Shown here: piece after piece, positions 1 to 64,000 of the stretch
Layout: the number at the start of each line of letters is the position of its first letter
Numbering within the stretch: position 1 is the stretch's first letter
Assembly (NCBI RefSeq): GCF_018977255.1
Contig: NW_024704755.1
Span: 11,594,001 to 11,658,000, forward strand
Direction of reading: 5' to 3'
DNA: 64,000 nucleotides
Origin: Callorhinchus milii
Lineage: Eukaryota
Position numbers and translations under genes: made by a program
Notes under the pieces: model-generated
Databases searched by the model: none
The model's input: only the letters and a program-made list of their open reading frames with translations
What the model was told of the DNA's origin: nothing

Positions 1-3000
1 CTGGAAAGCGAGTGGGTTGGTGATTTGAATTTCAACTGGTTTGTTTTAGGATCAAGCAAATAGCATATTTTCCCCTTTTGGTAATAACCATTATTTTCAG
101 GAACGTCAGACATCAGTTGTCTCCATCGTACAGGCCAGGCCGGTTCTTCCAGACTTTTTTCTGAGAAACAAGGAACAAATCACTTCCCATCGTGCAAGTT
201 GGTGCTTGATCCCAAATCTGAAAAAACAGTGTTGACAGATGTGGTTCCAGGCACATTTATGAATCTGTCAAATGAGTTTAATTGCAATGGTAAACGGTGG
301 AGGATTTAGTTAACAATAAGATGATTTAATTATAAATCCTTGCACGAAAATGATCAGGGAAGCGATCATTGTGCAACTGTATACCAAGCATTTATCAGGG
401 TCCAAATTTTGACATCTGTAAATAACATGGAAGAATGTGGTAAGTCCACTGTAAATCACAGAGTGTTCAGTGTTTTATAAGAGATTGCAATCATACCCTT
501 CCTGAAAGCATATCAATTTGTAGTCACTGCCCATGAAACTGTGTTGTACTTCTCAGATAATTCCTGTTTCACTGTTAAGGAATTCCAGTTTGATTGAATT
601 TCTCTGGGGAAACCGTACACTCCAAATGCAGTAGTTTTGAGTAAGAACTGTAAGAGGAAATTATATTGCACATCTTCTGCACACCCCTCATCTCCTCTGT
701 TCCACAATTGACATCCATGCTTTCAGCCACTATGCTCCGAATCTCTGGAACTCCTTGCCTAACTCCCTCTATCTTGCCCCCTCTTTATCCGTCTTAAACC
801 ACACCTGAAGACTTTCTTCCTTGACTGTGCCTTGGTCACCTCCACTCCCTTTCCACCTGTGAGTCAAGCCACCCAACTGTTAAGTTCTCTGAGACGCCAC
901 TCCGTGTGAAGGGTATTGTATAAATGCAAGTGGTTATTGTTGATACTGGGAAATGAAGACAATTATGCAATTAATTTTATTCTGATCGTACTGGTGTGAA
1001 AAATAATTTGTTTCAAAACAGATTGGATGTGGTCATTAAGAAAAATACCACATTTCACAAACGATTTGAGTAATAATTAGTTCTTAATGGGGAGAAAGAT
1101 TCCACCCTGGTCTAGATTTAATTTATTTATGTAGCATTTAAGCATCCAGAATTTGGCAAATAGGTGAATTCAGTCTTCACTTTGAAGTTGGTTGTCTGTA
1201 TTTCTTAGAAACAAATGAGAAAACATTAAGCTAGCTTCAAAATTAATGCTGTATGTAAGAAATTGCCAAATTCTGGAATATAGTTTCTCCCCCAACATTG
1301 TATCCTTTTGTTATTTGGAATGTACCTGTGGATAGATCTGCACATTTTCTAAAATGTTTGCACAAAGTGCCTATTTTCTAATCTAACTTATTTCCTCAGA
1401 TTGGGCTTGAGACCTTACTGTCAAGAGAAATGAATCTGAGTGTTGAACAGTGGACAGAGCCAGAAGCAATTCAGTTCTGACACAATGCACACCTGGAGGC
1501 TTCTCACGCCAAGGACTAGACTCCAGCTGTTTTCAGGGCTTTTTTAAAAAAAAAATTCAAATTCTTCTTTAAATGCCGGTTTCAACTTGCCTTAATAGTT
1601 CTCCAAAAGGAATATCAGAAGGGAACAGCAGCAAGTATCAACAACCTGTTCACAATTCAAATAAAACACCTTAACTCTGTAGTGCTCTGTAGGTACTACA
1701 ACAACAACAACTTGCATTTATATAGCATCCTTCACGCCTCACTGAGCAGAATGTATCACACTGGAAGTGACTGCTGACACCTCGGCAATAATGCAGTAAG
1801 CCCAAATATGGGGTCCGTAAATCAAACATCAACTCAATGTCAGAATAGGGTGAGTTATTTTATTATTGATAAAAGGATTAATAATTGTCTCCTCTCTTTG
1901 CAAGAAGCAATTTGACTCATCTTTTCAGTCTGTTGTTTTACGAGATTTTATGAGATTATGGCTGCCAGCTTCCTCTGGAACCTCACTCAACTTTCCAGTA
2001 TCTGTGTGCAATCCTCGCCAGGAAATGCTGGAAGGCTATGAAGATGGAGGAGGATATCACAGTCAAGACCTATCAAGTCTGCACCACCAACAACAACAAC
2101 AATTTGCATTTTATAGCGCCCTTCACGCAATGTCTCGGAACGCTTAAAGACAGCAGACATCTGAATAGTGATCAGCAGTGGGGAGCTATTCGAATTCCCC
2201 CCGTCCAACCCCCCACCCCTCCACCCAGCCTTGGTGATCTAAGGACATTTGTTGCATCCTGGTTACAATTGTATCCTAGCTCAGATTAGCAAGGACTAGG
2301 AGATGCCTCGTGACCTTCTCCGTGGTACAGCTTGGTGCTACACTGGGTGGTGTCTTTACCCATTAGTCATCTGACAGCCAAATGTAATTAACTAGACAAT
2401 GCCTCCTAATCCATTGTTTTTATACCCCAGTATCTCTTCACATTTTTGCATCAATAATCCTTCCAAAGTGCTTCGAAGTACAAAGGAGACTGACTGTGTA
2501 TTTTGTGGTTGAACCGTCAGCCAATTTGCACACAGCAATGTCCCACAATCACATATCCAATGACACCTGTACGTTACCCGCACCGAGTCTGTTTATTACT
2601 GCAGTGAAATAAAGTATAAAAAATATTAAGAGTCTTGTGAATTTTTTTCTGTAGCATATAGAGTTCGCACACAGTGACTCTTTCCCCTTCCCATAAGATA
2701 TCAATTTGGAGTCATATTGAAATAGGCATTGAAAGATCCAACGCCTCTAGTGTGAGGCAACTGTAAATGTTTTCAAAGTGATAACAGGTTCTACTCCTTT
2801 GGCTGGAAAATGTATGGATTTAAATTTTTATGGAGACACTGAAAGGGTGGGAACACCTGTTCACAGGCTCTTGTGACCTATGTGAGAAAATTACTTTGAA
2901 TGCATTTAAAGTGCAGATTAAACCGTTGTTTTTTTTACAGTGGTTATCAATGAGTTTATTTTTTTAAAAATCTTAAAATATACATTCATTTAATCTCAAA

Positions 3001-6000
3001 CAATGGTGCTGCTGTTACAATTGGCCTTGTTGTCTCTAAGCTAGAGAGGAGGAAATAATTGAAGGTTGTCTGCCTTTTATGACCCCCCCACCCCTCCCAG
3101 CCCCCGCATAAATAAATTACAATTCTTTTTTGTTTATCAAATGATCTCAATGCTTTTCAGAATTTTGCACCGATAAGGAATTAGGGCAAACCCTGCGTTC
3201 ACTAAAACCACTGTCCATATTGGTGCCTTATAATAGAGAGCATCATGTGAATAAATAACTTGAGAATGTAAGAAAAAGCCATTCAACATTTTTTCTGCAA
3301 CATTTAGAGTTCTCATAGAATGACTCGCTCCCCTTCCCATAAGATACCGATTTTCATTCGTATTGAAAAATGTCAGTACCTCCCACACCCCCTCCCCCCC
3401 TACCCCCCACAAGATCCAACACCTCTGGTGTGAGGCAGCTGTGAATGTCTCCAAAATGTCCCCAAAAGACATGTTGGAAATCTCCTAAATTTAACCATAA
3501 GAGACCACCAAGCGTATGTAGATTAAGGGGTAACAGTTTTGCTCAACATTATATGTTCACAAAATACATTCGTCGGTTACCCAATAAATTGACCCCAACC
3601 CATTCCTCACAAGGTCACAAAATCACAAGAGATGTTTAGTTGAAGCAGATCCTTCAGTTCATTTGATCTCATCCTTCCAAAATGTCCATCCCACCATCCT
3701 CTCATCACAGTATCAAGTTCTTTTTCAAATGAGTCTTTTACAGACCATTTAAATCAGCCATGTTGTGGATTCTCCCAAATATATTTAATATTTTATTTAA
3801 TGTAAAGCTTTGAACAATTTTACACAAGAGACTAACATTGCATCCAATAGATGCAATTCATACTGATTATTATTATACCTGCAATAACCCTTCTTTACAC
3901 ATGTCAGGACATGCACTCAAGTAACTCAATGTGACATTTAATGGGGATTGTGGGAATAATGTAAATAATAGCATTACTAAAGTGCTTGGATCTGGTTACT
4001 CTGTTCCACACATGAATTAGACATGTGGCTATAGCTAATGCTTGCAGGTGGTTTACACCCTCACCAGTCAAACATACCAGATCCTCTTGTGGTTATATTC
4101 ATTAGAGTAAGAAAGGTGAGCTTCTCACAATTGTAGAGTGAGACCCAGTGCAGGCAATCTAGTCTTAAAGATATGTTGAGATCTCCTAAATTTAACAACA
4201 AGAAAACCACTAAGTGTATGTAGATTAACAACAACAACAACAACTTGGATTTATATAGCGCCCTCCATCCCGGACTGCGTCTTAAAGTTATATCCTTACA
4301 AAATACAGTAGACAGATACCCGGTTACATTGAGGGAATTCTTCCACAGTTGAAACATTCAGAAAGGAATTTAACTAACTTATTCCTGATCCAGCAGAGAT
4401 TAGAGGAATGATGACAAAAGATGTTCAGTGCAGGAACTGAAACACAGATCAGTGACTTATACTGGAATCTTTTTGTTTGATATAGCACCTCATCTCACTG
4501 TCAAACTTTTCACAGTTACTGTAAAATTTAGTCACTGTGCATTTGTAGACAAAAGTGGCAGCCTATTTGCACAACCCACAAACAGCCACGAATGACCATC
4601 TAGTACTACCAAATGAACCAAGGTCGATTCCTGGTCTGTGTTGAGTTAGCTGGTCTCATTCGAAGCAGCAGGTAGGGTGGTAGAATTAAAATGACCTCTT
4701 TTGTGTGAGAGAAGGGGAACCAGCAATACTTGTCCTGCTTCTAAACACTTTCAAGAATTCTATTGTATGGATCTACAGAATAGGATTGAGTTCAGTTATG
4801 ATGCCCTTCAGAGTCAAATATCCTTCCACCCATTCCATCCATTGTGCTCTTGCCAGTGCTTGTCCCACATACGCAAATGTCATAATCCAGGGTGATACTA
4901 TAGGCTCAAGGCCAAATGCTTCTCTCTGAATAATTTGCTTCACACCTTGTCGAAACTATTTTGAAAAGTCCAATCCCAGTCATTCCGAGGTTAACACATC
5001 CCATGTCTGGTTGGCATGTGCATGCACTTGCAGTTCTTCTGGCTTATGTCCTAGCCAGACTCTCACAAAGGTGTGTCACTCTTCCAGTGACTAATTGCTT
5101 AGCTAGGTTTCGATCTGCAGTAGAGGAAGCTTGCAAGAGCTAATGAGAAGGACGGAAAAACGCTTAAAGAGCATCAGAAAGACTCCCCTCCGTTAAACGT
5201 TAGATAAATGTTGAATTCCCATCAAAATGAGTGTCTGTGTTTTGTTTTGAAAGTTTATCCTACTTAAAAAATTGAAGGTGTCGTTTTATTCGTGGCTTTC
5301 ATCCGCAAGTCATCAGGTTTTCAATTATAAATGCTGGCAATGCTCAGAGCTCCAGACACTTATCTACAACTAGTTTGAAGTTGCTCCAAAGAATTTGGTT
5401 CATTTTGAATTAATATTCGCAGCTTTGCTCCTCCAAACATCATATGCTTTTGTTTTGGGCAACACAACCCCTCCTCGATGTACTCCCGTACATTGCTGCA
5501 AGAGGTGAATGAACAAAGCAGTCTTTGAGAATGTTTTTGGTGATCTAATCCACACTTCTGAATCCTGGAGCCAGTGGTGTTCCAGTAACAAAATCACTAT
5601 TTTCTTTGTGAAAGCCACTGGTAATTTAGAAACGGAATCATAATAATCCTTGCATTTAATATAGAGCCTCAGCATATTGCCAATACGTCTCAAAACTCTT
5701 CACATGATTTTACTGTGAAAGGTGGTGTCTGTGTAAGTGTTGGTGAAATATGTCAGAAAATGTGATGTAGTGGGGATTTCCTTTGACACCTGAAAATAAA
5801 GTGGTACAATAGCAGGGGCACAACATTCATTATAATAACAAATTAGGAACGAGCATAGTATCCCAGACTAGGGAGAGGAAAACATGTATCCAGGATAGAT
5901 ACTTGGGAAGGTATCGGAGGGCTGTCAGTGCCCATAGTGCTGTAACCCAGGGCCTCGGAGAGAGGCAGAATCTTTTCAGAGAGTAGAGAAGAACAACAAA

Positions 6001-7896
6001 CACAAACCAAAACAGTAACTCAGACCCATTCATGAAGGCTATTGGAATTACCATAGTGGTCAGGTTTACAAGACTCATTTGGGCACAACAAACACTTTGG
6101 TTCCATACCGAAAGTAACCACTCAATAAATGATTCACTACATTATCAGTAATAACCCACACAGGCTCAAGCAAATTGTTGTCTACGAATCTATCAGCGAG
6201 CATTGCACTTAATCCTTCAATTCACATGTGGCAAGTAGGAAATGTGCTATAGGCTCTCCTAAATCAATTAATGATAAGAGACTCCACTGGAGGGGCCTGA
6301 CTATAAAACATATGGTGGATGATTTCTCAATTCAGGCTGTTTGCTTGAATTATCATTGCTTCGAAGTGTACATCTTTGATGATAATTGCTGTTATTCAGA
6401 ATTCTGACTGCAATTGAACTGTTGTTTTCTTCCAGTCAGAACATGAGTTTACTGTTATTTGTACTGTATTCGTTTCTAATTTGTTATTGAAATGGATGCT
6501 ATGAAACAGCTATTATTCCAAATGAGCTTGTTTGTTACACTAGGTCACTTGTCCTGCTATGATATCCTAAAGCAAAGATCCATTAGCATCTAAGATCCAA
6601 TACCTTAGAGGCAAACAAATCAGCTTCCAACCAACTATTAATCTGATGAACAAAAACTGATAAAAAAAACATAGTTTCTTTGTTCAATGGTATTTTTAAC
6701 AAAATAAGTTTTGGAGTCACTCAAATTTAATTCTTTTGTACATTTAAATCTTTTAAACATTGCTGTGAATAATGAAACTGAAATTCTTCTCCGTTTTCTC
6801 CTCTAATAAAGGCTGAAACTTCAGTGCACAGTCAGATAACTTTATGCGGGCCAATTAACTGAAAAATAGATATTTAGCTTTTGAAAGACTCTTATTAATG
6901 GAAATCCAATGAGAAAGTGATGTGCAAAGGATCAAAACTGTAAATTTGCTTCAAAGCTAATATTGACACTGGAACCCTGAGTAGTTGGAACAATGTCCCA
7001 ATTGTCGGCTAATAATAATCTTTGCATTTGATTTAGTGTCTTTCACGTAAGATTGATGTCTCAAAACGTTTTATCTTAATGATGGTGAATATTTGTAGGC
7101 AAACACAGCAGCCAATTTGCACACCATAATGTCCCACATAGTAAACCATGAAGTGAATGGCCAATTTTATTTGGGGGATTGTTGGCCAGGACACCAGAAG
7201 AAACTACCTCCTGTTTTCGTGTAGTGCCGTAGGATCTTTAATGTTCACCTGGACAGGCAAACAGGGACGTGGATTAATAAAAACAAGTAAATAACGGCGA
7301 ACAGGTATCAATTGGAAGGTTGTCCTGTTCCCACCACCTCCTGACGCAATGCTACCTCCAACAGCTGAAGCAATATACTCAAACTGCAAGTGCAAATAAT
7401 AGTGTGTAAAAATGAAGTGAATTATTGAACCTTAACTCTCCATATGTTAGACCATTCTTTGGTTCCACACCTTACTCATGTACTCTACATGTAACAATTG
7501 ATCAATAAAACCTAAGATGAATATCAAATGGGGAAAGATAACAGAATTACAACATCCTGTTGCATTGCATCATTTCTCGAGAGCAAATTTTATTGCTGGT
7601 TGTATTCAGTCTGAAAAACATGTTTAGAAATTCTTCGACAATTCAGTAAAATGAGTTAACACAGAGGCACTGAGTTACAAAGGCTGACTGTCATATTTTT
7701 TTGTGGATGAATATGGCAGACAATTTGCACCCAGTAGGGTTCCACAAACAGCCATGAAGTTAATGACCAATTTTATCCAGGGGGTTGGTGGCCAAGACAT
7801 TGCAAGAACATCTTTTTCCTTTTTAAGTTGTACCATGGGAACTTTAATATCCACTTGAATGGGACCTCGGTTTAAAATCTCACGTGAAGTATGTTA

Positions 7897-8232
7897 AATA
7901 ATAATAATAATAATAATAATCCTTACATTTGATATAGCGCTTTTCACATCGGGAGGACGTCCCAAAGCGCTTCACAGAACACACTGTAAAGTAAATTGAC
8001 TGTATATTTGTGGGCGAACGCGGCAGCCAATTGCGCACAGCAATGTCCCACAAACAGTCGTAGATTGAAAATGACCAATTTATTATTGTTTTTGGTTTTT
8101 GGAGGGATTATTATTATTAGGCTCTGTGTGGAGTAAGGAAACTTGCCCAAGGTTTCGCCCTCTGCCTGGAATTGAGCTCAGGTCTCTCGCTTGCAAAGCG
8201 AGTGCTCTAACCACTGAGCTACAGGACTCCAC
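7897..8232 (-). mobile_element. Young tRNA-derived SINE, full length, (ATT)n tail, inserted into an older Deu-SINE
   Basis: tRNA-like head GGAGTCCTGTAGCTCAGTGGTTAGAGCAC (A box) and GCTCAATTCC (B-box-like); L2-like 3' end; apparent TSD ATGTTA at 7891 and 8233. Confidence 0.88.
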
Positions 8233-9217
8233 ATGTTACCTCCAATAAAGAAGCACCCACCTAGCAATGCATTGGAGTGTTCGTCCCCCTACATGAGTTC
8301 AAAGTTCCGACTTGGGCTTGAACCCAAGTGGGAACCTTCTGATTCAGAGGTGAGAGTGCGAGCAACAGAGCCAAGTTTACACCTAAACACAATGAACTCA
8401 TACACCCCATGGAAACTTGGAGGAGTCTTTACCTTGTGGAATTTTTGACCTTTTAAATAGCAGTAGCCCAGCTAAGGGCAAACAGAATTACTGGCCTTAT
8501 TCTCCTGCGTACATTACCAAAACCTAGGTAGAGCCAAACCAAGCCTGAGCTAATGAGTTGGTTTGGTACCAAGATATATAATAAGTAATTGCTCTTTGCT
8601 CTTAATAAAATAAATAGGAAGCAGGGTGCATTGACACCCCTCTTACATTATTTCCATTTGACAGTCATGTTGTGGGGATGATTCTTCCGGTGGGAATAGT
8701 GATCAGCCCAAATATAATGTGGGCTGCAGAAACCTGGGCTAATTTCATGTGACTATTTGTGTGTTCAACCTCATGGTTAGTAAAACTTCTGAAACTGTGC
8801 CACTCAAGGGAGTTTGATAACTGAGTCATCCAGCAGCTGCTTTGAAAAAAGATAATAAAGGCAAGGCCTCACCCAGTCTATACAGGTGGGACCCAATTAA
8901 GTGCTTAGAGCGGTTTAAAAATTAACCCCCTCCATTCACTCCATCCCATAGTTGTGGGTTGTTCCCTCTATTGATTAGCGCTGCCAAACTTGCTGAAGAG
9001 GATGTTTAATGATTGACTTTCCAAAATGAAACATTTACTGTATAGAGCTTTTCAGCCACACAGCCTTCCCAAACCAGCCTTTCGTATCTGACTTCTCCAG
9101 CATTGGAACCTTGAAAATGTAATAAGTGAACATTCAGCTGGGACTGCAGTCTTACCAGGAAGATTGGGCAAATATTAACCACTGTCTCGCGAACCTTTCA
9201 AAGGTCTTTAACCCCTT

Positions 9218-9524
9218 CAGTGGTTAGAGCACTCGCCTCGCAAGCGAGAGACCTGGGTTCAATTCCCAGCAGGGTGAAACCTTGGGCAAGTTTCCTTACT
9301 CCACCCCCCTGATAATAATCCCTCAAGGAAAAAACCCAATGATAATTTGGTCTCTCAATCCACGACTGTTTGTGGGATACTGCTGTGCGCAATTGGCTCC
9401 CATGTTTCGCCCACAAAATATACAGTCAATTCACTTTACAGTATATTCTGTGAAGCGCTTTGCGACGTCTAAAAGACGTGAAAAGCACTATATCAAATGC
9501 AAGGATTATTATTTTATTATTATT
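9218..9524 (+). mobile_element. Young tRNA-derived SINE
   Basis: CAGTGGTTAGAGCACTCGCC...GGGTTCAATTCCC head, shared core, CAAATGCAAGGATTATTATT tail. Confidence 0.85.
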
Positions 9525-11653
9525 GTTTCCGGGACGTCTTACCATGTTCTGAGCAAATGTGTTGGATATGCTAATGTCAAATTAATTTAACGTCAATTTC
9601 ACAGAAGATTTCGCAACGCATGGAAGAATTTCTGAAAAGACACAGAAGCAATCTGCCACGTTGGATTTTGTTTCCTGTCCTTGGAAATGCTACTTCTGTA
9701 CACTCCAGTAAAGGTTAATCTCAGCTCAAAAGCTGGCTTTTACCGGATGGAAGAAAATGGATGTTTTTGCCTTAGATTTCATGAGCACAAATAAGCAAAT
9801 TAGAAGGGAGGAGCAGAGTGAATCGTATTAAATTCCATCTCCAGCGCTAACCGGCAGTGGATACTGATTAGACAAATTAATTGTCCCAATGGTGGGCCTT
9901 ATTTGCTTAAAACAATTTATGCTGAAAATGCAAATACAAGAGGAGCAAATACAGGAAGTGCTGTACGTTTTACACGTAACAGGCTGAGCTAATCCCAACA
10001 TTAAGTTTAGTAATCAAAACACCCTCAAAACACACAGTCACTGGACTTTGTAGTATATTTTGTGAAGTGCTTTGGAACTTTCTAATGTGCAAAGCGCTAT
10101 AACAAATGAAAGGATTATTGTTATTATCATTATTAATAATGTTAGCAAACTATTTGCGTTTATGGTTGTAGTATAATTTCCCATTTATTTTGAACCTAAA
10201 CATTTGCTAGCAATTAGCAAACAACGAGTGCTAGACCTTTCCCTCAATGCCCTGAGATATCCAGGCATAAACAGGATTGACTCTTCACGAATCCCCAAAT
10301 TAGACCCCAAATTCTGTACTAAGGGAATGTTTGCTCTGGCACAAATGTACACAGTCATATATTCCAAAGTACTTTCTCAATGGGAGCAATAAAACAAATG
10401 GCCAAGATATCTTTCCACGAGACTTCTGTTATAACAATAACTTGCATTTATATAGCACCCTTTGCGTAAGATAACGTCTCATTATGCTTTACAACGATGT
10501 GGGGAACACAGAACAGGGGAGGAGGGAAAAGGGGGGAGGGTAAGCATGGGCATGGTTGAAGAGGTAGGTTTAAAGCAGCATTTAAAGACAAATTGGGGAG
10601 TGGGCAGGTGGAGTGGGAGGGGGATAGAGTTGCAAATGTTAGGGGTTCAGAAGCACTTGCCATGAATATAGATTTGAACACAAATAGTTTTAGGATGCCA
10701 TTCCCCTATCCTTCTCTCAGACAGCTATTTAATTGAATAAGAAATACTCCAGTCTGTCACATCTTTAACCAAAACAAAGGCAGGCACACTTTTAAAATGG
10801 TTTAAATTCTTTTTCTTCCCCCACTGCGAATGTTTCTGTTTTGTTATAGGGTTGCATCTCTCTCTGCAGTAGATTTCTGATATTTGTGTTCAAAATGTTT
10901 GCCATAAACAGTGAGAGACTTTCACTTCCTACAATGGAGTGTTCCTACTTCGTAATCCCCCCCAAAAATGAATACAAAATATATAAATAAACAGTTTATA
11001 ACTACAGAAGTTCTCAGGAACTTGGTAATGTTCAAGAGGTTTGATTGCATAACTCATCCACTCCCTGATGTTTGCCTTCAAAAAGTAGTGACTATACTTG
11101 ACAGTAAATACTTCATAGCACTTTGAGAGTTTTAATGGTTTAGGTGCCATATAAATGCAAGACCCTCTTAAAAAGCTATTCTGATTCATGTATTAACTCT
11201 ATGTTAGCCTCCACTTCTGATTTTCTTTTAATGATTGGGAACAATAAATTACTTCTCCATTGAAACACTCAAATAACTGGAGGAAATGACGTTGTCTCAT
11301 ACATTGCTGAGTCTGATAACTGCCCTTAGGCACAAACTAATTTCAACCAATTTCAATCTTAACTGAGATTATGTATAAATATCTTTAATAAATAAAAATG
11401 ATATCAAGGGTGCTAATTAATGTTATAAGGCTGTGTATTAGTGCTTTGAAGTTTCATTTGTATCATTTTAATTTTTGACAATCATCGCAGACCAGATCTA
11501 AGGTCTTTTCTCACTTTCCTTTCTCTTTTCTGTCATTATATTAGTTCAACAGGACTATTTTTATCTTTTGTATTTTTATTCCAAAACAAATTTAAAGTGA
11601 AACAGTTTCATCAGACCAAACCGAATGGTGCAATATGTAAATTGAAAATATGG

Positions 11654-12270
11654 TGTGTCAGCCTGACTCAGTGGTTAGTACTAAGAACAAATCCAGAAGT
11701 CGCTGGAAACACTCAACAGGTCAGACAGCATCTATGGAGAAAGGAAAGTGAGTCAATGTTTCGGGTCCACGACCCTTCGTCAGAACTGGGGCATGTTGGG
11801 AGGGAGAGGCCTGAGTGTTCCCAGCGACATTCTGTTTTTGTTTCAGATTTCCAGCATCTGCAGTATTTTGCGTTTTGTTCAGTGGTTAGTATTCTCGCCT
11901 CCAAGTCAGAAGGTTGTGGGTTCAAGCCCCTTATCAGGACTTGGAATCACAACGTTTAAACTGACACTCCAATGCCGGTTTGGGAGTGCATTGTTGCATT
12001 GTTGGAGGTGCTTCCTTCAGATGAGACTTTAAACCGAGATCCCATCTGCCTGTTCAGGTGGATATTAAACTTCCCATGTCCTGGCCACCAAATCTCCCAA
12101 ATAAAATAGTTGACTATTTTTGGGACACTGCTGTGTGCAATTAGCGGTCATGTTTTGCCCTCAAAATACAGTCAAATCCATTTCACAATATATTCTGTGA
12201 AGTGCTTTGAGACGTCGCAATGACATGATAAGGTGCTGTATCAAAAGGAATTATTATTAGTATTATTATA
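11654..12270 (+). mobile_element. Old Deu-domain SINE (SacSINE1/AmnSINE-like), interrupted by a Penelope-type terminal-repeat fragment
   Basis: Head TGTCAGCCTGACTCAGTGGTTAG...TCAGAAGGTTGTGGGTTCAAGCCC; Deu-like core GATGAGACTTTAAACCGAGATCCCATCTGCCTGTTCAGGTGG. Family named from recalled consensus. Confidence 0.65.
11685..11878. mobile_element. Penelope-like element terminal-repeat fragment
   Basis: GCTGGAAACACTCAACAGGTCAGACAGCATCTATGGAG...GACCCTTCGTCAGAAC and TTTCAGATTTCCAGCATCTGCAGT resemble abundant chondrichthyan Penelope-type termini (recalled, not searched). Confidence 0.5.
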
Positions 12271-14123
12271 ATCTTTAAATTTATGATGAAGATTGAACAC
12301 AACTACAATACAACCACAATTAGCTTCTGATAAGATCAGTTGTCAAATACGTAGAGACTAGCAGATGTACAGTCGTCACATTATAATCCTTTTGTTATCA
12401 TATTGTCGAAGTAATTCACAGGATTTACAATCAGTTTTCGTATCCAGACCATTTATAAAGATTAGAAGAAAAAAACACTGACCATTATGGGACTTTACTG
12501 AAAACTTACTTTCCTTGGCACCTCTCACGAGTCCTCTCTGCTCCCAATTCTAGCTTTGTAATGATCGCTTGGTAAATTTAAACAGTCTGCTGCAAGGCAC
12601 AAAACACTTTGTGATGAAAAGGGGATCATAGTAATAATTACACTTCTGAAAGTCTGCCAACAGTTATGTCTCACTAATCCCACTGGCACTAAATAATTAT
12701 CTGACTGTAATATTGGAAATGATGGTACCTGGAATCTGAGTGGCCCTGTGGCTGACTGATAGCAAATAACTGCATTCCATGGGTTCCACTGCTCCATAAT
12801 GGAGCCCACACAAAAGGCCAGCAAACCACATTCTTGTAAAACTGAACATATAACTCACAACTCAAGGGTGCAAAAGGCTCTTAGAAAGAAAGTAGGAAAA
12901 ACAACATGCTTTTTCATTACACCTTATGTCAAAGCACTTCACAGGATTATACTGTCAAGGGTAGTGACTGTTTCTTTTAGGTTAAAAGCAGCAATGAGGT
13001 GAATTGCTAATTTTATCTGGAGTACCTTTGGTCAGGTCTTTTCGCTTCTCAAATAGTGTTGTGGTATTTTTAACATCCACCTGAAGAGCAGGCAGATGCA
13101 TCTGACATTGTAGCATCCTCCCCAGTACTGCACTGGAATATCAACCGAAACCATGACCTCAAACGGTGAGGTTCACAACCCTGAACCATTGTCAGTGAGA
13201 GTGCCTCCAAATGAGACAAACTAGTCTGTCTGTGATAAGGATGATATCTTCTGTTACGTAAAAAGTAGAAAGCTCCTAATATTGAACACAGTTTGTCTGT
13301 GAGTTCACCTTTACCATAGTGCTTAGCACTTTTGATTACAAAATCAACAACAGCTTGTATTTACTTAGAGTCCTTCAGGCATGATAGCTTCTCAGAACCC
13401 CTCCAGTTAGAAAGTGAAGAATTATTTTGTCTGCTATTAATAACCATTGGAGTTGGAACTGCAAGAAACTAGTTGTAAATTCAGTTAGTGAAGATAAAAT
13501 AAACAAAAGAATACAGGTCTCACTCTACGTTTTAACTTGGACTTTAATATTGTCCACCCCAAACTAGAATGTTTATTCCATTAACCAGAGGTGAGAGTTC
13601 TACCAACTGAGCAATGCTGCCCACCTACTGACGCAGTGCAAAGTCTCTCCCTCTTTACACAGGCAGGATTATACGTTCTTGGAACTAAATGCAGGAGGGA
13701 TAAATTGTTCATTTCCCTCTTTCATTATCTGGGCTTTTTTCTTCCGTATGCCTTAATCCTATGTTTAGACTTTACACACTGCTTTGTTCGGGCTGCTAGG
13801 TTGCAGTGACAATTTTTCCTGCCAAGAACCATAAGTGGGTGGATCGTGTTACTAAACTCTGGGTAGTTGTCATCTATAGTGTTAATATGACAGGAGCCAA
13901 ATTGAATTCATGTAAGTTTCTTCAGCAGAAATATAAATTTGGCTCAACTTGGAACAAATTTGTGTTCAGTTCTGCTTAGAGTTAACGGCAGGCTGGCGGC
14001 GAACTGGACAGTCCAGTTTTGAGCAGGTTTCCCCACTAAGAAAAAATCTCTTGTGTTATGTTATGCTATCATTCAGGCAACCAACTGACTATTGACAAGT
14101 GTTAGTGTCAGCTGACATGTAAG

Positions 14124-14590
14124 TGTCATCCTGGCTCAGTTGGTAGCGCCTTTGCCTCTAAGTCAGAAGGTTGCGGTTTCAAACACTACATCATGACTCT
14201 GAACTCACATAGTTTGGGGCTAGGCTGACACTCAAACAAGCGCTTGGAGAGTGCTACAATGTTGGACCTTCAGATGAGTCAATAAAGTGAGGTCATGTTC
14301 AGGTGTACGTTAAAGATCCCGTGGCGCTATTCGAAAAGAGATGGAAGATTTTCAGGTGTCCTGGTTAAGAATTCCCCAAATAAAATCACTCACTGTTTGT
14401 CAAAAGACTGTTTGTGGGACACTGCCATGTGCAATCAGCTGCCGAGTGCCACCCACAAAATACACAGTCACACTTTACACAAAGTGTTTACACAAATACA
14501 CACTTTATTCTGATTTATTCTGCAAAGCACTTTGAGACATCTGAATAATGTGATGAGGCTCAAATGCAAGGATTATTATTATTATTATAA
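14124..14590 (+). mobile_element. Old Deu-domain SINE
   Basis: TGTCATCCTGGCTCAGTTGGTAGC head, GTTAAAGATCCCGTGGCGCTATTCGAA core, ATT tail. Confidence 0.7.
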
Positions 14591-16319
14591 GACATTATGG
14601 TGTGTAAAATTGATTGCTATGTTGGTCCACAAAATACACTCATGATACTTAAAATGTATCCTGTGAAGTGCTTTGAGATGCCCTTCTGATGTGAAATGTG
14701 CTGTAAGAAATGTAAGGAATATTATTATTTATTGTGTAACTTTAAACTATGTAACCATGAGACAGTGTGTAAAGTGTAATTTGACACTGCGTGATCTGTA
14801 AATAAGCAGACCACTTTATTCTTGTTCTGTTTAGAATTATTTATGAACATCCTGCATTATCCGTGTTTAGATTGGATAATCCAGGGTTGTTCATAAATAA
14901 TTCTAAATGGAATTTAATTGAATCCAGTTCTTCTCTTTATTCAAACATGCTTGACATACAATACGTATTTCATATAGCTCAGTTAGTGAAGAGAATGACT
15001 ACATGCCTCTCTCTCTCGATACATTTTCAGTGGACTTAATTTTTTTTCCTACCGGACCCTCAAACTAATCCTTATTTCATTAATCCTATTCAATTATATA
15101 TAGTAGGTAGAGAAAAAAAGTGATGCTCAGAAATGTGCCAATGTAAGTCGTGATAATGGGAATCATCATGTGTTTCATTGTTTTATCACATCCAGCCCAC
15201 ATGTGACAAGTACGGTCACTGAGAGGCTGATTATTGAGTTACTTCTAGCCAAACCCAATTTAGAATTCCGCCAGGAAATGTTGGCCTCTATAGTAAAGTC
15301 ATGTTGACCAGCTTCATGTAGCTTAGATGCTTCTCATGTAAGAAACTTAATACTAATAATCCTTACCTTTGACATAGAACCCCTCATGTCAGAAAGATGT
15401 CTCCAAGCACTTTGCAGGATATACTGTAAAGTGGAGTGATTATGTGCGGGCAATAGAAAGACAATTCTGGTATTCTGGAAAAGTTAGACCAAATGCGCAA
15501 AAGGCCCTTCTTAATCCATATCTTTTTTGTGGTCTTGTGATCAAGATTGTCTCTGCTCTCAGCAAGCATTGCCCTGCGCATCATTTATATTGCATCAGTA
15601 CTTTAACTTCCAATACTTAGTATTGAATGGAAAATGAGAGAGGTTTTCTTGCTTATCACATACCTCCAGAAGTGCAATGACTAGAGGTATCCACTCTCAG
15701 GTTAACCTTTGAATAATGCAATATTCAGCTATTTTGCTCACCAGTTCGATTCAAGATTCCGCATTATTCAGTATTCAATATTATTCATCAGTTTTGTTAT
15801 ACTGTCAGCATTGAAACTTTCAGCTAAAAGTTCTCTTAATAAGCTTTGTTGTGCATGAAGAAATGTAACACTTTCGCCCCTTAATCTATTAAAAAATCAA
15901 TCCGTTTATTATATATTTATGCAAATGCACAGGTAAGCCATGAGCAGAAATGAAGCATACCCAGAAAATTGATCTTGTGGTCTTAGCCTTATGACCACTG
16001 TTTTGAAACTTAAGAATCATGAAAAATGCTTAAATTCTTTCTTAATTTGAAAGCCTCATATTCCCAATTCTTAAAAATAAAGCGATTTTCAAATTAAGAC
16101 TGAATTGAATTTACTAAAATAATCTTAAGAGTCAAGATCATGGGAAATTTCAGCCTCTGATCTGTCCCTCTATCTGCTGGTCACAATCATAACATTCCTC
16201 TCATTTTTGTAACCAGCTCTCAGTAAATGCTGAAGAGATTTGGCCTCACCCCACACGCCAGAAACATCTTGCCCGCTTACAAAGATGAACATTCCTCCTG
16301 CACAGCAGTTGTTGTTATA

Positions 16320-16690
16320 GGTGTCAGCCTGGCTCAAACGATAGCACACTCTCTCTCTTCTGAGTTAGAAGGTTGTCGCTAAAGTCTCATATCAGGACTT
16401 GAGTTCACAGTCTACGTTGACACTCCAGTGCAGTGCTGGGGGAGCTGGATCTTAAGCCAAGGACTTGTCTGCCTGATCAGGTGGATGTTAAAGATCCTTT
16501 GGCACCATTGGAAAAGAGAAGGGAGGTTTTTTCCTGGTGTCTTGGCTAGATAATTATTCATTACCTCCGGGTTGTTCGCAGGATCTCGTTGTGTCCACAG
16601 TGGCTGCTGTATTTGCCTATGAAAAATAGTCACTACACATGATACTCATTATTGGAAAGCACTTTGAATCATTTCAATGTTATAGAAACT
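16320..16690 (+). mobile_element. Old Deu-domain SINE
   Basis: GGTGTCAGCCTGGCTCA head; GTCTGCCTGATCAGGTGGATGTTAAAGATCC core. Confidence 0.65.
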
Positions 16691-17784
16691 ATCAAACTAT
16701 GGCTTTTGTTCTTTCAAATCTTCTTTTAAAGTAAAAGAAGCACCAGCAGAATATTCAGGACATGAAGTTGTGTTTTGAGAAAGAATGAACTTGTTTTCCG
16801 GTGACACCTTTTCACGTTGAAACATCTCAAAGTGCTTTTCAGAAATCACTGTCAAGATTAGTGACTGTTTTGTGGCGAGAAGCATCCTTCAGTTTGCGCA
16901 CAGCACAGTCGTGTGGGTGAATAGCAATTTTAAATGGAGGACTGCTGCCGGTAAAAACCAGAGTGATCGCACCCTTATTGTTCATTTCCAGAAAACCTTC
17001 ATACCTGGATGGATGTGTTACGTAGGTGTGCCTTTGACCACAGCAGAGTTATTTAACCGTGGGAAAGATAGATCTGTTCAGAGCATGTTGAAGTTTCAGA
17101 GCAGCTTCACCTGGAAGCAGGGCATTTACTTTGTGAGGTGGATTCCACAGCAACTGGCATTAAAAACAAGCAGCTGCGCATGCGTCAATAGAATCGCATG
17201 CAGTTTGACAGACCTGCTGTTAGGTTAATGGAACATTACACCCACGTTTTGACTGTGGGGGAATCATTAAAGTGTGCACAGAGAGGCAGGTGAACACAGG
17301 GAGATGGTTGAGGGGTGTACAATGCACAAATATATAAAGATAAAGAAATACAGCAAGACTCGTCTGTTTCTGGATTGTATAAGAGATGCCTCAATTGACC
17401 AGTATATAACTATAACTGATCCTTACAGACCAGCATGGTCCCAGTTCAGATACCCGGGCTATAAAAATAAATAAATGATCCTTCTATTGGATAGGGCGCC
17501 TTATGCGTCGGTAGGACATCTCAAAGTGCTTCACAGGATTTACTGTAAAGTGTAGAGGTCAGCCAAGTCAGTTGACCTCAGACAGGAGCCTAATTCACTA
17601 AACATTAGGGAGAGAAAACAAATCAGCCAAGGTTTGGACTTCTGTCATTACCCAGTCATCCCCAATGGAAATGTATGAGTGTGTGAACACTAGAGGAGGC
17701 TAATATTGTGTCCAGTTGAATAGTCTCCAAACTGTTTAGTCTCACAGGCGCAGAATGGCAGCTTGTATGAGGTGCCTGGACATT

Positions 17785-18300
17785 TAGCAACAACAACAAC
17801 AACTTGCATTTGCATAGCACCTTTCACCGAGGGAAGTGTCTCGGAGTGTTTCATTTTACATCACAGAAAGAGGGTATGAGAGAGGAAGGTGAGCGTAGGG
17901 AGAAGGGGGGATATAGTGTGCAAAGTAATACAATAAAGATACAGGCTAGAGAGCTCCCAATTGTCAAGTGGACTAGAGAGTGTTCAAATCAGGCTGACAG
18001 TGAGGAGGTGAGGTAGAGGGGTAGAGAAAGATGATGCCAGATGTTAGGAGCATGGGGAATGAAGAGTCAGACATCAATGGTGATGCAGAGGAGGCGGGTG
18101 ATGCACAGCAGACCTATGTTAGTTGAGTGGAGAGGGTGAGCAGAGCAGTGGGGTTTGAGAAGATTAGAGAGATTACAGAAGTACTAGGGAGTGAAGGTAT
18201 TTTTATAGGTGAGGGTGAGAACCTTGGAGTTGATATGTTGGGAGCCAGGGGCCAGTGGAGCGTGATGAGGACTGGGGTAATGGGCATGTGGAAGTTGGTG
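17785..18300 (-). mobile_element. Old L2 LINE 3' fragment
   Basis: (TTG)n tail at 17788; translates to ITPVLITLHWP, similar to L2 ITPVLARLHWLP. Confidence 0.65.
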
Positions 18301-18914
18301 CAGATAGAGCCAGTCCCACCTAAAAGAAGGGCAACCTCCATTAACTGTGGTCATGTNAAAAACCTTAAACCTCATTACTCTCATCCTCAGGAGCTGAAAG
18401 AAGCTGCACAGTGACGAGGGGCAGCAGTTGTGATCTCCCCGGCTCAGCATCAAGCTCCGTCACTGTGGAGGGCTCGAGATGCTACAGCGAGTGAAGGGTC
18501 CTGTATAAATGCAAGCTGTTGTTGCTGTAAATACAATGAAGATAGTTACGCTATCAAAAGCCCTGAAATGTGGTTTAACATCTCATCCGAAGCACACCAC
18601 CTCAAACAATGAAGCATATCCTCAGCACTGTGTTTGAGTATCAGCCTAGACTATATAAGTTCCAAGTCCCGACATGGATCTTGAACTCTGACTCAGAAGT
18701 GAGAGTGCAACCAACTAAGCAAGAATGACACAAAGCCTTAACTTTGAGAAAAAAAAGCCTTAACAGTTCTTTGTAGTCCTTAAAAGGAACAAGCTCCAAA
18801 TGAAACCTGAATTCAACAACTGTTCACAATTCTGCACCATTGTGACGTTTTAAGACAAATAGCCTTAAAGGCTTAGGCTAGGTGGAATTTCAGTCCTCGA
18901 ATATGTAAAAACCA

Positions 18915-19240
18915 TGCGGAGTCCTGTAGCTCAGTGGTTAGAGCACTCGCCTTGCAAGCGAGACACCTGGGTTCAATTCCAGGCAAAGGGCGAAACCTTG
19001 GGCAAGTTTCCTTACTCCACACGCCTAATAGTAATCCCTCCAAAACAAAACAATAATAAATTAGTCATTTTCAATCCACGACTGTTTGTGGGACACTGCT
19101 GTGCGCAATTGACTGCCGCGTTTCACCCACAAATATACAGTCAGTTCACTTTACAGCATATTCTGTGAAGCCCTTTGAGACGTCGAGAAGACGTGAAAAG
19201 CTCTATATCAAATGCAAGGATTATTATAATTATATTATTA
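18915..19240 (+). mobile_element. Young tRNA-derived SINE, full length
   Basis: GGAGTCCTGTAGCTCAGTGGTTAGAGCAC...GGGTTCAATTCC, same core and (ATT)n tail. Confidence 0.88.
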
Positions 19241-22200
19241 TCTGTCTGGTCATACAGGAATGCACCTGAGCTATAGGACAATAACAACAACATTTACGTC
19301 AACTGACACTGGTCCCAATGCCAATGATTCACAGCTTCAGCTGTTAACGTGCATGACCTTAGTGACCTTACTCTCATTACCTGGCTCTCCTCTCAGGTGT
19401 GGAGAAAATCTCTGACAAGTCTTGTGTCATGTGATGCCGGCTCATAACTCTGATAATGTAAGAGTGTTTTGAAGAGACAGGGCAGGGAGAGAGAGAGAGA
19501 GATCATGGCTCAGTGGATATATCAAGCGAGGTAACCTTAGTTACCTTATCTAATCAACCCATATGCAAAGCTAATGCGAGGTTTGGCCACAGAAGTACAA
19601 TTTGAACTGAATGCTTAAAACACAGATGTTTGACGATGGAATATTTTTCATACAAACATTGTTAAAATCCTCAACAACCACATCAAAATGTTTACTGATG
19701 ATAAGCATATAATGTAGTGCTGTGTGGTATATTAGTCAGGTAAGGGATAGTTAGTGGAATTACAATGGCAAGAACAGGTAGAAAGTAGTGCATTTTAACA
19801 AAAAGAAACAGGAAAAGAATCGGGAAAATAAAATAAAAGGATTTAAGTCACAATTAAGTCATCTACAGAAAGCACACTTCACAATAAAATCCTGTGAGGA
19901 CATTGAGATGTAATAAGGCGTTATATTAAATGTAAGGATTATTATTATTATGGGATGATTATAGTCAATGCTTGTAAGATGTTTTATTTTTATTTTAAAT
20001 GATTTTGGTTTGTTTTTGAGAGTCAGGTTAATATTTAAGTAACACTTGGTGCTTGAGTGATTTTGTTACTGTTGTATTGATAGTTTTTCAATGTTGAGTG
20101 CGTGAGTGGAAAGGTACAGAACCCTTGGGCACAAAGAAGCACCGCAGACCTTCGGGTGACGTAAGAGTTAATTACAAAATAATTTTAGCAAAATAATTTT
20201 TTAGTATGTTTATAAATCAACCTGAGATTCTATTATGCGCCATTTGTAAACCATTTGTAAACTGCAGGTGCACAGAGGAAATGACACAAGCCCATAATTA
20301 TGTACTAATTCAATCAATTAAATCAATAGGATTGATTAATAATAAATTATTTTCTTTAATTGTTATAACAATAATAATAATAATAATAATAATTGTTGCG
20401 TCTTGATATAGCCTTATCACCTTGTCTCAAAGTGCTTTACGGACTTTTCTGTAAGGTGTAGTAGCTGTGTATTTTGTTGACAAACCCAGCAGCCAATTTG
20501 CTCACAGCAATGTCCCACAAACAGCTGTGAAGTGAATGATTATAATTAAGTGCACTTGAAATTCCTTCTGTACATCACGGACACCTCTGTTCTTATCATT
20601 TTAATTAAGATTTGAAGGTTCCTGCTTTGATCAGCTCAGGAAAGCAGTTTAGATAATATTAAATTAGTTACAAAAAAGCGTGGCACAATAAATTGGAAGA
20701 CTTTCTGCAGTAGTTAATGATGTTGAAATACCAGAATGAATAACACGGGAATCCTCTTGCAATCCTCATTCTTAGGAAGTTATTGCCCTCTTCTGGTGAC
20801 CAGGGAACTACCTTCTGGATATGGCACTATGGTGGAAACATTTACGAAACAGCTTAAAAATAACAATAATAATAATCCTTGCATTTGATATAACTTATCA
20901 CGTCTTCGAGATGTCTCAAACACTTAATACTGTAATGGGGATAGAGTGAGCAGGCTGGAAGGATGAGATCATATAATCTTGACAAATTCCTTACACTCAG
21001 AAATGCTAAATTGATAGAGTAAATCTAGATGCAGGTGGAATTTCTATCTTAAACTCAACTCTAAAAATAGTTCCGTTGATAAATTTACATAAAAGTGCTT
21101 GAGGTAGTGTAAATCCATCAAACAGTTCTATTCCATGTGCTCAAAGCTATCAATGTTATTCATTCAGTGCTTCAAAACATTATCCTACATGAAGGTTGCT
21201 ATATAAATGCAAGTTGTTGTGGTTTTTGCAGTAGATTTTATGCAGATTTCCTGAAGGAATCAGGGTTATATCAGGTTCAGGAGAAGAATCAGGAACAAAT
21301 ACCCTCTCCTCTTCCCTCTGTGGTGAATTATAGTTCCTCAGCTGCTGTGTGGTTGAGATCAGCCAATTCAGCACAGACCAAGAATCGAACCCGAGCCCTT
21401 GCTAATCTGAATGGCTCAGTTTCACCCTCGTCAGTGAAATTCCCACCATTAAGAGGAGTAAAGATGTACCGAGGGAGTGCAGGAATTGTATCTAGCAGTA
21501 CATCATTTTGAAGTGTATAGTTTTTAACTGTAGATCATCTGCATCGTATGTGGGTTCCTTGATGCTAAACCTTTGAAATTGAAAAATGATTTATTATCAA
21601 TCACAAGCTGATGACAAGCTCTCAGGCTTCCCTGGGATAGCAATGTGTGTTTCTGATTCATTTCCCTCTGGAATGTTTTACGCAACTACCACATTTTGCC
21701 ACTACAGTTGTTGAGTTTTGTCTTGTCCACTTCTAATGATTTTTTTTTCTCTCATCATCTGGGTGTCTGACACATGCAGAAACCCATCGACAGAAGAGTA
21801 CACGTGTCAGAATGCCTGACATGTATTCGACTGTGAGGCACGACATAGTAAAACTCACTCCACACAAAGTTGTCACTGGGAGTCAATGATTAGTGTTCAG
21901 AGCCGTAAAATTTCACATATTCTTAGCCCGTAAGACCAGTTGTTCTACACTTTCAAAATCTCCAAGAATTGTGGAAAGTTCTTAAGTTCCATCTCAAATT
22001 GGAAACTGGTTTCTCCTTAAAGGGAGTCTGCTCCCAATTTAAGAGAATTTCATAGAATTCTTCAATTTCAAGGGGAAATAAATAGTCTTCCACTGCTAAG
22101 ACTAGGTAGAATTTGTTACCTCAAGAGTGAGAACTTTGTAGATTCTTTGGATTCCAAATTCAATCTACTTATAGTCTGTAAAAGCATTTTGTCCTAAATT

Positions 22201-23039
22201 TGAGACAAATTCCATCTCACTTTGGATGTCAATTTTTTTTGAGAAACCAATGCCCAAATTAATACTGATTTGAAGATTTTTTCCCACAATTCTACGTAAT
22301 CTGAAATATTAAGACAAAAGCACCTTACAGGGTAATACTGGGTCAGATTTTGTGCCTTTCAGTTCTAGCTGAGTGCAAATGTCAGGTTTCAAATAGCACC
22401 ATACAGTAATTCTGATTCATTTCCGTACATTATTATTTCAGATTTCTATTGAAATTATCCTGGCCAACAATCAATCCCCTGATATACTTGATCATTCAAG
22501 CATGGCTGCCTGTAGGACATTGTGTGCACATCTTGGCTGCTGCTTTTGCCTACGTATACAAAGTCGCTACACCTTATAGTAAATCCTGTGAAGCGCTTTG
22601 AGATGTCGCAATGACAAGGCACTAATTTAAATGCAAAAATTATTGTTTCAAAATCAGTGTGATATTATTGGATTGCAAAATCTATTTCTTCATCATTTTC
22701 AATACAGCGCAGCCTTCCTTCCATTTTTGAAATAATTTAAACAAACATTTAAACATGGTTTTGTTCCAAGAACGATTGTAACACTTGTCACAGGAAGGGA
22801 AAGTATTGGGTAATTTTGTGGACAAAATGACGATTATTTGATGGGACCAGAGCGGAGAAAGAAATATCAAACAGTCTTTCGAAGATCATAGGAACATAGA
22901 ATAAAATTAGTTGCAAACTGCAATGAAAACAAAGTTAATTTTGTATCGTTAAAATATCACCATAATGTACCTGTGGTTTATTTGTAACACTTATTATCTA
23001 TATCAATATCAAACATAAATATAGAAATAAAACACCATT

Positions 23040-23495
23040 TGTAACAGCAAGCATCAAACATACAAACATAAAAATAGGAGTACGCCATTCAGCCACTCGA
23101 GCCTGTTCCGCCATTCTATAAGATCATGGCTGATCTGTACCCTCAACTCCAATTATCCGTCCTTGCCCCATTTCCCGTGATATCTTTACCCAACAAATAT
23201 CTATCCACCTCAGCCTTGAAAATGTGAATAGAACCAGCATTCACAACCTTTAAGGGGAGAGAGTTCCAGATTTCCACTAGCCTTTGGGTGAAAATCTACC
23301 TCCTGATTTCACTCCTAAATGGCTGAGCTCTAATTTTAAGATTACGCCCGATTGTTCTGGATTTCCCCACCAGAGGAAATAGTTTCTCTGTATCTACCCT
23401 ATCATATCCCTTTATTATTTTGAAAACTTCAGTCAGATCACCCCTCAAACTTCTAAACTCAAAGGAATAGAGACCAAGTTTACGCAACATGTCCT
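23040..23495 (-). mobile_element. CR1 LINE 3' fragment
   Basis: LGLYSFEFRSLRGDLTEVFKIIKGYDRVDTEKLFPLVGKSRT is the CR1 ORF2 C-terminus; typical 3' UTR GGCTGAATGGC. Confidence 0.85.
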
Positions 23496-23805
23496 TATAA
23501 AAACACTTTTATTATCATCCAAGTTGGTGTTATTTTAACCACAGTGCAGTCAAGAACATATTCAAACCAGCATTTTAAGAGATAAATGTAGCAATATAGT
23601 ACAAGTTACTTGTTATGTCGACAGTATAAAAGTATTATGGTATTGTAAGTAGTAGCAAGTATCCAGTTTCTTCTACTCAGCTAGTTATTGTGAATTTCCT
23701 TTATTGCAACAACAACAATTGTACTGTATGTTTTTCTAAACCTCAGGGCAGTTTCTTTGGCAATAATAATCTTGAACAACTCGTCATTAACAACATACCA
23801 GAGGA

Positions 23806-24840
23806 TTACATATTGCTCTGGGATTCCAGATCATTAACCAGGGAGCCACTTTCCTTTTGCAGCATATTAATGTCTTCTTTGGTGGATTCTTCTTTTGTGT
23901 TTTCGATCATTTGCTCAAACACCTTTGCCAGCTTTGAAGATAGAAAGCCTTGTCGAAAATTGCGAGCAGCAAATGCATAGAGTAAGGGGTTAATGCTGCT
24001 GCTAATGAATGCCAAAGCTCCTGAAAGATATGATCCAGTGTCAGAAATATGCTTGAATCGCGTTGATACTTCCGTCGTTTCTATCAGGATGGAAGCGATT
24101 TCAAGCAGGTTGAACAAATGGTAAGGAAACCAGCAAACAACAAAAACTATCACAATCCTTGCAATCAGCATTGATGTCTGATTTTTCTTCTTATAAGTCA
24201 TTTGCTTTACCCTTTTTCCAACACACATGTAGCACACCGTGAGCACTGTAAACGGAATTGCAAATCCAACCGAAGTCTCCAATCCAAGGCATATAATCTG
24301 CAGTGTGTCGGACTCGTAGAGATGAAGCACACATTGGAGGTGATCGCCGGTAACTTCTACTTTGTTACTGAACAAAGCAGGAAGAGCCAGGAGTAAAGTT
24401 AATGACCACACAACCACCAATACTTTGGCAACAAAAGCATTCTTCCTCCACTTTTGTGAGGCAAATGGGTAGATTACAGCCATGAAACGGTCAATGCTCA
24501 TCAGTGTAATGAAGAACACGCTGCCGTACAAGTTGCAATAAATCAAGACGAGCAGAATTCTACACAAAGCTTCTCCGAAGATCCAGCCATTTGAGATTGC
24601 ATAGATCCACAGGGGCAATGTGATCAGAACAACGGAATCAGCTATTGCTAGGTTGAGGATCAGCAAGGCAGTGGGAGACCGTTGTTTTATCTTCCACACA
24701 ATGACCCAGATAACTAGTAAGTTCCCCGGAACTCCAATAATGTAGGTCAGTCCAAGGATGACGCTGGCAACTATATTTTGAATTTCATCCATTGAGTCAT
24801 ACGTTCCATTGCTGCTGAGAGATTCATTAACCGGCCCCAT
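23806..24840 (-). CDS. LTB4R: Leukotriene B4 receptor-like (BLT family) class A GPCR, intronless, 344 aa, intact
   Basis: Seven hydrophobic segments with GVPGN (TM1), LNLAIAD (TM2), ECL1 WIFG, C3.25 (LCRI), SIDRF (TM3), ECL2 Cys (LQCV), CWFPYH (TM6), NPLLY (TM7). BLT-like hallmarks: KQRSPTALLILNLA, PFASQKWR, ETSVGFAIPF, LAFISSSINP. Family is clear; 1:1 orthology to BLT1 or BLT2 is not established. Confidence 0.9.
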   Translation of the reverse strand: MGPVNESLSSNGTYDSMDEIQNIVASVILGLTYIIGVPGNLLVIWVIVWKIKQRSPTALLILNLAIADSVVLITLPLWIYAISNGWIFGEALCRILLVLIYCNLYGSVFFITLMSIDRFMAVIYPFASQKWRKNAFVAKVLVVVWSLTLLLALPALFSNKVEVTGDHLQCVLHLYESDTLQIICLGLETSVGFAIPFTVLTVCYMCVGKRVKQMTYKKKNQTSMLIARIVIVFVVCWFPYHLFNLLEIASILIETTEVSTRFKHISDTGSYLSGALAFISSSINPLLYAFAARNFRQGFLSSKLAKVFEQMIENTKEESTKEDINMLQKESGSLVNDLESQSNM

Positions 24841-24879
24841 CTTGAGTGCTAATGAACTTGGCTGAAGAACTGGGATTTA

Positions 24880-24906
24880 CTTTATGCAACTTCAAGTTCC
24901 TCATTG
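24880..24906 (-). promoter_or_regulatory. Candidate myeloid promoter module (PU.1/ETS + C/EBP) upstream of the 23.8 kb receptor
   Basis: Minus strand AATGAGGAACTT and TTGCATAA lie ~40-65 bp upstream of the ATG. Motif match only. Confidence 0.4.
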
Positions 24907-25365
24907 AAACAAAATCATTTTACCCATAAATGGAGAGTCACTCTTTTTGTGCACCACCCTTGTGCTGTTGCAACATACCAATTTTAGCCCAACACACAAA
25001 TCACGTGGACTGAATGCTTCAATTTTGTAGTACATCCCATAGAGCTACTGACTAAAGTAATGCGAAAACACGGCACAGCCCAGCGAGGCAGTAAGAGGTG
25101 CAGGACATTGGGCTCGCTTAAGTACAGTGAATTCCTAATAACTCGACCCTGGCTTAGCTTGTCAGCACCACTTAAGTCATCATGCTGTCAATATCCCGGC
25201 TGGATTCATTTATATAGTTATGCATATGCCTAACTCGCCACTCCAGATAACTCGTCACTGAGCCCTTTTCTTTTGGAGTGATAAGTTATCAGGAGTTTAC
25301 TGCACGTTCACAACATTCTTCTGATACCCAATGACTCAAGTGCATGTTTTAAACAAGTTTAACTC

Positions 25366-25784
25366 TAATAATAATAATCCTTGCATTTGATGTAGCCCCT
25401 GATCACGTCGTTGAGACATCTCAAAATGCTTCATAGAATATATTGTAAAGTGGATTGACTGTATTTTGTGAGTGAAACACAGCAGCCAATTGTGCATAGC
25501 AGCGCCCACAAACAGTCGTGGCTTGGGTGACCAAATTATTATTTTTGGGGTGCACAAATTATTATCCCCGGAAAGCAATCCGCAAATCTGCCAATCCACT
25601 AACAACCGGGTTCCTACTTACTGCTAGGTAAACAGAGGCGTATGGAGTAAGGAAGCTTGCCTACGATTTTGTCGTGCGTGGGAATCGAACCCGGGTTCTC
25701 TCACTCCCATTCAATGTGGAGTCCCGAAGTGGTTAGTGGTTAGCGCGCTCTCTAACCATTACAATAAGGGACTCCACATTGAAT
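25366..25784 (-). mobile_element. tRNA-derived SINE, longer subfamily, with a fold-back in its head
   Basis: B box GGTTCGATTCCC; extra middle segment (CTAGCAGTAAGTAGGAAC) shared with 57045-57393; same tail. Confidence 0.8.
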
Positions 25785-25906
25785 TGAAAGATTGAAAGAT
25801 AGACTCATCTCACCTTCAAGTAAAATTGCTATGTTGTAACAGCATTTAAAAAGAATGACAACTATAACAATAACATCGGGAGGATGTCCCAAGGGGTGAA
25901 TGAGAT

Positions 25907-26043
25907 AATGATTGAGTTGCAATGAGGAACTTGAAATTGGATAACGTATATCTCAGTTCTTTAGTCCAGTTCTTAGGCACTCAGAAGGCGGCCAGTTAAT
26001 TAATCTCTCGGCACCAATGGGACGTATCGATGGATGGATGAAT
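25907..26043 (+). pseudogene. Inverted, diverged relic of the upstream region and first ~20 codons of the 23.8 kb receptor
   Basis: CAATGAGGAACTTGAAATTGGATAA...GGCACTCAGAAGGCGGCCAGTTAATTAATCTCTCGGCACCAATGGGACGTAT aligns with the reverse complement of ~24783-24920; the ATG is lost. Confidence 0.75.
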
Positions 26044-26569
26044 CGAATACACGTGAAAGGTTTGACAGATGCACCTTCATGGGGGAAAAAAAGTGATTGT
26101 AATCACAAAGTTATTGTATAGAGTAATTAGTGCATTGAGTTTGAACAGGGCTGAGTAGAGCTGAAATAACAGAAAAAAATAATAATAGGAAAGACAGTTA
26201 ATTGTCTATTTAAAATGAAAGGAACTGATTAACAAATGCCATAGCAATGCAGATAAAAAGGTTTGTGCTCTATGCTAATTTAGGCATCTGGGGAAAGCAC
26301 CTGAAACTTAGCAAATGTCTTTAACTGAGAGAGCAGACAGAAGCAAACCACGGTTCCCATTCCTGAGCTCTGAAATTTCCAATGGTCTTAGCCTTAAGAT
26401 CACTGTCTTCAAATTTAAGATTGTGCATCATTTTGGAAAATGCTTAAATTTAGTTTTAATAATAATAACCTTTGTATTTGATACAGCACCTTATCATGCC
26501 ATTAAGATAGCTCAAAGTGCTTCACAGACTATATTGTAAAGTGGATTGACCATGTATTTTGCGGGCGAA

Positions 26570-27705
26570 ACAACAACAACAAAATTAAATTTGTATAGCG
26601 CCTTTCACGTCGGGAAGACTTACCAGGCGCTAGATAGTCAGAGTTTCCATCCCCGAGCTGGGGATCGGGATTGGGGAGGGTGGAGGCCAGCGGGGGAAGC
26701 AGGGTGATTGAAAGCACGGTCGAAGACGAGGGTCTTGAGATGGGTCTTGAAGGAGGGAAGGGAAGGGGCGAGACGGAAGGACTGTGGAATGGCGTTCCAG
26801 AGGGTGGGGGCAGAGTGGCGGAAAGCCGACGGGAGCCAATCAGGAGAGCCTCGGTCTTATTGATGTTCAACTGAAGAAAGTTAACTCTCATACCGGATTT
26901 GATGTCTGACAGACATTCTGTCAGGACAGCAGTGGTCCTGGAGTCAAGGGTGGAGGCAGAGAGGTACAGTTGGGTGTCATCCGCATACATGTGGAAGTTA
27001 ACCCCATGTCTGCGGATGATGTCACCAAGAGGAAGCATATAGATTTTGAAGAGGAGGGGACCAAGGACAGAGGCCCTGAGGAACGCTGCACGAGACCATG
27101 CGGGGGCTGGAAGAGAAACCATTAGTGGAGATGAAGTGGAGGCAGATGAGAGGTATGACCTGAACCAGCTAAGGACAGAGCCTTGAAGGTTGAGGTGCAA
27201 GGAGAGGTGGTGGGTGAGGATAGAGTGGTCAATGATGTCGAAGGCAGTAGAGAGGTCAAGGAGGACGAGGAGACAGAGGGGGCCCTGCGCGCAGATGGAC
27301 AGAATGTAATTTTGTCATTTTGACCAGGGCTTTTTCTGTGCAGTGGGCCGCACGGAAACCCGATTGGAGAGGTTATTATTATTATTATTATTATTATTAT
27401 TTGTTTGATAGTCTCAATCCTATAGTTACCACCCCAAAAGAGCTGTGGAAATCTGGCTATAAAACCAAAACAATTTTTTGTGGAAGGGAGTGGCGGGTGA
27501 GGAAGGAGCGAAGCTGGGAAGCAACAACTCATACCAGGACCTTTGAGATGAAAGGGAGGTTGGAGATGGGGCGGTAGTTTGAGAGCAGTGATGGGTCCAG
27601 GGAGGGATTTTAAGGATAGGAGTGATGATGGCCACTTTTAATGGGGTGGGAACAGTACCAGTGGACAGGGAGAGGTTTATGATATAAGGCAGCCAATAGC
27701 GTACA
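26570..27705 (-). mobile_element. L2 LINE fragment (RT domain + 3' end, internally deleted)
   Basis: [52 protein letters not shown]; (TTG)n tail at 26570. Confidence 0.9.
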
Positions 27706-27795
27706 GCAGTGTTCCACAAAAAATTGTTTTGTTTTATAGCCAGATTTCCACAGCTCTTTTGGGGTGGCAACTATAGGATTGAGACTATCAGACAA

Positions 27796-27985
27796 ATAAT
27801 AATAATCCTTGCATTTGATATAGCGCCTTATCATGTCTTCTAAATGTCTCAAAGCGCTTCACAGAATATACTGTAAAGTGAATTGACTGTATATTCTGTG
27901 GGCGAAACGCGGCAGCCATTTGCGCACAGCCGTGCCCCACAAACAGTCGTGGATTGAGTGACCAAATCATTATTATTGTTTTTTA
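27796..27985 (-). mobile_element. 5'-truncated SINE of the young family
   Basis: Core and tail match the full-length copies. Confidence 0.8.
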
Positions 27986-28577
27986 GGAATCTAACTTGAA
28001 TTTGTGTCTATTTAAGCTCTTTTTTTTAAAAAAAAGTACAAAAGCATGCTATAAGATATCTACAGGAAAGGGAGAAATGAAGAAGTTCAGAGATGACAGA
28101 TGCAAGACAAAAATATATCATGGCAGGCAGAATTGATCAGCCAGTGTCCTGTTTCATAATGAAAATGCATAGAAAGCGGAACTTGAAAATTCCCCTCACA
28201 CTACTTCTGGAATGTTTCACAAGATATTTCGTAAACAAATTCTTCAAACTCTCTGGTGTGAATTAGAAACTGACACTAATAATATTTCTTGCATTTGCAT
28301 TTTTTTTTGATATAGCGCTTTTCACGTCGGGAGTGAATTAATGATGAAGTGAATTATTGAACCTTAACTCTCCATATGTTAGACCATTCTTTGGTTTCAC
28401 ACCTTACTCATGTACTCTACATGTAACAATTGATCAATAAAACCTAAGATGAATATCAAATGGGGAAAGATAACAGAATTACAACATCCTGTTGCATTGC
28501 ATCATTTCTCGAGAGCAAATGTTATCGCTGGTTGTATTCAGTCTGAAAAACATGTTTAGAAATTCTTCGACAATTCA

Positions 28578-28909
28578 GTAATAATAATAATAATAATAAT
28601 CCTTGCATTTGATATAGCGCTTTTCACGTCGGGAGGACGTCCCAAAGCGCTTCACAGCACACACTGTAAAGTGAATTGACTGTATATTTGTGGGCGAACG
28701 CGGCAGCCAATTGCGCACAGCAATGTCCCACAAACAGTTGTAGATTGAAAATGACCAATTTATTATTGTTTTTTTTGGTTTTGGAGGGATTATTATTAGG
28801 CTCTGTGTGGAGTAAGGAAACTTGCCCAAGGTTTCGCCCTCTGCCTGGAATTGAGCTCAGGTCTCTCGCTTGCAAAGCGAGTGCTCTAACCACTGAGCTA
28901 CAGGACTCC
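28578..28909 (-). mobile_element. Young tRNA-derived SINE, full length, near-identical to 7897-8232
   Basis: Same subfamily-diagnostic segment GGCTCTGTGTGGAGTAAGG and only a few differences from the 7.9 kb copy. Confidence 0.88.
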
Positions 28910-28971
28910 TTGCATGAAGCATCTTTTAGATGGCGAGGACACCTTAAAGCTCCTCACAGAATATATAGTAT

Positions 28972-29245
28972 AACAACAACTTGTATTTACAAAGCACCCT
29001 TTACATGGGGGCTTGGAGCACTTAATGTGTAGTGACTGTATTTTTTTTTGGTCAGCCAGGTGACTGACACGTGCAAAACTCATCACCATGCTTAAGAGAA
29101 TCCAAGACACCAACTTGCATTTATGTAGCACCCTTTACATGGAGTAGTGTCTCAGAGCATTTAACATGTATGACTGTATTTTTGGGGGGGTCGGGTGGGC
29201 GCCTGACACACGTGGAACCCATCACCATGATTCAGAGAATCCAAA
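28972..29245. repeat. Two-copy tandem duplication, unit ~138 bp
   Basis: Both units run CAACTTG(T/C)ATTTA..AGCACCCTTTACATGG...TGACTGTATTTTT...CTGACAC...CATCACCATG..AGAGAATCCAA. Confidence 0.8.
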
Positions 29246-29364
29246 CCAAACTGATAGTTCCATGTATCCTACTTCTTCATGGAAATTCCGGAGATATTTA
29301 TTGGAATGGAATGCACACTCTCTCCCTGGAGGGATGCATCCTGCTTACCTAATCTGGAGAGTCC

Positions 29365-29855
29365 TACAACAACAACAACAACAACAACTTGGATTTATAT
29401 AGCACCCTCCACGCTGGATGGCGTCTCAGAGCGCTTTACAGTAACGGATCCCGGGGCCGGGGGAGGGGGAGGGGGAGGAAGGTGACCAAAGGCGCGGTCG
29501 AAAAGGAAGGTCTTCAGCAGAGACCTGAAAATGGGAAGGGATGGAGCGAGACGAAGGAAGTGAGGAAGGGAGTTCCAGACCCTCGGGGCATAGTGGCTGA
29601 AGGCACGGCCGCCGAGGGTGGAGCAGAGGACTCAGGGGACGAGGTGGAGGCCAGACCTGGAGGAACAAAGGCAACGGGAACTGTTTTGAGGAGAGAGGAG
29701 GTCAGAGAGGTCGGAGGGTGCAGAGGAGTGCAGGGACTTGAATACAAGGATGAGGATCTTGAAATCGATCCTCTCTGGGATAGGCAGCCAGTGCAGTCTG
29801 GCCAGGACTGGGGTGATTGGGGAGCGGAGTTTCATGTGGGTGAGAATGGTACTAG
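29365..29855 (-). mobile_element. L2 LINE 3' fragment
   Basis: ITPVLARLHWLPIPERIDFKILILVFKSLH; (TTG)n tail. Confidence 0.85.
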
Positions 29856-32800
29856 GCGTTGAATGGCTAGAACCAAAGCTTGAAGTCCCCAGGGTGTGTG
29901 TTGGGATAATTGCTGGAGTCGAACCAGCTAAAACCACATAGCTTGCCATTGAAAGCACTTTCTGGCAGAACCATAGAACCATAGAAATTTATAGCACCGA
30001 AGAAAGAAATTCAACCCATTGTGTTTGTGCCAGCTCCCTCGAGAGCAATCCTTTCAGTCACATTTACCCACCCTTTCTCCAAAATCACTGTAGTTGACTT
30101 TTTTTTAAAAAAGTATTTGTCTGATTCCCCTTTGAAGGTCAATACAGATTCTGCCAATTGTACCTGAAAGACACTGAGCTTATCAATCAATAAATAATTA
30201 AATAAATGAACAGAGTAACTTGGTTTACGACAATAATTTAGCGCCGTTCTTTGAGTACTCCAGTAACACCAAAGTTAGAAGTAAGCAAGTAAAACAATAA
30301 GATTTGTTGTTTACTTTGTTTGTTCAGAGAACAATATTAAAGGAAATTCTGTTTTTTGTTATTCCACTTTTCAATATTCAACAACAATAATAAAAAACAT
30401 TTGCATAGCGCCTTTCATGTCAGGAGGATATCCCAGAGTGCTGGACAGTCAGGGATACTCAGAAATAAACTGGAAAGGGAATGTTCCACCACTCTTAACA
30501 TTTGTTAGCAAATTGAAAGTGATCAAGTTTCTAAAGCCCAAAGGTAGGTTTTTAAATGATTTGCTGATGCAGAGGTTCAGGCAGTGGTTGTTTTCACGCA
30601 GTTACTGACAAACATCAAAGCACCAGAGTAAATCACACATATACGAAAAGATATCTTCAATTCAGCAGGAACTGGAGGGTCAGACAAGTCATTAGAAGCA
30701 GGGATATTTTCCACAAAGCTCCTGTTAACTGGGCAAGCCAAAGCCCTAATGATTAGGGTGATCCTATTTGGACAAGCAGTGGGATGTTTGCCAGATGGTG
30801 CTCTCAATGGCAAGCTTTGCAGTTTTAGCTGATTAAACTTCAGCAGTACCCCAACGGACACACACTCTGGGATCCCCAATTCTTGGCTCTTGCCAGCCTG
30901 TGACGAATACTCTTTGGAATTTTAGGCAGTCAATGTCCATCCCATCTGGGAGAGAGTGCACATGCCCTTCCAGACATACCGAAATTTACATGGGTATATA
31001 AGCAGAACTCTTAATGTGGCTTGGACACTCTTAAGCGTGGTGAAGGATTATCACATGGTGTCAGAACAATATTAAAGGAAAGAGTGTTCTGTTGTTCTGG
31101 GCTTTTGCTATTCCATTTTTCAATAATCAGCATTAAAGTGGAAAGTGAACGTTCCATCACATTCAGCTTTGTTAGCAAATTGAAAGTGAGCAAGCTGCGA
31201 AAGGTCAGAAGTAGGTTTTTAAATGATTCACTGATGTAGAGGCTCAGACAGTACTGCAGTTGTTTCGGCTTGGGCCAAAGTTCCCAGTTATATACGCTCT
31301 ATACCTACAATTTTCGCCCACAAATATACAGTCAATTCACTTTACAGTACAGTATGTGAAGCACTTTGAGACATCTAGAATATATGAAAAACGCTATATC
31401 AAGTGCAAGGATTGTTATTTATTTATTAAGTTATACATACCTGCAAGTTATATATACTTATGAGGAAGAACAGAAGGATTATGCAAATACAAAAAAATCA
31501 TTCTTCTCTTGTTTTAATTAAAGCAGTGATAAAATCCTTAATGCACATCAAAATAGTTACGAAATACATAGGCTAACAATTACAGTTTTAATTCTGAGGG
31601 TCTTGTTCTGACTCTTTCATTGATCTCATACTTACAAAATACCCACGCTCCAGTTTTAATAATAATAATAAACCTTGCATTTGATATAGCGCTTTTCACG
31701 TCTTCGAGACGTCTCAAAGCGCTTCACAGAATAGATTGTAAAGTGAATTGACTGTATATTTGTGGGCAACATCAGGCAGCCAATTGTGCACAGCGGTGTC
31801 CCACAAACAGTCGTAGTTTGATGTTTTGAACAAATCCGCATCCAGCCAGGGGGATGATTTCATCCTGGCCCGAACCATTTACAACTTCATTGTCCAACAA
31901 GCAAAAGCTGTAAATCACTTACCTAAGGTATTAATGGGTGGGAGCAATGGCACTTGCCAGAACAGGAGGAGATCCTTAATTTGGCCAACATAACTCCTAC
32001 ATTCTGCCTCTCACAATATGGCTGATTGGCAGACTGGACTGCCAGTCAGGGGGTGGACTGTGGACCATGTCCAGCCTTTGATTGCAAATTGGTTGGGGTG
32101 ATGTACTTATATTAAATTCAATCAATCCCTTCGAGATTTGCTTATTGTTGTTTAAAAAATCTGTACAAATTTTCACATTTCCTGGTTAAAAGATTGCCTT
32201 GTAAATAGAATAGTGAAATTAAGCAATACTGGTGCATAATTTAAAACTTCGGATTTCTATATAATTCTTACGGATTATGTTTCTCGAAGTGACAGATAAA
32301 AATATTGCTTATGCCGTCAAGGATGTTTCTCAGATCCGGAATCCATCTCCTCCTTAAATGCAACACCGCTTATTAGCTCGCTGTTTGGCAAGCTTTCCTA
32401 CTGCTTTTCTAGCTAGGACCACCCTACCTCTTAGGGCTTTTTCTTGCAGGGTTAACAGGAGCTGTGGGAAGGATTCCCTGGCCCCAGTGACTGGTCTGCC
32501 CTTCCAAATCCTACCGATAAGCCAGGCTGGCCATGCTGTCCTCAGCAGTGCCCTGGAATACTGTGGATCCGCCTGGCTCAGGAACCGGACTATTGAGATC
32601 GATACAGAAGGCTGGCTCGATTCTGACATTCTGTTGCCAAACATGTCAACGTGGAGCTAGTTCAGCTCCAAGGAGACCCAACTTACCTACCCCCAAGGAG
32701 AATAGTTACTAGTTGGTCATTCAACATCTGACAAGCACGGGTTTGAGCCCTCACTCAGTGGATGGTAGGTGAACTCCCTGCCTTGGGCTATTGATTCACT

Positions 32801-32979
32801 CTGATCTCCCGACAAATCCCAAAGAAAACATTCCAGAAAATCAAAACACCAGGAAGAAAAAAAATGAAAGCAAATGCACAGAAGAGCAAAATTGATACAA
32901 ATCAATATCTCCATACAATCATCAGAAATTCTTCTCTACAGGATAATCAATGTATATATACAGACAACAGAATATAATC

Positions 32980-33320
32980 AACCTGTCCGCTCCCTCTGCT
33001 CAGCAGGCTCTGACCTGCTCATGACCGCGCCTGGCCCACTCCACCATCAGCGGCCGGGCCTTCAACCTTTCTGCCCCCACCCTATGGAACTCCATGCCAC
33101 AGTCTCTTTGCCTCGCTTCCTCCCTTGTCTCCTTCAAGGCGCATCTCAAAACCCTCCTCTTCGACCGAGCCTTCAGCTACCCTCCTATCCTCCTCGCCCT
33201 CCACCCTCCCAACCTCCACCCTCCCTGATCCCAACCCCCAGCTCGGGTCCAAGTCCCTGACTGCCCAGCGCCTTGGGACGTCCTCCCGACCTGAAAGGCC
33301 CTATACAAATGTAATTTGTA
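32980..33320 (+). mobile_element. L2 LINE 3' fragment
   Basis: Ends GCGCCTTGGGACGTCCTCCCGACCTGAAAGGCCCTATACAAAT, as in the other L2 ends. Confidence 0.8.
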
Positions 33321-33895
33321 AGTGTAATTCTATGAAATGTCACAACTGATCAGGGCAATTCTTGTTTCCACGCATTTCACCCACAAAGTACACAGTTCAT
33401 CCATTTTACAATATATCCTGTGAAGCGCTTTGAGATGTCACAACAACGTGATAAGGCGCTATATCAAATGCAAGAAATATTATTATTATCGCAGAAGAGA
33501 TAGTTCAACACACTTGTCAATGAGATGGAGGAGCTGAATGGATAGCAACCCTGTCTGAAAACATGCTGATGCTAAAATATACAGTAGCAACTGGGCTGAA
33601 ATACAATTTAACAGTTCTGCCACAGCCTTATTCGTACGATTGTTTTATTGAGCATGAAGGATGATAAGCAAGATAATGACATTTATAATTTGAGTTGAGT
33701 ATCAGCACAGAATATTACAGTGTCAGTCCACGGCACTCACAGTCAGATTGTTCTGGCAAAAGTGCGAAGCAGACAGACAATAAGCACAATTCTCAGGTGG
33801 TGGAGAAAAATGAACTGTAGAGAAAATAGAGTGTCCATCCAAGTCAAAAAAAAATCGCCTTAAATGCCTTTTCCTTAGGAAAAACACAGAACTAT

Positions 33896-34924
33896 TTAAG
33901 TGGTCTGCAGAGAATGCATTTCCTGCATAGTGAGGCTAATCTCGGTTCCTGTTTTAATTACGGTTTCCCTCCTGGAATCATCTTTGATGGAATGTGTCAG
34001 CTGATCAAATAACCTGGCGAAGCTGGATGCTCGTAAACCACTTTGAAATTTCCGGGCGGCGAAAGCGTAAAGTATAGGGTTCACGCAGCTATTGATAAAG
34101 GTCAAAGCACCTACGATATGGACTACATGTTCAACAGCATTCTCTAGTGCGTCTGACATGTCCTTGTCCGAGTTCTTCATCAACAGCGCTGTGGTGGAGA
34201 TCATGTTGACGAGGTGGTGAGGCACCCAGCAGATGAAAAACGCCACCATGATACTGACGATCACTTTGCCTGTGTTGTTGGGACGAGTGAAGTTCATCTG
34301 CTTGATTTTTCTGACGATGCAGACATAGCAGACAGTCAGCACTGTGAAAGGGATTGCGAAAGAGACCACAATCTCTAAAACCTGGACTGCTTTCTGCTGT
34401 CCATCTGAAGAGTAATTTCTATAGAAACATTGTTGATTCCCACTGGGGTCCGTGTCTATCTCCTGAACCAATAAGATTGGAATGGAGAAGAGAAAAGCCA
34501 AGATCCAAACTACAAGCACCGTTTTAACAACAACATGGTTCTTCCTCCACTTTTGGATAACAAATGGATAGAGCACAGCCAAGAAGCGGTCGATGCTCAT
34601 CATCATGATGAGGAACACACTGATGTACATGTTGCAGCAAACAATGTAGGAAATAATCTTGCACATAGCCTGTCCAAAGTCCCAGCTGTTTAAGAAGGCA
34701 TAAATCCACAGAGGCAAGGTGATCAGTACCAGGAAGTCAGCAACGGCCAGGTTTAGTATCAACACTACAGTGGGAGATCGCTGCCTCATGGTACAGAGTA
34801 TAATCCAGATGACTAAGAAATTGCCTGGAACTCCGATAAGGAAAGCAGAGCCCAACACTAAACTGGCCGTTATTCCTGCTAGATCGGTCGACTGATCAGT
34901 TTCATTGCTGCTTGACAACTCCAT
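33896..34924 (-). CDS. LTB4R: Leukotriene B4 receptor-like GPCR, intronless, intact (~342 aa from ATG at 34924)
   Basis: ORF track begins at a TTG (34951); first in-frame ATG is 34924 (MELSSSNETD, N-glycosylation sequon). GVPGN, LNLAVAD, WDFG, MCKI, SIDRF, QQCFYRNYSSD, CWVPHH and NPILY are all present. Paralogue of the 23.8 kb gene. Confidence 0.9.
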   Translation of the reverse strand: MELSSSNETDQSTDLAGITASLVLGSAFLIGVPGNFLVIWIILCTMRQRSPTVVLILNLAVADFLVLITLPLWIYAFLNSWDFGQAMCKIISYIVCCNMYISVFLIMMMSIDRFLAVLYPFVIQKWRKNHVVVKTVLVVWILAFLFSIPILLVQEIDTDPSGNQQCFYRNYSSDGQQKAVQVLEIVVSFAIPFTVLTVCYVCIVRKIKQMNFTRPNNTGKVIVSIMVAFFICWVPHHLVNMISTTALLMKNSDKDMSDALENAVEHVVHIVGALTFINSCVNPILYAFAARKFQSGLRASSFARLFDQLTHSIKDDSRRETVIKTGTEISLTMQEMHSLQTT

Positions 34925-34983
34925 CTCGGGACCGTCTTGAACGCCTTTCAAGATTGTACTGAGAAACTTCTCTTTATTCTCAA

Positions 34984-35040
34984 AGTGACTTCCTCATAGA
35001 AACTAATTCACCCACAAACAAGGTTAGTGTTGTGCAACAG
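34984..35040 (-). promoter_or_regulatory. Candidate myeloid promoter module (PU.1/ETS, RUNX, C/EBP) upstream of the 33.9 kb receptor
   Basis: Minus strand ATGAGGAAGTC ~65 bp upstream of ATG 34924, plus TGTGGG and GTTGCACAAC. Motif match only. Confidence 0.4.
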
Positions 35041-35554
35041 TCACAAGTAGTTTCTTCAACTCCCAAAGCTCTGTTAACAAATGTGTTTAGCTGGAGAGGT
35101 TTCACTCGGAGCAGTGAAAGATCTGACTCAATGTCCTTTTTCAGAGCCTTTTCATTCCATTCTGCCCCCACTCTCAGAAACATTGTCCTCAAAATCCATT
35201 TATCTTGTTCTCTCTCTCTCGCTGCCTTCAAACCTCATTAAAGTGTAACTTTTTGCAAGTGTCTTTGGTTAACACTCTGAATATCCCCCTATACATGTGG
35301 TCATCAAGTTAGAAACTTGATGCATACATAAAGGAGAAGGGAATTGATGAGAGGGAAATAGAAGAGGTGGAGGCTTGTATGAAGTACAAGAGACGCCATC
35401 CGGCATGGAGGGCGCCATATAAATCAAAGTTGTTGTTGTCGTTGTTGAAGTAGAAACACCGGCACTGTCTAGTTGGGTCAAATGGCCTGTTATCATGCCC
35501 GATCACTCTATGTACATCTATGCAGCTCTTATGTAACTGTGAAGTACTTTACAA

Positions 35555-36415
35555 TAACAACAACAAGATTACATCCCAAGGTGCTGGACAGTGTACAGCA
35601 TTTCAGACCTGAGCTGGGGTCAGGGAGGGAGAAGGGAGGGGAGGGGAAGGGGGGTGACTGATGGCATGGTCGAAGAGGAGGGTTTTGAGGCGGGACTTGA
35701 AGGAGGCTAAGGAGGGGGCGAGGCGGAATGATTGGGGGATGAAGTTCCAGAGGTTGGGGGCAGAGTGGCTGAAGGCTTTCCCGCCACTGGTGGGGCGGGT
35801 GGGACGGGGGACGTGGAGCAGGCCGGAGCCTGCTGAGCAGAGGGAGCGGGCAGGTTGGTAGGGGGTTAGGAGGTCACAGTGGTAGCATGGGGTGAGGACA
35901 TGGAGAGCTTTGAGGTGAGGACCAGGATCTTGAACTGGATCCTCTGAAGGATAGGGAGCCAATGGAGTCGGGCGAGAATGGGGGAGATGGGGTCACAGAG
36001 TTTGGTGCGGGAGAGGACACGGGCTGCAGAGTTCTGGATTATCTGCAGCCTGTGGAGGGAGGAGTTGGGAAGGCCGACAAGCAGAGCGTTTGCATAGTCG
36101 AGCCTGGAGGTGATGAAGGCATGAACAAGAGTTTCAGTGGCCTGAGGGGTGAGGTAGTGACAGAGTCGGACTATGTTACGGAGGTGAGGGAAGGCAGAGC
36201 GGGTCATGGCTTGGATAGGGGGGGGGTTGAACAAGACCCCTAGGTTCCTGACTGGCTTGGTGAGTTGAAGTGTGCAACCATGGAGGTTGATGCTGCCAGA
36301 GCCTGAGGTGCTGAGGCGCTGGCGTGAGCCAATCAGAAGGGCCTTAATCTTCTTCACATTCAACTGTAGGAAATTTTCCCTCATCCAGGACTTGACGTCC
36401 GACAGGCAGTCTGAA
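35555..36415 (-). mobile_element. L2 LINE 3' fragment
   Basis: NFLQLNVKK...ETLVHAFITSRLDYANALLVGLP...LQIIQNSAARVL...LHWLPI. Confidence 0.9.
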
Positions 36416-36639
36416 TTACTTTAATAATAATAAGAATAATCCTTGTATTTGATATAGCGCTTTTCACGTCGGGAGGACGTCCCAAAGCGCTTCACAGAAC
36501 TTTAAGCAATTCATCACACACAAAAGATATATGTACTAATAGCTGACAGCAAATTTCAAACTAGCAAGTATGTAAAAATAGAAAGGGTTGTTTGGGAAAA
36601 AAAGCTTTTTTAAAATTTAATTTGCTGCTGTGGCCCCTA

Positions 36640-37045
36640 GTGACAGAGCAAAGGAGAGCAATAAGGATGATTCCCAGTGTTAGAGGAATAAACTATGAAC
36701 AACGAGTAGACAAACTACGGCTCTTCAGTTTTGAGAGAAGACAACTCAGAGAAAACCTCATAGAGGTAAATAAATTTTAAAGGCATTGAAAAAGGTAAAC
36801 CAAATCAATATATTAGGATGCAACAAGAATAATAGAATAAGTGGACATAGATTTAAAATTATAATGGGCAAATATCTGGACAGATCCCAGGAAGTTTTTC
36901 TTTACTCAGAGGGTTGCCAGGAAAGATAGTAGTGGCCAAGACATTGGAGTGCTTTAAGGGGAAGCTTGTTGCAGTGATGGTGATCTGGAGGTATAAGATC
37001 GGATGGTCGAAAGACCTTCTTCACCCAGACCAGTATCTTGTGATT
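36640..37045 (+). mobile_element. Old CR1 LINE 3' fragment
   Basis: QRRAIRMIPSVRGINYEQRVDKLRLFSFERRQLRENLIEV. Confidence 0.75.
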
Positions 37046-37434
37046 TGTAAAAAAAAACTGATTTACAAAACACTTGAGGACAGTTAGTTTTTTAAAACTG
37101 ATTTCACAAAATACCTGGATGGTTATTTGTAAAAGTCAATCATTTGATTTAAAAAAATGAAATAAATCCACTTTTATTTATTTCCCCATAATTTGGGTTG
37201 AATGAACTTTTGTAAGCCAGATAAATGGTGACAAACTAAGCATAGGAAAGACTCTCACTGCCTAAAAGTCCTCTACATTTTAGTTAACATCTCCCATTCA
37301 TCTGCTGTCTAATGTATTTGCTTTTACAAGCACAGTTCCTGTGGTTTGAGATGTGGGCATTTTAAGTCTGAGTACAAATATTTAATTTGTTAGTTGGAGC
37401 TTTTCATACAGAAAAACATATTATGTTGCTAGTA

Positions 37435-37592
37435 GAAGTGTGTGTGTAAAAATACACTGTGTAAAATGCTGTGTGTGTGTAAAGCATTGTATGTGTGAAT
37501 GTGTAAAACACTATGTGTGTGTATATGTGTGTGAGTGTAAATGCTGTGTGTGTAAAACACTGTGTGTGTGCAAAACACTGAGTGTGTGTATG
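37435..37592. repeat. Degenerate (TG)n-rich minisatellite (approx. TGTGTGTGTAAAACAC units)
   Basis: Visible repeating TG tracts interrupted by AAAACAC/AAATGC. Confidence 0.8.
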
Positions 37593-38789
37593 TAATTGAA
37601 CCATAAGTTGATGCCCACCCAAATTTTCATCCCTAGCTATGCACTGTTATCATTTAATTGATCTGCTTGTTACTTGCTAACCCTTTTATCAGGTGATCAA
37701 AAAATGTCTGTGGGTGTGAAAATTGAGGAACTGGCGTATATTGGTTTTCTCGTATAATTACAAGAAAAGACAACAAACCAAACAGAATTTGTTTTTCACT
37801 TCATGCCTACTGCTGTGTACAAATTGGCTGTTGTGTTTACTACAAATACACAGTCACTACTCTTCACTACAAAAGTCCTGTGAAGCGATTTCAGACATCT
37901 GGACGATGTGATTAGGCACTATATCAAATCACTATATCACTAAATCCACGACTGTTTGTGGGACATTTCTGTGCGCAATTCACTTTACAGTCTATTCTGT
38001 GAAGCGCTTTGAGACGTCGATGAGACGTAAAAAGCGTTATATCAGATGCAAGGATTATTATTATTATTATTATATCAAATGCAAAGATTATTAACCAAAC
38101 TACTGAGAATTACACCACAATCTGCTGGATTCCTACACCCTGACTCGAGCTTGCCTCCTGCTCTGTGAGTGAGTTTTCAATCACTTTGCCCACCGCTCTT
38201 TCCTGAAATCCCTCCGCCACTCCCTCCTGCTCTGCTTTCAAGCCCCATCTAAAAATCTCTCTGACTGTGCCTTCAGACAATTCAAACCTAGGAGCCTCCG
38301 CAGTCCTCTTTCCTCATCCACCCCTAGCTCCCATTAAGCCTATAGGACATGCCTGGGATTTATGGGACATTGCTTAGTGCATAATGGCTACTGCTTTCAC
38401 CTTCAAAATCAGTCAATGCAGTTGACAATAATCAATGTGGTCATTAATGCAAGGATTATTAAAAATGCAAGTTCTTCTGCTGGATAGGGAATTACTCTTT
38501 CCTCCGGTAGGGGATCCAAAACAAGGGGACATAGTCTTAAGCTTGCGAGATCAATGCAAGTTGGCAGACACAATGGGCTGAACGATCTTCTTCTGTGTCA
38601 TTAATTTCAATTTCTATGCATCTAAGGTAATCAGTAACTGGAACAGGGTACCAGGAAAGGTAATGGAGGCCAGGACACTGGACTCACTCAGAAAGCAGCT
38701 TGATACAGTGATGGGAGATGCTATGGTGGGTGTCCTGGAAGGATGAGATCCGATGGGCTGAAGCACCTTCTTCATCCAGACCAATTTGT

Positions 38790-39610
38790 CACATACATCC
38801 TGGAAAATAAAAACCTAAATGGGGTAGAGGAGCAAAGGGATCTAGGGGTAGACATACACAATTCACTAAAAGTAGCAACGCAGGTTAATAAGGCCATAAA
38901 AAAAGCAAACCAGGCATTGGGGTTCATTTCTAGAAGGATAGAAATGAAAAACAGGGAAGATATGGTAAACTTCTATAGAACCTTGGTTACACCACACTTA
39001 GAATACTGTGTGCAGTTCTGGTCCCCACATTACAGAAGTGTTGTAGAGGCACTGGAGAGGGTGCAAAGGAGATTCACAAGGATGATCCCAGAACTGTGAG
39101 GTTATACCTATCAGGAAAGGCTGAACATGCTTGGACGCTTTTCTCTTGAAAAGAGGAGGGTAAGGGTTGACCTGATAGAGGTCTTTAAAATCTTGAAAGG
39201 TTTTGATAGGGTAGACATAAATAAGATGTTTCCACTTGTGGGGGAGATCAAAACCAGGGGCCATCAATATAAAATAGTCACAAATAGATCAGATAAGGAA
39301 TTTGAAGAAATTTCTTCACACAGAGAGTAGTGGAAATGTGAAACTTGCTACTACAAGGGGTTGTTGACGAAAATAGCATGATGTATTTAAGGGAAAGCTA
39401 GATTGGTACATAAGGGAGAACAACAACAACAACAAGATTACATTTGTATAGCGCCTTTCATGTCGGGAGGAAAGGAATAGAAGGTTATGCTTGAAGGCTT
39501 AGTTGAGGAAGAGCAGGAGGAAGCTCATGTGGAGCATAAACACCGGCATAGACCAGTTAGGTGAAATGGCCTGTTTCTGTGCTGTATGTTCTAATGTATT
39601 CTAATGTAAT
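38790..39610 (+). mobile_element. CR1 LINE 3' fragment
   Basis: QRDLGVDIHNSLK...YRTLVTPHLEYCVQFWSPHY...ALERVQRRFTRMIP; FSLEKRRVRVDLIEVFKI. Confidence 0.9.
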
Positions 39611-39725
39611 TTTGTGATCTTAGTTGCTTTACTTCCGTTTGCAGTTAAATGTTTGAGCCCTTTTTGCAGTTGGTGTTTGTGGGTTTTGCTTTATGTCCGG
39701 AAACTCTGCTAAACTAATACCACGA
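38950..39725. repeat. Inverted duplication of a CR1 3' end plus unique flank (partner 44038-44885)
   Basis: The reverse complement shares the same nested tail insertion and ~120 bp of non-CR1 flank (GGTGTTTGTGGGTTTTGCTTTATGTCC). Confidence 0.85.
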
Positions 39726-39929
39726 CGATGATTCAGCTGCCCATTACCCTTTGCCATTTTGACACCATGTCCAACATTAACCGTTTCATACAGCTTGAAT
39801 TGATCTGGTATGGACTCTGACATCTGGAGAAACTCCCTTCTCTTTCTCCAATAGTGTTGCAGGATCTTTAATGTCTCTTGTGAACACGGTACAAACGGGA
39901 CCTCAATTTATCATCTCATCTGAGAGGTT

Positions 39930-40095
39930 CAGAGAGACAGAGGAGAGAGTGTGAGAGACACATTGTGTCTAAGAGAAAAAGAGAGAGAGAGTGTGAGAAA
40001 CACAGCGTATAAGAGAGAAAGAGAGGGACATAGCGTGTGAGAGTCAGACTGAAAGTGTGTGAGAGTTACAGCGTTTGTGAGAGAGAGCCTGAGAG
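39930..40095. repeat. Degenerate (GA)n simple repeat
   Basis: GA-rich low-complexity tract. Confidence 0.7.
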
Positions 40096-40109
40096 GAAAG
40101 CAAAAACAA

Positions 40110-41180
40110 TACAATACAATATTACATTTGTAAAGTGCCTTTCATGTCTGGAGGACATCTCAAAGCACTGAACAGTCAGGGTCATTAGGACCTGAGCAGG
40201 ATGGGGATTTGGGATCAGGGAGGGTGGAGGGCAGAGAAAGTAGGAGAGTGGCCGAAGATATGGTCGAAGAGAAGAGTTTGGAGACTCACCTTGAAGAAGG
40301 CAAGGGTGGGTATGACGGGGTCACGGAGCATGGTGCGAGAGAGGACACGAGCGAAGAGTTCTGGATGATCTGCAGCCTGTGGAGGGAAGTTTTGGGAAGG
40401 CCGATAAGCAAGGAGTTGGCATAGTCGAGCCTACATGTAATGAAGGCATATATGAGGGTTTCAGCGGCCTGAGGGGTGAGGCAGGAGTGGACTCAGGCAA
40501 TGTTGCAGAGGTGGGGAGAAGGCAGAGGGAGTTCATGGCACGGATGTGGGGGAGAAAGGACAGTTGAGGTTCGAACAAGATGCCTAGCGTCCTGACTGGC
40601 TTGGTGAGGTGGAGTGTGCATCTGTGGATACTGATCCTGCCAATGCCTGAGGTGCAGAGGGGCTGGCATGAGCTAATCAGGAGAGTCTTGGTTTTGCTGA
40701 CGTTCAACTGTAGAAAGTTGACTCTCATCCAGGACTTGATGTTTGACAGGCACTCGGCAGGACAGCAGTGGTCCTGGAGTCAAGGGTGGAGGCAGAGATA
40801 TAGAGTTGGGTATCATCTGCAAACATGTGGAAGTTGACCCCATGTCTGCGGATGATGTCACCAAGAGGGAGCATGTCCAGGTTGAAGAGGAGAGGACCAA
40901 GGACAGATCCCTGAGGAACATTGCACCAGACGGTGCAGGGGCTGGACGAGAAGCTGTTTGTGGAGACAGTGGAGCTGGTGTGAGAGACAGGATCTGAACC
41001 ATTCAAGGACAGAACCTTGAAGGTTAAGTTAAGAGGAGAGGTGGTGGAAGAGGATGGAGTGGTCCACATTGTTGAAGGCAGCAAAGAGGTCAAGGAGAAT
41101 GAGGAGACAGAGGGAGCCCTGATCAAAGATGGACAGAATGTCATTTGTCACCTTGTCCAGGGCTATTTCCACACTGTGGG
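40110..41180 (-). mobile_element. L2 LINE fragment (RT + 3' end)
   Basis: [40 protein letters not shown]; [11 protein letters not shown]...LLDLFAAF. Confidence 0.9.
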
Positions 41181-42109
41181 TGAAAGATTTTATTTGCTGT
41201 CGGGCAGCCTGTGAAGCATGTTGAGATGTTCTGAAGATGTGATGAGAGAAATGTAAGGATAATAATAATAATCCTTGCATTTGATATAAATTTGATATAT
41301 TTTCACGTCTGCCGTGTTTCGTCCACAAAATATCCAGTCAATTCACATCACAGTATATTCTGTGAAGCGCTTTGAGACATCTAGATGACATGATAAGGCT
41401 ATTTTTAGTTGCAATATCAAATGCAAGGATAATTATTATTATTATTATCTTTTGAGACCCATTTTGCATGAATAGCAAACAACCATTGTGAAACAACACA
41501 TTTCAGATCTGCAAAGTCTTGTGCAGCTTGGATTACACTGCTGGCTAAAGATCGACTTCACATATTTCTTTTTAATTACTCCAATTTTTTTGACTCCTAA
41601 AGAGGAGAACATGACCCATGAACATCCTGACAACACATCTTATTTTGGCTGTGAGTTTGCAAAATAGCCACAAGGTGGCCAAATTGACTTAAACTATTTT
41701 CAGTTTCTTATTCCTTGCATTGAGCATCAGTTCCTTAAAGGAGAAAATAATTCATGAAGGGATAAATAGATATAAATATAACTAGCTTCCATGGCTAACA
41801 CCAGCTTTGATTCAGTGTATGCCCCAAGCAAAACAGCAATGATTGTATGTGGTTATGCATTCAAATAATAATAGGTACAGCTGATTTAGTGTCGTATGTC
41901 AAAACATCTCAAAGCCTGTCATGGGATTTCACTGTAATAATAATCCTTGCATTTGATATAGCACTTTTCTAGATGTCTCAAAATGCTTCACAGAATATAC
42001 TGTAAAGTGAATTGACTATATATTTGTGGGTGAAACACGGCAGTCAATTGCGCAGAAACAATCATGGATTAAAGTTACCAATTTTATTATTTTTTTTCTT
42101 GAGGGATTG

Positions 42110-42425
42110 CTATTGTAGAGTGTAGTCACTGTGTACTTGTAGGCAAATGAGGCAAACAATTTGCACAAAGCAGTGACCCATAAACAGCTATGAAATGAAT
42201 GACCAAATTGTTAACTGGAGGAGAATTGGTCAGAACACAAGGAGAAATTCCCTCCTCTTTCCAAACAGTACCATTGGACCTTTAACGTCCACCTGAACAG
42301 GCAGACAAGACTTTGATTTAACGTCTCATTTGAGGAATAGAAATTCTTAACAATGCTGAGCTCCCAATATGTTGAAATATTAGCTCAAATCCCATAACTT
42401 CATGACTCAGAGACAAGAGTGTAGG
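42110..42425 (-). mobile_element. Old Deu-domain SINE (paralogous copy at ~47960-48360)
   Basis: CTTTAACGTCCACCTGAACAGGCAGAC is the reverse complement of the Deu core seen at 12.0 and 16.5 kb. Confidence 0.6.
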
Positions 42426-42711
42426 ATGTGATGTAATGTAATGGGGATGTAATTTTGTCACACACTGTCTAGGAAGTATTGACAGGAAATGTTTCTATGC
42501 AGACACACTGCAGACAAGCCAATAGACATTTCAATGTTACACAGCGGAGGCTTTAATAAGCACATGAAAATTGCACCACCTGGTTTATCAAACAGCAAAA
42601 AATCCAAAATGCTCACCAGCCAAGATTAGTAAACTTAGTGAAGAATGGACAATCAACCCCAAAATAACATTAAGACCGTAGCTGTTTGAAGCAGACTTGT
42701 TGAAGGAAAAG

Positions 42712-42920
42712 ATAATAATAATAATAATAATCCTTGCATTTGATATAGCGCTTTTCACGTCGGGAGGACGTCCCAAAGCGCTTCACAGGACACACTATAA
42801 AGTGAATTGACTGTATATTTGTGAGCGAACGCGGCAGCCAATTGCGCACAGCAATGTCCCACAAACAGTCGTAGATTGAAAATGACCAATTTATTATTGT
42901 TTTTTGTTTGGAGGGATTAC
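42712..42920 (-). mobile_element. 5'-truncated young SINE inserted in a receptor 3' flank
   Basis: Paralogous flanks show the empty site GAAGGAAAAGATGCTGGCAATCC (48660, 52451, 55570). Confidence 0.85.
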
Positions 42921-43560
42921 TGGCAATCCATTCAAGACATTCACTCGAAACATCGGATCACTGAGCAAATGCATTGCTCTGTATGGTGATCAGACACATT
43001 TACAAGGAAGCATCAAAGATTAATTCCTGATGGGTGAATAACGGGAAGCTGTAAGAGAGCTGGGGTTTGACACACTCTTTAAGCAGAAAAAGGCCACAGG
43101 TGACAAAGTGTTTATTATCGATTTCTTACTGAACAGCGTGAAAATGGATAAATGATCAAACGGCAGTTGTTGACTTGCAACTTTACAGTTTCTTGCATTT
43201 GTGGAATAAACAAAGCATTCAATGTTGCCTCCACTGTATAACAGTTCTACACTAAAACAAAAATACCTTTCATACATATATGATAACAAATATCAAAAAT
43301 GCAAGGATTATTATTATGATACTATTCCACGCACCCACCCTGCTAGCTATGAATGTGACTGAATATAAACAACGCAAACCATCAGGTAACCTAATAAGCT
43401 ATTATAAACTGTGTTTTGCAACTATCTATGTACCAGTCAATGTTTACTCATTCTGCAGGAAAATACAATTGCAATAAAAATAGATATTGTTTGAACATTT
43501 TTTTTAAAGAAGCGGTCTGCAACAAGATTGTAAACGTACAGAGGAACGTTTTGGTAAGAG

Positions 43561-43942
43561 TAGGATTAGCAGTGTTACTAACAAAAGTTAAAACTTTAGA
43601 AAGCATCGAAATGTAACTATAAATACTTTCAATCTTTTCGAGTATTCTGGGTTTGAAGTCTTGTTCAGCACTGACGAAACCTTAATGACATTTCTTGTAT
43701 GATATGGTAACCAGCAAAGTGCAAACAGAATCACCACACCCACAATCAGCCTTCCAGTTTTATTCTTGCCCTAGGTTTGGAAGATTGACTCTTTTGAAAA
43801 CAGACCATCAGTGTGATGAACGGAATGACAAATCCAATCAAGGTTTCCAGCAGAAGAACTGTGATCTGCTGCTGATCAGATGAATATTCTCGTTTTAAAC
43901 GTGGGCGCCCATCTCTGATGTCAGTGGATGACAGGAATAGCG
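43561..43942 (-). pseudogene. Deleted fragment (TM4 end to TM7) of the divergent LTB4R-like clade
   Basis: Close DNA match to 53300-53712 (e.g. CAGAAGAACTGTGATCTGCTGCTGATC) with several small internal deletions. The 5' half and C-terminal tail are missing, and it joins directly to the shared 3' flank. Confidence 0.85.
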
Positions 43943-44149
43943 TTTTTCTAAATGTATGGGAAATTTCAACAGAACCACACTCTGCTAACAGAATCTAGTC
44001 GTAGTTCTGATGCACTTCTCTATTGCAGATTGCATAATTGTGGTGTTAGTTTAGCAGAATTTCTGGACATAAAGCAAAACCCACAAACACCAAATGCATA
44101 AAGATTTCAAACATTTAACTGCAAACGGAAGTAAAGCAACTAAGATCAC

Positions 44150-44885
44150 AAAATTACATTAGAATACATTGGAACATATAGCACAGAAACAGGCCATTTG
44201 ACCTAACTGGTCTATGCCGGTGTTTATGCTCCACATGAGCTTCCTCCTGCTCTTCCTCAACTAAGCCTTCAACCATAACCTTCTATTCCTTTCCTCCCGA
44301 CATGAAAGGCGCAATGCAAATGTAATCTTGTTGTTGTTCTCCCTCATGTATCAATCTAACTTTCCCTTAAATACATGCCCTTCCTCAACTAAGCCTTCAA
44401 GCGTAACCTTCTATTCCTTTCTCCCTCATGTACCTATTCAACTTTCCCTTAAATACATCTATGCTATTTTCGTCAACAACCCCTTGTGGTAGCAGTTCCA
44501 CATTCCCACTACTCTCTGTGTGAAGAAATTTCTTCTCATTTCCCTATTTGATCTATTTGTGACTATTTTATATTGATGGCCCCTGGTTTTGATCTCCCCC
44601 ACAAGTGGAAACATCTTATTTATGTCTACCCTATCAAAACTTTTCATAATTTTAAAGACCTCTATCCCTTACCCTCCTCTTTTCAAGAGAAAAGCATCCA
44701 AGCATGTTCAGCCTTTCCTGATAGGTATAACCTCTCAGTTCTGGGATCATCCTTGTGAATCTCCTTTGCACCCTCTCCAGTGCCTCTATATTTCTTCTGT
44801 AATCTGAGGACCAGAACTGCCCACGGTATTCTAAGTGTGGTCTAACCAAGATTCTATAGAAGTTTACCATAACTTCCCTACTTTG
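44150..44885 (-). mobile_element. CR1 LINE 3' fragment (inverted duplicate of the 39 kb copy)
   Basis: YRILVRPHLEYRGQFWS...LERVQRRFTRMIPEL; TRGHQYK...RRNFFTQRVV. Confidence 0.9.
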
Positions 44886-45303
44886 GAGCTGTTGCAGTAC
44901 TGGTGATCTCTGAAAAAAGGGCTGATCAGGCTTTGGGTTTTCAAGGCATAGAAGGCATGGTGAGAATGTGAAACTCACTGCCAGAAGTAAAATAAGAAAT
45001 AAAATAAGAAGTTGGCTTAGTAAGCAACCATAAAAAATCTGTTTCCTTGCTTTAATGTTCTGTACAATTCTACGAAAATCAACTAAAATAAAATTGATTT
45101 CCACCAATCTTAACAGAAAACTTATCATTTTCATTATGATACTTAATATCTGAGCAACCTGCATGACAACACATGGGAATTAATCATCTAACCTAAACCA
45201 TCAATCACATCCTTATTAATCTCTCAATTTTTAAATTGCAGTATGCTCAATGAATCCATATTATTTGTGGTTGCAAAACATACATATATAATGATAAGAT
45301 GTT

Positions 45304-46314
45304 TTATGGATCAATTCGTTCTTCTGTTTCCCTTCCTGAGTTTTCTTCTGCATTGTCCCTTCCTGGATTTTGAAGTTCTTCAGAAGGACGGTTTATATAT
45401 TCAAAGAGTTTAGCAAAACTTAAGATTTTAAACCCAGCCTTAAATCTCCGGGCAGCAAATGCATACAGAATAGGGTTACTGCAGCTGCTGATGAAAACTA
45501 AGGTTCCAGTAACAATATCCATTGTTTCAACAATGTTTTTTAATGTCAATGCAAATTCAGAGTTGCTGCTTTCGATCATCAGTGAAGAAATTGTGATGAT
45601 GTTTGTTATTTGATAAGGCGACCAGCAAAGTACAAAAGTTACTACAACCCCTATAATTAACTTTTCAGATTTCCCTCTTGTTTGAAAGGTCATTTGTTTT
45701 ATTCTTTTGAAAACAATGGTGTAACAGACCAACAGAGTGGTGAAAGGAACGACAAAACCAACCAAGAGCTTAAACAGACAAATTACTATTTGTTGCTGGC
45801 CGGACGAGTAGGAAGTCACACATTTTAGCTGTCCATTTCTATTTTCTAATTTTTGGATAATGAGAGAATAAATAGCAATCAGAAAAGCTGAAACCCAAAT
45901 ACTGATGATTGCTTTACCAATAAATCCATGAGTAGCAAATGGGTAGAGCGCAGCCATCAGGCGCTTGACACTCACCAAGGTGATGAAGAACAGACTGGCA
46001 TATAAAGAACAGAAGATGAGGAAGGTCGCAGTTTTACAGAACAGCTCTCCATAGACCCAGCCATTGACCAGGGAATGAATCCACAGCGGCAGAGTGATGA
46101 GCACGATGAAATCTGCAAAGGCCAGGTGCAATATCAGCTGGATAGTGGGAGATTTTGTTTTAATGTGGCGAAGAATAATCCAGATCACTAAAGCATTTCC
46201 CGGTCATCCTACAAGAAAAACGATACCAAGAACAACACAGCTCACTGCATTTTGCACTGGTCTAAAAGTGTGAAGAGTTGCATTCTGATCCACAGGGATA
46301 TTGGACAGCGCCAT
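45304..46314 (-). pseudogene. Full-length LTB4R-like pseudogene with an in-frame TGA at codon 37
   Basis: From ATG 46314: MALSNIPVDQNATLHTFRPVQNAVSCVVLGIVFLVG*PGNALVIW, TGA at 46206-46204, in frame with the 294-aa ORF. DRY-type motif reads VKRL, ICL2 is shortened and the TM4 Pro is replaced by Tyr. Confidence 0.85.
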
Positions 46315-46933
46315 TTGCCTAAGACTTCAGGCTGTTGCTTTGTGGACTGTAATTCCTTGTGATCCACGTGCAAGTTTTTTAACAAACACAGAGCTGATTT
46401 TGTTCTCAGCTATGTCAGTTGAAAAGTAACTTGTTTATCTCATTTCCTACGGTTTACAGGAAATTGCATGGGTGTGAAAGAAAAGCTTTAAAGCAGCATT
46501 CTGGTTGACAGCAGTGCAGCAGCTTTTTACATTGAAACTTCAGCACGTTCATCTGTCAGATGCTTTCATGTTCACAGGAACGTTTCAAAGTGCTTTCTTA
46601 CTTATATTTTTAATTAATACTTAAATTTGGGGTGAGAGTCACTGTTTTGAGAACAGTAACTTCCTACTGACATGAAAGCCCCTCAACCATATTATTAGTT
46701 AAAGAGGATTTTATTGCAGACGTGGAACCACAGATGGGTTTGGGTGGGTCACAACCCACCCAATTAGCACTCAGTCTCATCTGTCGGGGAGGGTGCAGGG
46801 CAGAAGGGGCAGAGATCGAAAGTAAAAAAAAAGGAAAAAAAGAAAAGTAAAACACTGTGTGTCTGTGCGTGTGCATAAATACCACAAATTAGTGCCCACC
46901 CATATTTCCATTCCAAGCTACACTACTATGTTA

Positions 46934-47118
46934 TAATAATAATAATCCTTGCATTTGATATGGCACCTTATCACGTCTCCGAGACGTCTCAAAGCACTTC
47001 AGAGAATATACTGTAAAGTGAATTGACTACATATTTTGTAGATGAAACGCAGCAGCCAATTGCACGCAGCAGTGCTCCACAAACAGTCGTGGTTTGAGTG
47101 ACCAAATAATTATTATTA
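46934..47118 (-). mobile_element. 5'-truncated SINE
   Basis: Core and (ATT)n tail of the same family. Confidence 0.75.
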
Positions 47119-48770
47119 AAATCCTCTGACACTAATCAGAAAGAGAAGGAAAGGAGATGTTTTTTATTTGATGCTCTGGCCAACAATCCTTCAGATAAAT
47201 TTAGTCATTCACCTCCTCGCTCTTTATGGGACCTTTCTTAGTGCAAAATGGCTACTGCTTTCATTTTCAAAAAGCAGTCACTGCACTTGACAATAATTAA
47301 TGTGGTCTCTTGCATATTGGCACAGACACAATGGAGCAAATGGCCTTCTTCTGTTCCATTAATTTCAATTTCTATGGATCTAGGGTAACCAGTGACTGAA
47401 GCAGAGTACCAGGAAAGGTGTTGGAGGACAGGACACTGGACTCGCTTAGAAAGCAGCTTGATACAATGATGAGGGATGGTAGGGTGCGTGTTCTGAAGCG
47501 ATGAGATTGAATAGGCCGATGCACTGCTGTCATCTAGACCAATTTTGTGATCTTTTGAGACGCATTTTGCATGGATAGGAAACAACCATTGTGAAACAAT
47601 GCATTTAATTTCAGTTTCACACCTCGAGTTTTCAGGTCTGTACACATGACCCACGAACATTCTGACAACACACGAGTTTGCAAAGCAGGTACAAGGTGGA
47701 TCAGTTGACTAAACTCTTTTTAGTTCTCAGTTCCTTGCATTGAGCATTGGTTCCTCAAAAGAGAAAATAATTCATGTGGGATAAATGGATATAAATATAA
47801 CTAACTACTGCGGCTAACAACTGCTTTGATTCAGAGTATGCCCCAAGCAAAACAGTTGATTACAGTATGAGGTTATCAATAATAATAATAATAATAGTAA
47901 TGCTTACAGCTGATTTAGAGCCTTGTGTCATCAAAACATCTCAAAGCATCTCACAGGATTTCACTGTAACGTGTAGTATATTTGTAGGCAAATGTCGCAA
48001 ACAATTTGCACAAAGCAGTGACCCAGAAGCAGCCATAAAGTGAATGACCAAATTTTTAACTGGAGGAGTATTGGTCAGACCACTAGGAGAAATTCTCTTC
48101 TCTTTTCAAACACTGCCATTGGACCTTTAATGTCCGTCCACCTTAACGCACCTTAATAAGTCCTTGCGTTCAAGTCTCATTTGAGGTATGGAAACTCTTA
48201 ACAACGCTGAGCTCCCAAAGTATTGAAATATCAGCCAGGACGGTGAGCTCAAACCGCTTAATTCTTGCATTTGAAATAGCGCTTTTCACGTCGGGAGGAC
48301 ATCCCAAAGCGCTTCACAGAACACAGAACAGCATAACTTCATGACTCAGAGGCGAGTGTGGTATGTAATGTATAACGTGATGTAATGTGGAAGTAATTTT
48401 TTCACATTGTCTAGGAAGTACTGACGAGAAGTATTTTCATGCAGACACATTGCAGACACGCAACAGTTCATTATTTTATAGGCCAATACACATTTCAATG
48501 TGACAGTTTTAACAAGGAAATCAAATTGTACCACCTGGTTTATCAAACAGCAAAAAAATCCCAAATGCTCACCTGCCAAGATTATTAAATTTAGCAAATA
48601 TTCCAGAATCAACCCCACAAATAACACTAGGACCGTAGATGTTTGAAGCCTACTTGCTGAAGGAAAAGATGCTGGCAATCCATTCAAAAATTCATTAAAA
48701 ATACAGGATCATTGAACAAATGCATGCTTTGTATGGCGATCAGACATATTTATCAAGAACAATCAAAGAA

Positions 48771-49096
48771 TATAATAATAATAATAATAATAATCCTTGC
48801 ATTTGATATAGCGCTTTTCACGTCGGGAGGACGTCCCAAAGCGCTACACAGAACACACTGTAAAGTAAATTGACTATATTTGTGGGCGAACGCGGCAGCC
48901 AATTGCGCACAGCAATGTCCCACAAACAGTCGTAGATTGAAAATGACCAATTTATTATTGTTTTTTTTGGTTTTTGCAGGGATTATTATTAGGCTCTGTG
49001 TGGAGTAAGGAAACTTGCCCAAGGTTTCGCCCTCTGCCTGGAATTGAACTCAAGTCTCTCACTTGCAAAGCGAGTGCTCTAACCACTGAGCTACAG
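48771..49096 (-). mobile_element. Young tRNA-derived SINE, near full length
   Basis: Same subfamily as the 7.9 and 28.6 kb copies; paralogous flanks show the empty site ATCAAAGATTAATTCCTGATG. Confidence 0.88.
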
Positions 49097-50057
49097 TTCC
49101 TGATGTGGGAAGCTCTAAGAGGGCTGGGGTTTGATAGGCACTTTCAGCAAAAAAAAGGCCACATATGACAAAGGCTTCATCATTCAAATGCATTGCTCCG
49201 TATGGTGATCAGATACATTTACAAGGAAGCATCAAAGATTAATTCCTGATGGGTGTATAACGGGAAGCCGTAAGAGAGCTGGGGTCCGACACACTCTTTC
49301 AACAGAAAAAGGCCACAGGTGACAAAGTGTTTATTATCAATTTCTTACTAAACAGCATGAAAATGGATAAATGAACAAACAGAAGTAGTTGACTTGCAAC
49401 TTTATAGTTTCTTTCAGTTGTGGAATAAACAAAGCATTCAATGTTACCACCACTGTAATAAAAGCTCTACACAAAAATACCTTTCATACCATATTGATAC
49501 CAAATATCAAATAACTAAAATCAAATATCAAAACTTTGTAATTTTTTTCACTTGTGGAATAAAAGCATTAAACAATGATAGTTTACTAAATACTGTACAA
49601 TAATAGCACAAAAACAGCTTTCATCCATATGTACCATTCATTGCATCCATCCTGCTCGCTATCAATGTGACTCAATGCAAGTCAAAACAAACCATCGGGC
49701 AACTTAACAAGCTATTATAAATTGTGTTTCACAACAACAGGAACAATATCGACACAGATTTGCATTTATATAGTACTTATCACGTCAGGAGGACATCCAA
49801 AGCCATTGGAAAGCCCTCCTGATGTGACTATCTATGAACCAGTCAGGGATTACTCATTCTGCAGTAAAATTGCAATATTTCAAAAAACAAAACATTGTTT
49901 TTTTCAAAGAAATAGAATGCAGCGTAATTGTAAATGTAGGGAGAAAGATTTTCGCAAGAGAATCTGTTAGAGAATATACAATGCTTAATGAGGCTCCATT
50001 ATAACATCATGATCCATTATCAATTTTAATACATTTAAAAATTCATGCAGCTGTGGC

Positions 50058-51065
50058 TTAGGCTGGTATTTCACTTGTCTCGTTCTTCTCTTTGGAAGAA
50101 TTGTTCATTTGTTCAAAGAGTCTTGCGATACTGGACATTTTAAATCCACTCTTGAAGCTCCGAGCAGCAAATGCATAGAGGACAGGATTAGCGGTGTTAC
50201 TAACGAAAGTTAAAACTTTAGAAAGCATCGAAATGTAACTTTCAATACTTTTCAATCTTTTCGAGTATTCTGGGTTTGAAGTCTTGTTCAGCACTGACGA
50301 AACCTTAATGACATTTCTTGTATGATATGGTAACCAGCAAAGTGCAAACAGAATCACCACACCCGCAATCAGCCTTCCAGTTTTACCCTTGTCCCTGGTT
50401 TGGAAGTTCATCAGTTTGACTCTTTTGAAAATAAAAGTGTAACAGACCATCAGTGTGATGAACGGAATGACAAATCCAATCAAGGTTTCCAGCAGAAGAA
50501 CTGTGATCTGCTGCTGATCGGATGAATATCTTCGTTTTAAACGTGGGCGCCCATCTCTGATGTCAGCGGCAACCACTAGGATGACAGGAATAGCGAAGAG
50601 AAAACCTGAAAGCCAGACAGCAGTGACCACTTTACCAACATGTCCTCGTTGCCACCACTTCTGAGCGGTGATCGGATAGAGCACAGCCACAAAGCGCTCA
50701 ATGCTCATGACTGTGATGAGGAACACGCTGGTGTACATGGATGAGAAGAGTAAATAGCCGCTGATTTTCCAGAAAACCAATCCAAGGAACGGAGCATTTG
50801 CAATATCGGAAGCGAAAAAAGGCACCGAGACGAGAGCCATGAGATCTGCCACAGCCAGGTTTAATATCAGCGAGACGGTGGGAGATCGGTGCTTAATATT
50901 CATGAAGATATTCCAGATCACTACGGAATTCCCTGTTGCTCCAACAAGAAAAATAAAACCATAGACACAGGCAATTGCAGTACGCACTGCAACATCAGTG
51001 TGATGAGTTGTATTCAGTCCTGAAGACATGTTGGCCGGCATCATTCTGGTAACAATTTGCTCCAT
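50058..51065 (-). CDS. Divergent LTB4R-like GPCR, copy 1 (335 aa; lacks C3.25 and ECL2 Cys)
   Basis: Intact ORF (ATG 51065, or the second ATG of MMPANMS). GATGN, LNLAVAD, SIERF, CWLPYH, NPVLY; shares KHRSPTVSLILNLA and YAFAAR with the other cluster genes. Confidence 0.88.
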   Translation of the reverse strand: MEQIVTRMMPANMSSGLNTTHHTDVAVRTAIACVYGFIFLVGATGNSVVIWNIFMNIKHRSPTVSLILNLAVADLMALVSVPFFASDIANAPFLGLVFWKISGYLLFSSMYTSVFLITVMSIERFVAVLYPITAQKWWQRGHVGKVVTAVWLSGFLFAIPVILVVAADIRDGRPRLKRRYSSDQQQITVLLLETLIGFVIPFITLMVCYTFIFKRVKLMNFQTRDKGKTGRLIAGVVILFALCWLPYHTRNVIKVSSVLNKTSNPEYSKRLKSIESYISMLSKVLTFVSNTANPVLYAFAARSFKSGFKMSSIARLFEQMNNSSKEKNETSEIPA

Positions 51066-51279
51066 TGCTTTTACAATCAGTTGTGCACAGAAAGCTCTCT
51101 CCAGAAACCATTCAAATACCGTTCTTTAAAGTAATCAGCTGCTGTTTCAGACAGAAGAAGTGCTCTGTGCTTTCACCACTAGCTATTTTACAGAACTGAT
51201 AACAGCATTGCAGAAGAGTATTGTTTTCCCAAACGTAATGCAACATTGCAACATGAGCAAAAGACATTCTGCTAACAGA

Positions 51280-51855
51280 AACTCCGCCCACTTCTCCCCC
51301 CGCCATCGCTCCTCTGCTGTCTTGAAGTCATCTGAATTCCTCCCCGTCTGGACTTGCTCCAGTAATGACCTATCTTCCTCGGTTACTCTCCTCCACAACT
51401 TCCTCTCCACCACTCTTGATGCCCTTGCTCCCCTCACCATGTCCTACTAACGAAAGTCACCCTGTTACACCAGTCAACTCTGCTCCCTTAAGACAGAGGT
51501 GCCTGCTGCTAAATGCACCATCTTAAGGGTCCATCAGCAGATCTGGCTGGAGCTTATCAAATCTTACTGCTCTGCCCTCGCCTCCTCTAAGTCGTCGTTC
51601 AACTCCAAGACAATCTTGGAGACCAAGGACAACCCCAGGCTCTTCTTCTCTATCACCAACTGGCTCCTCTGCCCACCCTCTCACGCCTCACCCATCCTCA
51701 CCTCCAACTCGCCAACTGCGAGGTGATGCTGGACTTCCTCGAAACCAAATTCGAGGGGATCCGCTCAGTTGCCTCTGTCCTTCCATCTACTACTCCCTCC
51801 CCTCTCTCCTCTCTCTCTCACCCATCCCCACCCTCTCTCCCAGTCTCTCTCCCAA
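51280..51855 (+). mobile_element. L2 LINE internal relic ~220 bp upstream of the divergent receptor (copies at 54400-54975 and inverted at ~58230-59005)
   Basis: LHNFLSTTLDALAP, HQQIWLELIKSY...ILETKDNPRLFFS match the L2 at 61.6-62.0 kb. Confidence 0.8.
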
Positions 51856-53172
51856 GCGCGGGTCACCCTCTGCAGCTGCAGGAGCCGGTGATTGGTTGCT
51901 AAGGACGTGGTTGGTAAGAGACGCGCTTGACTTCCTGACACATTGCAGTAAAGGCTCTGCGCACTGCATCCTTCCAACCGCCGGCTCCTGCTGCTGCCCT
52001 GGGAGGACGTTCACCAGGGAAGGGCGGGAGCGGGTTGGAATGTTGGGAATGGTCTTGGGGCAGATGCGGCCCACGGGCCACTTGGCGGCACACGCTGGTT
52101 GCTGCCTGTGGACCTTTCTCAAATAGGGAATGCTGCCCACGGCAGCCAAAAGGTTGGACCACTCTGACGTAATGGAATGAAGATGTAATTTTGTCACACA
52201 CTGTCTCGGAAGTACTGACAGGAAATGTTTCTATGCAGACACACAGCAGTTCATTATTTTATAGGCCAATACGTATTGTTACACATTGTTGTTGCGAGGC
52301 TTCAATAGGGAAATCTAATTGTACCACCTGGTTTATCAAATGGGGAAGAATCCAAAATACCCACCCACAAACATGAGTAAATTTAGCGAAGTTTGGGGAA
52401 CGAACCCTATAAATAACATTAAGACCGTAGCTGTTTGAAGCAGACTTGTTGAAGGAAAAGATGCTGGCAATCCATTCATGACATTAACTCAAAACACGGG
52501 ATCACTGAGCAAATGCATTGCTCCGTATGGTGATCAGATACATTTACAAGGAAGCATCAAAGATTAATTCCTGATGGGTGTATAAAGGGAAGCCGTAAGA
52601 GAGCTGGGGTCCGACACACTCTTTAAGCAGAAAAAGGCCACAGATGACAAAGTGTTTATTATCGATGTCTTACTGAACAGCGTGAAAATGGATAATTGAT
52701 CAAACGGCAGTTGTTGACTTGCAACTTTATGGATTCTTGCACTTGTGGAATAAACAAAGCAATCAATGTTGCCTCCACTGTATAACAGTTCTACACTAAC
52801 ACAAAAATACCTTTCATACATGTATAATACCAAATATCAAACAATCAAATATCAAAAATGCAAGGAATATTATTATGATACTATTCCACGCACCCACCCT
52901 GCTAGCTAACAGCTGTGACTGAATAACAATCGAAGTGAACCATCAGACAACCTAATAAACGATTATAAACTATGCTTTGCAACTATCTATGTACCAGTCA
53001 ATGTTGACTCATTCTGCAGGAAAATACAATTGAGATAAAAAAAGAGATTGTCTAAACATTGTTTTTTTAAAGAAGCAGTATGCAACAGGATTGTAAATGT
53101 ACAGAGGAATGTTTTGGTAAGAGTATCTCCATTACCAAGTCGAATACATTTAAAAATTCATGCAGCTGTGGT

Positions 53173-54162
53173 TTAGATTAGTATTTCACTTGTCTCTTGG
53201 TTCTTTTCTTTGGAAGAATTGTTCATTTGTTCAAAGAGTCTTGCGATACTGGACATTTTAAATCCACTCTTGAAGCTCCGAGCAGCAAATGCATAGAGGA
53301 TAGGATTAGCGGTGTTACTAACGAAAGTTAAAACTTTAGAAAGCATCGAAATGTAACTATAAATACTTTTCAATCTTTTCGAGTATTCTGGGTTTGAAGT
53401 CTTGTTCAGCACTGACGAAACCTTAATGACATTTCTTATATGATATGGTAACCAGCAAAGTGCAAACAGAATCACCACACCCGCAATCAGCCTTCCAGTT
53501 TTACCCTTGTCCCTGGTTTGGAAGTTCATCAGTTTGACTCTTTTGAAAATAAAAGTGTAACAGACCATCAGTGTGATGAACGGAATGACAAATCCAATCA
53601 AGGTTTCCAGCAGAAGAACTGTGATCTGCTGCTGATCGGATGAATATCTTCGTTTTAAACGTGGGCGCCCATCTCTGATGTCAGCGGCAACCACTAGGAT
53701 GACAGGAATAGCGGAGAGAAAACCTGAAAGCCAGACAGCAGTGACCACTTTACCAACATATCCTCGTTGCCGCCATTTCTGAGCAGTGATCGGATAGAGC
53801 ACAGCCACAAAGCGCTCAATGCTCATGACTGTGATGAGGAACACGCTGGTGTACATGGATGAGAAGAGTAAATAGCCGCTGATTTTCCAGAAAACCAATC
53901 CAAGGTACGGAGCATGTGCAATATCAGAAGCGATAAAAGGCACCGAGACGAGAGCCATGAGATCTGCCACAGCCAGGTTTAATATCAGCGAGACGGTGGG
54001 AGATCGCTGCTTAATATTCATGAAGATATTCCAGATCACTATGGAATTCCCTGTTGCTCCAACAAGAAAAATAAAAACATAAACACAGGCAATTGCAGTA
54101 CGCACTGCAACATCAGTGTGATGAGTTGTATTCAGTCCTGAAGACATGTTGGCCGGCATCAT
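53173..54162 (-). CDS. Divergent LTB4R-like GPCR, copy 2 (tandem duplicate, ~329 aa from ATG 54162)
   Basis: About 98% identical to the 50058 copy. The upstream ATG is TTG here, so the first ATG is MMPANMS at 54162. All TM motifs are intact. Confidence 0.88.
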   Translation of the reverse strand: MMPANMSSGLNTTHHTDVAVRTAIACVYVFIFLVGATGNSIVIWNIFMNIKQRSPTVSLILNLAVADLMALVSVPFIASDIAHAPYLGLVFWKISGYLLFSSMYTSVFLITVMSIERFVAVLYPITAQKWRQRGYVGKVVTAVWLSGFLSAIPVILVVAADIRDGRPRLKRRYSSDQQQITVLLLETLIGFVIPFITLMVCYTFIFKRVKLMNFQTRDKGKTGRLIAGVVILFALCWLPYHIRNVIKVSSVLNKTSNPEYSKRLKSIYSYISMLSKVLTFVSNTANPILYAFAARSFKSGFKMSSIARLFEQMNNSSKEKNQETSEILI

Positions 54163-56276
54163 TCTGGTAACAATTTGCTCCAATGCTTTTACAATCAGTT
54201 GTTCGCAGAAAGCTCTCTCCAGAAACCATTCAAATACCGTTCTTTAAAGTAATCAGCTGCTGTTTCAGACAGAAGCAGTGCTCTGTGCTTTCACCACTAG
54301 CTATTTTACAGAACTGATAACAGCATTGCAGAAGAGTATTGTTTTCCCAAACGTAATGCAACATTGCAACATGAGCAAAAGACATTCTGCTAACAGAAAC
54401 TCCGCCCACTTCTCCCCCCCGCCATCGCTCCTCTGCTGTCTTGAAGTCATCTGAATTCCTCCCCGTCTGGACTTGCTCCAGTAATGACCTATCTTCCTCG
54501 GTTACTCTCCTCCACAACTTCCTCTCCACCACTCTTGATGCCCTTGCTCCCCTCACCATGTCCTACTAACGAAAGTCACCCTGTTACACCAGTCAACTCT
54601 GCTCCCTTAAGACAGAGGTGCCTGCTGCTAAATGCACCATCTTAAGGGTCCATCAGCAGATCTGGCTGGAGCTTATCAAATCTTACTGCTCTGCCCTCGC
54701 CTCCTCTAAGTCGTCGTTCAACTCCAAGACAATCTTGGAGACCAAGGACAACCCCAGGCTCTTCTTCTCTATCACCAACTGGCTCCTCTGCCCACCCTCT
54801 CACGCCTCACCCATCCTCACCTCCAACTCGCCAACTGCGAGGCGATGCTGGACTTCCTCGAAACCAAATTCGAGGGGATCCGCTCAGTTGCCTCTGTCCT
54901 TCCATCTACTACTCCCTCCCCTCTCTCCTCTCTCTCTCACCCATCCCCACCCTCTCTCCCAGTCTCTCTCCCAAGCGCGGGTCACCCTCTGCAGCTGCAG
55001 GAGCCGGTGATTGGTTGCTAAGGATGTGGTTGGTAAGAGACGCGCTTGACTTCCTGACACATTGCAGTAAAGGCTCTGCGCACTGCATCCTTCCAACCGC
55101 CGGCTCCTGCCGCTGCCCTGGGAGGACGTTCACCAGGGAAGGGCGGGAGCGGGTTGGAATGTTGGGAATGGTCTTGGGGCAGATGCGGCCCACGGGCCAC
55201 TTGGCGGCACACGCTGGATGCTGCCTGTGGACCTTTCTCAAATAGGGAATGCTACCCACGGCAGCCAAAAGGTTGGACCACTCTGACGTAATGGAATGAA
55301 GATGTAATTTTGTCACACACTGTCTCGGAAGTACTGACAGGAAACGTTTCTATGCAGACACACAGCAGTTCATTATTTTATAGGCCAATACGTATTGTTA
55401 CACATTGTTGTTGCGAGGCTTCAATAGGGAAATCTAATTGTACCACCTGGTTTATCAAATGGGGAAGAATCCAAAATACCCACCCACAAACATGAGTAAA
55501 TTTAGCGAAGTTTGGGGAACGAACCCTATAAATAACATTAAGACCGTAGCTGTTTGAAGCAGACTTGTTGAAGGAAAAGATGCTGGCAATCCATTCATGA
55601 CATTAACTCAAAACACGGGATCACTGAGCAATGCATTGCTCTGTATGGTGATCAGACACATTTACAAGGAAGCATCAAAGATTAATTCCTGATGGGTGTA
55701 CAACGGGAAGCTGTAAGAGAGCTGGGGTCCGACACACTCTTTAAGCAGAAAAAGGCCACAGGTGACAAAGTGTTTATTATCGATTTCTTACTGAACAGCG
55801 TGAAAATGGATAAATGATCAAACGGCAGTTGTTGACTTGCAACTTTACAGTTTTTTGCACTTGTGGAATAAATGAACAAAGCATTCAATGTTGCCTCCAC
55901 TGTATAACAGTTCTAGACTAACACAAAAATACCTTTCATACATATATAATACCAAATTTCAAAAATGCAAGGATTATTATTGTGATACTATTCCACGCAC
56001 CCACCCTGCTAGCTATGAATGTGACTGAATATAAACAACGCAAACCATCAGGTAACCTAATAAGCTATTATAAAATGTGTTTTACAATTATCTATGTACC
56101 AGTCAATGTTTACTCATTCTGCAGGAAAATACAATTGCAATAAAAAAAGAGATTGTCTAAACATTGTTTTTTAAAGAAGCGGTCTGCAACAAGATTGTAA
56201 ATGTACAGAGGAACGTTTTGGTAAGAGTATCTCCATTATCAATTTAAATAGATTTAAAAGTTCACGCAGCTGTGGT

Positions 56277-56848
56277 TTAGATTAGTATTTCTCTCGTCTC
56301 TTGGTTCTTTTCTTTGGAAGAATTGTTTATTTCATCAAAGAGTCTTGCGATACTGGACAATTTAAATCCACTCTTGAAGCTCCGAGCAGCAAATGCATAG
56401 AGGATAGGATTAACTGTGTTACTAATGAAAATTAAAACTTTTTGGGTTCCAATGCAATTACCCATACGTTTCAATCTTTTGGAGAGTTCTGGGTTTGAAG
56501 TCTTGTTCAGCACTCACAAAACCTTAATGACATTTCTTGTATGATATGGTAACCAGCAAAGTGCAAACAACATCACCACACCCACAATCAGCCTTCCAGT
56601 TGTACCCTTGTCCTTGGTTTGGAAGATCATCTGTTTGACTCTTTTGAAAATAAAAGTGTAACAGACCATCAGTGTGATGAACGGAATGACAAATCCAACT
56701 AAGGTTTCCAGCAGAAGAACTGTGATCTGCTGCTGATCGGATGAATATCTTCGTTTTAAACGTGGGCGCCCATCTCTGATGTTAAAGGTGAGCACTAGGA
56801 CAACAGGAATAACGAAGAGAAAAGCTGAAAGTCAGTCAGCAGTGACCA
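56277..56848 (-). pseudogene. 5'-truncated pseudogene of the divergent LTB4R-like clade
   Basis: Reads VTAD*LSAFLFVIPVVLVLTFNIRDGRPRLKRRY...KVL*VLNKTS...NPILYAFAAR. TM4 Trp is mutated to TGA, there is a second in-frame TGA at 56516-56514, and homology ends at ~56848. Confidence 0.9.
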
Positions 56849-57044
56849 ATCTGCTTCTCACTCTTGCAGTATGCGACTGATCCAATTTCCAGATGATTTC
56901 TTCAATTAGGAGAGATAGCGAATCTGGGGGCTGAAGCCAATAAAAAGGACAACATTGATGATTTAGGTGGAACCCAAGGAAGAACAATAGCAATAGGTCA
57001 CAAGATTGGGTCAGATAAAGAAGGCTCTTGGCTCATCTGATCTC

Positions 57045-57393
57045 ATCCCTGTAACTTGGTGGTTAGAGCACTCACCTCGCAAGCAAGAGGACCTGAATTT
57101 GATTCCTGGGCAGTACGAAACGTTAGGCAAGTTTCCTTACTCCACTCGCCTGTTTTCCCTAGCAGTAAGTAGGAACACGGTTGTTAGTCAATTGGCAGAT
57201 CAATTTTCCGGGTGTAATAATCCCATCAAAAAAAATAATTTGGTCACTCAATACTTTGTGCACAACTGGCTGCTGTGTTTTGCCCACAAAATATAGTCAA
57301 TTCACTTTACAGTATATTCTGTGAAGCGCTTTGAGACATCTCAAAGACGTCATAAGGTTCTATGTAAAATGCAAACATTATTCTTATAATTAT
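57045..57393 (+). mobile_element. tRNA-derived SINE, longer subfamily
   Basis: TGGTGGTTAGAGCACTCACCTCGCAAGC head, GGCAAGTTTCCTTACTCCA, shared core and tail. Confidence 0.8.
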
Positions 57394-58029
57394 CGCTCCA
57401 AAATACCCACCTGACCATCCGCCAATCACAGTATCACTTTACTCTCTAAATGACGTCAGTGTCCTGGCCTCAACCTCCCTTCTCAGCAACTTGTTCTAGT
57501 CGTTAATTAGTTTCCAAGTGAAGAAAAATTTCTGCTGGCTGTCCTGAAATTGCCCTTTGCTACTCCAAACCTATGTCCTCTTGTTCTACTGTCTTGGTGC
57601 ACCCCAAAGTATTTATTGTTCTGGCCTTAGATTTTCAATCCCATTTGAAACTTTATACACATCTATGGGGTCTTACGTTCACAATGAAATAATTCAGAGA
57701 AGTGGTTGAGTATCAGAAACTAAGAAGATGTACACAGAGAACAGAATGAATTCAGCACAGCAGAAACCAGAAATCGATTCATTTGGCCAAACACATGCTC
57801 TTGACCAAGTAGTGTTAAATTCTCTTAAATTGGGAGCAGACTCTAATTTGAGACAGAACTTAAGAATTTAGAAAATGGAGCCTTGAAATTTCACCTGTTC
57901 TTAGCCTGTAAAAACCCGTTGTCCTACACTTTCAAAATCTCTATGAATTGTGGCAAGTTCTTAAGTTGTGGATTTTGGGGAGGAGATTTGAGGCGGGCTG
58001 TGCAGGTTTGGAGAACAATGAGGTTGGAA

Positions 58030-58225
58030 GACATCTCTTCCTCCTCCCCAAGATTCACACACAGGACTACCTTGGTAGACACATCGTTTCAACCTGTTTG
58101 TGCCCCACAGAACTTATTTCCTCTTACCTAGATTCTATTTTTCCCTCTTTTGTCCAGTTCTTACCCACCTACATCCATGACTCTTCTGACGCCCTCCATC
58201 ACTTCAACCACTTCCAGTTTCCAGG
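58030..58225 (+). mobile_element. Penelope-like element reverse transcriptase fragment
   Basis: LFLLPKIHTQDYLGRHIVSTCLCPTELISSYLDSIFPSFVQFLPTYIHDSSDAL resembles the Penelope RT motif FYxLPKIHK..GRPIVS...PTYIxD. Confidence 0.8.
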
Positions 58226-58499
58226 AAGGGTTTTTTAAGGATAAGAGTGATGACGGCAGATTTTAAAGGCATGGGAATGGTACCAGTAGACACAAAGAGG
58301 TTTATGATATCTGTGAGTAGAGGGGCAAGGTAGGTAAGTAGGTAAGGAGAGGAGTAGGGATTGGGTTGAGGGGGCAGGTGGTTGGTTTCATGTGGGTGGT
58401 GAGAGAGGAGTGGGAGATGGGTTCGAAGATGTGGAGGAAAGGACGGGTAGCAGCTAGGGTGTGAGGGGAAGATGGAGAGAGGGTAGTAGAAGGAAGGGC

Positions 58500-60945
58500 T
58501 GAAGCAGCTGAGCAGATCCTCTCGAATTTGGTTTTGTCCAGCATTGCCTCACAGTTGGCGTTGGTGGTGAGGATGGGTGAAGTGTGAGAGGGTGGGCGGA
58601 GGAGCCGGATGGTGATGGAGAAGAGGAGCCTGGGGTTGTCTTTGGTCTTCAAGATTGTCTTGGAGTAGAATGACGATTTAGCGGGGATGAGGGTAGAACC
58701 ATAAGATTTGATAAGGTCCAGCCAAATCTGCTGAAGGATTTGAGCCAGGTGCGTTCAGCAGCTCACACTTGTGCCTTAAGGGAGCATAGGTGGCTGGTAT
58801 ACCAGGGTGACTTTCGTCTGTAGCAGATGCTTCAAGAAGTGAGGGGAGCAAGGGCATCGAGAGTGGTGGAGAAGGAGTGTGGAGGAGAGTGACCGAGGAG
58901 GAGAGGCCATCGTGGGAGGAAGCCTAGAGTGGGAGGAGTTCAGATGACTCCAAGGCAGTGGAGAAGGAGGCGTAGGGGCGGGGGGAGATTTTTCTCCAAC
59001 AACCACTAGTTTCTGTGAACAGATATATTCTTCTGCAATGCTATTATCAGTTCTGTAAAATAACTAGTGGTGAAAGCACAGAGCACTGCTTCTATCTAAA
59101 CAAGTAGACGATTACTTTAAACAACTGTATTGAATTGTTTCTGGAGAGAGCTTTCTGTGCACAACTGATTGTAAAAGCAACGGAGCAAATTGTTACCAGA
59201 ATGATGCCGGGCAATATGTCTTCAGGACTGAATACAACTCATCACACTAATGTTGCAGTGCGTACTGCAATTGCCTGTATCTACGGTTTGATTTTTCTTG
59301 TTGGAGCAACAGGGAATTCCATAGTGATCTGGAATATCTTCATGAATATTAAGCACCGATCTCCCACCGTCTCGCTGATATTAAACCTGGCTGTGGCAGA
59401 TCTCATGGCTCTCGTCTTGGTGCCTTTTATCGCTTCCGATATTGCAAATGCTCCGTTCCTTGGATTGGTTTTCTGGAAAATCAACGGCTGTTTACTCTTC
59501 ACATCCATGTACACCAGCGTGTTCCTCATCACAGTCATGAGCATTGAGCGCTTTGTGGCTGTGCTCTATCCGATCACCGCCCAGAAGTGGTGGCAACGAG
59601 GACATGTTGGTAAAGTGGTCACTGCTGTCTGGCTTTCAGGTTTTCTCTTCGCTATTCCTGTCATCCTAGTGGTTGCCACTGACATCAGAGATGGGCGCCA
59701 ACGTTTAAAACGAAGATATTCATCCGATCAGCAGCAGATCACAGTTCTTCTGCTGGAAACCTTAGTTGGATTTGTCATTCCGTTCATCACACTGATGGTC
59801 TGTTACACTTTTATTTTCAAAAGAGTCAAACAGATGAACTTCCAAACCAGGGACAAAGGTAAAACTGGAAGGCTGATTGTGGGTGTGGTGATGTTGTTTG
59901 CACTTTGCTGGTTACCATATCATACAAGAAATGTCATTAAGGTTTTGTCGGTGCTGAACAAGACTTCAAGCCCAAAATTCTCCAAAAGATTGAAAAGTAT
60001 TTATACTTACATTTCGATGCTTTCTAAAGTTTTAACTTTTGTTAGTAACACCGTTAATCCTATCCTCTATGCATTTGCTGCTCGGAGCTTCAAGAGTGGA
60101 TTTAAAATGTCCAGTATCGCAAGACTCTTTGAACAAATGAACAATTCTTCCAAAGAAAAGAACCAAGAGACAAGAGAAATACTAATCTAAACCATAGCTG
60201 CGTGAATTTTTAAATCTATTTAAATTGATAATGGAGATATTCTTACCAAAATGTTCCTCTGTACATTTACAATCTTGTTGCAGACTGCTTCTTTAAAAAA
60301 CAATGTTTAGACAATCTTTTTTTATTCAATTGTATTTTCCTGCAGAATGAGTAAACATTGACTGGTACATAGATAGTTGTAAAACACAGTTTATAATAGC
60401 TTATTAGGTTACCTGCTGGTTTGCGTTGTTTATATTCAGTCACATTCATAGCTAGCAGGGTGGGTGCGTGGAACAGTATCATAATAATAATCCTTGCATT
60501 TTTGATATTTGTTATCATATATGTATGAAAGGTATTTTTGTTTTAGTGTAGAACTGTTGTACAGTGGAGGCAACATTGAATGTTTTGTTTATTCCACAAG
60601 TGCAAGAAACTATAAAGTTGCAAGTCAACAACTGCCGTTTGATCATTTATCCATTTTCACGCTGTTCAGTAAGAAATCGATAATAAACACTTTGTCACCT
60701 GTGGCCTTTTTCTGCTTAAAGAGTGTGTCGGACCCCAGCTCTCTTACAGCTTCCCGTTATACACCCATCAGGAATTAATCTTTGATGCTTACTTGTAAAT
60801 GTATCTGATCACCATACGGAGCAATGCATTGCTCAGTGATCCCGTGTTTCGAGTGAATGTCTTGAATGGATTGCCAGCATCTTTTCCTTCAACAAGTCTG
60901 CTTCAAACAGCTACGGTCTTAATGTTATTTATGGGGTTCGCCTCA
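58500..60945. repeat. Inverted duplicate of the receptor unit (L2 relic + promoter + gene + 3' flank)
   Basis: Reverse complement matches ~52400-54900 and 55520-56280, including the upstream L2 relic and the downstream flank. Confidence 0.88.
59201..60190 (+). CDS. Divergent LTB4R-like GPCR, copy 3 (inverted, ~329 aa from ATG 59201)
   Basis: Intact ORF closely similar to copies 1 and 2 but on the opposite strand. The ORF-track start at 59135 is TTG; first ATG is 59201. Confidence 0.88.
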   Translation: MMPGNMSSGLNTTHHTNVAVRTAIACIYGLIFLVGATGNSIVIWNIFMNIKHRSPTVSLILNLAVADLMALVLVPFIASDIANAPFLGLVFWKINGCLLFTSMYTSVFLITVMSIERFVAVLYPITAQKWWQRGHVGKVVTAVWLSGFLFAIPVILVVATDIRDGRQRLKRRYSSDQQQITVLLLETLVGFVIPFITLMVCYTFIFKRVKQMNFQTRDKGKTGRLIVGVVMLFALCWLPYHTRNVIKVLSVLNKTSSPKFSKRLKSIYTYISMLSKVLTFVSNTVNPILYAFAARSFKSGFKMSSIARLFEQMNNSSKEKNQETREILI

Positions 60946-61329
60946 TCCGGCCTTAGATCATTACCAATATTGCAACCCGCTCCCCCACTTCCCTGGTGAA
61001 CGTCCTCCCAGGGCAGTGGCAGGAGCCGGCGGTTGGGAGGACGCAGTGCGCAGAGCCTTTACTGCAATGTGTCAGGAAGGCAAGCGCTTCTCTTACCAAC
61101 CTGAGCGTCCTTAGCAACCAACCACCGGCTCCTGCAGTTGCAGAGGGTGACCCGCACTTGGGAGAGAGAGGGTGTGCTTGGAGGTCGGTGGGGGGAGAGG
61201 GGGGAGAGAGGGGAGGGGATAGTAAACAGAAGTGCAGAGGCAGCTGAGTGGATCCCCTTGACTTTGGTTTTGAGGACGTCCACCATCCCCTCAGTTGGAT
61301 GGTTGTAGGAGAGGATGGGGGAGATTCTC

Positions 61330-61582
61330 CTGCTTGGCTGCCGTCAGCACCTCCACCCTCAGGCACTGACAGCATCACCATCCAAGGTTGCACACTCCAC
61401 CTTACGAAGCCTGTCCGGAGACTTGACATCTTGTTTGAATCTCCACTATCCTTTCTATCCCACATTTGTGCCATGACCCACTCTGCCTCCACAACATCTC
61501 CCAGCTCCGACGCTGTCTCACACCACAGGACGCTGAAACCCTCATACACACATTCATAACATCCAGGCTTGACTATCCAAAC
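61330..61582 (+). mobile_element. Older L2 fragment (continues at 63697-63752)
   Basis: SITIQGCTLHLTKPVR, AETLIHTFITSRLDY; resumes after the young L2 as LHVGFLNTSLHGLQIIQN. Confidence 0.7.
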
Positions 61583-63695
61583 TCCTCTGAACTCCTCTCC
61601 CTCTGGCCTTCAACCCTCACTGACCCCTCTTCTCCTCTCACCCTCCTCCACAACACCCTCTCCTCCACACTCAACACTTTTGCCCCCATCACCTCCCGTA
61701 CTGTCTCCTACTCTCGCTTCTCCCCCTGGTTCACCACCCACCTCCGCTCACTGAAGAGCCAGGTGCGGGCCGCTGAACGCACCTGCCTCAAATCTGGCCT
61801 AACGGTCCACCGACAAATCTGGCTGGACCTCTTCAAAATCTACCGCTCCACTTTAGCCTCGGCCAAGTCGTCCTTTTACTCCAGGATAATCCTGGAGGCG
61901 AAGAACAACGCCAGGCTTCTGTTCTCCACCACATCTCCTCCATCCCCCCCGCCACCCCGCGCAGGTCATCTCCTCCAACCTTCACTGTGAGGAGATGCTG
62001 GATTTACTTGAATCCAAAATCAAGGGAATCCGCTCCACGGTCACCTCCCCTCCAACCTCCACCCACCCTCCACCCCCTCCCTCCCACACTCCGACTCCTA
62101 CCCATCCTCCCCTACACACCTGTACCCGTTTCCTCACCCTCTGTCACCAAACTCATCCTATCCCTGAAACCCACCACCTGCTCCCTTGACCCCATCCCCA
62201 CTCCACTCCTTATCTCTCAGCTCCACCTCCTTGCCCCACATATCACAGACATCATCAACCTGTCCCTCTCCTCTGGCTCTGTTCCCATTCCCCTAAAAAC
62301 TGCCACCATCACTCCCACTTTGAAAAAACCCTCCCTTGATGCGTCGCAGCTATCAAGCTACCGGCCCATCTCCAACCTCCCCTTCCTGTCCAAGGTCCTC
62401 GAAAGAGTTGTCGCCTCCCAACTGCGCTCTTTCCTCTCCACCCATTCATTATTCGAACCTCTTCAGTCGGGTTTCCGTGCTGCCCACAGCACAGAAACTG
62501 CCCTGGTCAAGGTCACCAATGACATCCTGACCATCTGCGACCAGGGCTCCCTCTGCCTCCTCGTCCTCCTCGACCTATCGGCAGCATTCGATACGGTCGA
62601 CCACGCTATCCTCCTCCACCGCTTGTCCTCCCACCTCAACCTTCAAGACCCTGTCCTTGAGTGGTTTAGGTCGTACCTCTCCCACCGTCTTCATTTTGTT
62701 TCCACAAACGGCTTTTCCTCCACCCCCCGCACTGTCTCGTGCGGTGTCCCTCAGGGCTCTGTCCTCGGTCCCCTCCTCTTCACCCTCTATATGCTCCCCC
62801 TTGGTGACATCATCCGCAGACATGGGGTTAACTTCCACATGTATGCGGATGACACCCAACACTACATTTCCTCCTCTACCCTCAACTCCACGACCACCGA
62901 CGTCCTGACAGCTGCCTGTCCGACATCGAGTCCTGGACAAGAGACAACTTTCTTCAGCTCAACGTGCGTAAAACTGAGGCCCTCCTGATTGGCTCACGTC
63001 AGCGCCTCCGCACCTCAGGGGCTGATAGCATCAGCATCCAAGGCTGCACTCTCCACCTCTCAAAGCCATCAGGAACCTCGGGGTTCTGTTCAACTCTGAG
63101 CTGTCCTTTCTTCCTCATATCCGCACCACAACTGGCACCACTTTCCATCACCTCCGAAATATCGCCAGACTACGGCACTACCTCACCCCTCACGCTGCTG
63201 AAACTCTGGTCCATGCCTTTGTCACCTTAAGGCTGGACTATGGGAACTCTCTCCTCGTCGGCCTTCCCGCCACCTCCCTCCACACTGCAGGTCATTCAGA
63301 ACTCTGCAGCTCGTGTGCTGTCCCGCACCAGACACCGCGACCACATCACTCTCACCCTCGCCCTCGCCTCCACTGGCTCCCCATCCCCCAGAGGATCGAA
63401 TTCAAGAACCTCATCCTCACCTTCAGCCTCTCAGCCCCTAGGCTCTGGAACTCTATCCCCCAGTGCCTTCGCCTTGCTTCCTCCCTTTCCTCCTTCAAGG
63501 CCGGTCTCAAGACCTTTCTCTTTGACTGTGCCTTCAGCTCCCCTCTCAACTCTCTACCTCCTCCTCGCTCCCTCCCTTCCCTCCCCTCACCCTAACCATT
63601 TCCCCCCTGCTCGGGTCCTGAATCAACTGTACAGCGCCTTGGGACGTCCTCCCGACGTGAAAGGCGCTCTATAAATGGAATCCTGTTATTGTTGT
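61583..63695 (+). mobile_element. Relatively young L2 LINE, 2.1 kb, 5'-truncated, RT with frameshifts, nested in an older L2
   Basis: [59 protein letters not shown]; 3' end GCGCCTTGGGACGTCCTCCCGACGTGAAAGGCGCTCTATAAAT followed by TTG repeats. Confidence 0.92.
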
Positions 63696-63978
63696 TCCTG
63701 CATGTTGGCTTCCTCAACACCTCCCTCCATGGGCTGCAGATCATCCAGAACTGTGGTTTGTGGTTTCTGCTTATGTTGCAATGCCCCATTACGTTTTGTG
63801 AAACAAAACCCTTCTGCTGTGCTGTTTTCAGTTCCGTAGAAAATCTACTGATGAAAGCACCGTCTCTATCTGAAGCAGCAATCAATTATTTTAAACAACT
63901 GCATTTTAATCCATTCTGGAGAGAAGAGTTTTCAATGCATGGTTGATTGTAAAAGCAACGGAGCAAATTGTTACCAGA

Positions 63979-64000
63979 ATGATGCCGGGCAATATGTCTT
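63979..64000 (+). CDS. Start of a further divergent LTB4R-like copy (runs off the window)
   Basis: ATG ATG CCG GGC AAT ATG TCT (MMPGNMS) is identical to the start of the 59201 copy, preceded by ~210 bp homologous to the upstream flank of the other copies. Intactness unknown. Confidence 0.7.

What the first reader, a model, noticed from the sequence alone, without database searches (positions are those of the whole stretch)
50058..60190. Amplified BLT-like receptor clade lacking the conserved TM3-ECL2 disulfide
Seen: in the three intact young copies (50.1, 53.2, 59.2 kb) the C3.25 position is Trp (LVFWKI, versus ALCRI, AMCKI and LFCKT in the older paralogues). ECL2 has no Cys (DIRDGRPRLKRRYSSD versus GDHLQCVLHLYESD and SGNQQCFYRNYSSD), and ECL1 WxFG is replaced by APFLG/APYLG. 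Activation motifs (LAVAD, ERF, CWLP, NPxxY) remain intact. Known: this disulfide is near-universal in class A GPCRs including BLT1/2; exceptions include S1P, LPA1-3, cannabinoid, melanocortin and MRGPR receptors. Inference: paired loss of both Cys with a preserved signalling core and repeated duplication suggests a remodelled extracellular face with a new ligand or activation mode, rather than decay.
Basis: partly seen in the sequence, partly recalled or inferred. Interest (0 to 1): 0.88.

Follow-up and report, generated by a model that had tools for sequence, protein, structure and literature searches.

The report
Disulfide-free orphan receptors of cartilaginous fish
Four recently duplicated chimaera genes of an orphan receptor family, related to but separate from the leukotriene B4 receptors, lack a disulfide bond that about nine in ten such receptors have, as does a related gene kept across sharks and rays, and they likely still signal but to a different, still unknown ligand.

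Summary
Observation confirmed. Three intact copies (50.1, 53.2, 59.2 kb), plus a fourth starting at 63,979, have Trp at 3.25, no ECL2 Cys and APF/YLG for WxFG. Two corrections. (1) The cluster is not BLT1/2: it is the orphan sister family GPR190A (si:dkey-148a17.5/6), which lacks the LTB4 polar residues. (2) The loss is not tied to the young duplication: the same C3.25W type stands in 11 of 11 related shark and ray proteins, and a third shark lineage lacks C3.25 but has a new ECL1 Cys. Trees cannot decide between one old loss (about 55%) and parallel losses. Decay is unlikely: the chimaera lineage changed 10 of 21 conserved extracellular positions and 0 of 39 intracellular ones (p=5e-6), gaining D2.63 and K7.39. 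Among the young copies dN/dS is about 1, yet conserved positions are spared (1 of 50 vary, p=5e-4). Best reading: a working receptor with a rebuilt, basic outer pocket for a non-LTB4 anionic ligand; ligand, trafficking and coupling are untested, expression evidence is weak. Ten paper searches found no description; the scan had no earlier look-alike finding. New variant of a known kind.

The parts
50058..51044 (-). Copy D, intact W3.25-type GPR190A-like receptor CDS (328 aa)
50769..50771 (-). TGG (Trp) at position 3.25 of copy D, Cys in the paralogues
50517..50564 (-). Cys-free, basic second half of ECL2 of copy D; predicted beta-hairpin kept
50217..50219 (-). Lys at 7.39 of copy D (Gly in nearly all other family members, Ile271 in human BLT1)
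53173..54162 (-). Copy E, intact, in a 3.1 kb tandem unit 95.6% identical to the D unit
56280..56855 (-). Fragment H: 3' half only (TM4 onward), one in-frame stop
59201..60190 (+). Copy F, intact, inverted
63979..64000 (+). Start of copy G, intact; continues in L001:979-1968 beyond the window; divergent ECL3/TM7; matched by contigs of runs guessed to be RNA
43561..43942 (-). Fragment K: ECL2 to TM7 piece of the same type with frameshifting deletions
45304..46314 (-). Paralogue C, keeps both Cys, broken (stop at 46204-46206, KRL for DRY)
33896..34924 (-). Paralogue B, intact, keeps both Cys; has shark and ray orthologues
23806..24840 (-). Paralogue A, intact, keeps both Cys; has shark and ray orthologues

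Best explanation
These are intact tandem copies of an orphan GPR190A-family receptor that lack both cysteines of the TM3-ECL2 bond and likely still work as ligand-gated receptors, for an inferred anionic ligand other than LTB4. Shown: both Cys gone; Trp at 3.25 in all 4 chimaera and 11 shark/ray proteins; activation motifs and the deep BLT-like residues (M3.36, Y3.37, E5.42, G5.46, W6.48, Y6.51, H6.52, N6.55, F7.43) kept; LTB4 polar trio (H3.29, R4.64, R7.35) absent; K/R at 6.58 in all 15; outer loops net basic. Inferred: Trp3.25 packs against the ECL2 hairpin in place of the disulfide (CB1 also has an aromatic at 3.25); the ligand is an acid, most likely a fatty-acid derivative whose tail uses the kept tunnel and whose head meets K/R6.58 and, in the chimaera, K7.39 and R6.54; coupling is Gi-type as in BLT1. 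The chimaera lineage then rebuilt the TM2/ECL1/TM7 wall a second time and multiplied by birth-and-death duplication with sequence exchange between copies. Odds by step: family functional 0.85; at least one chimaera copy functional 0.75; not an LTB4 receptor 0.9; anionic ligand 0.5; lipid ligand 0.35; single old origin of the loss 0.55.
For: W3.25 in 11 of 11 shark/ray proteins from 11 genera, 10 of 11 with no ECL2 Cys, all full-length and keeping ECL1 W. Chimaera lineage: 10 of 21 extracellular vs 0 of 39 intracellular conserved columns changed, Fisher p=4.7e-6 (12 of 31 vs 2 of 54 at the 80% cut-off); the broken paralogue C shows no such bias, 3 vs 3. Among D-G, 1 of 50 conserved vs 57 of 278 other columns vary, p=5e-4. 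Pocket table, read against BLT1 mutagenesis (PMC8894450 passages; PMC4349892 Discussion). Net charge of ECL2 plus TM6-top/ECL3/TM7-top: chimaera +4 to +11, shark/ray W type -1 to +4, paralogues A -2 to -7, B -4 to -8. AlphaFold2 with 150 sequences: pLDDT 87, 7TM, ECL2 hairpin kept; BLT1 (7vkt) TM-score 0.77/0.86. Cys-to-Ala mutants of other receptors mostly fold and reach the membrane (PMC10419011 abstract and Introduction). Weak: contigs of three runs only guessed to be RNA match copy G with 0-1 differences.
Against: dN/dS among the young copies is 0.70-2.09, none significantly below 1. Lack of stops among 88 changes is not significant (expected 2.8, P=0.06), and the test with shark-invariant sites gave p=0.054. 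Three of nine units in the cluster are broken. The ECL1 Trp, usually needed for folding (recalled), is lost in the chimaera copies. The 10 changed columns cluster in TM2/ECL1, so they are not independent events and the p-value is too small. The structure model rests on an alignment mostly of Cys-keeping proteins; with the 13 W-type sequences alone pLDDT was 51. Charge is a crude guide: shark W-type values overlap the Cys-keeping Y paralogue (-1 to +7). No ligand is known for any GPR190 member. In PMC10419011 loss of the bond reduced G-protein signalling in rhodopsin-like receptors and abolished arrestin recruitment.
Confidence: 0.5

Rival explanations
1. The shark/ray Trp3.25 gene is a working receptor, but the chimaera copies are drifting duplicates under relaxed selection, mostly redundant or dying.
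For: dN/dS about 1 among D-G; two fragments and one broken paralogue in the cluster; WxFG lost; shorter C-tail, 38-39 vs 42-73 residues after NPxxY; no listed run is on record as RNA.
Against: No conserved intracellular column changed on a stem of 0.56 changes per site; conserved columns spared among the copies; four ORFs intact.
Confidence: 0.2
2. The receptor is ligand-independent or self-activated: a freed, basic ECL2 and the S7.46N change at the sodium site raise basal signalling, and copy number tunes output.
For: S7.46 is a sodium ligand in BLT1 (PMC8894450 passage) and is Asn in all four copies; the disulfide-less MrgD has high basal activity (PMC9287403 passages).
Against: D2.50, S3.39, S7.45, N7.49, E3.49 and W6.48 are kept; the 11 shark/ray proteins keep S7.46; pocket residues are conserved as if for a ligand.
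Confidence: 0.15
3. History rival (compatible with function): C3.25W arose twice, once in elasmobranchs and once in chimaeras; the chimaera copies are orthologous to the shark X lineage or sister to the Cys-keeping paralogue C.
For: Without the trait columns the chimaera copies do not group with the shark W type (summed RELL 0.016) and 59 of 105 arrangements stay in the AU set; Cys to Trp needs one base change; chimaera copies and X share changes at 2.53-2.60, ECL1 W, 7.39 and 7.40; D and C are closer at silent sites (dS 0.85) than either is to A or B (1.3-2.0).
Against: With all columns the three best trees hold all C3.25-less lineages as one clade (summed RELL 0.41); W monophyly is not rejected, p-AU 0.37; shared K/R6.58, F3.33 and shortened GRP-type ECL2.
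Confidence: 0.4
4. The copies are LTB4 or 12-HHT receptors (BLT paralogues) that merely tolerate loss of the bond.
For: BLT1 is the best PDB sequence match, E=3e-41; databases name them 'leukotriene B4 receptor 1-like'; no closer BLT1/2 gene was found in this assembly.
Against: They fall outside the BLT1/2 clade (support 0.999 for BLT1/2); R4.64 is R/K in 13 of 13 BLT rows and Val here; H3.29 and R7.35 are absent; Lys replaces I7.39 in the tunnel; sharks and rays have separate true BLT genes (P0259, P0268).
Confidence: 0.07

Closest known systems
GPR190A orphan receptors (Rinne et al. 2019, PMC6504862; zebrafish si:dkey-148a17.5/6)
   Same: Same clade: hits named Si:dkey-148a17.5/6 are among the nearest relatives and the paper's supplement equates these with GPR190A; sister to LTB4R.
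   Different: Sampled bony-vertebrate members keep C3.25. The paper's main text has no mention of shark, elephant shark or Callorhinchus and names no ligand in the passages seen.
Human BLT1 (LTB4R; PDB 7vkt, 7k15) and BLT2
   Same: Best solved relative by sequence; deep tunnel residues and activation motifs shared.
   Different: BLT1 has the TM3-ECL2 bond (PMC10570957 passage) and needs H3.29, R4.64, R7.35; all are absent here.
Disulfide-less class A receptors: MRGPRD, CB1, melanocortin receptors (PMC9287403 passages); S1P and LPA1-3 (recalled)
   Same: No C3.25/C45.50; CB1 has an aromatic (F189) at 3.25 lining the pocket (PMC8894450 passage).
   Different: Those are old families with short ECL2 or a substitute bond (MrgD C4.64-C5.33). 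The W type keeps a near full-length ECL2 (28-29 vs 30-31 residues), has no substitute extracellular bond and sits beside Cys-keeping sister genes.

Membership tests
Class A (rhodopsin-like) GPCR | 7tm_1 domain and pivots N1.50, D2.50, R3.50, W4.50, P5.50, P6.50, P7.50 | tested here: met
   Pfam E 1e-43 to 1e-45; all pivots in 4 of 4 copies
Class A (rhodopsin-like) GPCR | C3.25-C45.50 disulfide (92% of members per PMC10419011 Introduction) | tested here: not met
BLT1/BLT2 (LTB4R/LTB4R2) | Falls inside the BLT1/2 clade | tested here: not met
   FastTree of 83 proteins
BLT1/BLT2 (LTB4R/LTB4R2) | Polar ligand residues R4.64, R7.35 and (BLT1) H3.29 | tested here: not met
   V4.64, S/E7.35, G3.29
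BLT1/BLT2 (LTB4R/LTB4R2) | Tunnel residues M3.36, Y3.37, E5.42, G5.46, W6.48, Y6.51, F7.43 | tested here: met
BLT1/BLT2 (LTB4R/LTB4R2) | Activation by LTB4 or 12-HHT | not testable with these tools
   needs a cell assay
GPR190A | Groups with si:dkey-148a17.5/6 and the gar, bird and reptile relatives, next to LTB4R | tested here: met
   the paper's Ensembl ids were not matched directly
GPR190A | Same chromosomal neighbourhood as in bony vertebrates | tested here: inconclusive
   A Cas-family gene (best match p130Cas/BCAR1) lies about 10 kb beyond copy G; neighbours in other species not seen
MRGPR-type disulfide-less receptors | Substitute TM4-TM5 (C4.64-C5.33) bond | tested here: not met
   no such Cys

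The most novel reading that the evidence does not exclude
One tandem cluster in cartilaginous fish holds three answers to the most conserved bond of class A GPCRs: kept (A, B, Y), replaced by an invariant Trp (W type, reached once over 400 million years ago or twice in parallel), and moved (shark X type, where the ECL1 Trp became Cys and could pair with the ECL2 Cys, in carpet sharks an exact Trp/Cys swap with 3.25). The Trp form binds a new anionic ligand and was amplified under selection on its pocket in chimaeras.
Probability: 0.3. Interest if true: 0.72.

Novelty: new variant of a known kind. Interest (0 to 1): 0.52.

Why it matters
The TM3-ECL2 bond is usually studied by mutating it away, which harms signalling; natural exceptions are old families without close bonded relatives. 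Here bonded, bond-free and possibly re-bonded receptors are neighbours at 41-54% identity, so swaps can show directly which residues make the bond dispensable and what that does to ligand choice and arrestin recruitment. It also extends the orphan GPR190A family to cartilaginous fish and shows that the database name 'leukotriene B4 receptor 1-like' is misleading for it.

Tried and rejected
Expression: no RNA holder listed; laid runs are contigs only guessed to be RNA, no splice joint into a coding copy was seen, and copy F was largely without cover in them, which proves nothing. The AU test used fast constrained searches that missed the optimum (the free tree held a clade that the constrained run scored 15.9 lower); its rejection of one hypothesis was discarded and replaced by all 105 arrangements. 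Segment-wise likelihoods showed no clear mosaic. True BLT1/2 were not found in this assembly (111 of 567 and 119 of 254 candidates scored), not taken as loss. 134 short ORFs left of the cluster gave no Pfam match. ESM Atlas gave only generic GPCR clusters. Rejected: assembly artefact (D/E units differ by 4.4%; other database records carry the same type; a separate run holds both G-type and D/E-type letters); BLT1/2 orthology; a substitute disulfide in the W type.
Full report
1. Observation. The window is G000:C14:11594001-11658000; the nearest named proteins are from Callorhinchus milii, so the genome is taken to be that chimaera (inference). It holds a tandem cluster of single-exon class A GPCR genes: A (23806-24840), B (33896-34924), fragment K (43.56-43.94 kb), C (45304-46314, broken), D (50058-51044), E (53173-54162), fragment H (56.28-56.85 kb), F (59201-60190, + strand) and G (from 63979, + strand, finished in L001). 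D, E, F and G are intact, have TGG at 3.25, no Cys in ECL2 and APF/YLG for WxFG; LAVAD, ERF, CWLP and NPxxY are intact.

2. Family. BLT1 is the best solved relative (E=3e-41), but a FastTree of 83 proteins puts the cluster outside BLT1/2 (support 0.999 for BLT1/2), with bird, reptile, lungfish and ray-finned-fish genes; rays and sharks have separate true BLT genes. Several of those relatives are named Si:dkey-148a17.5/6, which Rinne et al. 2019 call the orphan GPR190A (PMC6504862: passages; supplement search and part 3 of 4). In BLT1, R156(4.64)A, H94(3.29)A and R267(7.35)A almost abolish activity (PMC8894450 passages; PMC4349892 passages and Discussion). R/K4.64 stands in 13 of 13 BLT rows, in 3 of 18 bony-vertebrate family members as R, and is Val here; H3.29 and R7.35 are absent. 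The deep tunnel residues are kept.

3. Spread of the loss. Three homologue searches and one profile search (lists capped at the best 120 or 150) gave, over 363 aligned rows, C3.25 in 336, W in 19, gap in 6, A in 1, N in 1. The 19 are 7 chimaera rows, 11 shark and ray proteins (Heptranchias, Pristiophorus, Heterodontus, Rhincodon, Chiloscyllium, Mustelus, Narcine, Hemitrygon, Mobula, an Amblyraja cluster, Rhinoraja; one cluster per species) and one X-type protein. The 11 keep the ECL1 Trp, have an ECL2 one residue shorter than the chimaera's, and 10 have no ECL2 Cys. No named bony-vertebrate protein had W3.25; more divergent forms could lie below the caps. A further shark lineage X lacks C3.25 and has Cys at the ECL1 Trp position together with an ECL2 Cys in 3 of the 4 aligned proteins.

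4. One loss or several. Chimaera W, shark/ray W, X, Y and C form one clade (98/99; 33 rows, trait columns dropped) whose inner order is open. W monophyly is not rejected (p-AU 0.37) and not shown. Over all 105 arrangements, 69 (all columns) and 59 (trait columns dropped) stay in the AU set; the clade of all C3.25-less lineages has summed RELL 0.41 and 0.16, chimaera W plus shark W 0.22 and 0.02. With the N-terminus included the three best trees hold the C3.25-less clade, by about one log unit. Shared K/R6.58 (15 of 15), F3.33 and the GRP-type loop favour one origin; the one-base Cys-to-Trp step, the TM2/7.39 changes shared with X and the low D-C silent distance (0.85) allow two. I put one origin at 55%.

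5. Selection or decay. Of 60 columns at least 90% conserved in 42 Cys-keeping members, the four chimaera copies changed 10, all in the extracellular half (2.53-2.62, ECL1 W, 3.25, G7.39K, S7.46N): 10 of 21 vs 0 of 39, p=4.7e-6; broken C changed 3 and 3; the shark W type changed 1 and 3. The sites cluster, so the p-value overstates. Among the young copies dS is 0.02-0.06 and dN/dS 0.70-2.09, none significant, which counts against strong purifying selection; but only 1 of 50 conserved columns varies against 57 of 278 others (p=5e-4; p=0.014 at the 70% cut-off; p=0.054 with shark-invariant columns), and no stop arose among 88 changes (2.8 expected, P=0.06). Variation is densest in ECL3 and the top of TM7, much of it in G. 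This fits birth-and-death evolution with a constrained core.

6. Structure and expression. AlphaFold2 gave pLDDT 51 with 13 W-type sequences and 87 with 150 mostly Cys-keeping ones, with an ECL2 hairpin at 157-170; BLT1 7vkt aligns at TM-score 0.77/0.86. The model shows compatibility with the fold, not how the loop is held. Contigs of three runs of one study, only guessed to be RNA, match G with 0-1 differences (L009:7887-8052, 8110-8634, 8861-9163 in X1; 8173-8388 in X2; 8208-8389 in X3, a part that is identical in D). No splice joint was seen, so DNA carry-over is not excluded: weak evidence.

7. Mechanism. Shown: bond lost, Trp fixed, core kept, LTB4 residues absent, outer face basic (chimaera +4 to +11; A and B -2 to -8). 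Inferred: Trp3.25 supports the hairpin and lines the pocket, as F3.25 does in CB1 (passage); an anionic ligand, perhaps a fatty-acid derivative, uses the kept tunnel and meets K/R6.58 and K7.39; Gi-type coupling as in BLT1. Loss of the bond in other rhodopsin-like receptors mostly spares folding but lowers G-protein signalling and abolishes arrestin recruitment (PMC10419011 abstract and Introduction), so weak arrestin coupling is a testable prediction. Rivals: drift of the chimaera copies (0.2), ligand-independent activity (0.15; MrgD precedent, PMC9287403 passages), LTB4/12-HHT receptor (0.07).

8. Novelty. Ten full-text searches found no paper on a disulfide-less BLT-like or GPR190 receptor; 'GPR190' in this sense appeared only in PMC6504862 by the listing, and 'dkey-148a17' and 'leukotriene B4 receptor 1-like' with 'shark' gave no papers. 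Subscription journals and other papers' supplements were not searched. PMC10570957 was read as passages. The scan's own notes had no look-alike by sequence and nothing on this cluster among the 8 of 103 shown by place. Disulfide-less class A receptors are known, and the proteins are in databases under generic names; the new part is a conserved Trp3.25 lineage, a possibly re-bonded sister lineage and a second, chimaera-only rebuild with amplification inside one orphan cluster. Verdict: real, new variant of a known kind, interest 0.52.

Noticed in passing
P0216, P0217, P0357, P0358, P0407, P0408 (shark proteins): Second C3.25-less lineage (X): Cys in place of the ECL1 Trp plus an ECL2 Cys in 5 of 6 proteins (3 are near-copies), neither in Scyliorhinus; Leu at 3.49. 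Possible relocated ECL1-ECL2 disulfide. In carpet sharks Trp stands seven residues after the new Cys, the spacing of 3.25.
   Followed up: partly
L002:1278-2648 (-), about 10 kb beyond copy G: Exon of a Cas-family gene, best match p130Cas/BCAR1. Human LTB4R lies near the Cas paralogue EFS on 14q11-12 (recalled), so GPR190 and LTB4R may be whole-genome-duplication sisters.
   Followed up: partly
copy G vs F (L001:979-1968; window 59201-60190): Mosaic: 6 differences in the first 500 bases, 44 in the last 290; G's divergent tract covers ECL3/TM7. Points to sequence exchange between copies.
   Followed up: partly
P0008 (Rhincodon): The only W-type protein with an ECL2 Cys, at or next to the 45.50 column, without a partner at 3.25.
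   Followed up: no
G000, whole genome: No true BLT1/BLT2 gene found with frog and ray queries; may be an assembly gap.
   Followed up: partly
P0409/P0412/P0357 records (Chiloscyllium punctatum): Consecutive accessions GCC27012 (Y), 27013 (W), 27014 (X) suggest the three genes are neighbours in that order.
   Followed up: partly
window 61439-63595 (-), 26529-27314 (-), 35866-36420 (-), 40321-40779 (-): ORF pieces with a YADD motif that look like LINE reverse transcriptase fragments (recalled motif); one lies between the inverted copies F and G.
   Followed up: no
Y-type shark proteins (P0016, P0019, P0022, P0024, P0125): Y5.58 is Asn in 5 of 6 and F7.43 is Val/Thr, an altered activation switch in a Cys-keeping neighbour.
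   Followed up: no

Follow-up and report, generated by a model that had tools for sequence, protein, structure and literature searches.

BLT-like receptors of cartilaginous fishes with Trp3.25, no TM3-ECL2 disulfide and a basic outer face, and a furin-like match in ECL2 of the chimaera-type copies

Introduction

BLT1 (LTB4R) shares a single-exon class A fold with the divergent receptors described here (the D type) and is their best sequence match among solved structures. BLT1 binds LTB4 through His3.29, Arg4.64, Glu5.42, Arg7.35 and Ile7.39 (PMC8894450; also PMC4349892), and the substitutions H94A and R156A nearly abolish its activity (PMC8894450). Arg4.64 is important in both BLT1 and BLT2, and His3.29 in BLT1 (PMC8894450, PMC4349892). 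The D receptors retain Met3.36, Tyr3.37, Glu5.42, Gly5.46, Trp6.48, Tyr6.51, His6.52, Asn6.55 and Phe7.43 of BLT1, but they carry Trp for Cys3.25, Leu for the ECL2 Cys, Gly for His3.29, Val for Arg4.64, Ser or Glu for Arg7.35 and Lys for Ile7.39. The non-mammalian LTB4R1-like subfamily of fish, amphibians, reptiles, birds and sharks lies on the same tree branch as D at 35-47% identity, and its genes A, B and C are located in the same tandem cluster. Unlike D, this subfamily has Cys3.25 in 176 aligned rows (175 of them with the ECL2 Cys), and its outer loops are acidic on average.

The S1P, LPA1-3, melanocortin and MRGPR receptors are class A receptors without a TM3-ECL2 disulfide. The bridge is likewise missing in GPR20 (PMC12444479) and in CB1, whose Phe3.25 is aromatic as the D residue is (PMC8894450). 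GPR20 and CB1 use an N-terminal cap or a short ECL2, whereas D keeps a full-length, hairpin-sized ECL2 and its loss of the bridge is nested in a family that otherwise keeps it. When the disulfide was removed from peptide receptors, G-protein signalling was impaired in a receptor-specific manner and arrestin recruitment was severely reduced or lost (PMC10419011). In GPR84, Arg172 of ECL2 forms a salt bridge with the fatty-acid carboxyl and guides its entry (PMC10241960), an anchoring of an anionic head group by an ECL2 Arg that resembles what is proposed below for D; unlike D, GPR84 has retained the conserved disulfide in addition to another one, and no close kinship is claimed. PARs, adhesion GPCRs and GPR37 resemble D in bearing a basic motif on the extracellular part, but their cuts lie in the N-terminal ectodomain (PMC12444479, PMC12315979). 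Neither a convertase cut in the ECL2 of a GPCR nor a paper on the shark/chimaera BLT-like receptor group was found in the literature searched, with most subscription journals outside its coverage, and the word "leukotriene" is absent from a survey of chicken GPCRs (PMC1472694).

A first-pass annotation of this locus singled out a polybasic ECL2 with a furin-type site. The observation is real but was over-read, and the result to retain is a type of BLT-like receptor in cartilaginous fishes with Trp3.25, without the disulfide and with a basic outer face. Eighteen natural receptors with open frames and no bridge, with disulfide-bearing sister paralogs in the same cluster, offer a comparison for the role of the bridge and its replacement. 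The group is also a handle for finding the ligand of the uncharacterised non-mammalian BLT-like subfamily.

Results

A tandem cluster of BLT-like receptor genes

Within the window, i.e., the whole stretch of 64,000 nucleotides analysed, single-exon genes for class A GPCRs lie clustered in tandem, namely genes A, B and C and several divergent D copies:

23806..24840, minus strand: gene A, BLT-like paralog with both cysteines present (ORF, Pfam)
33896..34924, minus strand: gene B, BLT-like paralog with both cysteines present (ORF, Pfam)
43562..43942, minus strand: copy D0, truncated and frameshifted fragment downstream of gene C, RPRLKR kept
45304..46314, minus strand: gene C, Cys-bearing sister paralog whose TM1 contains a TGA (46204-46206)
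50058..51044, minus strand: copy D1, intact single-exon BLT-like class A GPCR of 328 aa, ATG at 51044 (ORF, Pfam)
53173..54162, minus strand: copy D2, intact, 329 aa, RPRLKRR, in a tandem unit about 3.1 kb from D1
56277..56848, minus strand: copy D3, pseudogene fragment whose CDS lacks the first 415 nt, RPRLKRR kept
59201..60190, plus strand: copy D4, intact, inverted, 329 aa, RQRLKRR
63979..64000, plus strand: beginning of another copy of the D type, whose opening codons match the N-terminus of P0125

The residues of D1 are numbered from the ATG at 51044; a second in-frame ATG lies upstream at 51065. In-frame stops interrupt D3 at 56832-56834 and 56514-56516. The closest named relatives are Callorhinchus milii proteins (85-87%), and copies beyond the window were covered as protein sequences. 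Among the proteins collected, P0125 is a fourth intact D-type paralog, with GRPHLKRR in ECL2, and it is presumably the gene that starts at 63979; "the four intact D copies" below are D1, D2, D4 and P0125. The D copies are young tandem duplicates, and the coding identity of D1 and D2 (97.6%) equals that of their flanks (1931/1981). No tandem repeats were found within 42-64 kb of the window. Dispersed repeats are numerous in the window, and three ORFs between the receptor genes (26529-27122, 35866-36384 and 44652-45164) resemble LINE reverse-transcriptase fragments. Five database gene models (P0003, P0019, P0122, P0124 and P0129) apparently splice or fuse neighbouring single-exon copies, e.g., a B/A chimera and a 554-aa fusion. 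The TGA of gene C may be an allele or an assembly error, because a contig of run X5 has Leu at this codon. Gene C also carries Lys3.49, Lys5.42, Gln6.52 and a shortened ICL2, and its N-terminus is much like that of the shark Trp3.25 proteins, yet it keeps both cysteines.

D1 covers the whole Pfam 7tm_1 profile (PF00001, E 1.8e-43), and its best sequence match in the PDB is human BLT1 (E 2.3e-41). The core anchors N39, D67, R117, W144, P194, P239 and P287 are all present, and the motifs take the forms ERF, CWLPY and NPVLY. The TM3-ECL2 disulfide, which is usual but not universal in class A, is missing in D1; Cys26, Cys201 and Cys236 are the only cysteines of D1 and D2. In a fold comparison, the D1 model matched peptide and chemoattractant receptors with Z of about 30 and rmsd of 2.1-2.9, and no single family was indicated, many class A receptors being tied near Z 29-30. 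In trees, the window genes group with proteins named "leukotriene B4 receptor 1-like" that come from sharks, bony fishes and tetrapods. A clade with support of 99 unites D, gene C, a Cys-bearing shark sister group and a shark/ray group with Trp3.25. In a quick tree of 39 rows, nine representatives with His3.29/Arg4.64 form a clade of their own (support 99), and the window genes fall outside it, in its sister group (support 87). Since the BLT1 pocket residues differ and the His3.29/Arg4.64 receptors occupy a separate clade, the D genes are BLT-like rather than BLT1. The full reading set out in the Discussion, of which an orphan BLT-like receptor type of cartilaginous fishes is one part, is in our judgement somewhat more probable than its negation.

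Loss of the TM3-ECL2 disulfide

Homology searches and a cluster look-up yielded 205 proteins. Sixteen of them (fusions, fragments, duplicates of window genes and near-identical cluster members) were left out, and the remaining 189 were aligned with six window translations to give 195 rows. Position 3.25 is Cys in 176 rows, Trp in 18 and Gln in one. The ECL2 Cys is kept in 175 of the 176 Cys3.25 rows and missing in 17 of the 18 Trp3.25 rows. ECL2 had been described as untethered in the first-pass annotation, and both partners of the disulfide are gone in the D copies. Two residues of D1 mark this group:

50769..50771, minus strand: Trp92 at 3.25 (TGG), replacing the TM3 Cys; present in 3/3 intact window copies
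50304..50306, minus strand: Lys247 at 6.58, basic in all Trp3.25 proteins

The Trp3.25 set consists of the four chimaera-type D copies and 14 full-length proteins of sharks, rays and skates (13 named species and one further record), and assembly error as the source of Trp3.25 is ruled out by the occurrence of the residue in 18 proteins from at least 14 taxa. Further residues accompany Trp3.25. Lys or Arg occupies 6.58 in 18/18 Trp3.25 proteins vs. 3/176 Cys3.25 proteins, and Phe occupies 3.33 in 15/18 vs. 1/176. The ECL2 of the shark/ray members follows the pattern G-R/H-P-x-x-R-x-Y/H-S-S. The Arg two residues before the ECL2 Tyr, found in 18/18 Trp3.25 proteins, also occurs in 90/176 Cys3.25 proteins and is thus a family inheritance. 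A profile search of 50%-identity representatives, a coarse set, gave 211 aligned stretches (144 new proteins and the query), 61 of which did not cover both sites; the query was the only one with Trp3.25 and no ECL2 Cys. One whale shark protein (P0135) combines Trp3.25 with an ECL2 Cys at a 45.50-like position, which would leave an unpaired extracellular cysteine. Judged by its distribution across these sequences, the loss of the disulfide is an older feature than the furin-like motif.

The trees differ on whether the disulfide was lost once or twice. With the trait columns in, D joins the shark/ray Trp3.25 group with support of 87-89. Once these columns are taken out, 4, 8 and 12% of the bootstrap trees contain this union, D leans to gene C or to the Cys-bearing shark sister group (83/73, 86/84), and the AU test does not reject the union of D with the shark/ray group (p 0.227). 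Trees of single segments, which are short and were built quickly, disagree as well: TM3 places D with the shark/ray group (90) and TM5-ICL3 places it with gene C (93). By a strict majority count, D shares eight derived residues with the Cys-bearing sister group, six with gene C and two with the shark/ray group alone. The dS between D and gene C is about 0.8, vs. 1.6-2.1 between D and genes A and B. The TM5-ICL3 grouping and the low dS suggest either an old conversion tract between D and C or closer kinship, and we read the conflict among trees as a mosaic produced by conversion among tandem paralogs. The stem branch of D is long (0.68-0.73 substitutions per site), and chimaeras separated from sharks and rays about 400 million years ago. 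We consider it rather probable that the Trp3.25 trait had a single origin; convergence on Trp together with Lys/Arg6.58 would itself be notable.

Pocket and outer charge

At the BLT1 pocket sites 3.29, 4.64, 5.42, 7.35 and 7.39, D has Gly, Val, Glu, Ser/Glu and Lys, respectively. Gly96 (3.29) and Val158 (4.64) are found in 4/4 intact D copies, and with His3.29 and Arg4.64 absent the D ligand is probably not LTB4. One pocket residue is confined to the four chimaera-type copies:

50217..50219, minus strand: Lys276 at 7.39, pocket position (Ile271 in BLT1)

Position 7.39 is Lys in 4/4 D copies, Gly in 14/14 shark/ray relatives and Gly in 154/166 others. Asp2.63 (50805-50807, minus strand, in D1) has the same restricted distribution as Lys7.39. 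In addition, Trp2.60 and the ECL1 Trp, each present in 166/166 other relatives, are lost in 4/4 D copies. As far as these residues tell, the D copies have a separately rebuilt pocket.

Adding up the charges of the three extracellular loops gives +4 to +10 for the four intact D copies and, on average, -3.8 for 166 other relatives, which bears out the earlier suggestion of a cationic surface. The same sum is +1 to +5 in the shark/ray Trp3.25 proteins, where the net charge of ECL2 itself is modest (-1 to +2). Charge does not strictly track the loss of cysteine, since the seven Cys-bearing sister proteins also range from 0 to +7.

The basic motif in ECL2

The ECL2 segment of D1, DIRDGRPRLKRRYS, spans residues 161-174 at 50523-50564 on the minus strand; the interval first given for it, 50524..50565, was one base out of frame. 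The motif itself and two further basic stretches named with it are as follows:

50532..50543, minus strand: RLKR, the R-x-K/R-R match (R168-R171), with L169 (50538-50540) at the ECL2 Cys 45.50 position
50247..50264, minus strand: SKRLKS, ECL3/TM7 junction
50313..50327, minus strand: YHTRN, top of TM6, with Arg 6.54

The motif does replace the Cys-bearing segment of ECL2, as had been claimed: it lies between TM4 and TM5 in gap-free alignment with human BLT1, with Leu opposite the BLT1 ECL2 Cys. The BLT1 alignment and the structure model both place it in ECL2, on the extracellular/lumenal side, and the cytoplasmic location that had been named as a check is ruled out. D2 has the same ECL2 reading at 53638-53682 (minus strand), and D4 has DGRQRLKRRYS at 59681-59725 (plus strand). 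Four copies had been credited with the motif. Three of them, at 50.1, 53.2 and 59.2 kb, are intact; the copy at 56.3 kb reads NIRDG... and is a truncated, stop-bearing fragment, though the motif is still in it. A fifth carrier of RPRLKR, the frameshifted fragment at 43562-43942, had not been listed. SKRLKS and YHTRN are both present as described, but they are not special to the Cys-less type or to the idea of cleavage, since the YHTRN Arg occurs in 5/7 Cys-bearing sister proteins (and in 0/14 shark/ray Cys-less proteins) and in human BLT1, too, the top of TM7 carries KRL. An N-glycosylation sequon, NKT at residue 253 of ECL3 (50283-50291, minus strand), adjoins the basic loops of D1; it is also found in D2 and D4 and is absent from P0125.

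An AlphaFold model of D1 was built from an alignment of 150 sequences (mean pLDDT 84). In this model, ECL2 is a two-strand hairpin (pLDDT 76-84), although 132 of the 150 alignment rows are disulfide-bearing and may impose the hairpin. TM4 ends at 157, the strands span 158-163 and 166-171, and TM5 starts at 176 (numbering shifted by one), which leaves a loop of 18 residues between the helices. Residues 161-174 are modelled as the turn and second strand of the hairpin, with RPRLKR as that second strand. With only the 18 Cys-less sequences as input, the model reached pLDDT 51 and was discarded.

The pattern R-x-K/R-R is expected by chance in 0.5% of 22-mers drawn from the protein composition and in 16% of shuffles of the D1 ECL2. 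Anywhere in the protein it occurs in 39/205 collected proteins, whereas in the TM4-TM5 segment it occurs in 0/176 Cys3.25 relatives, and a motif in ECL2 is thus unusual for the family. The three motif bearers count as one event, being duplicates of 96-98% identity. Among sequences of other chimaeras, 77 short candidate fragments were retrieved, and none was accepted. The motif was also said to survive while its neighbours vary. Among the four intact copies, this does not hold: 2/7 motif positions vary, compared with 59/328 positions overall, and one of the two variable positions is the P4 Arg (His in P0125). All four intact copies have R166, K170, R171 and R172 unchanged, as a protease site would also predict. 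Conservation among copies as evidence of selection is rejected, the copies being young, the flanks of D1 and D2 as alike as their coding sequences and the dead fragments D0 and D3 still carrying the motif. In run X1, which is labelled RNA by guess, a 525-nt contig across ECL2 carries six changes, all as in P0125, including the His at P4; since X1 also covers broken copies with low-depth pieces, this contig is not evidence of transcription.

Discussion

We favor, as somewhat more probable than its negation, the explanation that D is an orphan BLT-like receptor of a single chain, in which a Trp serves as non-covalent tether and a cationic vestibule receives an anionic ligand that is not LTB4. 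Under this explanation, Trp3.25 would pack on the G-R-P-x strand and hold the ECL2 hairpin without a covalent bond. The family's inherited ECL2 Arg (R171), Lys6.58 and Lys7.39 would form a cationic entrance that draws in and anchors an anionic ligand, possibly a fatty-acid-derived carboxylate, a phosphorylated metabolite or an acidic peptide, in analogy to the ECL2 Arg of GPR84 that holds a carboxylate. The receptor would work as one uncut chain, and RLKR would be the outcome of one more Arg added to an already basic strand. The furin-like site, local and variable as it is, looks more like a by-product than like a conserved mechanism.

The same residues could be explained, though we regard this as unlikely, by relaxed selection, with the D copies drifting after tandem amplification, the basic residues and the furin match being functionless and some copies becoming pseudogenes. 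The pairwise dN/dS values among D1, D2 and D4 are 1.03, 0.92 and 0.70. The data reject 0.3 (P 0.001-0.009) but do not reject 1.0, and no sign of purifying selection is seen in these three pairs. Such ratios near 1 provide no proof of selection for any function. Consistent with drift are also the equal identity of coding and flanking sequence in D1 and D2, the two dead D fragments in the window, the long stem branch, and the loss of the otherwise invariant Trp2.60 and ECL1 Trp in all four copies. On the other hand, four copies retain full frames and core motifs, and the dN/dS of D against genes A and B is 0.26-0.31, with synonymous sites near saturation. The combination of Trp3.25, Phe3.33 and Lys/Arg6.58 is, moreover, common to intact shark and ray genes, and the clustering of differences in ECL3-TM7 (22 of the 59 among intact copies fall in residues 249-289) would also be expected from diversifying selection on the pocket. 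Drift and the preferred reading of a tethered, cationic receptor can both hold in part, the ancient trait being functional and the extra Arg incidental.

The first-pass annotation proposed a furin-cleavable, two-chain or protease-sensing receptor, an idea that is weakly supported at best, its core match standing while the variable P4, the lack of a selection sign and the structured hairpin of the model tell against it. Here ECL2 would have gained a convertase or trypsin-like site, and a cut after R171 would give TM1-4 and TM5-7 halves acting constitutively or as a protease sensor, which we judge quite improbable. A cut between RPRLKR and RY would have basic residues at P6 (R), P4 (R), P2 (K) and P1 (R) in D1, D2 and D4, and P0125 retains the basic P6, P2 and P1. 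The loop faces the extracellular/lumenal side, the motif is found in none of the 176 disulfide-bearing relatives, and there is no disulfide to hold the halves together or stiffen the loop. However, a furin site is described as extending over 20 residues, with a core of eight and, at P7-P14 and P3'-P6', flanks that are flexible and solvent-accessible, and a sequence that matches the four letters may be poorly cut (PMC3281273). The modelled loop has 18 residues, and P14-P6' would cover residues 158-177, from the end of TM4 into TM5. P4 varies among the copies, with His in P0125, and the copies give no signal of selection. The full furin pattern is present in 3/18 Trp3.25 proteins and is not conserved with the loss of cysteine. 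Pro occupies the homologous P4 in 14/14 shark/ray Trp3.25 proteins, and a minimal R-x-x-R, placed one residue earlier than the D motif, is all that two rays have. Furin cleavage cannot be why the disulfide was lost, because the motif is absent from 14/14 shark/ray relatives. A true convertase cut in ECL2 would be the more striking result if true; the comparative evidence leans against it.

It is comparably improbable that the old loss of the disulfide later let the chimaera branch evolve a true ECL2 protease site. Such a history would yield a split GPCR or protease sensor in which Lys7.39 and Lys6.58 belong to a new pocket and the paralog with His at P4 is less cleavable.

Least probable, and in our view very unlikely, is a constitutively active receptor whose ECL2, once freed, enters the pocket and acts there as built-in agonist or lid: many orphan receptors have an ECL2 agonist of this kind, in GPR21 and GPR52 with a key Lys, and the disulfide-free GPR20 is constitutively active (PMC12444479), and the pocket lining is acidic (Glu5.42; Asp2.63 in D; Glu4.64 in 11/14 and Asp7.36 in 10/14 shark/ray proteins), but ECL2 built-in agonists depend on the conserved disulfide (PMC12444479) and the model shows an ordinary hairpin in a fold like that of peptide and chemoattractant receptors.

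A divergent group within the same clade (P0201, P0212 and P0213) has LRL for DRY/ERF and lacks Cys3.25, with a Cys earlier in ECL1 and one in ECL2. The disulfide may have shifted in this group, which would make it a second case in which this link was remodelled.
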